From Bigelowiella natans CCMP2755 (Eukaryota > Protista > Cercozoa), in NCBI GenBank assembly GCA_000320545.1, contig ADNK01000489.1:184999-248998 (forward strand): a stretch of 64,000 bases of DNA, written 5' to 3'. Under the pieces are notes generated by a model. The model saw only the letters and a list, made by a program, of their open reading frames with translations, ran no database searches and was not told where the DNA came from. Shown piece after piece: positions 1 to 64,000 of this stretch. Position 1 is the first letter of the stretch, and every line of letters starts with the position of its first letter. Position numbers and translations under genes: made by a program.

Positions 1-51
1 CTGCCTGCCTGCCTGCTGCCCCATTAAAACTAGCTTGTTGTCTTCTTGCAT

Positions 52-118
<67 letters not shown>

Positions 119-312
119 CCCCTCCCATTATAATTTTGCAATTGTTCTCTGCTTTAGAATACCACCACCCCTCTCATCATCAGTATCATCATCATCATCA
201 TCATCATCATCCCTCTCCTTCATCTCTGCTTCTTCTCTGTTGATATTAATCAAATCGTAGTAGGTCTCTCTCTTCTTTTCCCTTGTTCTTTTCTTCTTCT
301 TCTTCTTCTTAC

Positions 313-694
313 GATAATGTCGTCAAGCTTGTCTGTGGACGTGAACACAAAGTTTTCCAATTTGATATCCCGATGACAAATGCCCTGAGCAGCAGCCAGA
401 GGAAGGTAAGTAAGATCAACGAGAAGATCAAAGTAAGCGTGAAGAACGAGGAGATCATGCTCCTCCTCCTCCTCCTCCTCTTAATGTCAAAGAGTGTAGC
501 AGTCGCATTATAAATTGATGATGGATGTCCGTTGTTACTGTTGTTGTTGTTGTTGTCTCACTTTGCTATGGCAGTATGCAATTGCTTGGACAATCTTTCG
601 CATGACGATTGCGACCTGACAGCAGAGGGGGGGAGGAGCAGGGCCAACGAACGATTAGTTTTGTGAGGTAGTAAAGTAGTACAGATTTATGCGT

Positions 695-729
<35 letters not shown>

Positions 730-1933
730 CCACCGACCTCCCTCTCGGTCTTCAAGCGGACCTTACCAAGATCCTACAACCGAACAACAACAACAACAAC
801 AATAATAACAACAACAACAACAACAGCATTCCTCTTATCGGTCTTTTATGACTTTTTTTCTTCGTATAACTTATTTTTCTTATTATTCGTTGAAATATTC
901 GTGTAACTTGCCTTTCCCAAAAGCAGCTGCATGACGAGGTACCTATGAGATAATAATGAGTAGTTCACTTTGAATGATGATCTCTTCCTTCTTCTGATGT
1001 CGCTACTACTACTACTGCTACTACTACTACTACTACTTACTACTACTTACATCTTGCTCCCTTGTTCATACACTTCGTATAGACGAACGATGGCTGGGTG
1101 ATCTAAGCGCCGTAGCAAATCAACCTAACAAGTGGAAGTGGGGAGGAAGTAATTAACAGATAATCATAGCATCACTGTTCGCTTTATGACCCTACCCCTA
1201 CTACTACTACTGCTACCCCCTCCCATGTCTTGCTCTATGCTACGACGCGTGTACAGCCAGCAACCTCATTCTTTAGTTCTCCCAGCTGGGCTGGATCGAG
1301 TTTCCGCTTGTTGATACTTTTTATTGCGAATCTGCCGATTGGAAAGGTCAGTGGCGAATGGATTTATGAAGGAACAGAGACAATATGTGCAAAGAGCGCA
1401 ATAATATCTTCCTCCTCCTTGTGTACGTACAAATTTGTTCGATGTCGACCATCGTTCAGCACACCTTTTCTTCGTTTCTCTGTGGGTAGCGATATGCACC
1501 TGTTTGAGGAGGCATCATATCATCGAGTGTCAGCAGAAGAGGAATTGCTAGAATGGTTGGTATTAGAGGAATATACCGATCCTGTCATTCCTGCACCTAG
1601 AAGTTTCCCGCGCTGATAGATTTGCCACACGCCACCACTTTTGTTGGTCTTCATCAGCTAGGATACGAGGAGAGCATGGTTATTGTCACTTAACTTGTGT
1701 TATGATGAGCTTGGAATCAGCATAAGGTAGAAAAGCTACTGTTCCCTCACCTGCTCATGAATCCCACCCCCACTTCCTGCAACGTTATCTGCAGCTTCCT
1801 TTGTACTCTTGCAGCCCATATCTGTTAATAATAATAGTAGGGAATCAGACAACACTTTCAAAGCAGAGAGCACAACATGATGATGATCAAAGTTATGACT
1901 TTTATTCTCCTCAGTTGAGTGGCAGCAGCCCAT
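313..1933 (-). CDS. Ca2+-dependent/CaMK-family Ser/Thr protein kinase (CDPK-like), N-terminal half; 3' part runs off the left edge
   Basis: Spliced minus-strand exons read MGCCHSTEENK...; GVWQIYQRGKLLGAGMTGS (Gly loop); VHIATHRETKKR|FAIKSINKRKLDPAQLGELKNE; VDLLRRLDHPAIVRLYEVYEQGSK; YLVMQLLLGK; VAIVMRKIVQAIAYCHSK; GICHRDIKLENFVF (catalytic loop). These are kinase subdomains I-VIb in order. The N-terminal MGCC acylation motif is typical of CDPKs. EF-hands are not visible in the window. Confidence 0.9.
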
Positions 1934-2335
1934 AAATTACAGTCTTCGCCCGATGGGGTGCTCTTTCCGAATCTATGTTTTCCTTTCTCCCGATCGATCT
2001 GACCACCGAGGAGCATTCATCAAAACATGTATATTGCGGACATTTGAGCTCTAGTCAGCACACATGCCATTCTCTCATCATCATCATCATCATGAATATC
2101 ATCATCATCATCATCATCATCATACTCTTCACCAGGGCGGCGATCTTTCGGATTGTTGGTTCTTTCTTTACTTCTTAGCAGCAGCACCGGCCCTCGTGCC
2201 ATTTTCCATCAAAACGCCCTTGGATTTGTACCTGCGACTGCGATAAATTCGTTGCTAAATTTTGTTTTCGTCTACCGGTAATATTCTGCTTCGCAGACGG
2301 CAACTCTCAGCGCAACGCAATGGGGTGTGTGTGTG

Positions 2336-2374
<39 letters not shown>

Positions 2375-2380
<6 letters not shown>

Positions 2381-2515
2381 TGTCATGCTGCAATTGTGAC
2401 ATTCATGTGCCGATGATGATAAAAAAAAGTGTCCCATACACCCCCAGCCCCGCGCACACATTCATTTTGCCCCGTGAAGCCCCCCTATCACCCCCTCCAC
2501 ACATATACCCCAAAA

Positions 2516-2548
<33 letters not shown>

Positions 2549-2954
2549 GTAGCTCCATTACTAGAACTAGACATGGATGTTCGACGAAGTAATAGTCTGA
2601 CCGATTGCTTTCTTCGGTGTTCTTTTTTGTTCTGTTCTCGTATGCCTGTATGCGTGTGGGTGGGTAGAGAACAGGCTAAGAGAAATATGGAATGGAACGT
2701 TCACAAGTATACAGACATCGGAAGCTGATTGAAGACGCTCTGTGCGTAATTTTTTGAATGGCGTTTGCGTGAGTGGTGTTGTTTGTTGTTTGTTTACAAG
2801 TACTTGAACGTGTGTGTGTGTTTGTGATGTACATGCTGCAATTATGGCATCAATGTGCCGATGATGATAAAAAAAGTGTCCATAGAATCAATCCTCTCGA
2901 GCGCATTCATTTTGCACCGTGAAGATGAAAACTTGCATCACCATCTGAGGCTTT

Positions 2955-2994
<40 letters not shown>

Positions 2995-3055
2995 GTAGCT
3001 CCTTAACTAGAACTCGACATGGATGTTCGACGCAGAAAATAGTTTCGACTGTTGT
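2375..3055 (+). repeat. Imperfect direct duplication of a ~230-bp unit (about 2375-2610 and 2823-3055)
   Basis: Both copies share gtgatgt(a)catgctgcaatt...atgtgccgatgatgataaaaaaagtgtcc...ttcattttgc.ccgtgaag...(CA)n-cagtgtagctcc.t.actagaact.gacatggatgttcgacg. Confidence 0.9.
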
Positions 3056-3584
3056 TCGTGTATGCACATATTTCTCACTATGCGTGCGTGTGTGTGTGTG
3101 TATGTGTGTTGTGTGTGCGTGCGTGTGTGTGTTCGCGTGTGTAGAGAATGAGATCAGGCAAACGCGAGCGTCTTGGAGCAAACAGAGATCGGATGGCACC
3201 TAGATGAGTGTCCTCAGAGAGTTGCTAGCGGAGAATTGCACTTGAGGGTAACAATTCACAGCCAACATAGTCTTCTGAGGCGGGCTATGACAATGATGAA
3301 GTAGATCAAGATGTGATCGATTTGGGGAACAGATGTTCAGATATGAGAGCAAGGTCGTTCCTCCAAACCTGCTCTCTGCTACTTCAAAATTGTGTGGAAA
3401 GTTCAGTGGTACTGAAAATGTTTTTTTCCTTCAATGTGCAGAAGGACAGCTGCTCTGGCTACTCGGACAGATGACGATTGATCCAACGGAGTGGAAGCGG
3501 TGGTGCCCCTGTTGTTGCCAAACTGGAAAGCCTGAATTCGATCGAGGTGGGAGAAGGAGATCGGAGGAAGGGGATGTGTTGTGA
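2547..3584 (+). CDS. Putative orphan spliced gene or pseudogene, divergent partner of the kinase
   Basis: Exon-like segments with AG/GT borders (VAPLLELDMDVRR at ~2547; ANASVLEQTEIGWHLDECPQR at ~3160; ORF 3333-3584 after ...aacag). No recognisable domain. Confidence 0.3.
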
Positions 3585-3629
3585 AGAACACTGGAGTGAG
3601 TTCTGTGGGCATGGTTCGGAATGAGTGCT

Positions 3630-4330
3630 ACGGTGCGATGACATGTAGGTGCATGCAGATGGGCATTTCAGTCGGTGTGTGCAAGCAATTCATCTTGGTG
3701 CATGTGAACCTCAAGGGCTCCACGCTAGTCTAGCTAGTGCACGCACAGCGACAACCGGAATCTGTGTGAATTGCTCATTGTCATTGACATGTAGGAGATC
3801 AGATTTCTAGCACAAACTAGCAAAGTGCGAATGATGCCATGACAACGACTGAATGGTCAACTGCAATGATGTATACCACACCTCTGACAACGAATTGGCG
3901 AATTGCCTCGAGCAAGCCCAGCTGCCACTCACTGGCTTGGCTATTTTGCGATGCAACAATAATGTAGGATTCACGAGCTGCTGCCAGCCAGCTTACTAGC
4001 TTAAGTCTGAATATCATATAGTTGCCGCTGCTGAGAGCCAGTAAGCAACAAACTTGCACTACACGTTTCAGTGCGTGTGGCAAGAGACTTTGACTGTCAT
4101 TGATTACTTGCGCGCGCAGATGCCCAGTCTCTGCAGCTCAAGTGTCATGCCGCACAGGTACGTGCGTTTACTTCGCGTAGTAGACGATGCGTTGAAAATG
4201 TCTCTTTTGTCCAATGGTCATGCCAGCGACAGGCCTGCTAGCCTGGCTAGCTGGCGAGCTGTGTGTAGACTGGTGCTCTAGCTCACAGCAAGCGCCTTCT
4301 GTGGAACCAATAAGCTTTTGTCGCTACATC
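3630..4330. other. Convergent-junction RY-palindrome tract T1
   Basis: Dense acatgt, tgcatgca, gctagtctagctagtgcac, gcgcgc, gctagc, ctagct. Lies between a + unit ending ~3584 and a - unit ending ~4330-4390. Confidence 0.7.
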
Positions 4331-5184
4331 TAACAATGAAGTCTGTGCTTGTGGTTTACCGTAGCAAACCCAGCATCACAGTCTATCATATGAACGACAT
4401 GCAAACGCGCAGCTTGAAAATGATGGAAGGCTTGTTCATGTCTAGATGTTGCCTCGAAGTTCGTTACGCAGTCATCGGAGAACAAAGATTTCAAAAGTAG
4501 ACCCGGGAATGAAAGTTCGCAGAACCATCTCCAGTCTGGTGCGCGACAACGTAGGAACCTATTATTCATGTGATACAATAGATGCTGATTCTTGTCGATG
4601 AATAGATCATCGAAAATGTGTTATTCATCCGCTACGTACCGTAATTCCTGTCATAATGTCGCCGACCATCAAGCCATTGTTGCAATGTGCAACTGCTCCA
4701 GGCTCGTCTACACTGCGCCTTGTGTCCAAATTGTAAGCATCCACAACATCTCCCTTCTCCTTGACCTCCAAAATCTTTAGGGGCCCATAACGAAGCTTAT
4801 CTGTTCGCACACCCAATTCTGCGTTCTCGTCAGTAACAACGACCTTTAAAACCTTTTTCCCGTGCCTTATTATGTCCAAAAGTACTGGCATGCATGATAG
4901 CGCTCGTAAAGCTGATAAGAATTGTCCAAGTCCGTTGATAGAAAAACTAACTCCAATCACAATGTCGTTGCGTTGCAGTTCTAAATCTTCAATCCGTGGA
5001 TGATAATGAGGAGTACCGCGCTCCAAAACAGCGGTATCATGCTCTTGACAGTACATCTGGTGGGGATCCCGCACAAGATGCTCAGCATATATTGAGCTGC
5101 TATGGACGACTTGACCGTCCGCTACACTCATGTTAGGTTCCACATCTGAAAGCCCATCATCATGACTTTCCTTTCCGTCCATCG

Positions 5185-5222
<38 letters not shown>

Positions 5223-5921
5223 GCGGAGATGTAACGAGAAAGCATTCGTCTTTCATCAGACTGTAGCTGTGAAGGGATACTACAACTACTACTACTACTA
5301 CTACTACTACTACCCGTGCTGCTGCTGCTGCTTGAAGCATTGTTTTTTGGACCTCTCCAAGCGGTGAAAACTACTTTCACTGTCTTCCCCGGAAAGTTCA
5401 AAGTCTCATCTTCTCCCATATCTACAAAAACATTTACCACACTGATAGTAAATTCGTTGCCGCCAACCATCAAAATCCGCTGGAGGGGGGGGGGGTGTAC
5501 CTGCTAAGTGACACCGCAGTAGTTGCACATACCTAAGAATCCATCATATCTTAAAGAGGTGTTGCGAGATCGCTTTTGAAAGGAAGCCGTGTTAGTACCA
5601 TTCAGCTAGTTCTTTGTCGATGTTTCCACGTAGACATCCTATTTTCTGCACGTGGTTTCTGACGGCTTCGAATTCGCGTTGAGCTTTCTTCTTCATCATC
5701 ATATCAATCTGCGGTGGTGAGAAGGAGGCGTACTTCTTCTTCTTCTGAACATGGTGCTGAGACGACGATGACGACGACGACGGGTAGATCTCATCCGGAA
5801 TCATAAGTAGTGACACGGAGGTTTGAAGGATATAATGCAGCCGAATTCGAAATATTTCGCGTAGATCGGAGATGGAAACGTCCCTCCAGAACTTGCACCA
5901 TGAACGAGAAGGAAGGGAACC

Positions 5922-5955
<34 letters not shown>

Positions 5956-8225
5956 GATGGGTCGTCGAATCTTGACGTTGGTCCTCCTCCTCCTCCTCCT
6001 CCACCTCCTTCTCCTCCTTGGTAGTAGTAGGAATGATGGAGAAGATGGACAATCGACAGCCCAACTGTCCTTGTTGTGTAGTAGACGTTAATACGAACAA
6101 GGCGAGGAGCTGCCTGTTGGAGAAGTGGTAGCTCAACTTGCTCTCCTGATACGCCACACAAGAAACAGCTGTTTTCACTGGCCAGGTATAGGATATTGCT
6201 GAGGGAGAAAGAAGTTGCTATGCTATAAGCGAACCTTCGAAGCTTTGCCTTTTAACGAGGTGGAACTTTTGGAAGGTAACCACTTTCTGCCTTGGATGGA
6301 ACGAGGTTTCTCGGTACCCAGTGTTGTATGCAATCATTCTGGAGAGCAAGAACAAGAAGAGGAGGATGATGATGATTGGTAATGCTCGCTTCAATGGGTT
6401 GCAACAACTATCTTTTTATCATTCATCATACATGCTGTGAAAATGGACGACTAGGAGGCTGTCGCAACCTTGCTCCATCAAGGTACTTCTTCGCCTCCTT
6501 CTTGGCTTTCATTTCCCTCCGGCTACGAAGTTCCTGCTGCTTATGACGGGCTCTTTCTCTTTGCTTTTGGTCGTGGTACTCCTTCTCTAGAATTGCTCGA
6601 GACTTGGACTTCACAGCTTGTGCCGTCTTCCTCTGTAGCGCCTTCAGTCGAGATATTTGCTGGTTTCTATCCTAACGAAGGAGGTGGATGTGTGAATTGC
6701 TGCAGAAAAATAAATATTAGTTCTTATTTTCCCGAGTGTCGGCTGCCATCTCTTGAGCGTTTGTGAGTGTTGCACCACAGTTAATTAGAATCGATGGATG
6801 ATGAGACTCCATGCGCCAACAACCGACCTGACGATGCTTTCTCTGCAATGCGTAAAAATGATGCAGCTTCTCGACCAGTTCTATCGGCACCTTCTTACCT
6901 AGAAGAAGAAGAAGAAGAAAAAGAAGGAGAAGAAGAAGAAGAAGAAAACATGGTGGAAATAATACAGGGATGATGAGATCTCTTTCAAGAGCAAAGGTCG
7001 ATGCATTTTGTGGAGGACTGTGCGAACGCTAATACCAACCAACCAACATGTAAATACATACTTGATGCGAAATCATGCTTTCGAATAGTCACCCAACTCC
7101 CGTCGGAGGAGACACAGACACCCAATGGACCCTAACTCGCATCATTACGACGACATAAAATTAATCTCTAGCTTACAACAAAGCTGGATAACAACTGATT
7201 TCTTCACACAAACTCTTTCTCTTCACCCATCTCGCTCCTTTCTCTCCCCTCTGCTCTCTCAAATGGCATCTCAAGATTGAAAGTTGCCGTATTGCCTCAG
7301 TCCTGTGCCTTAGCTGAATTTCGAGGTCTGAATAATCTGCAACACTATCCGAGAACTCCCATTTATACCTGGAGAGTGTCACGGCCTGTGAATATTGTGT
7401 TTTTCTATTCGTAGTAGTAGCACGATCATCGTGGTACATCGTCCTCATCATGCTTAGAGTAGTGCTTTACCCGAAATTGTCTGATATCCAGTATTCTTCA
7501 TTTGCAGTGAGACAGCTGATGATATGGCACAAATGAGAAGAGAATGGAATATTATGCCGCAATAAAAGCTGGCGGTACATGTTGTAAATCTGCCCTCCTT
7601 TCCTATTCGTTGCGTTGATCCTCTTCTGATAGACATACCCAGAAACGATTACGTCACGTTCAATCATCATCAAACACCTCAATGCCACAGGTCTTTGCTT
7701 CTTGAGGCTGACAGTCAATAGAGAGGTGTATTCATACTGTCAGGATTCTAATTACTGAACCTGCAAGCCTCTTGGGATTGAGTGAGATTGATATCCATTT
7801 AGCGAATTTATGGCGACTCCACTTTCCCCTCCATAAACGCCTCCCCACCTTCATAAATGTAACAACGCTTCCAAAATTAAAATACCAAACTGTAGCAGCA
7901 TGCGAGCCTCGTTAAAATATTACTTTTACCTTCCGAAAGCCACAACGGGTGTTTTCGACGGATGAATGTCTTTCACACCATCACGAATAAATTGAGGACA
8001 GCCATGACCGAATCGATGGAAAATCCGTGGCTTTTTGCCACGTTTCCTACTAGATCTGGACGAAGATAAGGACTTCGGCTTTGATGATGATGTTGTGGTC
8101 GAAGCAGTATCTATTTCATCTTCTTTATCTTCTTCTTCGTCTTCGACAAACCGCTCTCCCTTTATGTACCAACAGTTTGGGTTTCCTGGAAAAGGGGGAT
8201 GACGTTCGTTTTACGTTCTCATCAC

Positions 8226-8261
<36 letters not shown>

Positions 8262-8750
8262 TGATGATTTTAGCTTTCATTTTTACCTTCACTCCATTCT
8301 AATCCTGTAACTCTATATCTGACAATTCATAGAATCTATGTAAGACCAAATCTGAATATAATGTTTATCGTCCAGGGTAGATAGATAGATATATTACCCG
8401 TTCAGTCGGCAGTACGAAAGTTGCTTTACCACAGGCTTAGGAACACCTTTACAAAAGTGCTCCTGCCATTCTGATCTACCATCGTTCCAGTTCAATAGTA
8501 AAGCGTATTGAAATGAACGATTCTTGTCCTGCGAGTGGTTATCCGGATAATTAAAAAACACGAGGAGGTCGCATCTTTTGACCTCTGTTAATGCACCTGC
8601 GCCTGCGACATTTTCAGGAGAATTCGTGAACCAGGAGAGCCTTCGATGGGGGGCGGAAGCGCCATCGTTCCACCCCAGCTTGGAAAGCACCGGTACTTTT
8701 ACTATAGAGTAGCAACTAGACGGCCAAGGCCTGCTCGGTCATCGCATCGA
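4330..8750 (-). CDS. Large multi-exon hypothetical protein with a possible C-terminal PDZ-like region
   Basis: Long coding-like minus ORFs (4625-5473, 5592-6161, 6426-6614, 7173-7451, 7467-7718, 8394-8690) plus in-frame exons such as HGCPQFIRDGVKDIHPSK and RCYIYEGGEAFMEGKW. The C-terminal LGVRTD...PGAVAHCNNGLMVGDIMTGIT resembles a PDZ fold (weak). Start and stop not resolved. Confidence 0.6.
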
Positions 8751-9392
8751 CGGGTAAATAAAATCCGGTTGTGACTCTATTTACTCATCGCGACAACACA
8801 TTGCAGTCGTCGAAAGTCAAAATTCAACTGCGATTTCGTAACTATTGCGTGTTTAGATTCGCGTCGAATTCGCAAGCGCGAAACTTTTGAGCTTCCCAGT
8901 AGGTTTCCGATGTGCGTCAAGCTGTGTCCGCATTCGAGCTCTAAGTTGCGGTAATGATGTTGACGTTTTTGTAAATTCGCATGTGTTTTTAGAGATACTG
9001 TTGGAGCTTTCCCGATAATGATTTTTCGAACAGCTGCGCTCAACAATCTCATCCCTCTGAAGGAGAAAGCAAGGCCTAGCTAGAAGCAGCTGCTCTCCAT
9101 CTTGCAACGACGTAGACTTACTACTAATACAACTACTACTAAAACTATTGTAAATACAGCTACTACTTTCAATGAAACTCGTATCTGCAGGAAATACACA
9201 CTAGTAAAGATGACAAACGACGAGCTTTGACTTCCTTCTTAATCGAAGAATGTGTGGAACTTCTTCTCTCATTCTTGCTTCTCCTCTTCTCACTGCTAAA
9301 GATTAATTTTGTGTGTCAATTTGATGTTCTGGTCACATGTTATGCGGCAGGTAGCCAGAAATCTTGTTGGGGACCTCAATTCCTGTAGTGTA

Positions 9393-9818
9393 ATGAGCCG
9401 TGATAGCAAGGCTGTAGACAGCAGTAAAGACTGGGAATATCGGGAGTGGATTTGTGATGCTCAATTCAATATTAAGAAGATTTGTGAATTCCTCAATAAT
9501 TTCGGTAAGTATCATAACTTGAAATGAGATATACTTTATAATCTCACCACTGCACAACTCTTTTACTACCGCATTAGATACAACGGTTCGAAGCCGGCTG
9601 TCGAAAGTGGATGCAAAATTGACTATGCTAGAGCGACAACTCAAGTACTTTACACCCAATAGCCTAAAGAAATTGTTTGTCCTAACTTTCATTGTGATAT
9701 TTCATTGAGTGCAACTGGATGAGTATTCAAGCTCTAAAATCTTTAAATTTGTTGTCTTAGTGTATTAGAAGAATCTTTAAGAAATAAAGCTGAAGATTCG
9801 GAACCGGAGGAACAATGA
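9393..9818 (+). CDS. BRK1: BRICK1/HSPC300, SCAR/WAVE regulatory complex subunit (3 coding exons)
   Basis: Spliced product MSRDSKAVDSSKDWEYREWICDAQFNIKKICEFLNNF|DTTVRSRLSKVDAKLTMLERQL|NVLEESLRNKAEDSEPEEQ*. Matches the BRK1 pattern DWxxREx(7)IKKIxxFLNxFDxxxRSRLxxxxxKLTxLER. GT-AG introns at ~9505-9577 and ~9646-9760. Confidence 0.92.
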
Positions 9819-10129
9819 AATCGTAAATTTTTGGGGTGCTCAGCGTATGAAGTACCAGTAAGTTTACCACCCGTTCGGAAGGGATATATTACTAGTCATT
9901 GATCACTCTAGCAAGGCTGCCCCCCATCAATAAGAGCTACTTACAAGTATTTTCGTTTAGTTATTGATACACATGAAAAGCTTTCTTAGAGCAATTCGAT
10001 TTAAGCTCTTCGCTTTCGATCTACTGTGCCTCATTCTATCCTGCTTGCTTACCGTTGATCGTGAATGACACTGCGGACATAGATAATGTTACACATCATC
10101 ACAGCGTTGGTTAATACCTCCAGCATCGT

Positions 10130-10344
10130 ATCCTAGCAGATTATTTTATCATATCATATATATAAGTCTAGCAGATGTGATATGTGTATAGGTAGCTATA
10201 CTTCGCGGCTCGCTGCTTGTCACATGTAGCTATTATTCCATGCGCCATTGAGTTGATCAAATTTCCCGTGAAAATGATGACCAACTGGAAGCAAGATATT
10301 AGCTTGCATACTCAAAAGTGCCACATATGCATAGCACTACCCCC

Positions 10345-10416
<72 letters not shown>

Positions 10417-10540
10417 AACAAAACACACACACAGACGCACATATCCGCCACACCTGGCTGGATGCTACACAATACATGCATGCCGTTTTATGTGCACGTA
10501 TAGCATTGTATCGCTGGCTGCTATAAAAACTAACGCAGTC
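10130..10540. other. Convergent-junction RY-palindrome tract T2
   Basis: ctagcag, gtagctata, cacatgtagcta, agcttgcata, atatgcatagc, acatgcatgc, gtgcacgta. Lies between BRK1 (+) and the SRCR locus (-). Confidence 0.6.
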
Positions 10541-10559
10541 ACTCTAAGCAGTGATAAAA

Positions 10560-12050
10560 ATCGTACGAAAGATTCGATTCAGATATCAGGTCCAACAGGC
10601 GAGACACTAGTTGCCATCGTAGGTCCGCGAATCCATGGCCTCGCTAATTGCTGCTGAGCCACACGGTTTCTATCAAAGAGCTTTATATGTTTCACATCTG
10701 TATCACTTTGACTATGTGCAGGAATAGGGCTACTAGCTTGCGCTATGTTCACACTAATCCGTGCATGTTCCACACCGTCTTTTGTTTGATTGCTACCCTT
10801 CTTATTTACCCGAAATGTGCTAATCATGATCATCAGCGACAAAACAGAGTGGCATTTGAAGATGCCAACGAAAGGACTGATACTGTAAGGTAATGTTTCC
10901 CCCCTGTTTAGATCTAATATGGCTCATAAAATTTTTGGTTTGTAGGTGCAGATATCGGAGATACAGATGTTGACGTTCTTCTGGAGCGTAGTGTCGTTGG
11001 CGAAACTGTTCACGAACAATTAAGATACATGTAGCCTGGATTGCAGTGACCAGACGGGGTGTAAATGCCTATTCCCGAGGATACGTAGCTGAATTGATAT
11101 CCAGGGCACTCTTCAATACGCGACTCTCTCCCAGAGTACGACAGCACCATAGGATTAAGAAGGAGGTATACGGTGGGGTCGCAGCACCAACGGTGCTTAT
11201 GGCCTCCACAAGAAAGATATCCAAGCTGGCGGCAAGCAACTAGAGCTATTTTAGTATCAGCCCCACAGAGAGGGTCCCATCCATTTGGACTCACAAAATG
11301 CCCCATATCTATCTCTGGGACTCCGGTCTCTGTAGAATCTGTCTTCCAAGATATGTTGTTGTGTTAAGGCAGAAAGTTGGAGAACTTGTTCGCGATGCAA
11401 ACTGGGTCTTAATGTTCCCGGTGAAAGCGTAGATGCAGGGCTAATCTTCGGTGATGGAATATGAATAGCGACAGTGATGTGGCCACCGTTGGTGCAGCGG
11501 TTGCATAGTCATAACAAAACGTGATTCCAAGTCACTGAGGAACTGAATCATTCAAGGGCTCAAAGTTGGCAGGTTTCGTTCTTAGCATACTGCATTCCCA
11601 ACCAGTGTAATTTGTAGTAATAGGACACGGACTCTATAACCTAATAGATATGTCAATGATGAAAGATGTGGCGAATATTTTTGAATTGTACAAAGTGAAA
11701 ACAATAGCGAAGTTTTCTGCGACACATATTATAGTATCAGAGACGCAAACGCAACTACTGCCCCAAAATGAATGAAGAAGGAAGTTAAATCAATGTCGGG
11801 GTTTTCTGAAGCTGTTTGGTCACTTTCTCTTCATGATAAGCCAAAGGAATCGGTACCTTTTCGAATAATCCAAGCTGAACATCTTCGAACTCTGTCGGCA
11901 AAATTGATGAGACTACCTTTCGCAGCGGTTTCGATTTTCGAGTCAACTTTTTTTGTGTCTTCCAGCAAGAATCCATTGGTTTTTTTGTCGTAGTTTCTCT
12001 ACGAACAACATGCAATTTGGAACTTGCGACTACCTAAAACTTGCCGCATC
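10560..12050 (-). pseudogene. Probable pseudogene of an SRCR (scavenger receptor cysteine-rich) domain cell-surface protein
   Basis: ETGVPEI...WDPLCGADTKIALVACRQLGY...SYSGRESRIEECP is an SRCR motif (GxxE...WxxxC...AxVxCRQLG...GxEsxLxxC), flanked by S/T/P-rich stalk sequence. The reading frame is broken by in-frame stops (~11010, ~11535) and frameshifts (~11370, ~11470) that are not bordered by obvious splice sites. Confidence 0.65.
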
Positions 12051-12544
12051 AAACCACGAACGCCCTTGTAACAAGAGCGAGTCCGCACACACCTCGGCTT
12101 CACGCTCGAGGTAAAGAATGTCATAAGAGAAGATCCAGATGATGCTCATTTACCCACTGCGACATGCACATTTACGGTAAATACGTAGAGAGCGCGCTAC
12201 ATTTTTATTCCCGTCCCGTGCTCAAAACCCAGGGAGTAAGCCATACGGCAGCAGCGCTGGTACGTCACGACGGGGGTGCGAACACGAAACGGTGGTGTGA
12301 GATGTAAAGGAAGGAAGGGAGGAAGGGAAGAGAAAAGAAGGGAAAGGGGTTCATTTGGAATGGAATCGAGGGAGGGCTGACTAGCCAATGAATTATATGC
12401 ACACGCACGCACGGACACACACACACGTCAGCATTTCTACATCATCATAATAGTGGGAAATAATCCTGCACTCTGCAGCAACATTTTAGGCTCAGTAGGA
12501 TAGCATGTACGTTGGCTTCTTCTTCTGGGTCTTTATTCTTCCAC

Positions 12545-12591
<47 letters not shown>

Positions 12592-12614
12592 ACACATTTC
12601 TCAGACTTATCGCA

Positions 12615-13546
12615 ATGAGCGGCCAAAGCAAACAGGATGATAAAAGCATCAAGCTTGGATTGGTGAATAGTTGCATCTTATGATCCCTCCAGTTTAGCGC
12701 AGGATAGTTTGATCATCATCATCATCGTCATCATCATTATCATCAGCAACTCATGGAGAATCAAGCTGAAGGCTTAAGGAGACACATTCAGGTTGATGAA
12801 CTCTACTTTTCAGGTATTTTCAGATGGAAGAAGAGTATATACAGTTTTTCGTACATAGCAACTAATATACTCTCACTTAAACGCAGGAAAATCTGCTTTC
12901 CAGGAGAATGCGGTTGTAAAGACCACTGTAAGTTTAACCCCCTCCTCCCTTATGAAATCGATGCTCGTTTGCTCATCAATGGCAAATCATATCGCACGAA
13001 GATAAAATACGTATTCTACTTATATTCAGACCTTTGGTCGTGCTCTGTTTATGGACAAGCAAATTCAGAGCTCTGAAATTGATGAGTTACCCGCTACATT
13101 AATAGACTCGTTAATTTTTACTGTCTCATAAGTTGTTTGGAATTTCAGATTCATTTATCATGAGTCACTCGTGAAACCTGCAATGACGTTACATTCGAAC
13201 CCCAAGTAAGAATCACATTCACATTCCGGGCCGTTCCTGCATCTGTAAATTAAACGGGCTATATGAAACAGGCGTGTCTTCATAGGGGGGGGGGGCGAGT
13301 TTGCAACTGCGCGTGAGGTACTTGGTCAGCATCCATGCTGGTTATGATATCGGAGCTTAAGACATCTTCTTGCTGCATTTTATATCAGGTTTTGAAGTAT
13401 AAGTCAGTCGAGGAGTGCGTCATGGTAATTCTTTCATTTTCTGATTGAAGTCTCAGCTAAGAGCGATTTGTAGCTATTTGCTTATTGTTTCCCGACAATC
13501 GATAAGGTTGATATCGACGAAGAAGCCTGTAAAATATGCATCAAGG

Positions 13547-13592
<46 letters not shown>

Positions 13593-15468
13593 TGGCTGAG
13601 ACGATGGCCATACGGGAGTTCAACTTCAATATTATTCTTCGTCCTCAATTATTTCGCGCATTGGTCCACCTTGTCTTAGCCGTTGTTGTGAGGCAGATTG
13701 TGAATGATGTCTCAGGAGCTTCCCACATGGCACGATGGTTGCATAGAGGACAAAAGACTCAAGGCAAAACACACTTACTTGTCGAAGAAAATACAGATAT
13801 TATTGTTCTTGCACTGTAGTGTACGCTGTAACAAACACACACTTGGATTTATGCAGGTGATTTACGGGGATGCATTCAAGTATTTGTATGAATGCAAAGA
13901 GAAGTTTGACGTTGTAATCATGGACATCGCTGGTATGTACTGAAGTACCGAGAAATAATGGGAAAGGAACATCGGCCTACCTGACGCTCCTTCCCCCCCC
14001 CTCCTTTCCCTCTCTCTCCAGACCCCGTCGAGGCCGGGCCAGGCTACAAACTCTATACCAAAGGTCCTGATGGTGGTGGTGGTGGTGGTGCATTAATATT
14101 ATAGGGATCGGAAGTTTTGGAGAAGACGGAGATAATTCTAGCATTGAAAAAAAAAAATGTTGGATTTCTCTTTTTCGAAGTTAGCCTGCCCCTTATACGT
14201 AGTAGAGGCATTGGTGTTTCGGTCTTATTGTTGGACGGATGAATAAATAGTCCTTTTTGGATATGGCCTGTGACTGGATGTTGATGAAAGTCACCCCCTC
14301 TCTCCTCCTCCTCCTCCTCATCCTCCTCCTCCTCCTCCTCCTCCTCATCCTACCAAGCCTAAATCTGATCTGAACAATCTGATTTCCACCCCTTTCTGAA
14401 ACTTTTTTGCTATTATTAAACACACTTCCCATCACCTAGAGTTCTACTGCCAAGTAGCGGACAACATACTGAATGAGGGCGGACTGCTTGTGACCCAATC
14501 AACAGTAATTTATGACAAGCTTGCGATTCATTCGATTGGGGCAAACAAAAATCTCATTCGTCATTGCATCCCGTCTGATGGCGATTTTGCAAACTGTTCA
14601 GGCTTGTGATGTGCTCAATGGGAACAAATCCTTTGCAACGATCCACAACACTCTCAAGTCTGCTTTCGACAAGTACTCATCATTAAAACCATACTCTCGT
14701 CATCATCATCTGCTGTGATGCACGTAAGAAAAACTAACCAGGATCCCCTTCCTTCCCTTCTAGCGTGTTCCCGTACCGTGCTTTTATCGTCTCCTTTGGG
14801 GGCCCTTGGGGGTAAGAAAAGAGAATGTGTATTCATCTATTGTTATGGCATATCGTCTTCACAGTATAAATTTAGTTATTACAAATGGAAAGATACTTCA
14901 TTGCACTTTCTGCTATTATTCTTGATTGATGCTATCGATCCTTGCAGCTTCAACTTAGCATGGCGCAGTCACAAGAGTCTTCCTAATAAGCCGACCGATA
15001 TCTCAACCGATGAAATCGATAAACGGTTCTGTGCCTGCACGCCTATTTTTTCTTTAACGAAGGAAAGTTACCCAAACATCTAAATATCTCCCCATCGTTC
15101 AGTATATCAGAGCGTCATGAAAAGAAAGCAAAAGATACAAAGGTTATTGACTGAAATGTGAATCCGAGATTAATGTCGTCATTTGGGTAATCGATGGTCA
15201 CTGACAAAGAGTTATAATATTAGTTTTATGACGGCGAGACCCACCAGGGAATATTCAATCTTCCAAAGCACATCCGTAAATGTAATATCATGATTTGGAT
15301 TTCCAGTCTTCTGAAAATTACTGCAAATCTAAAGATACGTTTGTACCCTTTAGTCATGAAGGATTGTTCTCAAGTTTCCACGATCGAGAATCCCTGCTAC
15401 ATGGTATTTAATTTGTATCTTTTTGCTTGTACGTCCACCATCTCCAGTAGATATTCGGCATATCAATA

Positions 15469-15510
<42 letters not shown>

Positions 15511-15610
15511 TCTAACCCTTCCTCTGCTAACACTCTTATTTCGTTTATCCTTCTTTCTCTTCTCTTTGTTATTTGACACAAATTAGGAATATGGTGCCCT
15601 CGAAACGTGA
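12615..15610 (+). CDS. ACL5: Thermospermine synthase-like polyamine aminopropyltransferase (ACL5/TSPMS clade), many short exons
   Basis: Exons spell KSAFQENAVVKT|TFGRALFMDKQIQSSEIDE|FIYHESLVKPAMTLHSNPK|RVFIGGGGEFATARE|VLKYKSVEECVM|VDIDEEACKICIK|ELPTWHDG...|GDAFKYL...FDVVIMDIA|DPVEAGPGYKLYTK|EFY...GGLLVTQS|...TIHNTLKSAF|VFPYRAFIVSFGGPWG|FNLA...|FYDGETHQGIFNLPK...EYGALET*. D(I/L)ADPVEaGPxYxLYTKxFY is the ACL5-type signature. Confidence 0.9.
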
Positions 15611-15719
15611 AACATAACGAGCAAGTAGCGGTGAAATTTTCAAGAAATAATATCAATGCGCCTTCCAGAGAGCTTTATGCGACGACTGGGCTTTTTTATT
15701 ACAAGTAAAGCCAGCCTGA

Positions 15720-15935
15720 TTTTACGTTGCATGTTGTAGCTTAAAAAGGAAGCGTGCACATATATTGATAGCAGGCATAGACATGAGGTGGATGTAATGA
15801 AATGATTACATTCTTTCAATTTTCATCCTAATATTCGGCAGTGCAAAGTTGCGACTACATATATATGTGTATGCGAAGCTCAGACGAATGCGGGTGCCAT
15901 ACACTAGACTCGATCACGTCCATACACATAGAGCA

Positions 15936-15979
<44 letters not shown>

Positions 15980-16620
15980 AATATATGTATCAATGGACGC
16001 TACGTCACATGCTATCTATGTAGGTAGCCCTATATATTCCACTATATATGAGACGGATGTAATAAAATTGCCAAATGTTTTAAATTTTTTCAATGGTGAT
16101 CCTAATGTAGCTATGCAGAGCAGCGACTACAGCGCTTATATATATATGAGACGGATGTAATGAAGAATTAAATTTTTTCAATGGTCATCCTGATGTAGCT
16201 GTGCAATGCAGCGGCTACAGCGCTAATGTTACATCTGTTGGTTTCTGCCACCACGTGCTTCATGCATTTGAAAGCGTCCTCATGCGACCGATGTTGCTGC
16301 GCACTGCGCGCAGCAGTTCTGGAGTCCTTTTCAGCCTTTGTCAGCTTATATATATGTATATATATATATGTATATACATGCATGTGAAATATACCACATG
16401 CACATACACGCACAGAGAGGATGAAAACGAATAAACACAACAGAAGCACTGTAGCCGCCGCTCACTGCATAGCTACATTGAGATGACTAATGAAAAGATG
16501 TAATCATTTCATTACATCCATCTCACATGTCATGATCCTGAATGGTTGATGCTATATATATGAGCAAGCCCGAGCAAATTTATAGTAGCGCGCGGGCGAC
16601 AAACATGGCAAATAACCCTC
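15720..16620. other. Convergent-junction RY-palindrome tract T3 (contains 4 copies of the dyad element)
   Basis: tgcatgttgtagct, gtgcacat, gcatgcat, gcactgcgcgc, acatgcatgt, gcgcgcg. Lies between ACL5-like (+) and the 16925-17843 gene (-). Confidence 0.75.
15781..16530. repeat. Cluster of a ~65-90 bp dispersed element: three direct copies (15781-15845, 16046-16135, 16144-16224) and one inverted copy (16446-16530)
   Basis: Consensus ~ atatGAGACGGATGTAATGAA..(AT-rich)..TTCAATGGTCATCCTAATGTAGCTATGCA...GCGGCTACAGCGC. Segment 16446-16530 reverse-complements to it. Confidence 0.9.
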
Positions 16621-16924
16621 GGCAAATACGCAATAGAACTTATTCCATCTATTGGGTTGCAGTAGTTAAAATAGAGAAACCAAAGTGTGTCGTCATTGTA
16701 TCTAATCAACGTTGAACGTATGTGCGGCAGCCCAAGACGAGGAATGCTAGCAAAAGTCATGTACAACCAGCAAACATGGTCATTGAAGATATGCCTACGT
16801 TTATTGGTTCGCTGTGAATGCAACTGAACTTAGACGTTTGTCTACGCGATGCAGTGATTGAAAAGCTTGAATCTGCAAAATACATATTTCGCGGAGTCAA
16901 AAACGTATTTCGAAAATCTCGATA

Positions 16925-17843
16925 CTAATTTTCAAACCCTACCTTCAAATCTTTGCCCCTTGCAGCTACTAACTGGGAGCGCGGGCAAACAGATTCATGA
17001 GAATTCATTGACAATGCGGCCTCTTGCATGTGAGAAAACATCTCAATTTTAGATTGGAGGTCATTACTCCCTAGCTTTTTTTGTAGCTTTGAAAGAATAG
17101 AAAGCTCCGCCTGCCTGCGGTACTTCGACACACGAGCACGCAATATCTCTCGCACCTAAACATAAAGTTAAATCCTTAAGAACGATAGATCTCTTCAGTC
17201 AGCTTTTTACCACCTGCCTAGAAGTTACGGAGCCAGAAGAAGAATTGTGGGTTGGCGCTAAAGATTTTCCTCTGACAGTTTCTTTCATTCTCGCGGATTT
17301 GATTCCAGTTTTTCCTAGGAGCCACAGGTCTGATGATGCCGGAGAAGCAAGAGAAACGGTGGACTGGCTTGATGAGCTCGCAAACGACGAAGGGGATCCT
17401 TGACTCGCCACTACTTGTTTTCTCCCTTGATCCCAAGATGGACTTATATCACTTCGACGGTCTCCAGTCCTGTTGTTGCTTCTAACCCTCTCCAGCTTAG
17501 GAAGAGAAGAGTCGAGAACTCTGCTACAGATTGTTTTCGTGACGGGGTTTCTGGGAGGAGTCACAAATAATTCGGCTCTGGGATCTTGTGAAGTAGTAGG
17601 ACGCACCATTCTAGTATGGCAAATACGATTTCTTCGACTCTATAGTGATAATTATTACTCTTTAGAAACGACACCGAGGAGTAGTAACAATAAATGCTAC
17701 GCTAAATTCCAGACCTTCTTCTTCTTCGGCAGGGACTTAAGAGCGGCATCTCGTTTCCTCTTCTCCCTCTTAGTCGTGGGAAGTTTCACTGGAGCAGGCT
17801 CATGCGCTGCTGCAGCTTGACACAGGATGAGTAAAGATTCCAT
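16925..17843 (-). CDS. Hypothetical basic Ser-rich protein with NLS-like motif (3 exons)
   Basis: MESLLILCQAAAAHEPAPVKLPTTKREKRKRDAALKSLPKKKK|SRRNRICHTRMVRPTTSQDP...|VREILRARVSKYRRQAELSILSKLQKK...FEN*. In-frame GT-AG joins. Confidence 0.6.
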
Positions 17844-18238
17844 GCTAAGACAAAACTGTTTCAGTACAATGAAATCACTTCATTACACTTCGTACCCATC
17901 GCTTATCAACTGATCAAACCCCCGCACCCCCTCTCAATTTTCATCCATTTTCGTTTCCCCCTTCCTTCTTCGACTTGCCTAAACCTCTTCTGGAAAGGCA
18001 CTGTCGGAGGTCATCGAATTCCATTCATATGTCTACCTTGGAGTGAGGACAGGAGGGGTGCAGCGAGGGTGGCTGTGCTGAATAATTGGGAGCAGTATCC
18101 GTCCCAAAAACGCCATTTCAGTCTAAATATCTCAGTTGTGAGTCGATTTCAAGCTAAAAACCATTGCAATGACGATTTTCCCAGAAATCAAGTGCGATGA
18201 AGTATTACCCATCAGCTCTTTTAAAAAAAATCGCGGCA

Positions 18239-19171
18239 ATGAGCCTGACTACCTCAAAAGATAAAAGATCTCAAAAGATCTCTGGATATTTCAGGCGGAT
18301 TGCGAACGTGGAATTCCACCTAATTTCATCCGCTACTTTCGTAACAATCCGGAGATTCCGGGATTCGCACAGGAAGGCCCGGCGGGATTTTTCTCCTTGG
18401 TGTCCCCTCTCGTGCGGGCAGGTCGTACTGCATCCTGTACCAAACCAAAATGCTCCAGCAAAACAGATCAAGGAAAAATTCGATTAACAATTAATAAAGC
18501 GCGGCAGACTCCAAAATCGAGTACGTGTTATTCCAGGAAAAAAATGATCATGTGTAACGCGCAAGAAGAGGGTCCAATCCTCAGATAACGAGGGGCCAAC
18601 AAAAACATTCCTGTGAAAAAAGACACATACTTGTTGTCGCAAGAGAGGGATGCCCTAGAATTTCCTAACATTTTGTGATTCCTTAAAAAATACCAACATC
18701 GATTACTGCCCAACATCACCGGCAGCAAGTGTTTTCGCCAGGGGGTGGGGGGTGAGCAAAACTGAAAGCATCATTTACTGGTGTATCCAGGTGTTTACTC
18801 CGTTGACAAGCTTTAAGGTTTCCACGAGAGAGAGGCAAACAAATATGGAGATCGTGACTGCGTCACATCTGGAGGACGAGAAGCTATTAGAGCTAGTTGA
18901 GCTGTACACGCAAATTGATAGTCTAAATACTAGAAATAGACGCACCACCCTGCGAAGATTCTTCAAGAAGTTGAAGATAGGGTCCCATAGCTGCTTAGGA
19001 AGAACATTATGGAGGTGTTTCAGAAAACATTCCAGCAGAGAACGGGTTTGTTATGTTTAAGAGTAACGTTATTTACAGATGCCTATCGTCTGCATTACTG
19101 AGTCAGATTTGTTTTCATACAGCTACAAGAAAGAATGGCAAATTTTATTGCATGCGTCTCGTATACAGTTA
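18239..19171 (+). CDS. Putative orphan gene
   Basis: Exon-like ORFs with + strand splice sites (e.g. ccag|VFTPLTSFK...RKHSSRER|gtttg; ttacag|CLSSALLSQ...). No recognisable domain. Confidence 0.35.
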
Positions 19172-19599
19172 AGGATGGATCAAGAAATAACAGTTGCACC
19201 TATGGTAGAATAAATTGATAAATTTTCTTGTCGTCCTCTCGCATCTTTTGCATTTTTATCCAATACTATGCAATATCGGACCTACTACCTATTCCTCAAA
19301 CTCGCGACGATCAAGTAAATTTTTGCCTTCGTAAGATACAGTGTGGACGTTAATTAGGGCATCTCTAATCTACAGTTATATATCCTAGTAGCATCCTAAG
19401 TAAGAGGTATCGTTGTCGCTCCTATGCGGTCGTTTGCTGACAGAATTGTAATTTAGCTGGATCTGTCTGTAGCATCAAAATCACATGTCGCTAAATCGCA
19501 CATTTGCGGAAGAAATTTTAATTTAGAATCTTTTAATAGAAATGGTAGATCAAAAGTATTTTCAAAATTGATAATTTGTTCCCTTCTGCACATCTAGTC

Positions 19600-20250
19600 G
19601 CAAAGTTAGTTAAGCCATGATGAGATGAAAGCACAGCATCCCAGCAAGCATTCACGCATTGGTGTATGCACTGCACACTTGCGGGATCAATCACCAGCTA
19701 CAGATGGGATGCAGCAGGCATGCTGGTCGCATCGGGGTGACGTTGTCACTGCTGTAGACTTTTGCCTGTCGTGCTAGCATGGCACGTCGCAATTGCAGCT
19801 TGGGTTACAGATTGACCTAGCTAGCTAGTGACATCACAACACAACACGTATAAATGATTGTGTGCTAGCTCTAGAGCTGTCATCACACCATCACAGTCAT
19901 ATGTCGGATGCGACATGCACGCCAGCCAGATCGAATGGACACTATCAAGACGCTTCCCATACTAGCATAGCTAGACAGCGTGCACGCGCTAGCGCGATGC
20001 CTGTGGTCGACGCTGAGAAAACAGCGCAGCAACCTGTGGCCTGTGTGGTGTCATGGCGTGCGATGCGGCCATGATGTGAGAACAGAGCTAGCCGCAAAGA
20101 GTCACAGAAAAGCAAAAGAATCAAATTGCAAGCATGCGCTGCTCTAGTGCTGACATGGTGCACTCTAGCACTGTGCACTACATCTAGGTCCAAACTTTCA
20201 AACATTCATGCATGCTAGCATGCGAAGCAAAGCTGGGATTTGCAATGTGA
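19600..20250. other. Convergent-junction RY-palindrome tract T4
   Basis: tatgcactgcac, gcatgc, gtgctagcatg, ctagctagctag, gctagctctagagct, cgtgcacgcgctagcgcg, catgcatgctagcatgc. Directly 3' of the vWA gene (-) and of the 18.2-19.2 kb unit (+). Confidence 0.8.
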
Positions 20251-20384
20251 CGGGAGGTGTTGCTCGAGACTTTCAATCTTGACATTCAAAATGAAACATG
20301 CAAGAGGACATGGAGAAAGAAGGGCGACTGAGCGTACGGATCGGCGACGGGATGGCTAGATGGGATCATTCGCAAAGAGCACCA

Positions 20385-21365
20385 TCAATGTATGGAATTG
20401 AAACGATCCATGTCTGTGAATCTAGGAGCTAAACTGGGAGCAGCTGTTCGCATCTTCATGACCCTTGATGTTGCTTGGATGGCAAGACTGCAACTGTCTC
20501 TGCACGGTGCAAATGTCATCGAAGTGTGCTCCTCGAAACCGTATCCTTTTCCAGTTGCTATGGCATCTTGATTCGCTCCTAGGAAGAATGCTGTGAAATC
20601 CTCTTCCTTGCGAGCCTTTTCAAGCTCGCTCTTGAGAGTTTCAGCGTTCTTCACGGACATGTTGTCCTCTCCGTCTGTGAGTAGCATGAAATTCTGGACA
20701 ATCTTTCCAGAGGGCTTCTCATCTTGCATCTCTTCTAAGCCCTTCAAATGTGATTTGACATTGGATTTCAGATGTCCTAACCGTTCAAAGGCTGTATCGA
20801 TTAGCCTGGTCAGTCCTCTTGGCTTGAGCCAATGTTTCAACTCCTTGTACGTTGGCAAGCGGGCTTTCAAAATATCAACATTCTCTAACCGTATCTCGGC
20901 CTCATTATCGAAAGTAGTCAATGAAACGAAGGTTGGAACTTTTGTCTCTTCTGCTGTTTTCTTTTGCTCGACCAGGAGATTGAATATCTGCTCCACGGTG
21001 CCAGATCCCATAGCGGACATTGAGCCTGACCGGTCGATCACGATCTCTACGAAAGTTGCTATTGGTGACTCAGCATTCGATGTAGTTTGCTTCGATGAGG
21101 AAGCTGCTCTGGTCGTCGCCGGAGATTTTCCGGTTTCAGGGAGCTGGACCCATTCATTTTCTTCGACAGCCAGACCTCTCTTCGAAGTCATTCCCTCTCG
21201 AGGTTGCTCACGTATGTGGACTTCATCGTTCCTTTTAACTGCTTTGATGTGTTCCTGTCGTGTTGATGACATGTCTGCGTTCGGGTTGTGGTGGTCTGTG
21301 TTCGGGTTGCGGTGGTCTACGGGGTTATGGTGGATAATAGACGTTGCGTTTCTCATCCCATTCAC
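20385..21365 (-). CDS. von Willebrand factor type A (vWA) domain protein, single exon
   Basis: 326-aa uninterrupted ORF with MIDAS motifs IVIDRSGSM, T of GLTRLID, LLTDGEDN, and C-terminal FFLGANQDAIATGKGYG typical of standalone bacterial/giant-virus vWA proteins. First ATG is MRNATS near 21356. Confidence 0.9.
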   Translation of the reverse strand: MNGMRNATSIIHHNPVDHRNPNTDHHNPNADMSSTRQEHIKAVKRNDEVHIREQPREGMTSKRGLAVEENEWVQLPETGKSPATTRAASSSKQTTSNAESPIATFVEIVIDRSGSMSAMGSGTVEQIFNLLVEQKKTAEETKVPTFVSLTTFDNEAEIRLENVDILKARLPTYKELKHWLKPRGLTRLIDTAFERLGHLKSNVKSHLKGLEEMQDEKPSGKIVQNFMLLTDGEDNMSVKNAETLKSELEKARKEEDFTAFFLGANQDAIATGKGYGFEEHTSMTFAPCRDSCSLAIQATSRVMKMRTAAPSLAPRFTDMDRFNSIH

Positions 21366-21781
21366 CTTCGGCTTGAAGGGCTGGAGAAGAAATTATCTCG
21401 TCCTCGGCTTGAAAAAATAAGGTGAAACGGAGGCGATTTCCCCCTCTAAGTGGGTCTTATCTCATGTTCATCCATTTCTCGGGGCATCAGCATAACAGAA
21501 GAAATAAAGAAGAAGATAAGCGACGCACGTATGGATTATCTACAGATCTGGAGCCGATCTTTTATTTCCTTCTAAATTTCGGCCGCCAATTACTTCCATT
21601 GCCGCTGGGAGCAAATTCTGTCATTTCTATTTCAGACAAATAATTGATGTAGGAATATCGAATGGATCATGGGATATTGATCTCGTTTTGCATCTCGAAA
21701 CTACAACAACATTGGTAACCCATATTTATTAATATAATAAAAAATACGAAGTATTTGGGTTATAAAACTTTCTACTGGCCC

Positions 21782-23059
21782 ATGTCCATTATAAGAAGAG
21801 GTCCCAGTCTCCCGTTCCAAATCCCTCAGGAGGAACAAGGGAGGAGGAGGAGGAGGAGGAGGAGGACGAGGTGCCAGGGCTTAAGCGAGCATGGACATTC
21901 CGCTCTTTGGACATCATCCACTGTCCTCACCTGCACATAGTGCTGCCACAGCGTACACGAAAGCGTTCGGGAAATCAATTGTACTTGTGGCGTCTTCGTC
22001 ATCGTCGCCAGACCCACGGATTATTAACGCATTCATCCTCTCCTCAAACGTTAAGGTGGGTGGTGAATCGGATGTTGAACCTTGTCCTCATTGAAAAGAA
22101 CAGTTATATTTTTTACCTTTTCCCCTTCTCACCTCCCTCCCCCCCCCTCTCTCCCTCACTCTGGTCTAGACCACCAAGTTAACCCTCTCCGGAATCGTCG
22201 GAGTGAACCATGCGAGTGGGAAAAGGAACGGTATCTTCGTTTTTGGATTGAGACGTATATTGAGTGAATCAGTGATCGAATATGCAAATCAGAGATGCAT
22301 TTCCTTATCATCTGTCATTATCATACTCTTCCAACCTTCTATCATTATCATTATTATCATTATTATCATTATTGTTTTTGTTGTTGTGGGCAGTACCTGG
22401 TGTCCCCGCTCAAGCTTCCCAATCTCACCACCACCGTGGGAATCCAAACCCTAGCCTGAATGCTTCATCCACCTCAGTTTCACGAATCAAAGCGATCAAA
22501 TGCGTGCGTACCGGACCCTTTTGAAAGCAGACCTTTTTTATCATTCTGAAGATTGTACATATCCTCAGATCAATCTGGCGCACAACCATCCTTGCTTAGC
22601 TGTGCTCACTGTATACGATTTCCCTCTTGCATACCCCTCTAACGCTCATGCTTCTGAATCTTTGCCCCTTTATCGATATTATCTATGTGTACATACATAA
22701 TTATATTTACATATATATATATTTATATATATATTTATATCTTAGGTACCCACAGCACGACAGCATTTACATTCTCACTCAAATCAGCCCTCGAAGTCTT
22801 CTCCAACATCCCAGTCCCCGGCACTGCACATCTACGGCCTGCACTGTCCTCCGAATCATTTTGATAAACGTAATAAATCACTAATACTTATACTCACTAG
22901 CTACAATGTCTTCGAGTTCTTCAGTGTGAAATGAGCATCCTCGTGTTTCATTGAAAGGCAAGAGTAGCGGGAAAGGATGCACACCTCCGTATGACGTTGA
23001 GATTGTGGAGAAGTGGTTGAGCTCCTTGTGCAAGGACAAACTAACGGTTTAAACGTGAA

Positions 23060-23099
<40 letters not shown>

Positions 23100-23333
23100 A
23101 GAACAAAGAAGAAAGTGCTAGTCGACACGTGACATCGTGAGTGGTGAATGAAAAACTTTTCATAATGATTCAAATGAAGAAGATGGGGGAGAGAAGGAGA
23201 GGGAGGCAATGGGGGTGTTGGAGACGTAAATATACTGAATGTAAAACTTGCTTCAGATCCTATTTCTTATCACTCACACTCCTCTATTGTAACTCTATTG
23301 TTATCTTGACACACCTCTCCGTCCGTCCTATTA

Positions 23334-23383
<50 letters not shown>

Positions 23384-23726
23384 TCAGATTGAGTTGGGTT
23401 TCCGTCCTGTCTGTCTTGCTACGATGGCCCATTTTGACCTTTCTAACAAGGCAATGATGGAGCGCGTGTTCTCACCGATGAAGACCACGGGAAAATCAAC
23501 GACATTCAAATACAGCAAGGGCAGTAGCGGTAAACCTAATGAAGGATTTCCAGGGCTCGAGCAGAGCAGCGCACAATGTGATGTTGCTGCACGAAAAGCA
23601 AGTCGCTTATTATCAGCATCATCATCATCATCGTCACCATCATCAACATCACTCCCTTCGACGAGGGGCACAAAGGCTGATTCAAAGGGACTAAACGTCA
23701 CGAAAAGTGTTGCAGATAGAAAAGGA

Positions 23727-23757
<31 letters not shown>

Positions 23758-23853
23758 CCTCACAGGTCGTCGATTTCGTAGGAAAATTTCTTTGATACTC
23801 TTCCTCCCCATAGGATAAAACCGCTGACTGTCATACCCTCCCCCCTTTTATGG

Positions 23854-23884
<31 letters not shown>

Positions 23885-24807
23885 CAGTGCTACTATGGCC
23901 ACTTGACTGATGCTGCTGCTGCTGTGTATTTGATCACCAGCACTTACTAAATTGCCTATTATAAGAGATGGGTATAGGAAAACCATATCACTTAGTTTTT
24001 TAATAATTTTTGATGAAAGGCACCGGCGAATGGCACGGACAACTTTGGAATGGGAGGGAATATGAGCAACTATTTATCGAATATTTATCCCAAGGAGGTG
24101 GTAGTAATCGGAAGCAAGAGGCGCCGCTTTCATGTGTTTGAGATTTCTCGACGATCCTCAACGATGCAGCCAACCACTCACGATAGAGGTGGTGCTGAGA
24201 ATGGTGGCAATGGTGATGATGATGATCATGGTTATCATCATCATAGTGCCGCCACAGGAAGCGTAGCTGGGAAAACGGCAACCGCCCAGCCTGCATTGTC
24301 GTCGCCATCCTCATCAGCTTCAAAAAGGCCCTCTTCCGATGGCACCATAGTTCAAAGCCAACCAAACAGCGGCAAGAGAAGCAGCAGCAGCAGCAGCCTG
24401 AAGAGTGAGGAGAAGAATCATCATGGGAATAATAATAATAATAACCGTGTCTCTAGAATCGGTCATGAGAAGTCAACGACAATGGCCATTACTACATCAC
24501 TTTCGTCCAAGAATACGGCAGATTCTTCCACTGCTTTTTCTCCCCCATCATCTTACCACCATTCTGACGAGAAAGTAGGAGTAGCACACACCGCTACTCC
24601 TCGCCATGAATCAACTCTTGCTGCTGATTGTGCTCTCCCTTCCGGAAGAGAAGGACGGGGAAGATTCGAGGGAGATAAAGGTGATTAGTATCAAAGAGAA
24701 AAACATGGATTTGCGTATCATCTTTCGTCCTGTGCATCTTGGTCAGACTTTCTTCTCAAAGCGAATACCATTTCCTATGCGTTGGTGATGTTTTCTCATC
24801 ATCGTCG

Positions 24808-24845
<38 letters not shown>

Positions 24846-25058
24846 CAGCGGATGATATATCAACTGAAAGAGGGCAGGGAGACCAAAAGCAAAGCAGAAG
24901 GGAGAAACATCATCAACACACGAAGAGTCTCAAACCGCAATGGCAAATAAAAGAGGTCGTTCCCCGAGATCCAAGGTATTGTTAAATGCATGATCGCGGC
25001 GGCGATCACCGCCGCACCACCACACCGCCACCACGCCGTCTTGATAACGTAAACATCG

Positions 25059-25096
<38 letters not shown>

Positions 25097-25231
25097 TACT
25101 ACTTACTACCTATTGCTTCTTCTTCTAATTTACTCTACAGGTACCCTTTGGTAGAGTTGTCGCGGTTGGCAGCGGCACCTATGTGTTTTGAAGCTAAGTG
25201 CTTCCGACGTGAAGGGTGAGAATAGATTGAA

Positions 25232-25269
<38 letters not shown>

Positions 25270-27113
25270 AAATGATAGTTGTGTTGCTGCTGCTGGTGGT
25301 GGTGGTGGTGGTGGTGGTGATTATAAATGGTGATGATGATGATGTTTGAGGAGGACGATGATTGACAGAGATTATGCTGGTGAATGATGGTATGCTAGGG
25401 AACCGCGACTGGTTAGAGTAGTTGCTGCAGGGTGTGAGGATGGTAATATGTAATGTGCTGGGGATAGAGGATGGCACATGTCAAGCAGCCGACTATTATA
25501 AGTTTCATCCTTTATGTGATATAGATGACGATGACGACGGTGACGGTGACGGTGATGATGATGATGTTGTTGATGATGATAGTGATGATAACACGGCAAC
25601 CGTGGCACTAGCAATGTCGTTGTTGCTCCATAACCACCACCACCACCACCACCACCACTACCTTAGTTTAAAACCAGCAGCAACACTCCTCATCATCATC
25701 ATCATCAACAACAACAACAACAACAACTACAACAAAAACAACAACATTATAGGAAGCATCCGCATGCAAATCTCCACCTTCGACCACAAACATTCTTCGC
25801 AGCAGCAGCAGCAGCAGCAGCGTGACAACAAGAGGAAGAAGAAGAACAAGACGGGTTCTGCTGGTCATACTCAGAACAGGACTCGTGAGCATGAGTTGGA
25901 GCAGGAAGAAGACAAGGAGGAAGAGGCGACATCAACAACAATCATGAAACGTGTGGATGATGCTGATGATCATGATGATGGTGATGATGATGATCACAAC
26001 AGTCCACCACTGGAGCAAGAAGAGGAAGAAGAAAAAGATAAAGAAAAAAATGAAAAAGAAAGCCGTACACCACCACCACCACCAGCAGCAGCAGTAGCAG
26101 CAGAGATCACGAAGAAGACCAAGCCAAGACTGAAGAAGACGCACGTATCACTCCGCTCAAGGCAGTACACCATATACAGTATATTGCTTTCTCTCTCTCT
26201 CTCTCTCTTCTCTTCTCTTCTCATATATATTTCTTCTCGAATATGTGACTCTAGCTTTCCTTATTCTTCTTCTTCTTCCATTGTTAGTGCCGAGAGTGTT
26301 GGACTGGCAGATGCTCCAATATCCTTCATCCATATTTTCTCCGACACAACATCTCAGTATGACCACTACCGTCAAAAACGGTATCTCCGTGTTGAAAGAG
26401 AATAATAATCGCCAAATATGTAATAATGTGCGCTCGTTCTTGATGCCCCTCCGTAATCCTCCTCCCTTTTCTTCTCTTCACTACACTGATGATGAGGATT
26501 CTTACTTGTTGACCGTTGGTGCAATCCGTTTTCTTCCAGCAGTTGTTTGTAGTAGTAGTAGTGGTAGTAGTAGTAGTAGTAGTGGTGGTAGCAGTGGTAG
26601 CAGCAGCAGCAGTATTATTATTATTATTATTAGTAGTAGTAGTAGTGAGAATATGTGCGTTGGTGGGTGCATCTATCTCAGGAGGACGGAGTGTCATGCT
26701 CAAATGATGAAGTTCTTGACGCCGCTGGAAGAACTGGCTGCTGCGACTGCTAGCTCTTCCTCTTCCTCCTTCTCCTCTCCTTCTTCTTCCAACTCTTTTC
26801 CACCTCCTCACAAAAGGCACACACATTCGTCTCTCCCTTATCCTCATTCTCACACAACGACGGCCAATCACACGGGTATGATGATGATGTGTTTTTTGCG
26901 AGCGCAAATACTCTGCTGCTGGTGGTAGCTGCGAAGATATGTATAATTTTCGAGCCTCGCTCCTGTACAACGACATTTTAAAAAGACGCTTTTCATGTTT
27001 ACTACTGCAACTACTACACTTAGATGGACGACTAGGAATCCACATACTCGGTTGTTCTAAAAACAGAATGTCGTATCTTAGCTACACTTTCCCCCCGCCC
27101 TCCCCCTCCCCCC

Positions 27114-27161
<48 letters not shown>

Positions 27162-27671
27162 CGCTCTCTATGTGCGTGCGTGTGTGTGTGTGTGTGTTTG
27201 TATAATGGCTCGCGCTCTCGCTGCCATCATGTTGTTGTTGTTGTTGTTCTTCTTCTTCTTCTTCTTCTCCCACACTGATGAGGTTTGCGGCATATAATTG
27301 CTAATTATTTAGTCGGAAGCTCCCTTGGATATGCTGTTGTTTTCTCGGTATAAATAAATAATGGAATGGCTGTGAGAAAGAAGGAACCCTCGTCACTCTG
27401 AATCAATTCCGTTCATCCCATTCTTTTCCGTTTGTCACTTGGCTTTCCCGCCTTCGTACTCTATTTCCTTTGCTTCTCATTTTATTTCTTCTTCTTCTTC
27501 TTCTTCTTCTTCTTCTTCTTCTTGTCGTCGTCGATGAATACGTCGTAAGGATGTGGATTCGGTCGGTTTCAAAAAGCAGCATATTCTCCCATCATCCAAC
27601 GAGGTTAGATCCTCCGCTGTATAGTTGCAAAAGTGGTATATATGTTAGATAATATAGGAGGGCAATGGATG

Positions 27672-27707
<36 letters not shown>

Positions 27708-28602
27708 ATATATTTTTTCGTATGTGTGAAACGGCTATTCCAGATAGGAAATTTGGCATAATAATATATTCGAATAAATGCCACCTGGCGAGACGTTTGA
27801 CCTGGCGCTGTTTCGTAGGACAAAAGCATTATCAACGATTTCCTTAGGAACAATTAGTACACCTCTAATCATATATAACTATTTTCCTGGGCCACAATAA
27901 CAGTTCGACTCGGTACTTTGTGGGACCTCCGCCGATCTCGATTTGGATGGTAGAGGAGCACTTTCGCAAATGGCTTCCTTTTCTCGTATCTGTTGTCTAT
28001 TGCTTATATGGAGTGCCTCCAACATATTAAATGCCCCTCCCTTTACCCCCCCCCCCCCCCTCCCTCCTAACGCCACTCATCCATCGTTAATCATCGACAG
28101 GATATCATGAGCTGTTCATTGGTACATACTCCGGACAGCTTCTGTGTTACCGTAACTCAAACTCTATCGATGAAAAGAGGAGTGCTAGTTGCAATAGTAG
28201 TAGAGATACCGCTACTCAACCTCACGGATATCTGGGAGAGAAGACAAGCTACAAACTAGAATTTGTACGGCTCATTACCATTCAGTACCTCGACATCCTA
28301 CGTACCCACATGTAATCTGGAATGCTTAGGTTCAGCGGCTACGTCATCCTGTGCAAAACGCGCGCACATTCCGTGTTGAAGGTTTTGAGAGCCAGCCTGG
28401 TATTCATTTTCTGTCCATCGTCTTCAAATTTCTCTTGAACAGATATTTCTACTTTTTATCAGCATTATTGAGCACCACTTCAACCTGGGCATTAAATTTT
28501 CTTCGTCCGAAAAAAGAACGTGTCGTACCAAATGCGAGGCGCTTGATACATCTCCTTGCAGACATAGCACGTCTGAAGAAAGAATTGATGAATCAATCAT
28601 AA
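21782..28602 (+). CDS. Large multi-exon hypothetical protein with low-complexity middle region (probably one gene)
   Basis: Chain of + strand exon-like blocks between microsatellite-rich introns (23394-23765, 24050-24680, YPLVELSRLAAAPMCFEAKCFRREG, GVRMVICNVLGIEDGTCQAADYYKFHP, ERVGLADAPISFIHIFSDT, RTECHAQMMKFLTPLEEL, last exon ...ARLKKELMNQS*). No family recognised. Some joins are unresolved. Confidence 0.5.
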
Positions 28603-28619
28603 ACTTGGTAGCTTTGTTT

Positions 28620-29420
28620 TGCATTCCAGAGCGAGCTGCTAGGTAATTAAAAGTATATGATGAATAATGCAACCACGCTACATATGCACCCAATAAATGT
28701 TGTCCATCACATAATGGACTGCATGCATCGCAGCAATGTCGCGCATGCGCTACCCACATGCTGCATGTTGCTGAGCTTTGTCAAATAAAGACCAAACGTA
28801 ACATGCTGCAGCAAAGCAGCTGTCAAGCTAGCAAGCTATAACGCTTCGCGCGCTACGCACAGTGCAGATGAACGTGTATTAGTTAAGAGCAAATGCATTG
28901 TATATGTTACATATATGTCTGGCCCTAACATGCACCGCGTCGTTTGTACATGTGCAATGCATGTGTGCACAGCAACATTAGGATGACCATTGAAAGATTC
29001 AATCAATTCACTACTTCCGTCTCATATGTGTATGTAGCACTGCATGCAGACAGTTCGATCCACATTAGGATGGCAATTTGGAACGATTTAATCACTTCAT
29101 TACTTCGTCTCACATGCTAGCATGGAGATGGTGCCCTCGCTCTGATGCACGCCACAGCAAGCTAATTTTCGAGACGGCTATAGTCGTCTCTCGCCCGGTG
29201 AGGAAGTTACAGACATACATTACCCAGCAATTAGCTAGTTAGCCCATGTAGCGCACATAACCATTGAGTTGCAGAATTTACAAACACAGTGCATCCTGCG
29301 ATGACACAAATATGCATGTATGAGTGTGCAAGTGTAAATATGTATCACTGGATGGCAGCACGATCACTATATTTCCTACTGTACATGGCTCTCGGAGCAT
29401 GCAGTTGTTGAACAGGTCTA
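28620..29420. other. Convergent-junction RY-palindrome tract T5 (contains 2 copies of the dyad element)
   Basis: tgcatgcatcgc, gcgcatgcgc, acatgctgcatg, agctagc, gtacatgtgcaatgcatgtgtgcac, ttagctagttagc. Confidence 0.8.
28965..29117 (-). repeat. Two tandem copies of the dyad element (28965-29030, 29060-29117)
   Basis: gcacagcaacattaggatgaccattgaaagattcaatcaattcactacttccgtctcatat and cacattaggatggcaatttggaacgatttaatcacttcattacttcgtctcacat are the reverse complement of the 16 kb consensus. Confidence 0.85.
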
Positions 29421-29457
29421 AATCTCGTCAAGCACAGATATTTTTGGGACACTGGCA

Positions 29458-30600
29458 TTAGAACTTGAGCGCAGTTAACATGGCAGCATAACGAAGGACT
29501 GGCTTCGAGAAGGAGCTCTCCAATATACTTGCTTTACTGCGAGAGATAACTCGTGGCCTTTTTGGGTTGGTAATATTTGTTGTGTTTTTTCTTAAGACAA
29601 AAGAATGTATTATAAAAAGGGTTCACCTTATCATAAGTATCTACTGTAGGAGTGATTTCGGCCTCAAGTGTGGAACGCTCGTCTTTCAGAGATGACACTC
29701 TTTCAGCTAATTCTTTTGTCTCCTCTTCAAGCTACAGAGGAGTATAAAACCACTTAGTGCCGCATGCAAAACGTGATATAGTTGAAATTAAAATCAAAAA
29801 CCGATAGCAGAGGTCGTACCTGCGATAATTTCTCTGTCAGAGCTGCGTGCTGTGCCCGTGCAATGGAGGCCTCAAAAATTTTTAAGGATTGTTCCGCAGA
29901 CCTGGAATGGAGAAATGACACACAGTCAGGCTCACTCATTCACCAAATTGTGTGAAGTGGATAAACATAGTAGCTAACACGTATACTCATGAATCAATTC
30001 TGAAATGGTCTACATCTTGTTTCCCCCTGTTCCACTCTTTTCTTCATAGATTGATCGTGCGGATTCCAGTTCGACCTTTCAATGGTAGCAACAAAACATG
30101 CCTTAGTTTCCTCAATATGACTACCTGAAGTTATCTGATGAGTAAGAAATTTTGTCGCTCTTCCTCAACGTTTTGCCCTATGGAATCCATTTTTACCCAC
30201 CTTCAGATTCTCTTTCATTGCCTCTACCGTAGTCTTCAACGACGCCTCGATAGCCTTATTTGCATTCTTCTTCAACGGGGTGTCAGCCAATACAGGTAAA
30301 GAAGTGTCAGTGTTCATAGGTTTGAGAGCATCATCTAGGCGACGGATGTATGCAGATTGAACGGTCTCCCAAAGATGAGAGGAGCCCTCTGCCGCCATGT
30401 TTACAATCTGTCGCTTGATGTGTTTGGAGTCGTCCTGTTAGGGAAAAGTAGGTCATTTCTTCATATTTTTATTGTCGCAGGATTCAATTAGAAGGTAATT
30501 TGAGCCAAAACCTCCGGAACATCTTGGCGGGTTTTTTGAGGTGGTCAGACAGGCTGGAAGCACCCCCAGACGATGCTGGCTGACATCTAGGACTGCGAAA
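29458..30600 (-). CDS. Hypothetical coiled-coil protein (multi-exon)
   Basis: Exons DDSKHIKRQIVNMAAEGSSHLWETVQSAYIRRLDDALK...AMKENLK; SAEQSLKIFEASIARAQHAALTEKLSQ; LEEETKELAERVSSLKDERSTLEAEI; ...LRYAAMLTALKF*. Start not resolved. Confidence 0.6.
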
Positions 30601-30856
30601 ACATCCGTAAAAATATTGTCTAAACTCGACGAACGGGCTCGGCCTCCTTTGCAATCGTAGCTGTCTTCTCAATAAAGCACGATTTGGATAATATTTTTAG
30701 CCGGGAATATCCTCAGGCTTCTCTTTCGTAGCGAGAATGAGTATGCTGTAAGGCAGCAATCAATAGGGATCAACACGAAAAGGGGCACCACCCCTCTGTC
30801 CATTATTGGAACGCTCCCAACAGATAATCGAATCCTGAGGATTTTCCCCACTTCCA

Positions 30857-31855
30857 ATGCCTAGTTCAAATCCTGCTGCGCGCAGTTTGGAAGCCAGAGA
30901 TGCTCTTGAAGACGGCATGTCTGGGGAACAGGATATGGCGATTGAAGACATAGAAAAGGAAATGAATAAGTTCCATCGTGACAATAATCACGACCACAAT
31001 GGGATGCTCTCCAATGGAGAAACCAATAAGAACGAACAAACTTCTAAAGCGGAGGAGGTTTCCATGCGCGCCAAAAAGCCGGTAGGTGGCGGGTTGACGC
31101 AAGGAGGATTCAGAGACGAGACTAGAATCGAAAGCTCATGTTGCGCATCACTGATGTTGTTTTGCTGTTTAGAAATATGGAAGGGCAAAGGATGATAATC
31201 CAGACGTTATCACGATGGACGATTTTAACCAACAAGTCATCAAGGAGAAGAACTTGCCTCAGGTCCGTGTTGAACTTTCACCCGAGATGGGGTTAAAACT
31301 ATCAGTCAGAGCAAACGAAAGTGGTAATTCTTAGTTAATATGAATATTTAACCTCATGGTCCTTACTTAATCAATTCAGGACAAGTTTGACAAAGAGAAA
31401 GACTGGGATGCTAAAATAGAAATATATTATCAACGGAAAGAGGTGTGTATATCCAAAGATGTGGTGTAGGAGGTCTCTAACACTAGAAAATTACTTTCGA
31501 AGTCACGAGATGCACACCGAAGGGCCGAGTTGAGAGAGAGAGCTTGGAAGAGACGGAAAGCTGCAATGAGATACGTTTTCACTGGCCAGGTAGTGTAGAG
31601 ATATGCCCTCTTAAGGAAATTACCCGATCGAAGTGTGCAATTCTTTACAGTGGATGAACTTCAGCGCAAAGTGTAAAGACAACTGCAAGTGTTGTGGGAA
31701 GTAAGAACTAATCGTTTGAAAGAATGTAATGCTTACTAATGACTACCGGCATTCTTCTCAGGTCGACGACAACTATCATATGCATCATCATAGTCGTCGC
31801 GGTGGTTGTAGGGACACCCATAGTCATCACAGTTTTCACAGGTGGCTTAGCATGA
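30857..31855 (+). CDS. Tail-anchored membrane protein of unknown function
   Basis: Acidic N-terminus MPSSNPAARSLEARDALEDG..., basic coiled segment RRAELRERAWKRRK, Cys cluster CKDNCKCCGK, then a single C-terminal hydrophobic helix IICIIIVVAVVVGTPIVITVF GGLA*. Confidence 0.7.
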
Positions 31856-31919
31856 ACATTTGTGGAAAAGTTATAAGTGATACTATCATTACAAGTGCAT
31901 CTTCACTGTTACTTGTCCA

Positions 31920-32400
31920 TTTTTTGCGCACGCGCACATAACATGGCTTGCATTGTGCCTGCTGCTGGCGTGCGCTGTAACGCCGCAGCTTGTTCGATGA
32001 CTTCATGCGTACGCTATATGTAAGTGTGTAGCTAGCGGAGCTTGCCACAATCGCATCTCTATTGCTCAGTAGTGATACGCTAGATACGGCTAGCGCATAC
32101 GCAAGGTGATTATCAAGCATCACTGGTGTGCTTATTGCGCACAAATTGACAAGTCACATAGTGATGACAATACAAAGTCGATGCGGGACGAACGCCGGTC
32201 ACAGATTAGTGTCATGTGTAGTACAGGATGCCACATATGAAAGCACAGCTACATGAGGATGACCATTGAACAAATTTAATTTGATTGATTACATCCGTCT
32301 TACATACGAAAGAGCGAGCAATCACGCACGCTACCACATATTTGGCACAGAAAAATGATTAGGGCGACTCTACTAAAAGGTTCGCGCAGGTGCAATGGAC
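31920..32400. other. Convergent-junction RY-palindrome tract T6 (contains 1 copy of the dyad element)
   Basis: tgcgcacgcgcac, tgcattgtgc, gtagctagcgg, gctagcgcat, tgcgcac, catgtgtagtac. Element copy at 32242-32307. Confidence 0.8.
32242..32307 (-). repeat. Single copy of the dyad element
   Basis: gcacagctacatgaggatgaccattgaacaaatttaatttgattgattacatccgtcttacat matches the reverse complement of 16144-16205. Confidence 0.85.
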
Positions 32401-32511
32401 TATTGCAATCATATTATGCTCAGTTTCTCGCATTGACACTTAATGTTTCTATTTGTGTATCGCGATCGGATCTATAAAGCTACTTCGCCCAGAGATAGCA
32501 GTACGTATGTT

Positions 32512-33743
32512 TCAAATTTTCAATGTCGGATTGTTCCAAGTAGATTCTCCAGTGGCAGAGTTCCACCAATATGGCCTACCTGTATCATCATCGAAATGCC
32601 GAGTCCAGGCAGCAGCTAGTTCGCCACCCCTGGCACTGGCAGGAGTTTGAGCTTGATTCGATGTGTGAGTAGCTCCAAGGTTAGCATTGGAGGAAGAGTT
32701 CCTGACAACAGTTGTGTCTCCCACAGTTATTCCACCAGGGGTCGATATTCCTGCAGGTGTATTTGGAACAGAAGAAGTGCCGGCAGCAGCTGCTTCTTTC
32801 TGCATACCTTTGATTTCAAATTGCTTGCTTCGAATCTTCATCTCGATACTGCTTTTTCGCGTCTAGAATGAAGCACAACATCACCATGGTTCAATGAGAT
32901 AACGCTAACGGGGCTTGAGGTCTGTACACTGCATCTGACTGGAAAATCACGCCTTCCATAGCCGTAAAAGAAACAAAAAGGTGGGCATAAGTAAGAGTAC
33001 GATATATACCTCCCATCCATCTCTATGTTGTCCAAAACAACGCCATGCGCCCCAGCTAATCAAACCCAGAACAACCACTCCAACAACCACTATGCCAATG
33101 AGCATTGGCAAATTGTTGTCATCACTGTCATTTTCTGATGCCGACGGTGAGTTGGGAATATTCGATGTTACAACTAAATTTACCCCCAGCTCTTGCGAAA
33201 GCTATTGTTTGTTATGAGAAACACAACAGAAAATAAGATTCAAATGTGTGTGCAGATATTTTGCGCATACGATAAACATACTTATAACATACGTGGATAA
33301 ATTGAATAACAAAGCGTCATCAAAATCATTTGCATATTGTATCTACAAAAGAACCTGCTCGGAACCAATAGATACAAGTTCTGCGGCAATTGTAGTAGGC
33401 GTTCTTCCATTACTCGGGGATGTAAAAATGACCGTTGCCACCACTGACCCCGCTCTATATCTGTTCAATTCGTCAGATTTGTGATTATGAGAATGTTTGC
33501 CAATTGGACACGGTTGAATCTCTCTTGTACACACATGAGAAATTATGTGAAATATGTTCGCGTTTTCATGGTTGTGTATATGGACATCAAATGTGATTGC
33601 ACATACGTTATCTCAATGGCAGTTGTCGGGACTCCAACAAGGCGGCCAATTACGGACTTTGTATTGTTCCGAAATTCTGCGTCCACCTACAAAAATAGAC
33701 ATACAAATATTGAACTCCCGATGTAAAGGTTTACTAGCAAATA

Positions 33744-33777
<34 letters not shown>

Positions 33778-35318
33778 CTATATATGCATTGTACATAGTT
33801 TCTCTCTCCTTAAACTATGTCGGAATGGGTGCAGTCCCTTGTAATGTTGTGTGATCTCACAAACTCCAATATGTCATAACTTAATGGCATTAGAAATATG
33901 AGGGAGTTATTGTATCCGACAGAGGCTAATGTCATCCCGCTTATCCTGAGGTATACTTCAGGCCGGGAAGTTGGACTTGTGGTAGGCGATAATTGGCTTG
34001 GGCATGTCGTTGGGTTGGCGCCCTCAACAGTAGGTTGCGTCGTAGAAGGACCGTATGTATATCCTTCAGCAGTTGGGTGTGCAGAGGTAGGAGTATAAGT
34101 GGGTCTTGTGGATGTGGGGTTGTACGTAGCACCTTCAACGCTGGGCTGCGTAGTCGAAGGGGTGCCAGTAGGAGGGGGAGGGGCAGCAAGTACCGGATTT
34201 TGCGTAGAGGGGACAGTGGTCGGGTGTGCCGTGGTAGGGGGCCCAACAACAGGAGATCCTGTGGGCCCAAACCCCGGAAGGTAATTAACATTATCGATGG
34301 GTTCTGTTGTGATGTAGTCGGTGTTCTCGATAATCTCCGTGGTGGCTTGAGCGGTTGTTAATCCGGGGCATTCTGCCTGGTCTGCAGAATAATGAGGGTT
34401 TGTACACTGGTCCATGATACTCTGGAGTTGGTATTGATCCCATCCAAAGAAGTAGTCTGCGTGAATGTATTGCGTGCCGTCGGAGAAAACGTGCTGTCCT
34501 CCAGGATAGTTGTTCAAACGATAGAATATTCTGATTCGTGGGATAGGGACCGGATGACTTGCAGGGCATGTACCCATCCCATTTTCTGGAATTTCATTGT
34601 TCGTAGGATATGCCACGTGGCTGCGGTGATCTGGGCTATCAAGGTTCACGCCGTCCCAACACTCAGGCATGATGAGTGTGATCTCCAGTTCGCTACAAAC
34701 TTGTGTCGGGAGCAGTCCAGTACCACAGCCTGCACCCATAATTTCTTGTTTCGTCGGGTATATTGCAGGATCTCCCCCCGCGATCATCTACAAAATTATT
34801 AAAATTAAAGAGAAGGCGATGCTAAATGTACCTAAAAACATCTGTATTCTTTCCCTCTCGCATTCCCCCATTTCTCATCAAACACACGTTTTTCTAGTTT
34901 CTTATGTTCCGAAATGAAATACCCTGAAACCATTGGGAAACGATCTCGTGACCCCGGTCTCCCAGTTATAGTATGCGGTATGAGTAAAGTCCCGATGTAG
35001 AATATACTGCCCATTTACAACCCTGTAGACTGAGGGCGCCCAATATAAACTTTTGTTCTCGACCCACTCACAAGATGTTCGCGTGGCATTTCGCAAATCT
35101 GCCCAAGTTGTGCTCGGTGCTACTTGATTGGAGCCAAAAAATGTGTGTACGTGCGGCCCAAGCCCGTTGGGGTTGACGATTGGATCTGTTCTGACAAACG
35201 CTGTGGTGGAGCAGTCATTCCGCATCGTGGTGGATTCGGATTCACTCATGAAAAGAAGCAATATCTGGAAAAAGAGTGCTGATGCCATACTAGGGAAGGG
35301 GAGAGGCAGTGCTTCCAT
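32512..35318 (-). CDS. Type-I membrane protein: signal peptide + DUF1996 + P/T-rich stalk + SEA-like module + TM + cytoplasmic WW domain
   Basis: DUF1996 motifs RTDPIVNP...HVHTFFGSN, NKSLYWAPS, FPNGFR|MIAG, PECWDGVNLDSPDHRSHVAYP, CPASHPVPIP, HADYFFGWD. PT repeats follow, then RAGSVVATVIF (SEA-like GSVV), TM LIGIVVVGVVVLGLISWGAW, and WW domain AWTRHFDDDTGRPYWWNSATGESTWNNP*. Confidence 0.88.
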
Positions 35319-35869
35319 TCTTGGATAGAAGGGATAGTCTATATCTACAAAGATTGAGATAAGTCAACGATCACCAGGCCAGGTTGGCTGCGTCGTTTGC
35401 AAACGAATTCGGTGTTTAGACGTTACAAGATTCGTAGAATCGCTCAGACGCAGGGATGCAAAGCTAAGAAAAAAAGGCATTCGGTTGCATTTCTGCGACA
35501 ACTTCGTCAACGATTCTTCATGTGGATGGCATGGGAAAACTTGGGCTGCGTCAATGATTTCGCAGCATGTCGCAGCATGAAAATGCACAATGGTCAAATA
35601 TGTTCATGTCATGCACACGCGTGCCATTATTGTCGATCTCCACGTTTCGAACAGTAACGCTCTTTCTCTTAAATTAGATCTAATCACATGGGGATGATCG
35701 TTCCTCCTGCATCGCTCAGGACCGCTTCATCACTCAAACCATCTTGACCGAGATTGATCACCTCAAAACATTGCAAAATCAGTAGCCGGAGGTGTGTGGA
35801 CAAAGATCATTTTCTTGCTTGGGAGAAGTCAAAGCTAGAAAGGCGTCATCCAGAAAAAATGCGTGAGCG

Positions 35870-36410
35870 AAGTCGCCAAGCATGTGCAGGAAGGTCGTTC
35901 TCGCAATCGCGACAGCGGGTGCATGATCATGTGCAGCATGCACATGCTAGCATGCGCGCGTGACAGTGATTGTTGTTGATGGTGAGCAATTGTCATGGCG
36001 GTGCGCATCGCATGGTCACGATCATGTCTAGCTAGCTATGTCACGTTGTAGCTAGCCACGTCATTGTTGCTGTTGCGAATGATCGAATCAAATTTTCCGG
36101 CCGGCCACCGCTAGCTCGCGCATGTTGCATGATGGACACAGTAATTCCATATGCACACTGCATGCACACAGCATCATTACGCGGTGTCTATCATTTGCTA
36201 TTATTAGCTAGAGGCCGCCCGAGCAAAGTTTTGATGATCGTCCGTCGATCATACATATGCATCATGTGCCATGCGAGATTTAGGCTGTGCGTTCGTAGTG
36301 ATTGCACTCCTCACAAATGTTTTGCGATGCTTAGGCAGTCATGCTGTGCGCGCGGCTGCATGCTGACATTCTACCCAGCGTATCATCCAATGTCACGCAT
36401 AGCTCGCTCA
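35870..36410. other. Convergent-junction RY-palindrome tract T7
   Basis: gtgcatgatcatgtgcagcatgcacatgctagcatgcgcgcg, ctagctagcta, gctagctcgcgcatgttgcatg, tgcatgcac. Immediately 3' of the LRR gene (-). Confidence 0.8.
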
Positions 36411-36528
36411 GTAAAGACGTTTATTTTTCACGAATTTTGAGGATTCAGCATCGTAACGCTAAGCAAACGACAGTGTCCCCGCTATCTCAACATGAATTTA
36501 GATCGAAATGGGTGTTGTTTGCTCATCA

Positions 36529-37041
36529 TCATCTCCGGTACCTGTCCAACAGCAACATCATAAGTTTCATGCAACAGCATTAAAATATAGCATTGCGTCG
36601 TTAATTGTTGATTGAGAGTAATTACCTAGACGATCCTGTCGAAGACAATGTTCTGTTCAATGGTGATTCCTATAGGAACAAATTTATAAATTACAAAACT
36701 ATGAATTGAGTCTTAAAACTCGTACAATTTGAGTCTTTACGATAGTACAGTATGGTTGATTTTACCTTGACTCTACTGGCGCCCTTTTTTATGCGCTTTG
36801 ATGGTGCCTAAGTGATGGCGTCATAAAGGTTGTGGTTAAGGCTTTCTGTACATAATTTTGAGATACAATCTGCGAAAGGGATGGTCAACAGACGGCTGTG
36901 GATGGATATACAGTAGGCAATGAGTTGATTTTAGATGACGTCTCGAGGTACCTTTACACCCCGAAGATTTCTCTCTTGGTCCTAGACAGATATTAATAAA
37001 ATGATACCACCAGCATGAGCCATGATTAGGAGCATGGATCA

Positions 37042-37097
<56 letters not shown>

Positions 37098-39003
37098 AGG
37101 AGAGAGAGGGAGATAGAGAAAGCATGCGAGTGAAGAAACACACCTTGATGTTGAACTTAGTGCTTGAAGTGGTTGTGTGAGTGAAGATCCTGAACGGGAA
37201 AATAACACAACTTTCAGCAAATGACCGGCTACTATATGGCGATAAACATTTCTCTTCGACGACTTCTATACCCTCCTCGCGTAGATCCTTTGGTGCTCGC
37301 CGCCCTGTAATAAATCAGATTCAGATTGGGCCAAAGAAGAAGAAGAGTCACATCGCGAAATGCTTGGCTCACAAAGCCTTTTTTGTTCCCGAGATACTAC
37401 CTTTTGCTGCTACTCTTCTTTACAGTCACAGACATTGCACTATTGTTATAGAAATTAATAAGGCGGGGAACATAAGCGTCTGGATCCGACGCAACCAAAA
37501 GAATTGGTGGTGGCTCATGGGTTGGAAAGGCATCTATATGGATTCTGACTCACAGTGGATGATTTGAGCTGCTGTTACGCTTGGACTGCCCACGCTTATG
37601 TCGAGAATTCTTTGAAATTAGCTTCTTGGGCTTCGAATCCGTCCAGCCGCCGTGAAGCACAAGTCTGTTCCCAATTGATATCATCGCCATTGTCATCGTA
37701 CGTCGTGGTCGTAGCGACCAATAGAGAAGGAAAAAAATGCGCATTTCGGAATTAGTTATCCTTTTATTCACATAGGAACACCAATCAACCTTTGCTCCTC
37801 TGGTAAAGTGCCCGTTAATCTCTTCTGCTCGTATTCAGCTTCACGTCTTTGAAGAGATACAATGATAACAACAATAAAGAGGAGATTAGGTTGGAATCAA
37901 TACTCGCACTTGGTACAAACAGACATTTGCTACTTGAAATTCCTAGATACTTACATTAGCATGTTCTCGTGGGCCTTGGAGTGCTTGCCGCATCGCTAAG
38001 AAAAGACGAGAAAGAATAAAACCAGACATACCCAACTCCGAAATACTCTTTTAAGTTTCAAATATGTGTGCATCATCATCATCAGCAGCAGCAACAACAA
38101 CATCATCTATATCATATCTAGTATCGAATCCCGAGACAATGCACACACCTGTAGGATTCGTACAATCTTCAAGAGTTGGGCGTCTGCTTCCTTCTCACTC
38201 TTTGATATTGCGGCTTGACTCGAACCTGGCAATTGCATAGCATGTATATAGTTAGCTTACACTTCTTGCCCCCGCACTTGCTACTCCCTATTCACTTCTT
38301 CGCCATAAGAAAGAAAATATGCTATCTTCAACATATGCCTAGTGCGGTCTTCAATGTAAAGCAGCGGCTACGCAATGACCTTCTGGTAATTCAGGCTTCA
38401 ATTTATTAAATCGCAAGTCGACTGTGAGCTTCCGAGGCCCTATGAATACAAGGGAATTTGAATACACTATCAAAACTATCAAAACGTCGGCGAAATCGAT
38501 CGCACTTGCTCCCTGCAATGTAAACCGACGTCAAGATAGCTTTTGCACATGCAGCTGACGAACACAGCATCACTATTACCTCTAATGTACACTTGAATGA
38601 CTGGTATCAAGAGCCCCTTTTCTGTCTCAAAACTAGACCTCAGCACGTGGCCCTGGTCAAAATAAAGTGCACATCTCAGCGAGACAGGGAGGAAAACAAG
38701 ATGCAGCACAAAAATTGATCTCTGTCATTCCTCCTCTAAGGATTCTTATATTCCGTGGTCCTCATCTTTTCTCTTCTGCTCTTTTTGGTTAGTTTAACTC
38801 TACATGTTCGTTTTACTAGCAGTGGTGGTGGTAGTTGTAGTTGTAGTTGTGGTAGTAGCAGTAGTAGTAGTAGTCGTACCGATGAATCAGCAAACTCGGA
38901 CAACATAATCGCAAAGGTCTCTATCCCCTGGGTAATTATAATAACAGTGGGAAAGTCATATCAGACTATGGATCCATCTGCTCGCCGCTCAGAGTATACG
39001 GAT

Positions 39004-39092
<89 letters not shown>

Positions 39093-39421
39093 AGAAACCT
39101 TAAGAGTAATGTGGTTGTACTGAACGTCCAAATACGTAACATTGCTCTTGTTAGACAGGCACGAAACCCCGAGAGCTACAAAACCTTTATCACCTGTTCA
39201 TTTGTGGTGGATTTATTTATGCGAGCTGTTTTATGATTCACCAGTTCTCATGTTGTTGAAGTGGTGATATTGTTGAAAGCTATCGTCGCTAGCAACTACC
39301 AATTCGATTGCCCCTAACAGTGACCTCCGTAACCGCTTGGTTGTCGTGCAATGCGTTCGCAATGAGAACCGCCTAGTAGTCACACACACACACATAACCG
39401 GTATATAAATCTTTACGGGCA

Positions 39422-39462
<41 letters not shown>

Positions 39463-41986
39463 TGCAGTATTTTACGATAAGCGTGAGTGGATATAGCTGC
39501 TGTAGGGACCTCAGCGTCTTCGATTCCATTCTCGGAGAGCTGGAGATTCGCAATACCTGATTAATGCATGCAATGCAACCTTGACAGTTTGTTTGGGCGA
39601 CAGCAGAGGACGTTTGGTCAACGAGCTCTCTCCAAACGACAGCCAGAGCGGAAGTGTGGACACCACCCCTCTGATTTTCGCTTGCGAGAGAAGATTGATA
39701 CGCGGTAAAAGCATGGCGATAAGATAACGGGTCATGTCCCATGGCCAGTAACAATCTTTGTTTGAGGCTTCAAATGAATATTGCAAACGGATGATTAGGG
39801 AGTGTACCGGGTAAATCCTTCGCCATCACAGAAGGCGGAATGGACGTCGATGACGAGTCACCTCTGCCGCCGACCTCGTCCTCTCCTTGCGTCAGGAAAG
39901 CACCAGCTGCATCTTCCTCGCCATCCTTCTTGCTCTGCTCCGCCTTCACAGCTTCCTCTCCACCCCTTGCCTTGATATCGGCCTCCCTGTCTACGAGCCG
40001 TGCAGTCATATGCGAAATTCCTGGAGGGAAGAGACGGTGACACGGTGTGCGGGGTTAGCAATAGCGCACAAAGGAAGTGGAGGCAGATAGAGAAAATAGC
40101 GTCACTACTTCTTTTACTATTACTACTACTCTGCTATTTTTGATCGTCCCCCCCCCCTCCCCCAGGCACATATCTGGTTCGGCTCTAGTTGGTTTTCAAC
40201 TACTATCTATCGACGCAATGCCTCCATTATTGATGATACCTGCAAGTACATTCGCGAATCTCATGACAGTCTTCGTCTTGCTCTCTTCTGTGGAATTGAG
40301 CTTTTCTAGTAGCGTCTTGTTCTTCGACGTGACCTGACAAGGAAAAACAGGATTCAGCTTAGTGCTGCTGCACTCCGTGCTTCCCTCGCTCAATATTTCA
40401 CTGTGGATGGCGCGTGTGAGATGTAGTAGTTTTAGTGGTGTCCTAGTACAATTTCTAATTTCTTGTTCACTCCACCAAACTCCTCTTGCATTGCCTTAGC
40501 CTGGGGGGGGGGGGGGGGGGATTGGTTACATAAAAAGGAAGAGGACCGTTATTGTAGGCAATGAGAAACAGTGGCAGAACTGCGCGGTATGCGAGCGCAT
40601 ACATGTTCGACCGAAAATAACGTGGGAAACCGAGCAAGAAAGCCGTCACAGCACAGAGGATACATTACCCTTTTCTCCTTGGAGTTGACTCTTCTATAGA
40701 CCTTGCGAAGACCTTGCACTAGCTCCTTTGGATCGGAAATCCATTTCACCACCGTCGCTTCATCGACCTGTAATTTTGTAGGCGACAATGGGTTGGCGAG
40801 GGAGGGAAGTACAAGGAACAAATACGACACGAAGACCACACACACACACACACACACACACGCGCGCGCGCGCAATGTACCCATATATATATATATTTAC
40901 ACATATACACAGAAATAGAGAGAGGAGGGGGGAAGGGGGGGGGAGGGGGAGAATGCATCTTTGCGCTAACGCGTACCTGCAATGCCTTCATCATGCTCTT
41001 AAGCTCCTTGCCATTTCCTAAGATAATAGTTTCGCAGCAGAATGCATCAATGTTTAATGGAATACACATGAACGTAAAGAATAACAACCACATGCATCCA
41101 CACACACACGCAAAAGTAGAACGATGGAAAATTATAGAAGAAGAAGCACAGATTCGAAACACCTTCTTTCTGTAGGCTCCTGAAAAGCGTACGCACACGC
41201 ACCGTCGTCGACCGTGTTGACCTAGCGTATCGTGGATATTAGGAATATGCAACAATTGCAGTTCCCTCCTTCCTTTCTCCCATTTGAGTCTCCCCCTTTC
41301 ATCTCGTATACTATCTTCTTCTTCTCCTTCTTCTTCTTGTTAGTTGACGGAGGTGTGGTTTGTTATCACCCTGAGGTCGATCGTCGCTTGGCAGAGCGTG
41401 AGCTAGACTTCACACGCTTCGACGCTAAGGATAGACCGCGGCCTGAGTCGTCATTGATTAGTGAAGTGAATGAACATTATATGCATCGCCATTGAACAAA
41501 TCCCCCTTTAATAGTACCACGTACTTCTTCAATTTGAAAGCTACAATTGCATAGTCATGAGTTGCACTATTCATAAAATGTCTTTCAAATCAGTTGACGG
41601 CCTCTTTTTGATTCTCCCTGCTTGCACACCTCTAGGCTGGCGTCCACGACGATTGTCTGCGCTCTGTGTCCTACCTCCTTTTTTCTCAGATCTCTTCGTC
41701 GTCTGCAAAAAAATACGGTGTGTAGTATTCAGAGAGGTTAGTAACAACCCACTGCCAGAGTAAACCGACACGGGGAGGGGGGAGGGGGGAGGGGGGAGGA
41801 GGGGGGGTGATGCTGATGACAACCACCTTTGCAACAATGGACACTGCATCCGACGTATTGCGGAATTTCTTTATCTCCGTCCTCTGCATCAAGTCGTGAT
41901 TCTTGCCATACACTTCTACCTTGTCCCCTGTAATAATGTGATGATAATGGTGAAATCATATTCATCATAAAAGTTCGGGAGGATGC

Positions 41987-42023
<37 letters not shown>

Positions 42024-42239
42024 GTGCTACTCTGAACAGAAATAATTAGATACAAAAGACCCATGCACGTTGCTCGCACCTTTTATTTTCTCTGTGACTT
42101 CTTCCAGTTCCCGCATCGCGGAAAGCATATGAGGGGGTAGGTCCTAGGGAAGAAGTAGGAAAAAGTTGGTGAAGAAAGAAAGCATGAATGAGCAGAGGCG
42201 GAGGAGTAGGCGGAACAGGGAAGGGAGCACAATCGCACT

Positions 42240-42275
<36 letters not shown>

Positions 42276-42452
42276 CGTTCTTCTTTCTCTTAACACAGCT
42301 GGAAAGTGTGCTTAAGATGAGAAGGAAACAGTGGATGCATCTCGCCTGCCTACCTCTGCGTTTACAGACTCTACCAGCTTCTTGAGTTTCAGGATGTGCT
42401 TGTCCTATGAGTGTTGTGTGTGTTTGTGTGTGTGCGTGTTTGTGTGTGTATG

Positions 42453-42496
<44 letters not shown>

Positions 42497-43192
42497 GGTA
42501 CATTACAACCTGTGCATGGTAGGATTCTATTAAGTTATCTCTCTGTTCGACGTCGGCCTCAAGCTTCCGCTGGTCCGCCGCAACAGCCTTGAGCCGGTTG
42601 TCAATCTGAAACACCAATGGGAGCAATAGCAACGTGATGATAGCGATGGTGATTGATGATGATGATGATGATGATTGATTGATTATGATGATTGATCATG
42701 ATGATAGTGTGACGAGACGACAAATAGCAGGCTGCCGGGTAAGCATCATACCTGATGTCTGTTCATCTCATGGTTCATGAGAGTCGTCTGCAGCTTCTGG
42801 ATGCTCGCCAGTTGTGCTAAAATGGTGTTAGTTAGTGGTGGGTGTCGGTCGTCATCAAGGTGAGTCGAAGCTGTAGAGCTACTATCACCGTTTTGCTGCT
42901 GCTGTGCATGCATGTGGTAACGCCACCACTACTTCCTAACTTCTACCAGCACTTCCCTGCCTATTACCTGCATTCTTGTGCTGTTCCACTCGCAGCTTGT
43001 TCAGTGTCGAATCATGCAAGCCCCGCAACTTATGCAGTTGCTTATCCTACGAGAAGAATGAAGGGGCGGGAGCACAAGCGCATTATTATTCCACACCCAA
43101 AGAAATGTTGCTAGAACAGATAAGTATCTGCTCTCGTGATAAGCACAGATATGCATAAGACACAAAACGCATGCATAGATTTGCAGAGAGGA

Positions 43193-43226
<34 letters not shown>

Positions 43227-45170
43227 TAACACCCACCTTCCCTGTGACTTGAGAGGAGAGCTTGGTTCGTATCTTCTCGGATGACATGAACTTGGCCTTG
43301 TGCTCCATCGCCAGATCCCTGTGCAAGATGATGAGAGGTTAAGTGAAGATCGGAGTTGGAGAAAGACTAAGGATTCTCCGTTGGAAATTAGAAGTACTTA
43401 TATTTATCCATTCGAGCGTTGGCGGACTTTAAAGATGCGTGGAGCTGCTTATTTGCCTGTAAAAGGGCGAGAGGAGGGATAGGAGTAATTCAACAACTGC
43501 ACTATATCGGGCGATGAGTATTAAGTCCGTAGAAGGACGCAAACTACCCACCTTGGCAGTATTCCTTAGGTTTTCGCCAAGAGCTTCCGCTTTAACCTTC
43601 AGAAGCTCGATCTTGTGTTCCGAGTTCTTTTGTTTGGTTATCGCCTAGTAGTGCACGGGAAGGAAGAATAATTGCGCGCAGAGAGTCAATCTTCAAAGAA
43701 GATGAAGGTCGAACACATGATGTACTTGCTCATGCTGTCTGCGTAAAAGAACTTCATTGTCACCTGCTTTTTCCAGTCATCTAGCTTCTGCAGCTGATTC
43801 AAGAGCTGGAACACCTTTTCTGCCATAATTCGTAACTGTTCAGCAGACTTCTTGAGCTCTTTCTCACCTGTCGAGGGTTACAGAATCTATGTGAGCCTGC
43901 TGCACAACGTCAAGAGGCTATTCGGTCATTTCTCTTTAAAGACATTTTTTTGAAAGTTGACCATACCACCAATACTACACTTCTAGATACCTTCCGCTAG
44001 TTGCTTCTTGAGCACTTCCCTGTCTGAATGGAGTCCTTTTATCTCGTCATCCATCTTCCCCATCTGGTCTTGCGCACGCTGATACTCAACCTAATTGGCG
44101 TGGGGTGTAACAGCACATCTCCATCAGGTTGATCTACATGATTGAACGGCAATCATCATCGGCTTTTCGTCCTCATTGACAAATATTTGTCCCGCACACA
44201 GATATCCTACTCGTAAGTGTGTTAGATAAAGACCATGATGTTGCGTAATTCAGACTCCTGTTCCTGTAGGAGCCCCTTCAGCTGCTCATTCTCTTTGTTT
44301 ACCACCATAAGGTCTGCTGCCATACCTTGGGCAATTGTTGCTCCATCAGACACCTATGTAGTCGTGCACGTGGTGAGGAAGAACTCGACATGGCAGATAA
44401 CGCCTTGTGGTCAGTATTATTTTGCCGTGTCGTAGTCGAAAATCAGAGAAACAAATCAAAAGAATAAAGGTCGGTGAGGAGAATGACAATATGTAACCTG
44501 CTCTTTTTCGCGTTGAAGGCGTTTTAGAGTGTGGAGATGTTTCTCCTTCCATTGCTGCTTCTCACGATCTAACGACAAATGGAGTAGGCAAATATCAGAA
44601 GAAAAGCATCATGCTGATTCACCAATGCTTTCCCCCCTTTCTCCCTCACATCGTGTGTGTGTGTGTGTGTGTGTGTGCGTGTCCATGTGAGATTTTTGTT
44701 GCTTTCACAAAAATTTCTTAAAAAAACAATCTCCCTTGGAACATGATTCGATGTTTTACTATCATCACCACCACCACCACCATCAACATTACCAAAAGCC
44801 TCCATCTCTGTCTTCAACTTAACTCCCAACTCATCGTACCTGTACGACGAAGGTGTGTTTGCATTTGTGTATGTGCGTGAAACGCATTAGCACCCCCACC
44901 ACATTATTTATATCACATCAATCATGCTAACATTTATATCCTTACCGTGCCTCGATTATCTGTTTTTCCTCCGCCATTCTTTTCAACTCCTGAGAGCATA
45001 GACACGATGATGACAGGGGTAGAAAAAGTGAATGCACAAACAGGTGCTAATTCTTTTCTGTAACATCGTTCTTCACAACAGGTCACCACCTTTTGCATTT
45101 TGTGCAGTTCCCGCGCCAACTCGTTCCTTATGTTCTTCTCCTCCGACTGTGTACGTGTACGTGTACGTGT

Positions 45171-45215
<45 letters not shown>

Positions 45216-46478
45216 TGTGTGTGTATGTGTGTATGTGTGCGAGTTTGGAACACATAGGAGGAGAATGTTGAAAGAACCAGAAATTTGTTGTTTTTCGATT
45301 ATCTGGCTGGTAAAAAACGATCTGAAACAGCTTCTAATACCCAACACAACCTGTCGCTCTGTCATTTTGAGGTTCTGCATCTTCAGCAGTTTCACCTCAT
45401 TCATTGCATGGGTCGAGTCATCTTTAAGTTTCCTATGATGAAAAAGAAGAGATTCATTCGTAAGGAATGCTTTTTTTCGATAGAGTAGTTTGTTAGGAAT
45501 GCATTTTACATGAACGCTGAGCGCTCTGCAGATAAGGAGGCTTCGAGATCCGTCCTGGTCTCGTTTAGTTCCTGTTTTTAGCAGTAGTAATATTGATTGT
45601 ATCGATGAATGAAAAAGACTAGTCACGAGACAAGTATACCTTTATTTTTTCCTGGTATTCCCTCAAATCGGTTGTGCCCTCTTTGAGCTTCGATTCGAAT
45701 TGCTTCAACTAAGAAGGGAGGCGTAGAAGGATACATTATATTTCATCAAAGAGTGGATGGATCAAAAAGCACAATGATGAGAATAGAACCCTGGTCAGCA
45801 GCTCTGCCTTCTCAGTTCGGAGGCTTTTAATTTGAAGACTCCGTTGTTTGGCACTCTCCTGCAAAAAAACAAAAAATTAGCGCGTGCCTCTGCTTGTGTT
45901 TGAGAGATAAACAAAATGATTCAGGATTTTCCGCACCTGTACACGGGTCATCGCTTGCTGGACTGAACTGAAGGCTTCATGAGGCACCATCTGTATAAAA
46001 AGACGGATGAAGAATAATAAGAGACTCGTGTTTCGGTCGCAATGAGCAAGCGACATGCCGAAGACACATTTGCACTAAGATAAGTTCAGCCGAATATTTC
46101 TGTTTATTCACTGGCTATCGTGCTGATGAATAGCAAGAAATCGAACGGACCGTGTCAACAATAGCCATGCCAGCCTCTGGTACTGCGCCGCCACCCTCCT
46201 GGCCTCCTGCTAGTATTTTAAAATTTGGAATCATATGCTACACAGCTAACCTACTACATTTTCACATCAGCAAACACCCGCCCTCCCTTGATTTAAAATT
46301 TGTTCCACTTGGGAGATGGGTGTATTGAGATCGAACGTGCGTTTCTAGATGCTTCTTTGCTTCGTTCTCTCAGCTCGAATGCAATTACACCACCCTCGTC
46401 AGGTAATTGCAGACAAGATTTTGCCCCACTCCCTTATCGATACCCTCCCAACTAACTACTTTCTTTTGCGGTACTCAT
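36529..46478 (-). CDS. Large multi-exon protein: long N-terminal coiled coil plus C-terminal RNI-like leucine-rich repeats
   Basis: Heptad-rich exons (ESAKQRSLQIKSLRTEK; LKQFESKLKEG; IDNRLKAVAADQRKLEADVEQRDNLIES; KTLLEKLNSTEESK). LRR exons AVLIANALHDNQAVTEVTVRGNRIG|DKGFVALGVSCLSNKSNVTYLDVQYNHITLK|GIETFA and KLTVDLRFNKL. Putative start MSTAKE at 46478; last exon ...YRR* at 36529. Confidence 0.7.
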
Positions 46479-47257
46479 AGAGTTTAGGATTACGGATACG
46501 AAGAAAGCGATACAAAAACAAATGTGATCAAACGACTGTGCATTGAATGAACTTGATTCCAATATCTTGCTACTCTATCCACCCCATGTATGGATGTTCC
46601 CTCCCCCACATATTATGTTTTAAAAATTGATGCCGAATAGGTCTATGAGGTCCTCATGGCTGTCAGGAATACCAGGGGAAGGGGAGGCAGCGGGGGAGGC
46701 CATCTTAATTCAGCTGTCGAACTCCCTTGATGAAACCGATTCGACCTCAATTCTGGGAGATTTTTCATTCCCTAAATGAGTAGATATCGCTCTAATTTTA
46801 TACAGCGACAAATAAATTATTGACAAAATGAAGTTATTCTCAAGGAGTGTGCTCTCTCGCGAAGCTTCTTTTAGTCTTACTGTCCATACGACAACGGCTG
46901 TAGCGGTCACAAACCGAGAAGGGAAACGTCAAACTCTGAGAGATCTCCGGGATACAAGTGCTTCTCAGTCGAAAGAAGTCCAAATTAAAAAGTCGGCCGG
47001 AATGGGCGGCGGCCGGGGTGCCCCTAGTTCGATTTGATAGAAGTTTGAGAGAGTCGTTTCAAGTGGGGGTTGGGCACTTAGAGGCTAGTTTTGAGCCTAG
47101 GCACTTTCTTTCGTAATTTACACTCCCTCCTTTACTGTTCGAAACGACCAATCACTGGATGTACTTTTGCGGGAGTGACCCGGTCTCCCGATACGCTGCT
47201 TTCAGGGATTTTGATTTGATTTTGCCCGAAGGAGGAGAGTGATAGAGCGATCGATCC

Positions 47258-48580
47258 ATGTCTGTCATTGTAGAATGTCTACATTTACGAACATTTTTTA
47301 GACCGAGCGGTTGGAAGATTATGAAAATTACTTCTACTCCCATGTCGTTCTCTAGATCATCACCTTCTCTGTCATCAGACACGCTAAATATGGATTCCAA
47401 AGGAAGGCACTCGAAAAGTAAAAGTTCCACCGCGTATCTCATAGAAACATCAAACTCCAGCATCACCTAAACGCTCAGTTCCGAATTGATCTAAAGCACA
47501 CAGCCCACATCTACCTTTTTCATCATAGGTGCCTCTTTTTCGAATAATCGGAAGATCTGTGTTCCAAAGGATGTTCCAGCGCCTTTCCGCGTTAGCATTT
47601 TTGGTATTCACAATGTCGATACAAACACGCCCCCGGAATATGTAGTGCATTCGTATTGACATGCTTCGGTTTTGTTCTTTGATACATGCACAGATCTTGT
47701 GTCAGGAGCCGTCAATGAGGATATCGATCCCCTTGAGTGCGAGGTACTATGGAAGGTGGGGGGTGTGAGGGAGGCCGAATATGTTTTCTACATAACTCAA
47801 TATCACATTTTACGGAACGTGAGCCTTAAGCATTGAGTGTTCCTATCCAGACTGAGATGGAGATAACAAGCACCGTGATGCTAGCCCTGGTGAGACAGAC
47901 ATATTTTGTATAACTAAATGATTTTACTGAAACACAAGTAATTTTACTCTGCGACATACCTAATTTTCACAAATCCTGTATTCACTGATTTTCTCCTCTG
48001 CTGAACCCTTTCGCGCCAACTACCTCATCCATCCATCCACCCCCCCATCCATCTTTTGTAGGGTCTACCAGGGCACGAACACCTTAGGTCTGTCATTTTG
48101 ACTCCTCCATTATCCATTAGAAAGAGACTTCATTAATAAATACAATCACCATCATAGACTGGCAGTACCTCGTAATTCATTAGAACCTGTCTCGTAGTCT
48201 TTCAGTGGAATAACAATCTTTCTTTCTGATTTTACCATGATAATAATCCACACCCTCTTCTCTTCTCCCTCCATTGATCTGATCATCATCAATTAGATCG
48301 TCGCCTAGACTTCAGCTGTTCGAGTATATCGTGCAGGTAGTTGTAGTACGATTACGGACAGCACTATTGCACCGCCATCACCATAATTATCATCGTCATC
48401 ATCGTCATCATCATTATGCAGACCTATCAATGTGTCCTCATTTAAGTGTTAATTCTCGCTGTTTCCTCCTTGGTATTACCAATTCAGCCTGGAGTAGTTC
48501 TAGCAGTCTTGATGTATCTACTGCTCACGCGCTTCCTGTATGGAATGGTCAGTGACACACTCCACTAGCATAAGCCGCGC

Positions 48581-48611
<31 letters not shown>

Positions 48612-48776
48612 GCAAATCATATAATACTCTCGAGATTCGCTTGAGACGATGCGAATGAGCGACGTTCTCTCAGTTGCGATCTTCCCAGTAGCAGCAGCAG
48701 CTAAAAGATCAACACCTTTTGATGAATATGCTGCTGACGACACCCAACATATAGGCGGAGCAGATGCACATTAGTA

Positions 48777-48816
<40 letters not shown>

Positions 48817-49857
48817 CGTGTGCGTGTGTGTGTGTGTGTGTGCGTGAATTGATATGAACTCTTGTTGTAAGTAACCATATCATCGTCCTTCCTTAGGTGC
48901 CAGCGTGGCGGTGTCTATGGAGGTGGATGTTATGGGGAGGGTGCGTAATCTATATTAATGCTGCTTTATGTGGGACCGAGTTGGACGCATACGAACGCAT
49001 CGCCATTTCCACCACCACTATAGGCACCGCCACAGCAGCAGCAGCAGCAGCAGCAGCAGTGATATAGCATTATTATGAGTAATAGTAGTGGTAGTAGTAG
49101 TGGAAGTATGACCTTGATCGCCATCATCATCATCATCATCAGGATATACAGTCAGCTAGGCCCGATGTACCATTTGCTGTCTCGTTGTAAGCGTACGGAA
49201 TACGGCGCGCCGCAGCAGATGGACCTGATATTCTTCGGGTGATTCGTTCACTCACATCGAATGCTCTTTCGTTGAATTCTTGCACATAATACCCTATCTC
49301 TCTATCTATCTATCTACCACGTAACAAATTCCTCATCATCCTGTTGGTGACGTCCTCCTCCTCCTCCTCTCAAGAACGAACCCTCTTCCTCTGATTGGCT
49401 AACTTTAATAAGTTGTTATGCCTCTCGTTATTCTGTCCATATCCCTCTTTTCTTCTCTATTGCACCACTATGCCTCTCGATATTCTGTTCTGTCAATATC
49501 CCTCTTCTCTATTGCACCAGCGTTACTCTCTGTTGTCCTTACCTCCCCCACCCCTCACACCAGATATTTGGTCCATAACTCGCCACCAAGTCACCATTGC
49601 GTCCGTGTTTGCGGTGCTAGCATTGAAGAAGCGAATGGGGTCATTTCTATTCTTCCCTCCGTCCTACCCCTCCCATACTCCTCGTTAGATATCGCGAGTG
49701 CTACGTTGCAGACTCAATTTTGCGATTTCATTATCATTATAACCACCATCATCACCATTCCGCCCTTTTTGCAGGTGTATGTTAGAGAGGGGGCGCGGGA
49801 CGGCGCGCCACAATATATTCGCCGCATTAAAGGTGACGTAATAATGCGATGACAATG

Positions 49858-49905
<48 letters not shown>

Positions 49906-50852
49906 ATAGTGATTGGCAGACTACAATGTCGACTTCGATGTTACGACCGTTTTGCATGGTTTTAAGCGGTGATGATGATGATGATGATGATGATGATCTT
50001 CCTAGGAAAACAGTATTGTATCTGTCGTCGGACACGGCGACGGCCGGAGAAGCAAGGTGCTGGTAGTGATGGTGGTGGTGGTGGTGGTGGCGGTGATCGA
50101 CTAGTCTGAGGAGGAGGAGGAGGAGGAGAGGGGGGGGGGGGGGGGGGAGAGGAGGGTTGATTACAGTCGGGATAGTAATGGTTACAATGGTGATGGTCGT
50201 ACCTGTATTCGCTGATGTGATATACGATTTTTCTGACCCCACACTTTCTTCTCTCATCATCGTAATTGTTAACTACTCGCTACTACCAGGTCTTCAAGGT
50301 CATCAGCGCAGCGGTGGTAGCAATGCAAATAGCAGCCGGGCGTCTGGTTTCATGGAGTCAAAGTGGTGGATTACGCAAGTAGATGCAGCAGGCATTAAGG
50401 CCGAGAAACGCTACTACGCGGCAATCGCAGAGAACACTGGCTACTGTCCACCAGAAACAGGTCAAATCTAATGTTCCTTCCCCTTATCTCCTACTTCTCT
50501 ATCTCTCCCTCACCCTCCCCCCCCGTCTCTCTTTAAGGGCGACTATAACCATCAGTCGTCGTCGTCGAAGTTGTTGCTGTCGTTGTCGTTGTTGTTACTG
50601 ATTTTTGCATGGTCATTCTGCTCGCTAATAGCACGCAGTACATCGGCGTCACCATCATATCAACTCTCTTCGTCTGATTCTTGTTTACAAGTTGCTGCTG
50701 CTGCTGCTGCTGCTGCTGGCTTATGATGATGGTGGTTATATCGTGACTTGCAGGGTGGACATCATCGCGGGGGCAGAACTCGCAGGTACCCAGAGTGAAG
50801 AGCCACACGCAAGGACCGGTAGTGTGCATCAGACAGCAGCGTTGTTACTACA

Positions 50853-50896
<44 letters not shown>

Positions 50897-51828
50897 GACA
50901 TGGAGATAGACCACCAACTAACGAAATTCCAACAACCACCCGAACAACAGCAACAAGAAAATAGAAGAAAATGAAGAAGTGACCCAACTTGTTCACGCAA
51001 ATATATTGTTTGCGTCCGGTGTCGTCGTTGTTCTTGCGGTCGGTGTCTATTATGATGCGGTTGAGCAGGTGCAACGGATAGCCATGGGCATAATCGCGAG
51101 TACGTGCTTATCACCAGAGACTTTTTTACATGGGGGGGGGAAGGCGGAGGCGGAAACATAAACATAACATTGACACAGCACACAATACACAAATACGAGA
51201 AGGTTCTCTTGCATCAAAATCTTGCATTCTGTGCATTGTGTCCTCCCTTTTGCTCAGTTATGATTTTATTGTTTCTGCTGTTACTACCACAGCGGCTCTA
51301 GATCTGTTCTCCGTTGGGAGTATTGTATATGGTAATGGTGTTTGGCGATAATACACTAATATGCTTCCTTCCAAGAATTTCAGGGTACTAATCTATTCTC
51401 TTGCTACAGGCCTCTCGATAGCCGTAGTAGTCGCTTTTGTGGACACGCTAACGCCGACCAAAGCCCTTGTATGTGTCCTCGTCGTTTTGATCGTTCGCAT
51501 CAACAAAAGAAGAATCGCTGGGAGGAATTGCGATTGTTTTGTAATAGTAGTATATGGCATAGACAGTACAACCTCTACAAAACTTGCATGATGAGGATGG
51601 TGATTGTGGTTATGATGATGATTATGATGCAGGCTGGGTCTATCACTGGCTGGATGGCTTGTCTATATCTCTTAGGCAGAGGTAGTAGCAAAATATTGGA
51701 AGGACGATCATCGTGATACCAGACAACACAAATTTCATTCATTTCTTAATATTCGTTTTGTGGTGCTCAGGTTGGATACGATCGCGGAGATACTGGCAGT
51801 ATTTGGAGTTGCTTTGGCAGCGTAAAAG

Positions 51829-51869
<41 letters not shown>

Positions 51870-52035
51870 TTTGCAGCGCCGACACTCTACAACATTGCGT
51901 GCAGTATGTCATCGATTACAATGTGCACGATGTGTTGACCTCAATTGATTGTTATCTGTTTTTTATCTGTGCCTTCACAGATGTATGCATGGCCCGAGGC
52001 GGTGGGAATGCAAGATTTGCGAAGATCGTAACTAA
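47258..52035 (+). CDS. Putative multi-pass membrane protein with a C-terminal CxHG...CxxC zinc-binding-like motif
   Basis: + strand exons include hydrophobic helices PGVVLAVLMYLLLTRFLYGM, NILFASGVVVVLAVGVYY, LFSVGSIVYG|LSIAVVVAFV, AGSITGWMACLYLLG. Final exon CMHGPRRWECKICEDRN*. Several joins are ambiguous. Confidence 0.5.
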
Positions 52036-52189
52036 TAAGCTCTAACTCAATCGCTCCTCACATGTCGACGTTCTAAAGTCGGTTTCCTGGCTTTTGTTAG
52101 GTAAAGTTCGAAAGTGTGGAAAACAGATTCTCTGGTAATTAATGGAGAGGCTGCTCTATTCTGGGTTTATTATAAGCTAGGAAGGGCCG

Positions 52190-52865
52190 TGTAGCTCATC
52201 TCTCAGATTTTTGTGCAAATGTTGTGCAGAATTCGGTTAACAATTTGCACATACAGCAGCACACGAAAGTTGAGTCAATTCCCTTCGCAGTGTTAGTGAC
52301 CATGGGTGAGTACGAGCATGCCACCCGATGCCACATTTCAGCGTAGCCATGCCATCTAGCGCCGAGAGCTCTAGCGCTACATCTGTGTTCTGTTATGATT
52401 GTGGCTAAATTCTGAACATCCATGCATTGCAAGAGAATGTAAGCATTCATGAATGCATGAAGCCGCACGCTCGCACATCTTGGCATACACCATGATGTGG
52501 ATGTGTGCACGCCGCACGCACAGCGGCTGCGCCGATCGAACGGCTAAATAAATCAATGCAGTACAGTGCAACTTTGTGCTTCGAAAAACTGAACTGCAAA
52601 CGGTGTGCGGCGCGATCTAGCGATGTGACAATTGCAGATGGTTCCTATGTCTGCGTCCCAATCGGATGAGAGGCAGAGCATGCAACTCGCAGCATCTAGT
52701 TACTGCATCAATTCGAAGTACAACGTTCAACATTCAACGTTCAATGGGCAGTCTGGCGCTCAAACAGCAGCTTTCTTGGATCCAAGTGTGTGACCTGTCT
52801 AGCTGTGCTGTCAATTCTGCTGGAACTGCTCATGCACGCTGCATGACTAGATGACTAGCGCGTGC
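52190..52865. other. Convergent-junction RY-palindrome tract T8
   Basis: gcatgc, agctctagcgct, catgcattgca, atgaatgcatga, gtgtgcac, tgcagtacagtgca, gcatgactagatgactagcgcg. Confidence 0.75.
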
Positions 52866-52918
52866 GAGTTGCTCTGCCTCAGCCTCTCATCCGATTGGGA
52901 CGCAGACATAGGAACCAT
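52638..52918. repeat. Inverted repeat with 37-bp perfect arms (52638-52674 / 52882-52918), extendable with indels
   Basis: atggttcctatgtctgcgtcccaatcggatgagaggc is exactly reverse-complemented by gcctctcatccgattgggacgcagacataggaaccat. The inner agagc..aactcgca / tgcgagttgctct extends the pairing. Confidence 0.92.
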
Positions 52919-53393
52919 GCATTGTTCGAACGATTGAACGAAGTGGTTCCAGTTTTGCTCAAAAGGACAATGCATCAAAACTGCTCATTGCTGGCATTGC
53001 ATCGCACCTCCTCGCCATCAACAAGAGCACAAAAGAGAAAGAAAGGTTTGAAGAATGAAAAAGAACAACAAGATGAAACAGAAGAAATAGAAGAAGAGAT
53101 GTGTGAATGGAGCCAAAGGGAATGAGAAAATGAATGAACGAACTGTTTCCATTGTGCAGCCGACATCGGCGCAGAGGGACACCAGAGATGCTCGTCAATT
53201 CCACCTCCTCCCCGATCGACACGACCACCAAGAAAAACGAGAGGTCAGTTTCGCATCCACAGGCTTGGATGAATAAATGAGTGAAAAGAGATTCCAATGG
53301 CGAGCTGAAATGAATGGATGAAACGAATGAAGAGTGGTTCGAACGGATCATTGGAGGATCATCGCGGAGTCAACAACGCAAGCTTCTTCCACG

Positions 53394-54390
53394 AATGATC
53401 ACATTTTTACGCGACAATCTTTTATCATTGTCGCAGGCTAGGTTCGTCCTCGTAAATATGTGATTTTGACTGTCGCAGGCGTAGCGGTAGAACTACTACC
53501 AAGAATTGATTGATTGATAATAAGCTTGGGACGGCAGAAGAGCGGGGCGCAACCATCGCCTCCAGATAAAGCGGAAGGACGGAAAGAATACTTGGGAACG
53601 AACAGAAGAAGAAAGAAAGAAGGCGCTTCGGAGTGTACTCCGCCCCTCGTCACATCCTATCCTACGACAAGGTCCCGTGCTTCCTTGTCTGTTTCTGCGT
53701 GCTGCTTGGAATTGTCCTTACCCAATATGTGTTGCTCAGTAAGACTGTAGAACGGGGGGCGTCCCCTGCAATTCGTCACCTTTACGCATTGCATAAGGAA
53801 CTATGGCTGTGACATACATCGCCTTTCCGTCCGTTTTCTACTTCCTTGCCCTTGTGTTCTCCGCAAACGGCACTCTGTTGTACACGTGCAGTTGGAATCT
53901 TGCAAACATGCATTGGGCTGCAGACTTTTATGGCCGAAGTAAGTTTCTGGTCAAAATTAAATGTGAATCCTTTTCGAACTTGAGTACGTCTTACAGGCTC
54001 GTATACTGGAGCTGGGAGATTAAACGCACATCTGCAGAGGAATTCGGCCGTGTTGATGCTAGGATCAGCTTTGCTGAATATAAAAGCTGCCACATCACGA
54101 TGTACACAGTAGAGAAAACAGCTGATGTTTACCATGAGATTTTTTTTTAGAGGGGAAATCTTCTCGCTGCACTTGCTGTTAAACTTGTTTATGATCTAAT
54201 ATGTAACTACTTTCGATCAGCGAACTCGACGAGGAAAGTGGCATCGTATTGGAATTACATCATCATAACTCATTACATAATTGAGTACTTCATGGATCAA
54301 GTCGGCGGCGTCATGATTATTTGCATAGCTATGATGCTCATACTGGTGAACAAGTTTCTCAATTTCCAAACAAACACGAATTTGATATGA
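53394..54390 (+). CDS. Putative small multi-pass membrane protein
   Basis: Exons ...KKALRSVLRPSSHPILRQ|GTMAVTYIAFPSVFYFLALVFSANG...; NSAVLMLGSALL; GNLLAALAVKLVYDLICNYF...GGVMIICIAMMLILVNKF...LI*. Confidence 0.45.
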
Positions 54391-54569
54391 GTTTAATATT
54401 CAGATCCTGTATTACGAGCACAGAGAGGAAGCTTTATTTGCTGCTCCAGAACGACGCAGATATTAAGAATACTTGTACGAAGCTGAGACAATGATAACAT
54501 GATAAGCGTCTCACCATCTTATTGAATTAGACAGCTGTTGAAACTTTCGACGATATTACACACACAATT

Positions 54570-55310
54570 GTATGTGTGTACATATATGCATATACATATA
54601 TAACATTAATATTGCATGTTTAAAGATGAACATTTGCAACCTGCAGTTGAGGAGAGACTAAGTCTATTTTTTAGAATCGCGTTCATTCTATTTGCGCCGC
54701 CAACTACTGCATTCTAGGTAAATGAGATGCCGCTAAAATAATTTAAACTCTAATAAATTCAGGAAGAGGCAGTCATAAATTATTTGTGTAGCTCGTACAC
54801 ACACAGCATGTGCAATAAAAATTTGAGTATACGTTTCAAAATGCTACTACCAGCTGTGACTTGCATATGATAGATAGAGAAGTACAAGCTATCTGTGGTA
54901 GCTCTGTGTCACAGTACAGCGCTTTAGCTAGCTATACCGATGCGACGAGGTCATTCATCGACTGCTGTCTAGCAAAGTAGCTGTATAGGCTAAAAACCAG
55001 CAATTACGCACATTCATAGCGCCAAGTAGGCAACGCGAGCGAGCTGGTACGTTGCGGTGCTGTGCGCTGATTGATCGATGCGCCGCGCGCTCCGTCAGCT
55101 CCGTCATTATGGCATTTCGCATGACCAATGATAATTGCAGCGGTCTAGCGGTGATGGTGCACACGCATGGCAACAGAGTATAATTAAGTAAAACTTCACG
55201 AATCGGGGATTTGCTCTGCGAACCACGCAACGACATCATCGTACCAGATCGCGACTAACTTTTACAATGACTGGCAGCAGGTAGACGTCAGCGTAGACAT
55301 GGCAATACGA
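54570..55310. other. Convergent-junction RY-palindrome tract T9
   Basis: gcatgtgca, ttgcatatga, gtagctct, agcgctttagctagctata, gcgagcgagct, cgccgcgcgc, gtgcacacgcatg. Directly 3' of BUB3 (-). Confidence 0.7.
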
Positions 55311-55321
55311 TTACGATGTAC

Positions 55322-57272
55322 TCATTTAGATTTCTTTCTACATTCTTCCTCCGAGATCTTACGAACGATTATCGAATCCCTACAGCAGAAACACATCAGA
55401 ATAGAAAACGTCGAGGAGAATAGGTATTTACCGTGGTGAGTTTCTATCTTTAAACTCGCCCATGAATGATTGAGCCACCGCTAGAAGTGTTCCTATTCGG
55501 ACATAAACAAATCTATATCAGATTTTAATCTCAACATTATAAATTTCATCACACGCTATACCGTCAACATTGTAGTCCAGGTACGATATAGACGTTTGTG
55601 AGGGAGGATAACTAGGAGAAGAATGAAACGAAACAATCAGTATGGAAAATATAAACAGAGATTGTGTAAATTACTGGCAAATACGCTTCTTCGCGAAGCC
55701 ATCCCATTGGTTCACCTTTAAATATTTCGTGGGCTCATTAAGTGTGTGAATATCCTGGATTTTCTTTGAAAACTTACCACTCCGTCGCTTCCGCCACTAG
55801 CAAATGTACCGTATCTGCATAAACCGAACAGTAATTACTTAATACATCTAAAATCAGTCACTAGGCAATTATAACTAAGGACATACTTTGGATGAAAAGC
55901 AAGAGCGTTGATAGGATACCTACAAGACATTTTTAATCGAGATATATTCTATCATTTCACAAATATTCCCCCAAATATTTTATTTTAGGCGTATGTTCAA
56001 CATGATCTGTCTCCCAGATTCCACTTTCCGATGGGCTTTGAAGGCGTATCTAATCAAAGTAAATTATTTTCACCCAGTTTACAGCGTTCAATGAGCTTTT
56101 AGAAAAAATTACTTCTTCCTTTGGATCTGCTCTGAGACATCAAAATATTCGATGGCTATCCTCCCCTCACAAGAACCAACAGCATATCTGGCGAGGTAAT
56201 GACGTTAGTTCATCTCTTACATCCATTCAACTCGTATATATACCCATGCCCATTAGGGAAACATCGCACTATTCGCAGCATATTCTGCAAAGAGGATTCC
56301 CGAACTTGTTCAGGAGTTGCTATTTTACGGATATCGTGAATCGTCACCTAGATTTGTGCAGGAATTTAAATCTGTGAGGCCTATGGAGGACAATTAACTT
56401 ACATATCGCCCGCTGGTTGCAAGAACGATTCGATTGCCTGAGATACTCATAGAGTATGCTCGCCCCTTTGATATACAAAATCCATTATTCAAATAGACCT
56501 TCGAAATTGTTAAGGTGTCGCAGCATGATTTCAAGGTAGGATGACTTTCAGGTTGATCGAGTTTGCGCAAGCGTTCATGGCCCTTGGGTCCCAGAGCTTC
56601 ATCTGAAAACAATATTCATTTGCATCTCACGTCGAATCTACGAAAAAATAGTAGACTAAAGAGAGGAATGGAACCTACTTTCTGATCCCAGCCAGCCGAA
56701 ACAAAGAGTTTGGAAGCGTGACAATATTCGATACACTTAATCCCAGAGCTCTCAAGTTCCTTCCCATGGCATCCTAGTTCTCTGACCTCTCCACTCTGAT
56801 ATTAAAACCTTGACTTAAAAACCTTGACTTCAAAGGATCATACAATGTTTAAAATTGTTACCGTGAAGTCAATCATATAGATAATCCCATTGAGGCACCC
56901 AACATATGCTTTTTTGTCATCAGGCGCAAGTGCTCCATCTAGTACTGCCGTATTGAGATCAAACCTATTATGTTAGTACAGTTCTGAGTTTGGAGGTCTA
57001 TACACAAATAAATCGATGTTTGACGACGTACTTTTGCAATAGCCTATCGTCATTTACGTTGTAATATCTCACTGTCTCGTCCCAGGATGTGGCCTTTTCA
57101 TGAACCAAGGAAGCATTTCGTATCAATCACTATCAAAGATTCTCGCGGTACAACTGAAGTTTAAGTTTGAAAATTGAAAATACTTGACCAAGAGGTTATT
57201 CGAGTGATTTGCAAAGACAGTGGCTGTAATGCCATCCGAAGGTGGTTGGGATAACTCGGACACGGAGTGCAT
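55322..57272 (-). CDS. BUB3: Mitotic checkpoint WD40 protein BUB3
   Basis: MHSVSELSQPPSDGITATVF...SWD; FVSAGWDQK|MKLWDPR; GRAYSMSISGNRIVLATSGR; QVRESSLQNMLRIVRCFPNG; YAVGSCEGRIAIEYFD...KK|YAFKAHR; YPINALAFHPK|YGTFASGGSDGVVNQWDGFAKKR; GTLLAVAQS...KKSK*. RESSL, EGRIAIEYFD and YAFKxHR favour BUB3 over RAE1. Confidence 0.92.
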
Positions 57273-57947
57273 TTACACTATTGTCTTCCTTGTCCTCAGC
57301 TGTCAATCTGTCGAAAAAATAAACATCATCTGGAAGCCAAGCATTCGATCACTCTCAAAAATGTCTGCAGGTTTCCAAATGTAGAAAATACTTCAGTCTA
57401 ACACATGAAGCTAAGCTCGAGAGGGGGGGCAATCTAATACCAAACGGTGAGGATGGAGTATTTTAAGGCATACGGCTTCCCGCGCAGCTAAACTGGCACG
57501 ATATAAAGGGGATTTGTATCGTGCGACATCAAATGAGATCATGGAACGTTAAAACGCATGTAGTTGTCAGTCGCTAAGTCGCAGCACAAAAATCCCAGAC
57601 GTATTGATCACTTTGTCGGTGATCTTCCTCTTGCAGAAGCTTGCCGAGCCGAGCATTATTCCCTCATACCAATTAGCTCTCCTGCGATCTCCATTCTGCT
57701 ATTGGGCCTGGTTCAGCAGTAGTCTAGAGTAAGTGGAAACTTATGAAGATTCTGAACCAGCACTTGAGGTTCGACGCCTCAAGAGATCATGCGATTGTCA
57801 CCTCAATTTTTATCCCTACAGCTGAAGCGTATCCACTCATGTGGATTTTTAAAAGTTACGACCGATGCGTTTTGGTAGCTACTGATGTGTGATAAAAGAC
57901 CACCTAAGTCTAATTTAATTTAGTTAAGGGTTTAATAAACGAATATA

Positions 57948-58033
<86 letters not shown>

Positions 58034-58389
58034 TTCTTTGTTCGAAGTTTACCCCCACTTTGCGCGGACGTTGCCGCTTACCAGCGTTACAATAAGGCGG
58101 AATAGAACAATAATATTAAAAAAGAACAGGATCAGTTCAGTAGTTCATTGCGGGAGGGAAAATTAAGCACATGGTGACGGACAGAGAGAATTACCCTCTC
58201 ACGGTACTGTGTCTGCTACTATACTACAGCATAACGCGCAGGCATTATTTGCTATTTCTGTAATTTTAAAACTTTCTCGAAAATTATAGCCACACAGACA
58301 ACGAACGTTTCATCACACTTGGATGACACATGTTTTAGACTTTCTCCACTCATAAAAGCGCTTTGGTATCAGTAGGTACAGTTGCCCTG

Positions 58390-58760
58390 TTAATACCGTC
58401 GCCATCATCATAATGAAACATTTAAACAAATGAGACATTGGGCGCTTGCCAATGTGCAGCTTCCGGTTGTGATCTCGCACATAATTAGAATTCATGCTGG
58501 TGTTGCACCAGCCAGGCATGAGCGCACTATGCATGTAGTAACTCAATTATGTATCAAAGAAAACAATGTGTCACAGCTGCATAAGAAGCACTAGAGCAAG
58601 CAATAATGTGAATGGCGAAATATGCACATAAGTACTCATAGTTATTAAACCATCTCACTTTAGCTAGACCAGTGCGCACAGTTTTATACAGACTGCGTGT
58701 GTCATGAGTGCATACATTTCACCTGCACACAAGGTCGCAATAAATGTACAAATCACGCTA
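58390..58760. other. Convergent-junction RY-palindrome tract T10
   Basis: tgtgcagct, gttgcac, gcgcactatgcatgtag, cagctgcat, tatgcacat, agctagacc, gtgcgcac, gtgcatac, gctagt. Directly 3' of the hydrolase stop at 58821. Confidence 0.65.
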
Positions 58761-58820
58761 GTGTTACCTCATTGACATTAAGTTTAAAATGGGGGATCAT
58801 TTTAATTTATTGGTTGACGC

Positions 58821-60366
58821 TCACGATCTCGGCGGTGCGTCATCAGACATGGGAGAAATCAACGGCGAATGATTTCCAATTTTATCCTCCACACCCAGAT
58901 TCTCGACGTCATCATCCGTCTCAGAGACCAGAATGTTCACCATCGCCGCATACACATGATAAAGATCCTGTGGCAAACAAAAACAGTCAGTATCAATACT
59001 CTTGCAACTTATTCCGCATTTACGAAGGGCATGCGGGACCTGTTGGAGTTGTGGCTTAAATAAACGTGTCAGGATAGTCTCCAGTCGCACCAGCTGCCGG
59101 CTGGATCCATCCAACCGACCACATATTCAATTAAATAAGTACACACCACACACACACACACACGCGCGCGCGCACTAGAGGGTATTATTGGAATTGATGT
59201 TTTCCATGCATGACTACGTCGTGATGATGTTATATCCGATTATGTTGTGCCTGACACCTATCTGTTTGGCAGATGCTGTAGGTCCTTTTTTCTGGAAATG
59301 GGGCTCATCTAGTTCACGCCCGGATGTTTCTCGGTCTGCTGAAAGTCCTCTTCTATTCCCCATGTCATCGTTCGCCTCCTCGTTGTTCTCTTCCTCCTCC
59401 TCTACATTCTCAGGAGCACTATTTGAGTCTCCATTCTCCCGCGGCTTTCCTCCCAAAATAGTGTCCATCTGGGGTAACAAAGATGGTGAAGATGATGATG
59501 AAGATGATGACGATGGCGGTGGTTGCAATATGGGAAAAATACATTCGCGCATACACACAAACGCACGCGTGCAACGCAACGCAACGCAACGCAACGCACA
59601 TATATTTCTACAAATTATTATACATAGCAAACTTATATTGCTCAAGACATGTGAGTATGTGTATGTGTGTGTGTGTATGCACCCCAAGATACAGTTGACG
59701 ATCAAACTCTTTCAAGTTGTTGAGGTTGAGCAGCATTCCGTTGATGAGCCCTCCATCGCCACCTGCTCCTCCAGATCCAAAGAACCCTGTTGTCGCATTC
59801 GAGTTTGTTGTTGTCGTACTGCTCACATCGAAGTCTTTGCTTGTATACATGGAGATACCAGCTGGCTCTGCCGTCGTCTTCTCCCTCTCCTCCTCCTCCT
59901 CCTCCTCCTCCTCCTCCCCCCTCTCCTCTTCCGTCATCATCATATCGGTGGAGTCAAAGCTGTCGTCACGAGCTCTCTCGCCCTCCCCCATTGACGATGA
60001 GGAAGACATTTCCCTAGGGATGATCGATGGTACGCTCTTCCATACAGGGTTAGTGTGAGCAAGATCCTCCTTGTAACGAATCACCAAAGAGCCCGGAATT
60101 TCTGCGTCATCCTGTTGAGGTGGTGGTGGGGGGGAGGGGATAAATTACGGTAGAACAACATATCTGAATAGTATTTCCAGTAATAAACAGGGTGGGACAA
60201 CAGCAGCATTGTATGCATTGATAACCACCATCCCTATAGTAGTTGCAGACAGAGATTCACTGACTTGTGTTTAGCTGCTTGCCTCCATACACGAACTATT
60301 CCTACTGTTTTTTACTATTTCTACTTTTACTACTGCTACTGTTATTGCTACTGCTGCTACTACTTA

Positions 60367-60406
<40 letters not shown>

Positions 60407-60771
60407 ATCATCACTACCGGTACGACAAGCCCATCTGTGCTGGTTGAGTAGCGGCGTGAGTGGTATGCGGAGAGGGGCATCATGGTTGAAGAGATCTACG
60501 CGAGCAAAGAAGAGGAGGAGGAGGAGGAGGAAGAAGAAGAAGAATAAGGATAAAAGGGTTGGTTGCGAGAAGAGAAATAATTGCAGCTGCGAACTATTGT
60601 TGTTATTGCTTACCCCAGATGTCATCGAGTGGAAACTAACCACCTAATAAACAAAAAAGAGCGACACGCAATCATCGGCAGTAATTGTGCCACGACGCAG
60701 ATAGCGGTGCACAGACAATGAGGATGGAGAGCAGAAGACAAAGCGTAGTGATTCTCCGTGCATAGTGAGTG

Positions 60772-60808
<37 letters not shown>

Positions 60809-61325
60809 CTCCGAGATGAATCTCTCACCGGTACGTCCTGCGGAAAAGGATGTTTTTTTATGAATTCTTTGCGAGAAGAATATGCCAAGTCCTCCACCGA
60901 TTGCCAGTCGCCGCGCAGATAACTAACAGATATGGCGGGCAGATAGAAAAGATGAAGAAGAAGAAGAAGAAGAAGAAAAGGAAGGAAAAATAAAAGAAGT
61001 GGTGTTGTATATCGTAAGAGCTATAACTGAAATTAAGTGTAATGATTGAGCGGAGTGTTGTAGACTCTTCTGGTGATCGGTCTGATATAAGTGGTGAGAA
61101 GACGAAGAAAGGGGAGGAAGAGTAGTCGCATGAACTTACTTTTCCACCCATCCTTTGAGTACATCTTGCAGCTGCCAGTCAGACAGGGCCTCCTGAAGAA
61201 GAAGAACAATAACAACAACAACAAGCCGAATACGATAGGAACGATGACAATAACAGTGATGATGATGATGCTAATCATTGATCTATCCGTTGTGGTTATC
61301 GTCTATGTGGTGCCGCTAATTCAAC

Positions 61326-61380
<55 letters not shown>

Positions 61381-62933
61381 AAGTAGGAGAATCGTGATTG
61401 AGCACCATTGTACCTTTGCCACCACGACAGCACCAAAACCACCACCACAACAACAATTGCAACTCCAATATTATAACAACGCACGTATCATGCTAGGTAG
61501 GACCTCAGCCAATGGAGCTCCTGCGTAAGGCGATTGCACTGTTATCAACCCTCTGACCATGCTTTTAACATCTAGTAGTGCAGTAATCCGCATAGCAACA
61601 AGTGATGACGACGACGATGATGATGATGATGATGATGATGATGAAAGGCGTTCGTGTGAGTTGTTTGTCACATATCCTCTCCTAACTCTCGTTCCCTTTC
61701 TCCATCCTCTCCCCCCCCCCCCTTCTTGGCATCTCTGTAACTGTTTCCAGTCTCTACAATCGTCTTTCCCTATCTGTCTTTGTTTTATCTCTCTCTTGTT
61801 GACTGCCGTGTTGTTGTTGTTGTCGTCGTTGTTGTTGGTGGTGTTATTGCTTTTTCTTATTTGACTCTGCTGCGACCTGGCTTCAAAGAAAGAGTTGCAG
61901 CAGCATCTACGCCTCCCTACATTTTGGCCAACATCTTAGCAAATCACTCTCCGTCACTATTATCCCCACAATCCTCTTCATCATCATCGTAAATTAAATC
62001 ATTAATCAAGGGAATAAAGCATTCGTATCCTGCTGATTATGAACAGCCAACACGAATACACTGCATCATCACTATGCGTCTATTCCCTCATCCACCCAAT
62101 CAACCGTCTTCATAAACAGGGAAATCATCGATGCAGTGCTGCTTGATTCTTCTTCCTCCCCTCCCTTTCTTTGCTAATCAGCATAGCATGTACTCGGCTC
62201 TACTAGACCTTGGAATGGCCGATGAGAATAACTTTCTTCCCATGAAAACGATTCATGCTCTGAATCTAGTGGGTGGAATAGAGAGATGAAGAGGGTTGAC
62301 AGGGGACAGAAGGATGAGCGCGGGCATGAAGAAGAAGAAGAAGAAGGAGGAGGAGGAGGAGAAGGAGAATCGACTTTTGTTTATTTGTTGCAAACAATAG
62401 TAGTGGTAGTGCACTTCCTCTCTTCCTCCCATTTACCGACGATGATTTGAGGAAGGAGGAGTCAATGTTGATGTCCTCATCTTCATGCCTACTAACAAAA
62501 CACCTACTAACTAACTAACTAACTAACTAACTAAGAAGAACCTCCTTTTCGAGAGACTGGACATTGTTGAGTACTGACCCCGTGCCAGATACGTTGGAAA
62601 TCGCCACCTCGCACCTCAATTTCATCATCATCATCATCATCGTATCATATAATAATATCATAAGATAATATCATAGGTAATCAATACTCTCACATTCCCA
62701 AACGACTTCAATCAATGAGGAGGAGGAGGAGGAGGAGGAGGAGGAGGAGGAGGAAAGGAAGAGTAGTAGTAGTAGTAGTAATAGTAGTAGGTGAATCTAT
62801 CTTGGTATTCGGTCGTCCACTAAATTCCAACAGAGCAAATCACACTAATACTACTACTTCTAATACCCCTCTCGTATCATGCAATCTGCCAGCGGCTTGA
62901 AGTACCCAGGGTACATTTCCCAAAGCAGCCTGC

Positions 62934-62966
<33 letters not shown>

Positions 62967-63070
62967 CATAGTAGTAGTTGAGTGAGCTAGGTGCTGCACC
63001 CTGCTACTGTTTGTGTTCCTTTTCCTTTCTTCGCCTCGAATACTACCAAGAGAAAGATCGTAATCATCCC

Positions 63071-63101
<31 letters not shown>

Positions 63102-63261
63102 GTCAAACCCAGGCACGAGGAGATAGGCGTAGGAAGTAGGAAAGAAGAGCTGCTCCGCCCGGTTGCAGAGTTGGTAAAACTTTCCAGTCGTATCCTTTGG
63201 TGGAGGTCATTGGTAGTAGCAGTAGTAGTAGTTGTAGAAGTAGTCATATGATTGATTATAG

Positions 63262-63334
<73 letters not shown>

Positions 63335-63486
63335 ACAGCAGCAACAAGCACCTTGGTTGGAGGCACAAGGCCTTGAAGCTCAGCTTCTTTCAGCCAACCC
63401 ATAGCCTCACCACCCTGATCGAAGCATTCATCATCCAACGCAATATTATCAGGATCATCATCAATTATCACTGCCATCACTCCTCG

Positions 63487-63521
<35 letters not shown>

Positions 63522-63910
63522 ATTGTTGTTGTTGTTGTCATGACACAGCCCTCTACCTTGCCATCTAAGCCTGAACGAGAGAGGATGTAGTAGGCCGTTG
63601 CGTAGACGTCTTGAAGCTACGATCATCATGGAAATAGAATGGAAGAGAGGATGATGCAACCAGCTAGAGAAATCAGTAGCAGCGAGTCATATGTTTCCAC
63701 GTGAGGGACAACGAGAAGAAGGAAGGAAGGAAGGAAGGAGTGCTGAGTAGAGGTCTTGTGACATACATAGTAGCAGTAGAAACAGGCATGGCTACCTGCC
63801 GAAGTGTTTCCTGCAACTCCACCACTTTCCCCTCCCCTAATCGAGAGGTCACCACATCCCTTGCTCTCCAAATATTGGTAGTCGCCTTTGATGTTGCTTT
63901 CCTTGAGATT
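58821..63910 (-). CDS. Alpha/beta-hydrolase (lipase-like, resembling plant At2g44970-type proteins); 5' end probably off the right edge
   Basis: Exons YAYLLVPG|LLWEMYPGYF; GSVLNNVQSLEKE|IQSMNRFHGKKVILIGHSK|GGVDAAATLSL (nucleophile elbow GHSKGG); GLITVQSPYAGAPLAE; EDLAYSSRKEFIKKHPFPQDVP|VVSFHS; DAEIPGSLVIRYKEDLAH (His); final exon DLYHVYAAMVNILVSE...PPRS*. Confidence 0.88.
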
Positions 63911-64000
63911 CAGCCCTTAGGGTCAAGTAGTCATAGAATCAAAAACAACAACAAAAAACAACAAACAACAACAAACAACAAAGGAGAAAGAAGGGAAATG

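Follow-up and report, generated by a model that had tools for sequence, protein, structure and literature searches.

Seven copies of a dyad-symmetric element, found at three loci in a 64-kb stretch of the Bigelowiella natans genome (hereafter the window), are 3'-terminal stubs of a non-LTR (LINE) retrotransposon; they are therefore transposon debris and neither a gene-boundary signal nor a small-RNA gene. The copies share a fixed 3' end and are truncated at the 5' end, genome-wide members of the family are flanked by target-site duplications with a common insertion consensus, and the stop codon of ORF2 occupies a fixed position in the tail. It is very probable that the unit represents the constant 3' terminus of this LINE family and that its copies were made by target-primed reverse transcription.

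All seven copies reported in a preliminary description of the window are real. Half-site searches and a hidden Markov model (nhmmer) built from 53 tails, which was used to place the copy boundaries, recovered the reported positions exactly or to within a few bases and with the same relative orientations (Table 1). The 24-base right half-site, searched with at most 3 mismatches, gave 4 matches against 0.00 expected, and the 12-base left half-site (at most 2 mismatches) gave 16 matches against 7.6 expected, including all seven true copies. The consensus proposed earlier, with conserved halves around a drifting spacer, was reproduced in the alignments. The idea of a 65-90 bp dyad element stood in part: the copies exist, but the dyad is weak and the unit is not free-standing. 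It is longer than was thought and open-ended on one side, the copies in the window being the terminal 53-199 bases of the LINE, which had been read on the reverse strand. Copy 1 ends in …CATCCACCTCA, carries the ORF2 stop TAA inside the loop and folds into a two-stem hairpin as the other tails do. Copy 2 codes for the last 19 residues of ORF2 (tblastn: ORF2 residues 1146-1164, 89% identity) and copy 3 for the last 59 (residues 1106-1164, 91.5%) followed by the 21-base 3'UTR; the nucleotide identity of copy 3 (~95%) was measured against a young full-length element. In the fold of copy 4 the outer stem is shifted (GAGAUG/CAUCUC) and the inner stem has 8 base pairs (-14 kcal/mol, z -2.5). Subfamily B, to which copy 7 belongs, gave 931 first-look candidates genome-wide, and the 40 that were scored were 89-98% identical; other members have 5' extensions of differing length, with target-site duplications.

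Table 1. LINE stubs and associated features, in positions of the window.
Feature	Position	Strand	Description
Copy 1	15784..15848	-	3'-terminal stub, ~65 bases, from a diverged LINE subfamily; nhmmer E 1.9e-15
Copy 2	16049..16139	-	~91-base stub with ~10 additional loop bases; nhmmer 1.3e-15
Copy 3 target-site duplication, 3'-side	16134..16145	.	12 bases, TA-repeat-like; in the TA-rich flank beside copy 2
Copy 3	16147..16345	-	199-base stub; blastn to positions 4763-4959 of 4959, 94.9% identity
Copy 3 target-site duplication, 5'-side	16344..16355	.	12-mer identical to 16134-16145
Copy 4	16411..16525	+	~115-base stub, orientation opposite to copies 1-3; nhmmer/blastn
Copy 5	28958..29024	+	~65-base stub, old and decayed
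Copy 6	29060..29112	+	~53-base stub, old and decayed; nhmmer 1.2e-11 and 6.5e-9
Copy 7	32243..32304	+	62-base stub, subfamily B, ending …GTCTTA-CA
Possible eighth stub	4183..4222	-	Heavily decayed; nhmmer E 0.017, marginal; outside the alternating islands
DUF1996/WW gene	32515..35363	-	3' end ~210 bases from copy 7

A 17-base word from the tail, allowed at most 1 mismatch, occurs 1,427 times (713+714) in the 91-Mb genome, compared to 0 for the reversed control, and a 93-base query returned 1,592 first-look candidates, with 40 scored copies at 98-100% identity. The copies have …CATCCGTCTCA as their common end, after which TA repeats often stand. At the other end they vary: 29 loci gave lengths between 90 and more than 1,132 bases, and overall the copies run from 51 to 4,959 bases with a single 3' end, most of them being 50-200 bases long. 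Target-site duplications, which the preliminary description had proposed to look for, were clear in 21 copies; they are 9-14 bases long (median 12) and begin immediately after the tail. These 21 copies define the TA-repeat-like insertion consensus YA|YATAT, with A at -1 in 18/21, Y at +1 in 19/21, A at +2 in 18/21 and T at +3 in 16/21. Many of the duplications include unique sequence beyond their first 4-5 bases. Of 60 copies, 38 have TA after the tail, compared to a background of 6%, with long runs in several; a large share of it is part of the target duplication, and the young full-length elements are without a TA tail. An ocean assembly contig contains a related element that ends in (TA)21. 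In every copy examined, the 3' end was fixed, the 5' end varied and the target site was duplicated, the signature of retrotransposition.

At least 11 copies are full-length (4,959 bases, from AAACGG… to …GTCTCA), with a common 5' end and ~99.8% identity, which marks a young family that is probably still active. We saw neither long nor inverted terminal repeats in these copies. ORF1 has ~480 residues with a coiled-coil region. ORF2, in the copy L046, has 1,164 residues comprising an apurinic-type endonuclease (Pfam Exo_endo_phos_2, 9.6e-18), a reverse transcriptase (RVT_1, 7.2e-18, above cut-off) and a Cys/His C-terminal motif; RVT_1 was also found in an older copy (L031). With its reverse transcriptase, N-terminal endonuclease, 5' truncation and duplications of variable length, the element is a non-LTR LINE of the apurinic-endonuclease type. 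A word search gave two close relatives only, the nearest named proteins being ~26% identical. One relative (L069/L070) shows 44% identity across the first 930 aligned residues and has kept the C-terminal peptide; in the relative P0002, Pfam calls no RNase H in the ~155 extra residues. A literature search returned no description of non-LTR elements in Bigelowiella natans. Of the possibilities raised in the preliminary description, a tiny mobile element that targets junctions was nearest to the truth: the unit is a fragment of a known transposon class, an outcome that the preliminary description had itself named as a refutation, but that class is LINE and not Helitron or MITE, and the parent element is neither tiny nor organised around the dyad.

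The dyad is best explained at the level of the RNA and not as a DNA site. One half-site consists of the last ORF2 codons, the "spacer" holds the ORF2 stop and the other half-site falls within the 3'UTR of 21 bases; alignments of four subfamilies, read directly, show the stop at a constant position. In the predicted RNA fold, one stem joins GGAUG to CAUCC and the other UGAA to UUCA, with an internal loop between them, and the resulting 5+4 base pairs are weak. Folding z-scores of the tails ranged from +0.8 to -2.5, with most copies no more stable than shuffles, and the six tails that were folded all had the same two-stem architecture. The relative L069/L070 (~44% identical) likewise forms a two-stem hairpin with the stop codon in the loop, and three pairs are changed on both sides with respect to it, a number reached in 0 of 500 shuffles. 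Covariation, proposed earlier as a mark of an RNA, was thus present against one relative, but among the 53 within-genome tails RNAalifold found no consensus structure and pair counting on their alignment found no compensatory change. The within-genome copies are therefore neutral on the hairpin, and its structural support comes from the one divergent relative. Because the hairpin was kept in that relative through three compensatory changes, the dyad is probably an RNA hairpin recognised by the reverse transcriptase of the element itself. Conservation of the 5' arm is explained in part by coding constraint alone.

The copies had also been assigned to a special class of intergenic tract, and this holds. 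All three loci in the window lie inside purine-pyrimidine-alternating islands, which cover 21% of its sequence, and of 142 flanks at ~65 other loci, 73% were more strongly alternating than the 90th percentile of the background (Mann-Whitney p 1e-36). The youngest full-length copies likewise have alternating flanks, with values of 0.57-0.72 compared to a background median of 0.49. Gene orientation was confirmed at one of the six flanks, where the DUF1996/WW gene lies beside copy 7; this was the single gene named by a Pfam scan of 20 open frames around the three loci, and a self-trained strand caller based on codon usage had too little power on short exons. The target motif is ~2.8-fold enriched in the islands (58% of sites in 21% of the sequence). 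Insertion preference for TA-repeat-like targets would account partly for the location bias; as the enrichment is only ~2.8-fold, the distribution of the motif may by itself be insufficient. Purifying selection elsewhere would be an equally simple cause of the bias.

The brevity of most copies (50-200 bases) would also suit a non-autonomous short element in its own right, either a SINE that ends in the LINE tail or a MITE formed around the inverted halves, a reading that we consider very unlikely. Stringent LINEs often have SINE partners with a common 3' tail (PMC1636434), but the unit has neither a fixed 5' end nor a tRNA-like head, copy lengths form a continuum, and homology always continues into the ORF2 coding sequence. 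A MITE has terminal inverted repeats, uniform length and, as in other cut-and-paste families, duplications of fixed length; it was rejected here since the halves, mutually inverted as they are, are internal, the lengths are continuous and the duplications span 9-14 bases. Helitrons insert without duplicating the target and have Rep/helicase genes. The B. natans LINE resembles Helitron 3' ends in having a hairpin near a constant end and in inserting at an A|T step, but it makes duplications of 9-14 bases and encodes an endonuclease and a reverse transcriptase, and its ends (AAACGG… and …GTCTCA) are not 5'-TC…CTRR-3'; a Helitron was rejected as well.

It is highly improbable that a dimeric boundary or transcription-termination factor of the host binds the dyad in the DNA and so marks convergent junctions, whether the site is original, as was first suggested, or exapted from LINE tails. 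The distinct spacer class in which the copies lie and the better conservation of the halves relative to the spacer are in keeping with such a site. However, 15 of the 18 alternating islands in the window are without a copy, one half-site is ORF2 coding sequence, and the half-site spacing, which had been expected to be fixed in a protein site, varies and is longest in copy 2 (~10 extra spacer bases). Old copies, such as copies 5 and 6, decay freely in both halves, and conservation between copies reflects descent from active master elements and not selection on each site; the signature of retrotransposition in the examined copies likewise stands against this reading. The other early suggestion, a dispersed intergenic gene for a small structured RNA (for example snoRNA-like or a hairpin RNA), draws on the hairpin predicted in all subfamilies and is extremely unlikely: the sequence, which continues into ORF2, terminates a protein-coding transcript, its 5' ends are variable, aligned flanks show no promoter-like constant upstream part, and for most copies the fold is no stabler than shuffles. 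In the whole 64-kb window, Rfam 15 covariance models at gathering thresholds gave no match and a tRNA scan found no tRNA genes.

The tail of the B. natans LINE can be compared with those of the stringent-type LINEs UnaL2 of eel and ZfL2 of zebrafish, in which the RNA closes with a conserved stem that an internal loop interrupts; the cognate ORF2 protein binds this stem-loop, and reverse transcription starts in the short terminal repeat beyond it, UGUAA in UnaL2 (PMC1636434, PMC4176376). The B. natans tail similarly has a predicted split stem, then a GUCUCA end and, in many copies, TA repeats. Unlike in UnaL2 and ZfL2, the 3'UTR is only ~21 bases long, the hairpin has ORF2 coding sequence as its 5' arm and the stop codon within its loop, the repeat at the tail, often missing, is a dinucleotide, and binding of the hairpin by ORF2 is putative; the likeness concerns tail features and is not an assignment of the B. 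natans LINE to the L2 clade. A second point of comparison is L1, which moves by target-primed reverse transcription into a weak target consensus, TT|AAAA. [quoted passage not shown] It differs from L1 in that target and tail are TA-repeat-like rather than A-rich, and the L1 ORF2p reverse transcriptase is its closest solved relative, yet only with an E-value of 2e-7. The R1 and Tx1 groups include LINEs that target microsatellites. The B. natans LINE prefers simple-repeat-like sites as they do, and the best solved match of its endonuclease is TRAS1 of the R1 group (E 0.005), but its targeting follows a loose consensus and not strict site specificity.

A simple scheme would accommodate these properties. 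The ORF2 endonuclease would nick a TA-repeat-like site (YA|YATAT), and the freed DNA end would prime cDNA synthesis on the 3' end of the RNA (…CAUCCGUCUCA, then probably UA repeats). The UA repeats are suggested by the DNA, in which TA runs follow many copies and (TA)21 follows the related element. As in stringent-type LINEs, to judge by analogy, the ORF2 protein would probably recognise the hairpin of its own element before priming. cDNA synthesis would usually abort early, leaving stubs of 50-200 bases with target duplications of 9-14 bases, and the stubs would gather in purine-pyrimidine-alternating spacers, partly through the preferred TA-repeat-like targets present there. A more elaborate version, which we consider doubtful, makes the LINE semi-site-specific, its endonuclease and priming step choosing TA-repeat-like sites that would be concentrated, in a gene-dense alga, in untranscribed convergent spacers and would there offer a safe haven, and gives the hairpin a second job in translation coupling: as it spans the ORF2 stop, the ribosome would melt it and release the ORF2 protein where it refolds. 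If true, translation coupling would provide a built-in capture of its own RNA by the protein (cis-preference), and semi-site-specific targeting would account for even the youngest copies sitting in spacers.

In conclusion, what appeared as a boundary or termination motif at convergent junctions in this alga is transposon debris, and genome annotators or students of unusual convergent spacers in B. natans should mask LINE tails first. The LINE is otherwise ordinary. Of modest interest is its clear preference for TA-repeat-like targets, which helps account for the location bias, and with the ORF2 stop inside the putative recognition hairpin and a 3'UTR of 21 bases, it offers a compact setting in which to ask how a LINE protein recognises its own RNA.

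The seven dyad elements of the window, in which two mutually inverted half-sites flank an AT-rich spacer, were found at the places given in the preliminary description and align well with one another. Allowing up to 3 mismatches, the window contains 4 matches to the 24-base right half-site where none would be expected; for the left half-site, matches are about twice as frequent as expected overall and include all the true copies. The window itself (44% G+C, TA microsatellites, few long open frames) is eukaryotic in character. We then searched its own assembly (91.4 Mb, 3,736 contigs). A 93-base query around copy 3 yielded 1,592 first-look candidates, with 40 scored matches 98-100% identical, and a 17-base word from the conserved end was found 1,427 times with at most 1 mismatch, equally on both strands, compared to 0 occurrences of the reversed control word. 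On the strand originally read, matches printed with their flanks have a constant end, TGAGACGGATG…, usually preceded by TA. Homology beyond the other end varies widely: across 29 loci, it extends for anything between 90 and more than 1,132 bases. Where it stops, a short repeat of the sequence preceding the constant end often recurs. Read on the reverse strand, this pattern of one fixed 3' end, randomly truncated 5' ends and duplicated target sites is what a non-LTR retrotransposon leaves behind.

When the longest copies were traced further, an older one was reached whose 1,183-codon frame encodes domains of a reverse transcriptase and an endonuclease, together with at least 11 full-length copies (among loci L034-L048) with a common 5' end and ~99.8% mutual identity. 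Three full-length copies were read end to end, one of which measures 4,959 bases (e.g. L046:150-5108). ORF1 has up to 480 codons and a coiled-coil-like region, and matched no family in Pfam. ORF2, which overlaps ORF1, has 1,164 codons, Pfam matches to Exo_endo_phos_2 (1e-17) and RVT_1 (7e-18), and a Cys/His motif near its C-terminus; among solved structures, its best sequence matches are the reverse transcriptase of human L1 ORF2p (2e-7) and the endonuclease of TRAS1 (5e-3), and the nearest named database proteins are only ~26% identical. The element family is an ordinary LINE, and a literature search found no description of non-LTR elements of Bigelowiella natans. As both ORFs are intact in the near-identical full-length copies, the family looks currently active and probably is so still. 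In locus L045, a new full-length copy directly adjoins an older inverted tail stub. In locus L047 (G000:C908:86800-92300), the full-length 5' end is present, but a search of the expected 5 kb did not find the canonical 3' word; this copy may be interrupted or rearranged.

When the full element and the proteins it encodes were searched against the window, 3'-terminal pieces were the only matches. Of the possibilities raised in the preliminary description, a mobile element was right in kind, the seven copies being such pieces of the LINE. Copy 3 inserted into the TA-rich flank adjoining copy 2, which explains why the two lie in tandem.

Features of the window associated with the dyad elements
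Feature	Position in the window	Strand	Description
Copy 3	16147-16345	-	199 bases; 95% identity to young element; codes last 59 ORF2 residues
Copy 2			coding content, last 19 ORF2 residues
Remaining five copies			53-115-base stubs; older or different subfamilies
Marginal eighth match	4183-4222		
Copy 3 target duplication	16134-16145 and 16344-16355		perfect, 12 bases
DUF1996/WW gene	32515-35363	-	DUF1996 1e-20; C-terminal WW 2e-10

Target-site duplications, which the preliminary description had proposed to look for, were unambiguous in 21 copies; they measure 9-14 bases (median 12) and start directly after …GTCTCA. Alignment of the 21 empty sites yields a YA|YATAT consensus (-1 A, 18/21; +1 Y, 19/21; +2 A, 18/21; +3 T, 16/21; +4 A, 15/21; +5 T, 15/21). 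The dinucleotide following …TCTCA tails is TA in 38 and CA in 15 of 60 cases, against a background of 6-7% each, and in subfamily B, the type of the copy 7 tail, 15 of 18 copies have CA after their terminal …GTCTTA. A public ocean assembly contig of 5,001 bases (L071) is filled by a complete related element that carries (TA)21 after its end. The ORF2 of this element is 76% identical in the reverse-transcriptase region, and its tail is identical to that of one subfamily in this genome (L008). On the simplest reading, the element RNA would end in a short UA or YA tail, and the nicked TA-repeat-like target would anneal to it, in parallel to L1, where an A-rich target is combined with an A-rich tail. 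At many junctions, CATG, CATA or TGTT takes the place of the TATA that follows other tails (window 16525-16530 and 29112-29118; 3' junctions of L045, L046 and L048), which could reflect either TA-to-CA/TG hypermutation of the junction or a genuine difference in target.

On the RNA strand, the tail consists of GGAUG…UGAA, a loop, UUCA…CAUCC and GUCUCA. The first arm is ORF2 coding sequence (…I-R-M-T-I-E-K-I) and the ORF2 stop falls in the loop, at a position that is constant in aligned tails of four subfamilies despite their differing loops. The stretch described as an AT-rich spacer thus comprises the ORF2 stop and the start of a 3'UTR of only ~21 bases; the second half-site and GUCUCA make up the remainder of this UTR. 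This anatomy bears on the two other readings proposed for the dyad. A structured small RNA is not supported, as the tail is the 3' end of a LINE whose first arm codes ORF2. A protein-binding boundary site is not supported either: half-site spacing, which was to discriminate between DNA site and RNA, is not constant from copy to copy, the longest being that of copy 2 with ~10 extra spacer bases, and such variation fits poorly with a rigid dimeric DNA site and is acceptable for an RNA hairpin.

Within the genome, the evidence on this hairpin is neutral. RNAalifold predicted no structure from 53 distinct tails, single-sequence folds were mostly no better than shuffles, and the named two-stem structure was 92% paired on these tails with no compensatory changes among them. 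The covariation sought came from a relative LINE assembled from an unrelated public sequencing run (L069/L070), 55% identical over the reverse-transcriptase region and 44% over the first 930 aligned residues, with a related ORF2 C-terminal peptide. The same two-stem hairpin is predicted in its tail with the stop codon in the loop, the outer stem being GGAGCA/UGCUCC compared to GGAUG/CAUCC here. In an 11-sequence alignment, three pairs changed on both sides with pairing kept, a number reached in 0 of 500 shuffles; as all three changes come from one lineage, the covariation is supportive of a real hairpin but not conclusive. The relative also has ~155 extra residues with a TDGS-like stretch between the reverse transcriptase and the C-terminal zinc motif, a region that gave no Pfam call for RNase H. 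The closest described systems are the stringent-type LINE tails: the tail of eel UnaL2 has a stem interrupted by an internal loop and, after it, a UGUAA repeat at which reverse transcription starts with template slippage (PMC1636434), and in zebrafish L2 elements the cognate stem-loop is bound by the ORF2 protein (PMC4176376). By analogy, the dyad would most likely be the hairpin by which the element's own ORF2 protein recognises its RNA.

The preliminary description had also placed the copies in convergent-junction tracts only. All three window loci lie inside islands of alternating purines and pyrimidines. These islands make up 21% of the window, and 15 of the 18 are without any copy. For loci elsewhere in the genome, picked by tail similarity only, 142 flanks showed a median alternation of 0.61 compared to 0.49 in background tiles, and 73% exceeded the background 90th percentile (p ~1e-36). 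Flanks of the youngest full-length copies are equally alternating (0.57-0.72), which speaks more for insertion preference than for gradual purging. The target motif is ~2.8-fold enriched in islands and accounts for part of the bias, perhaps not all. The 18 islands measure 0.4-1.5 kb each (e.g. 2109-3279, 19565-20196, 35820-36465 and 58347-59854); several are TA-poor and CA+TG-rich, and that at 19565-20196 contains 14 CTAG. They fit a spacer class and a TA-erasing mutation reported in a 2026 preprint. An orientation in keeping with convergent junctions was verified at one flank only, where the DUF1996/WW gene on the - strand ends ~210 bases from copy 7; neither Pfam nor codon usage gave an orientation at the other flanks. 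At 20385-21420, 26245-27045 and 59188-59994 of the window, long open frames on the two strands overlap, so that open frames by themselves are no reliable guide to the coding strand in this genome.

In another locus (L006:1208-1586), an identical 13-base target duplication follows each of two tandem stubs, one of 121 and the other of 284 bases, as a result of either one site being struck twice or unequal exchange. Insertion seems to leave behind a new usable TA-repeat-like target each time which, if true, would account for the clusters of tandem and back-to-back stubs such as that at 15784-16525 in the window.
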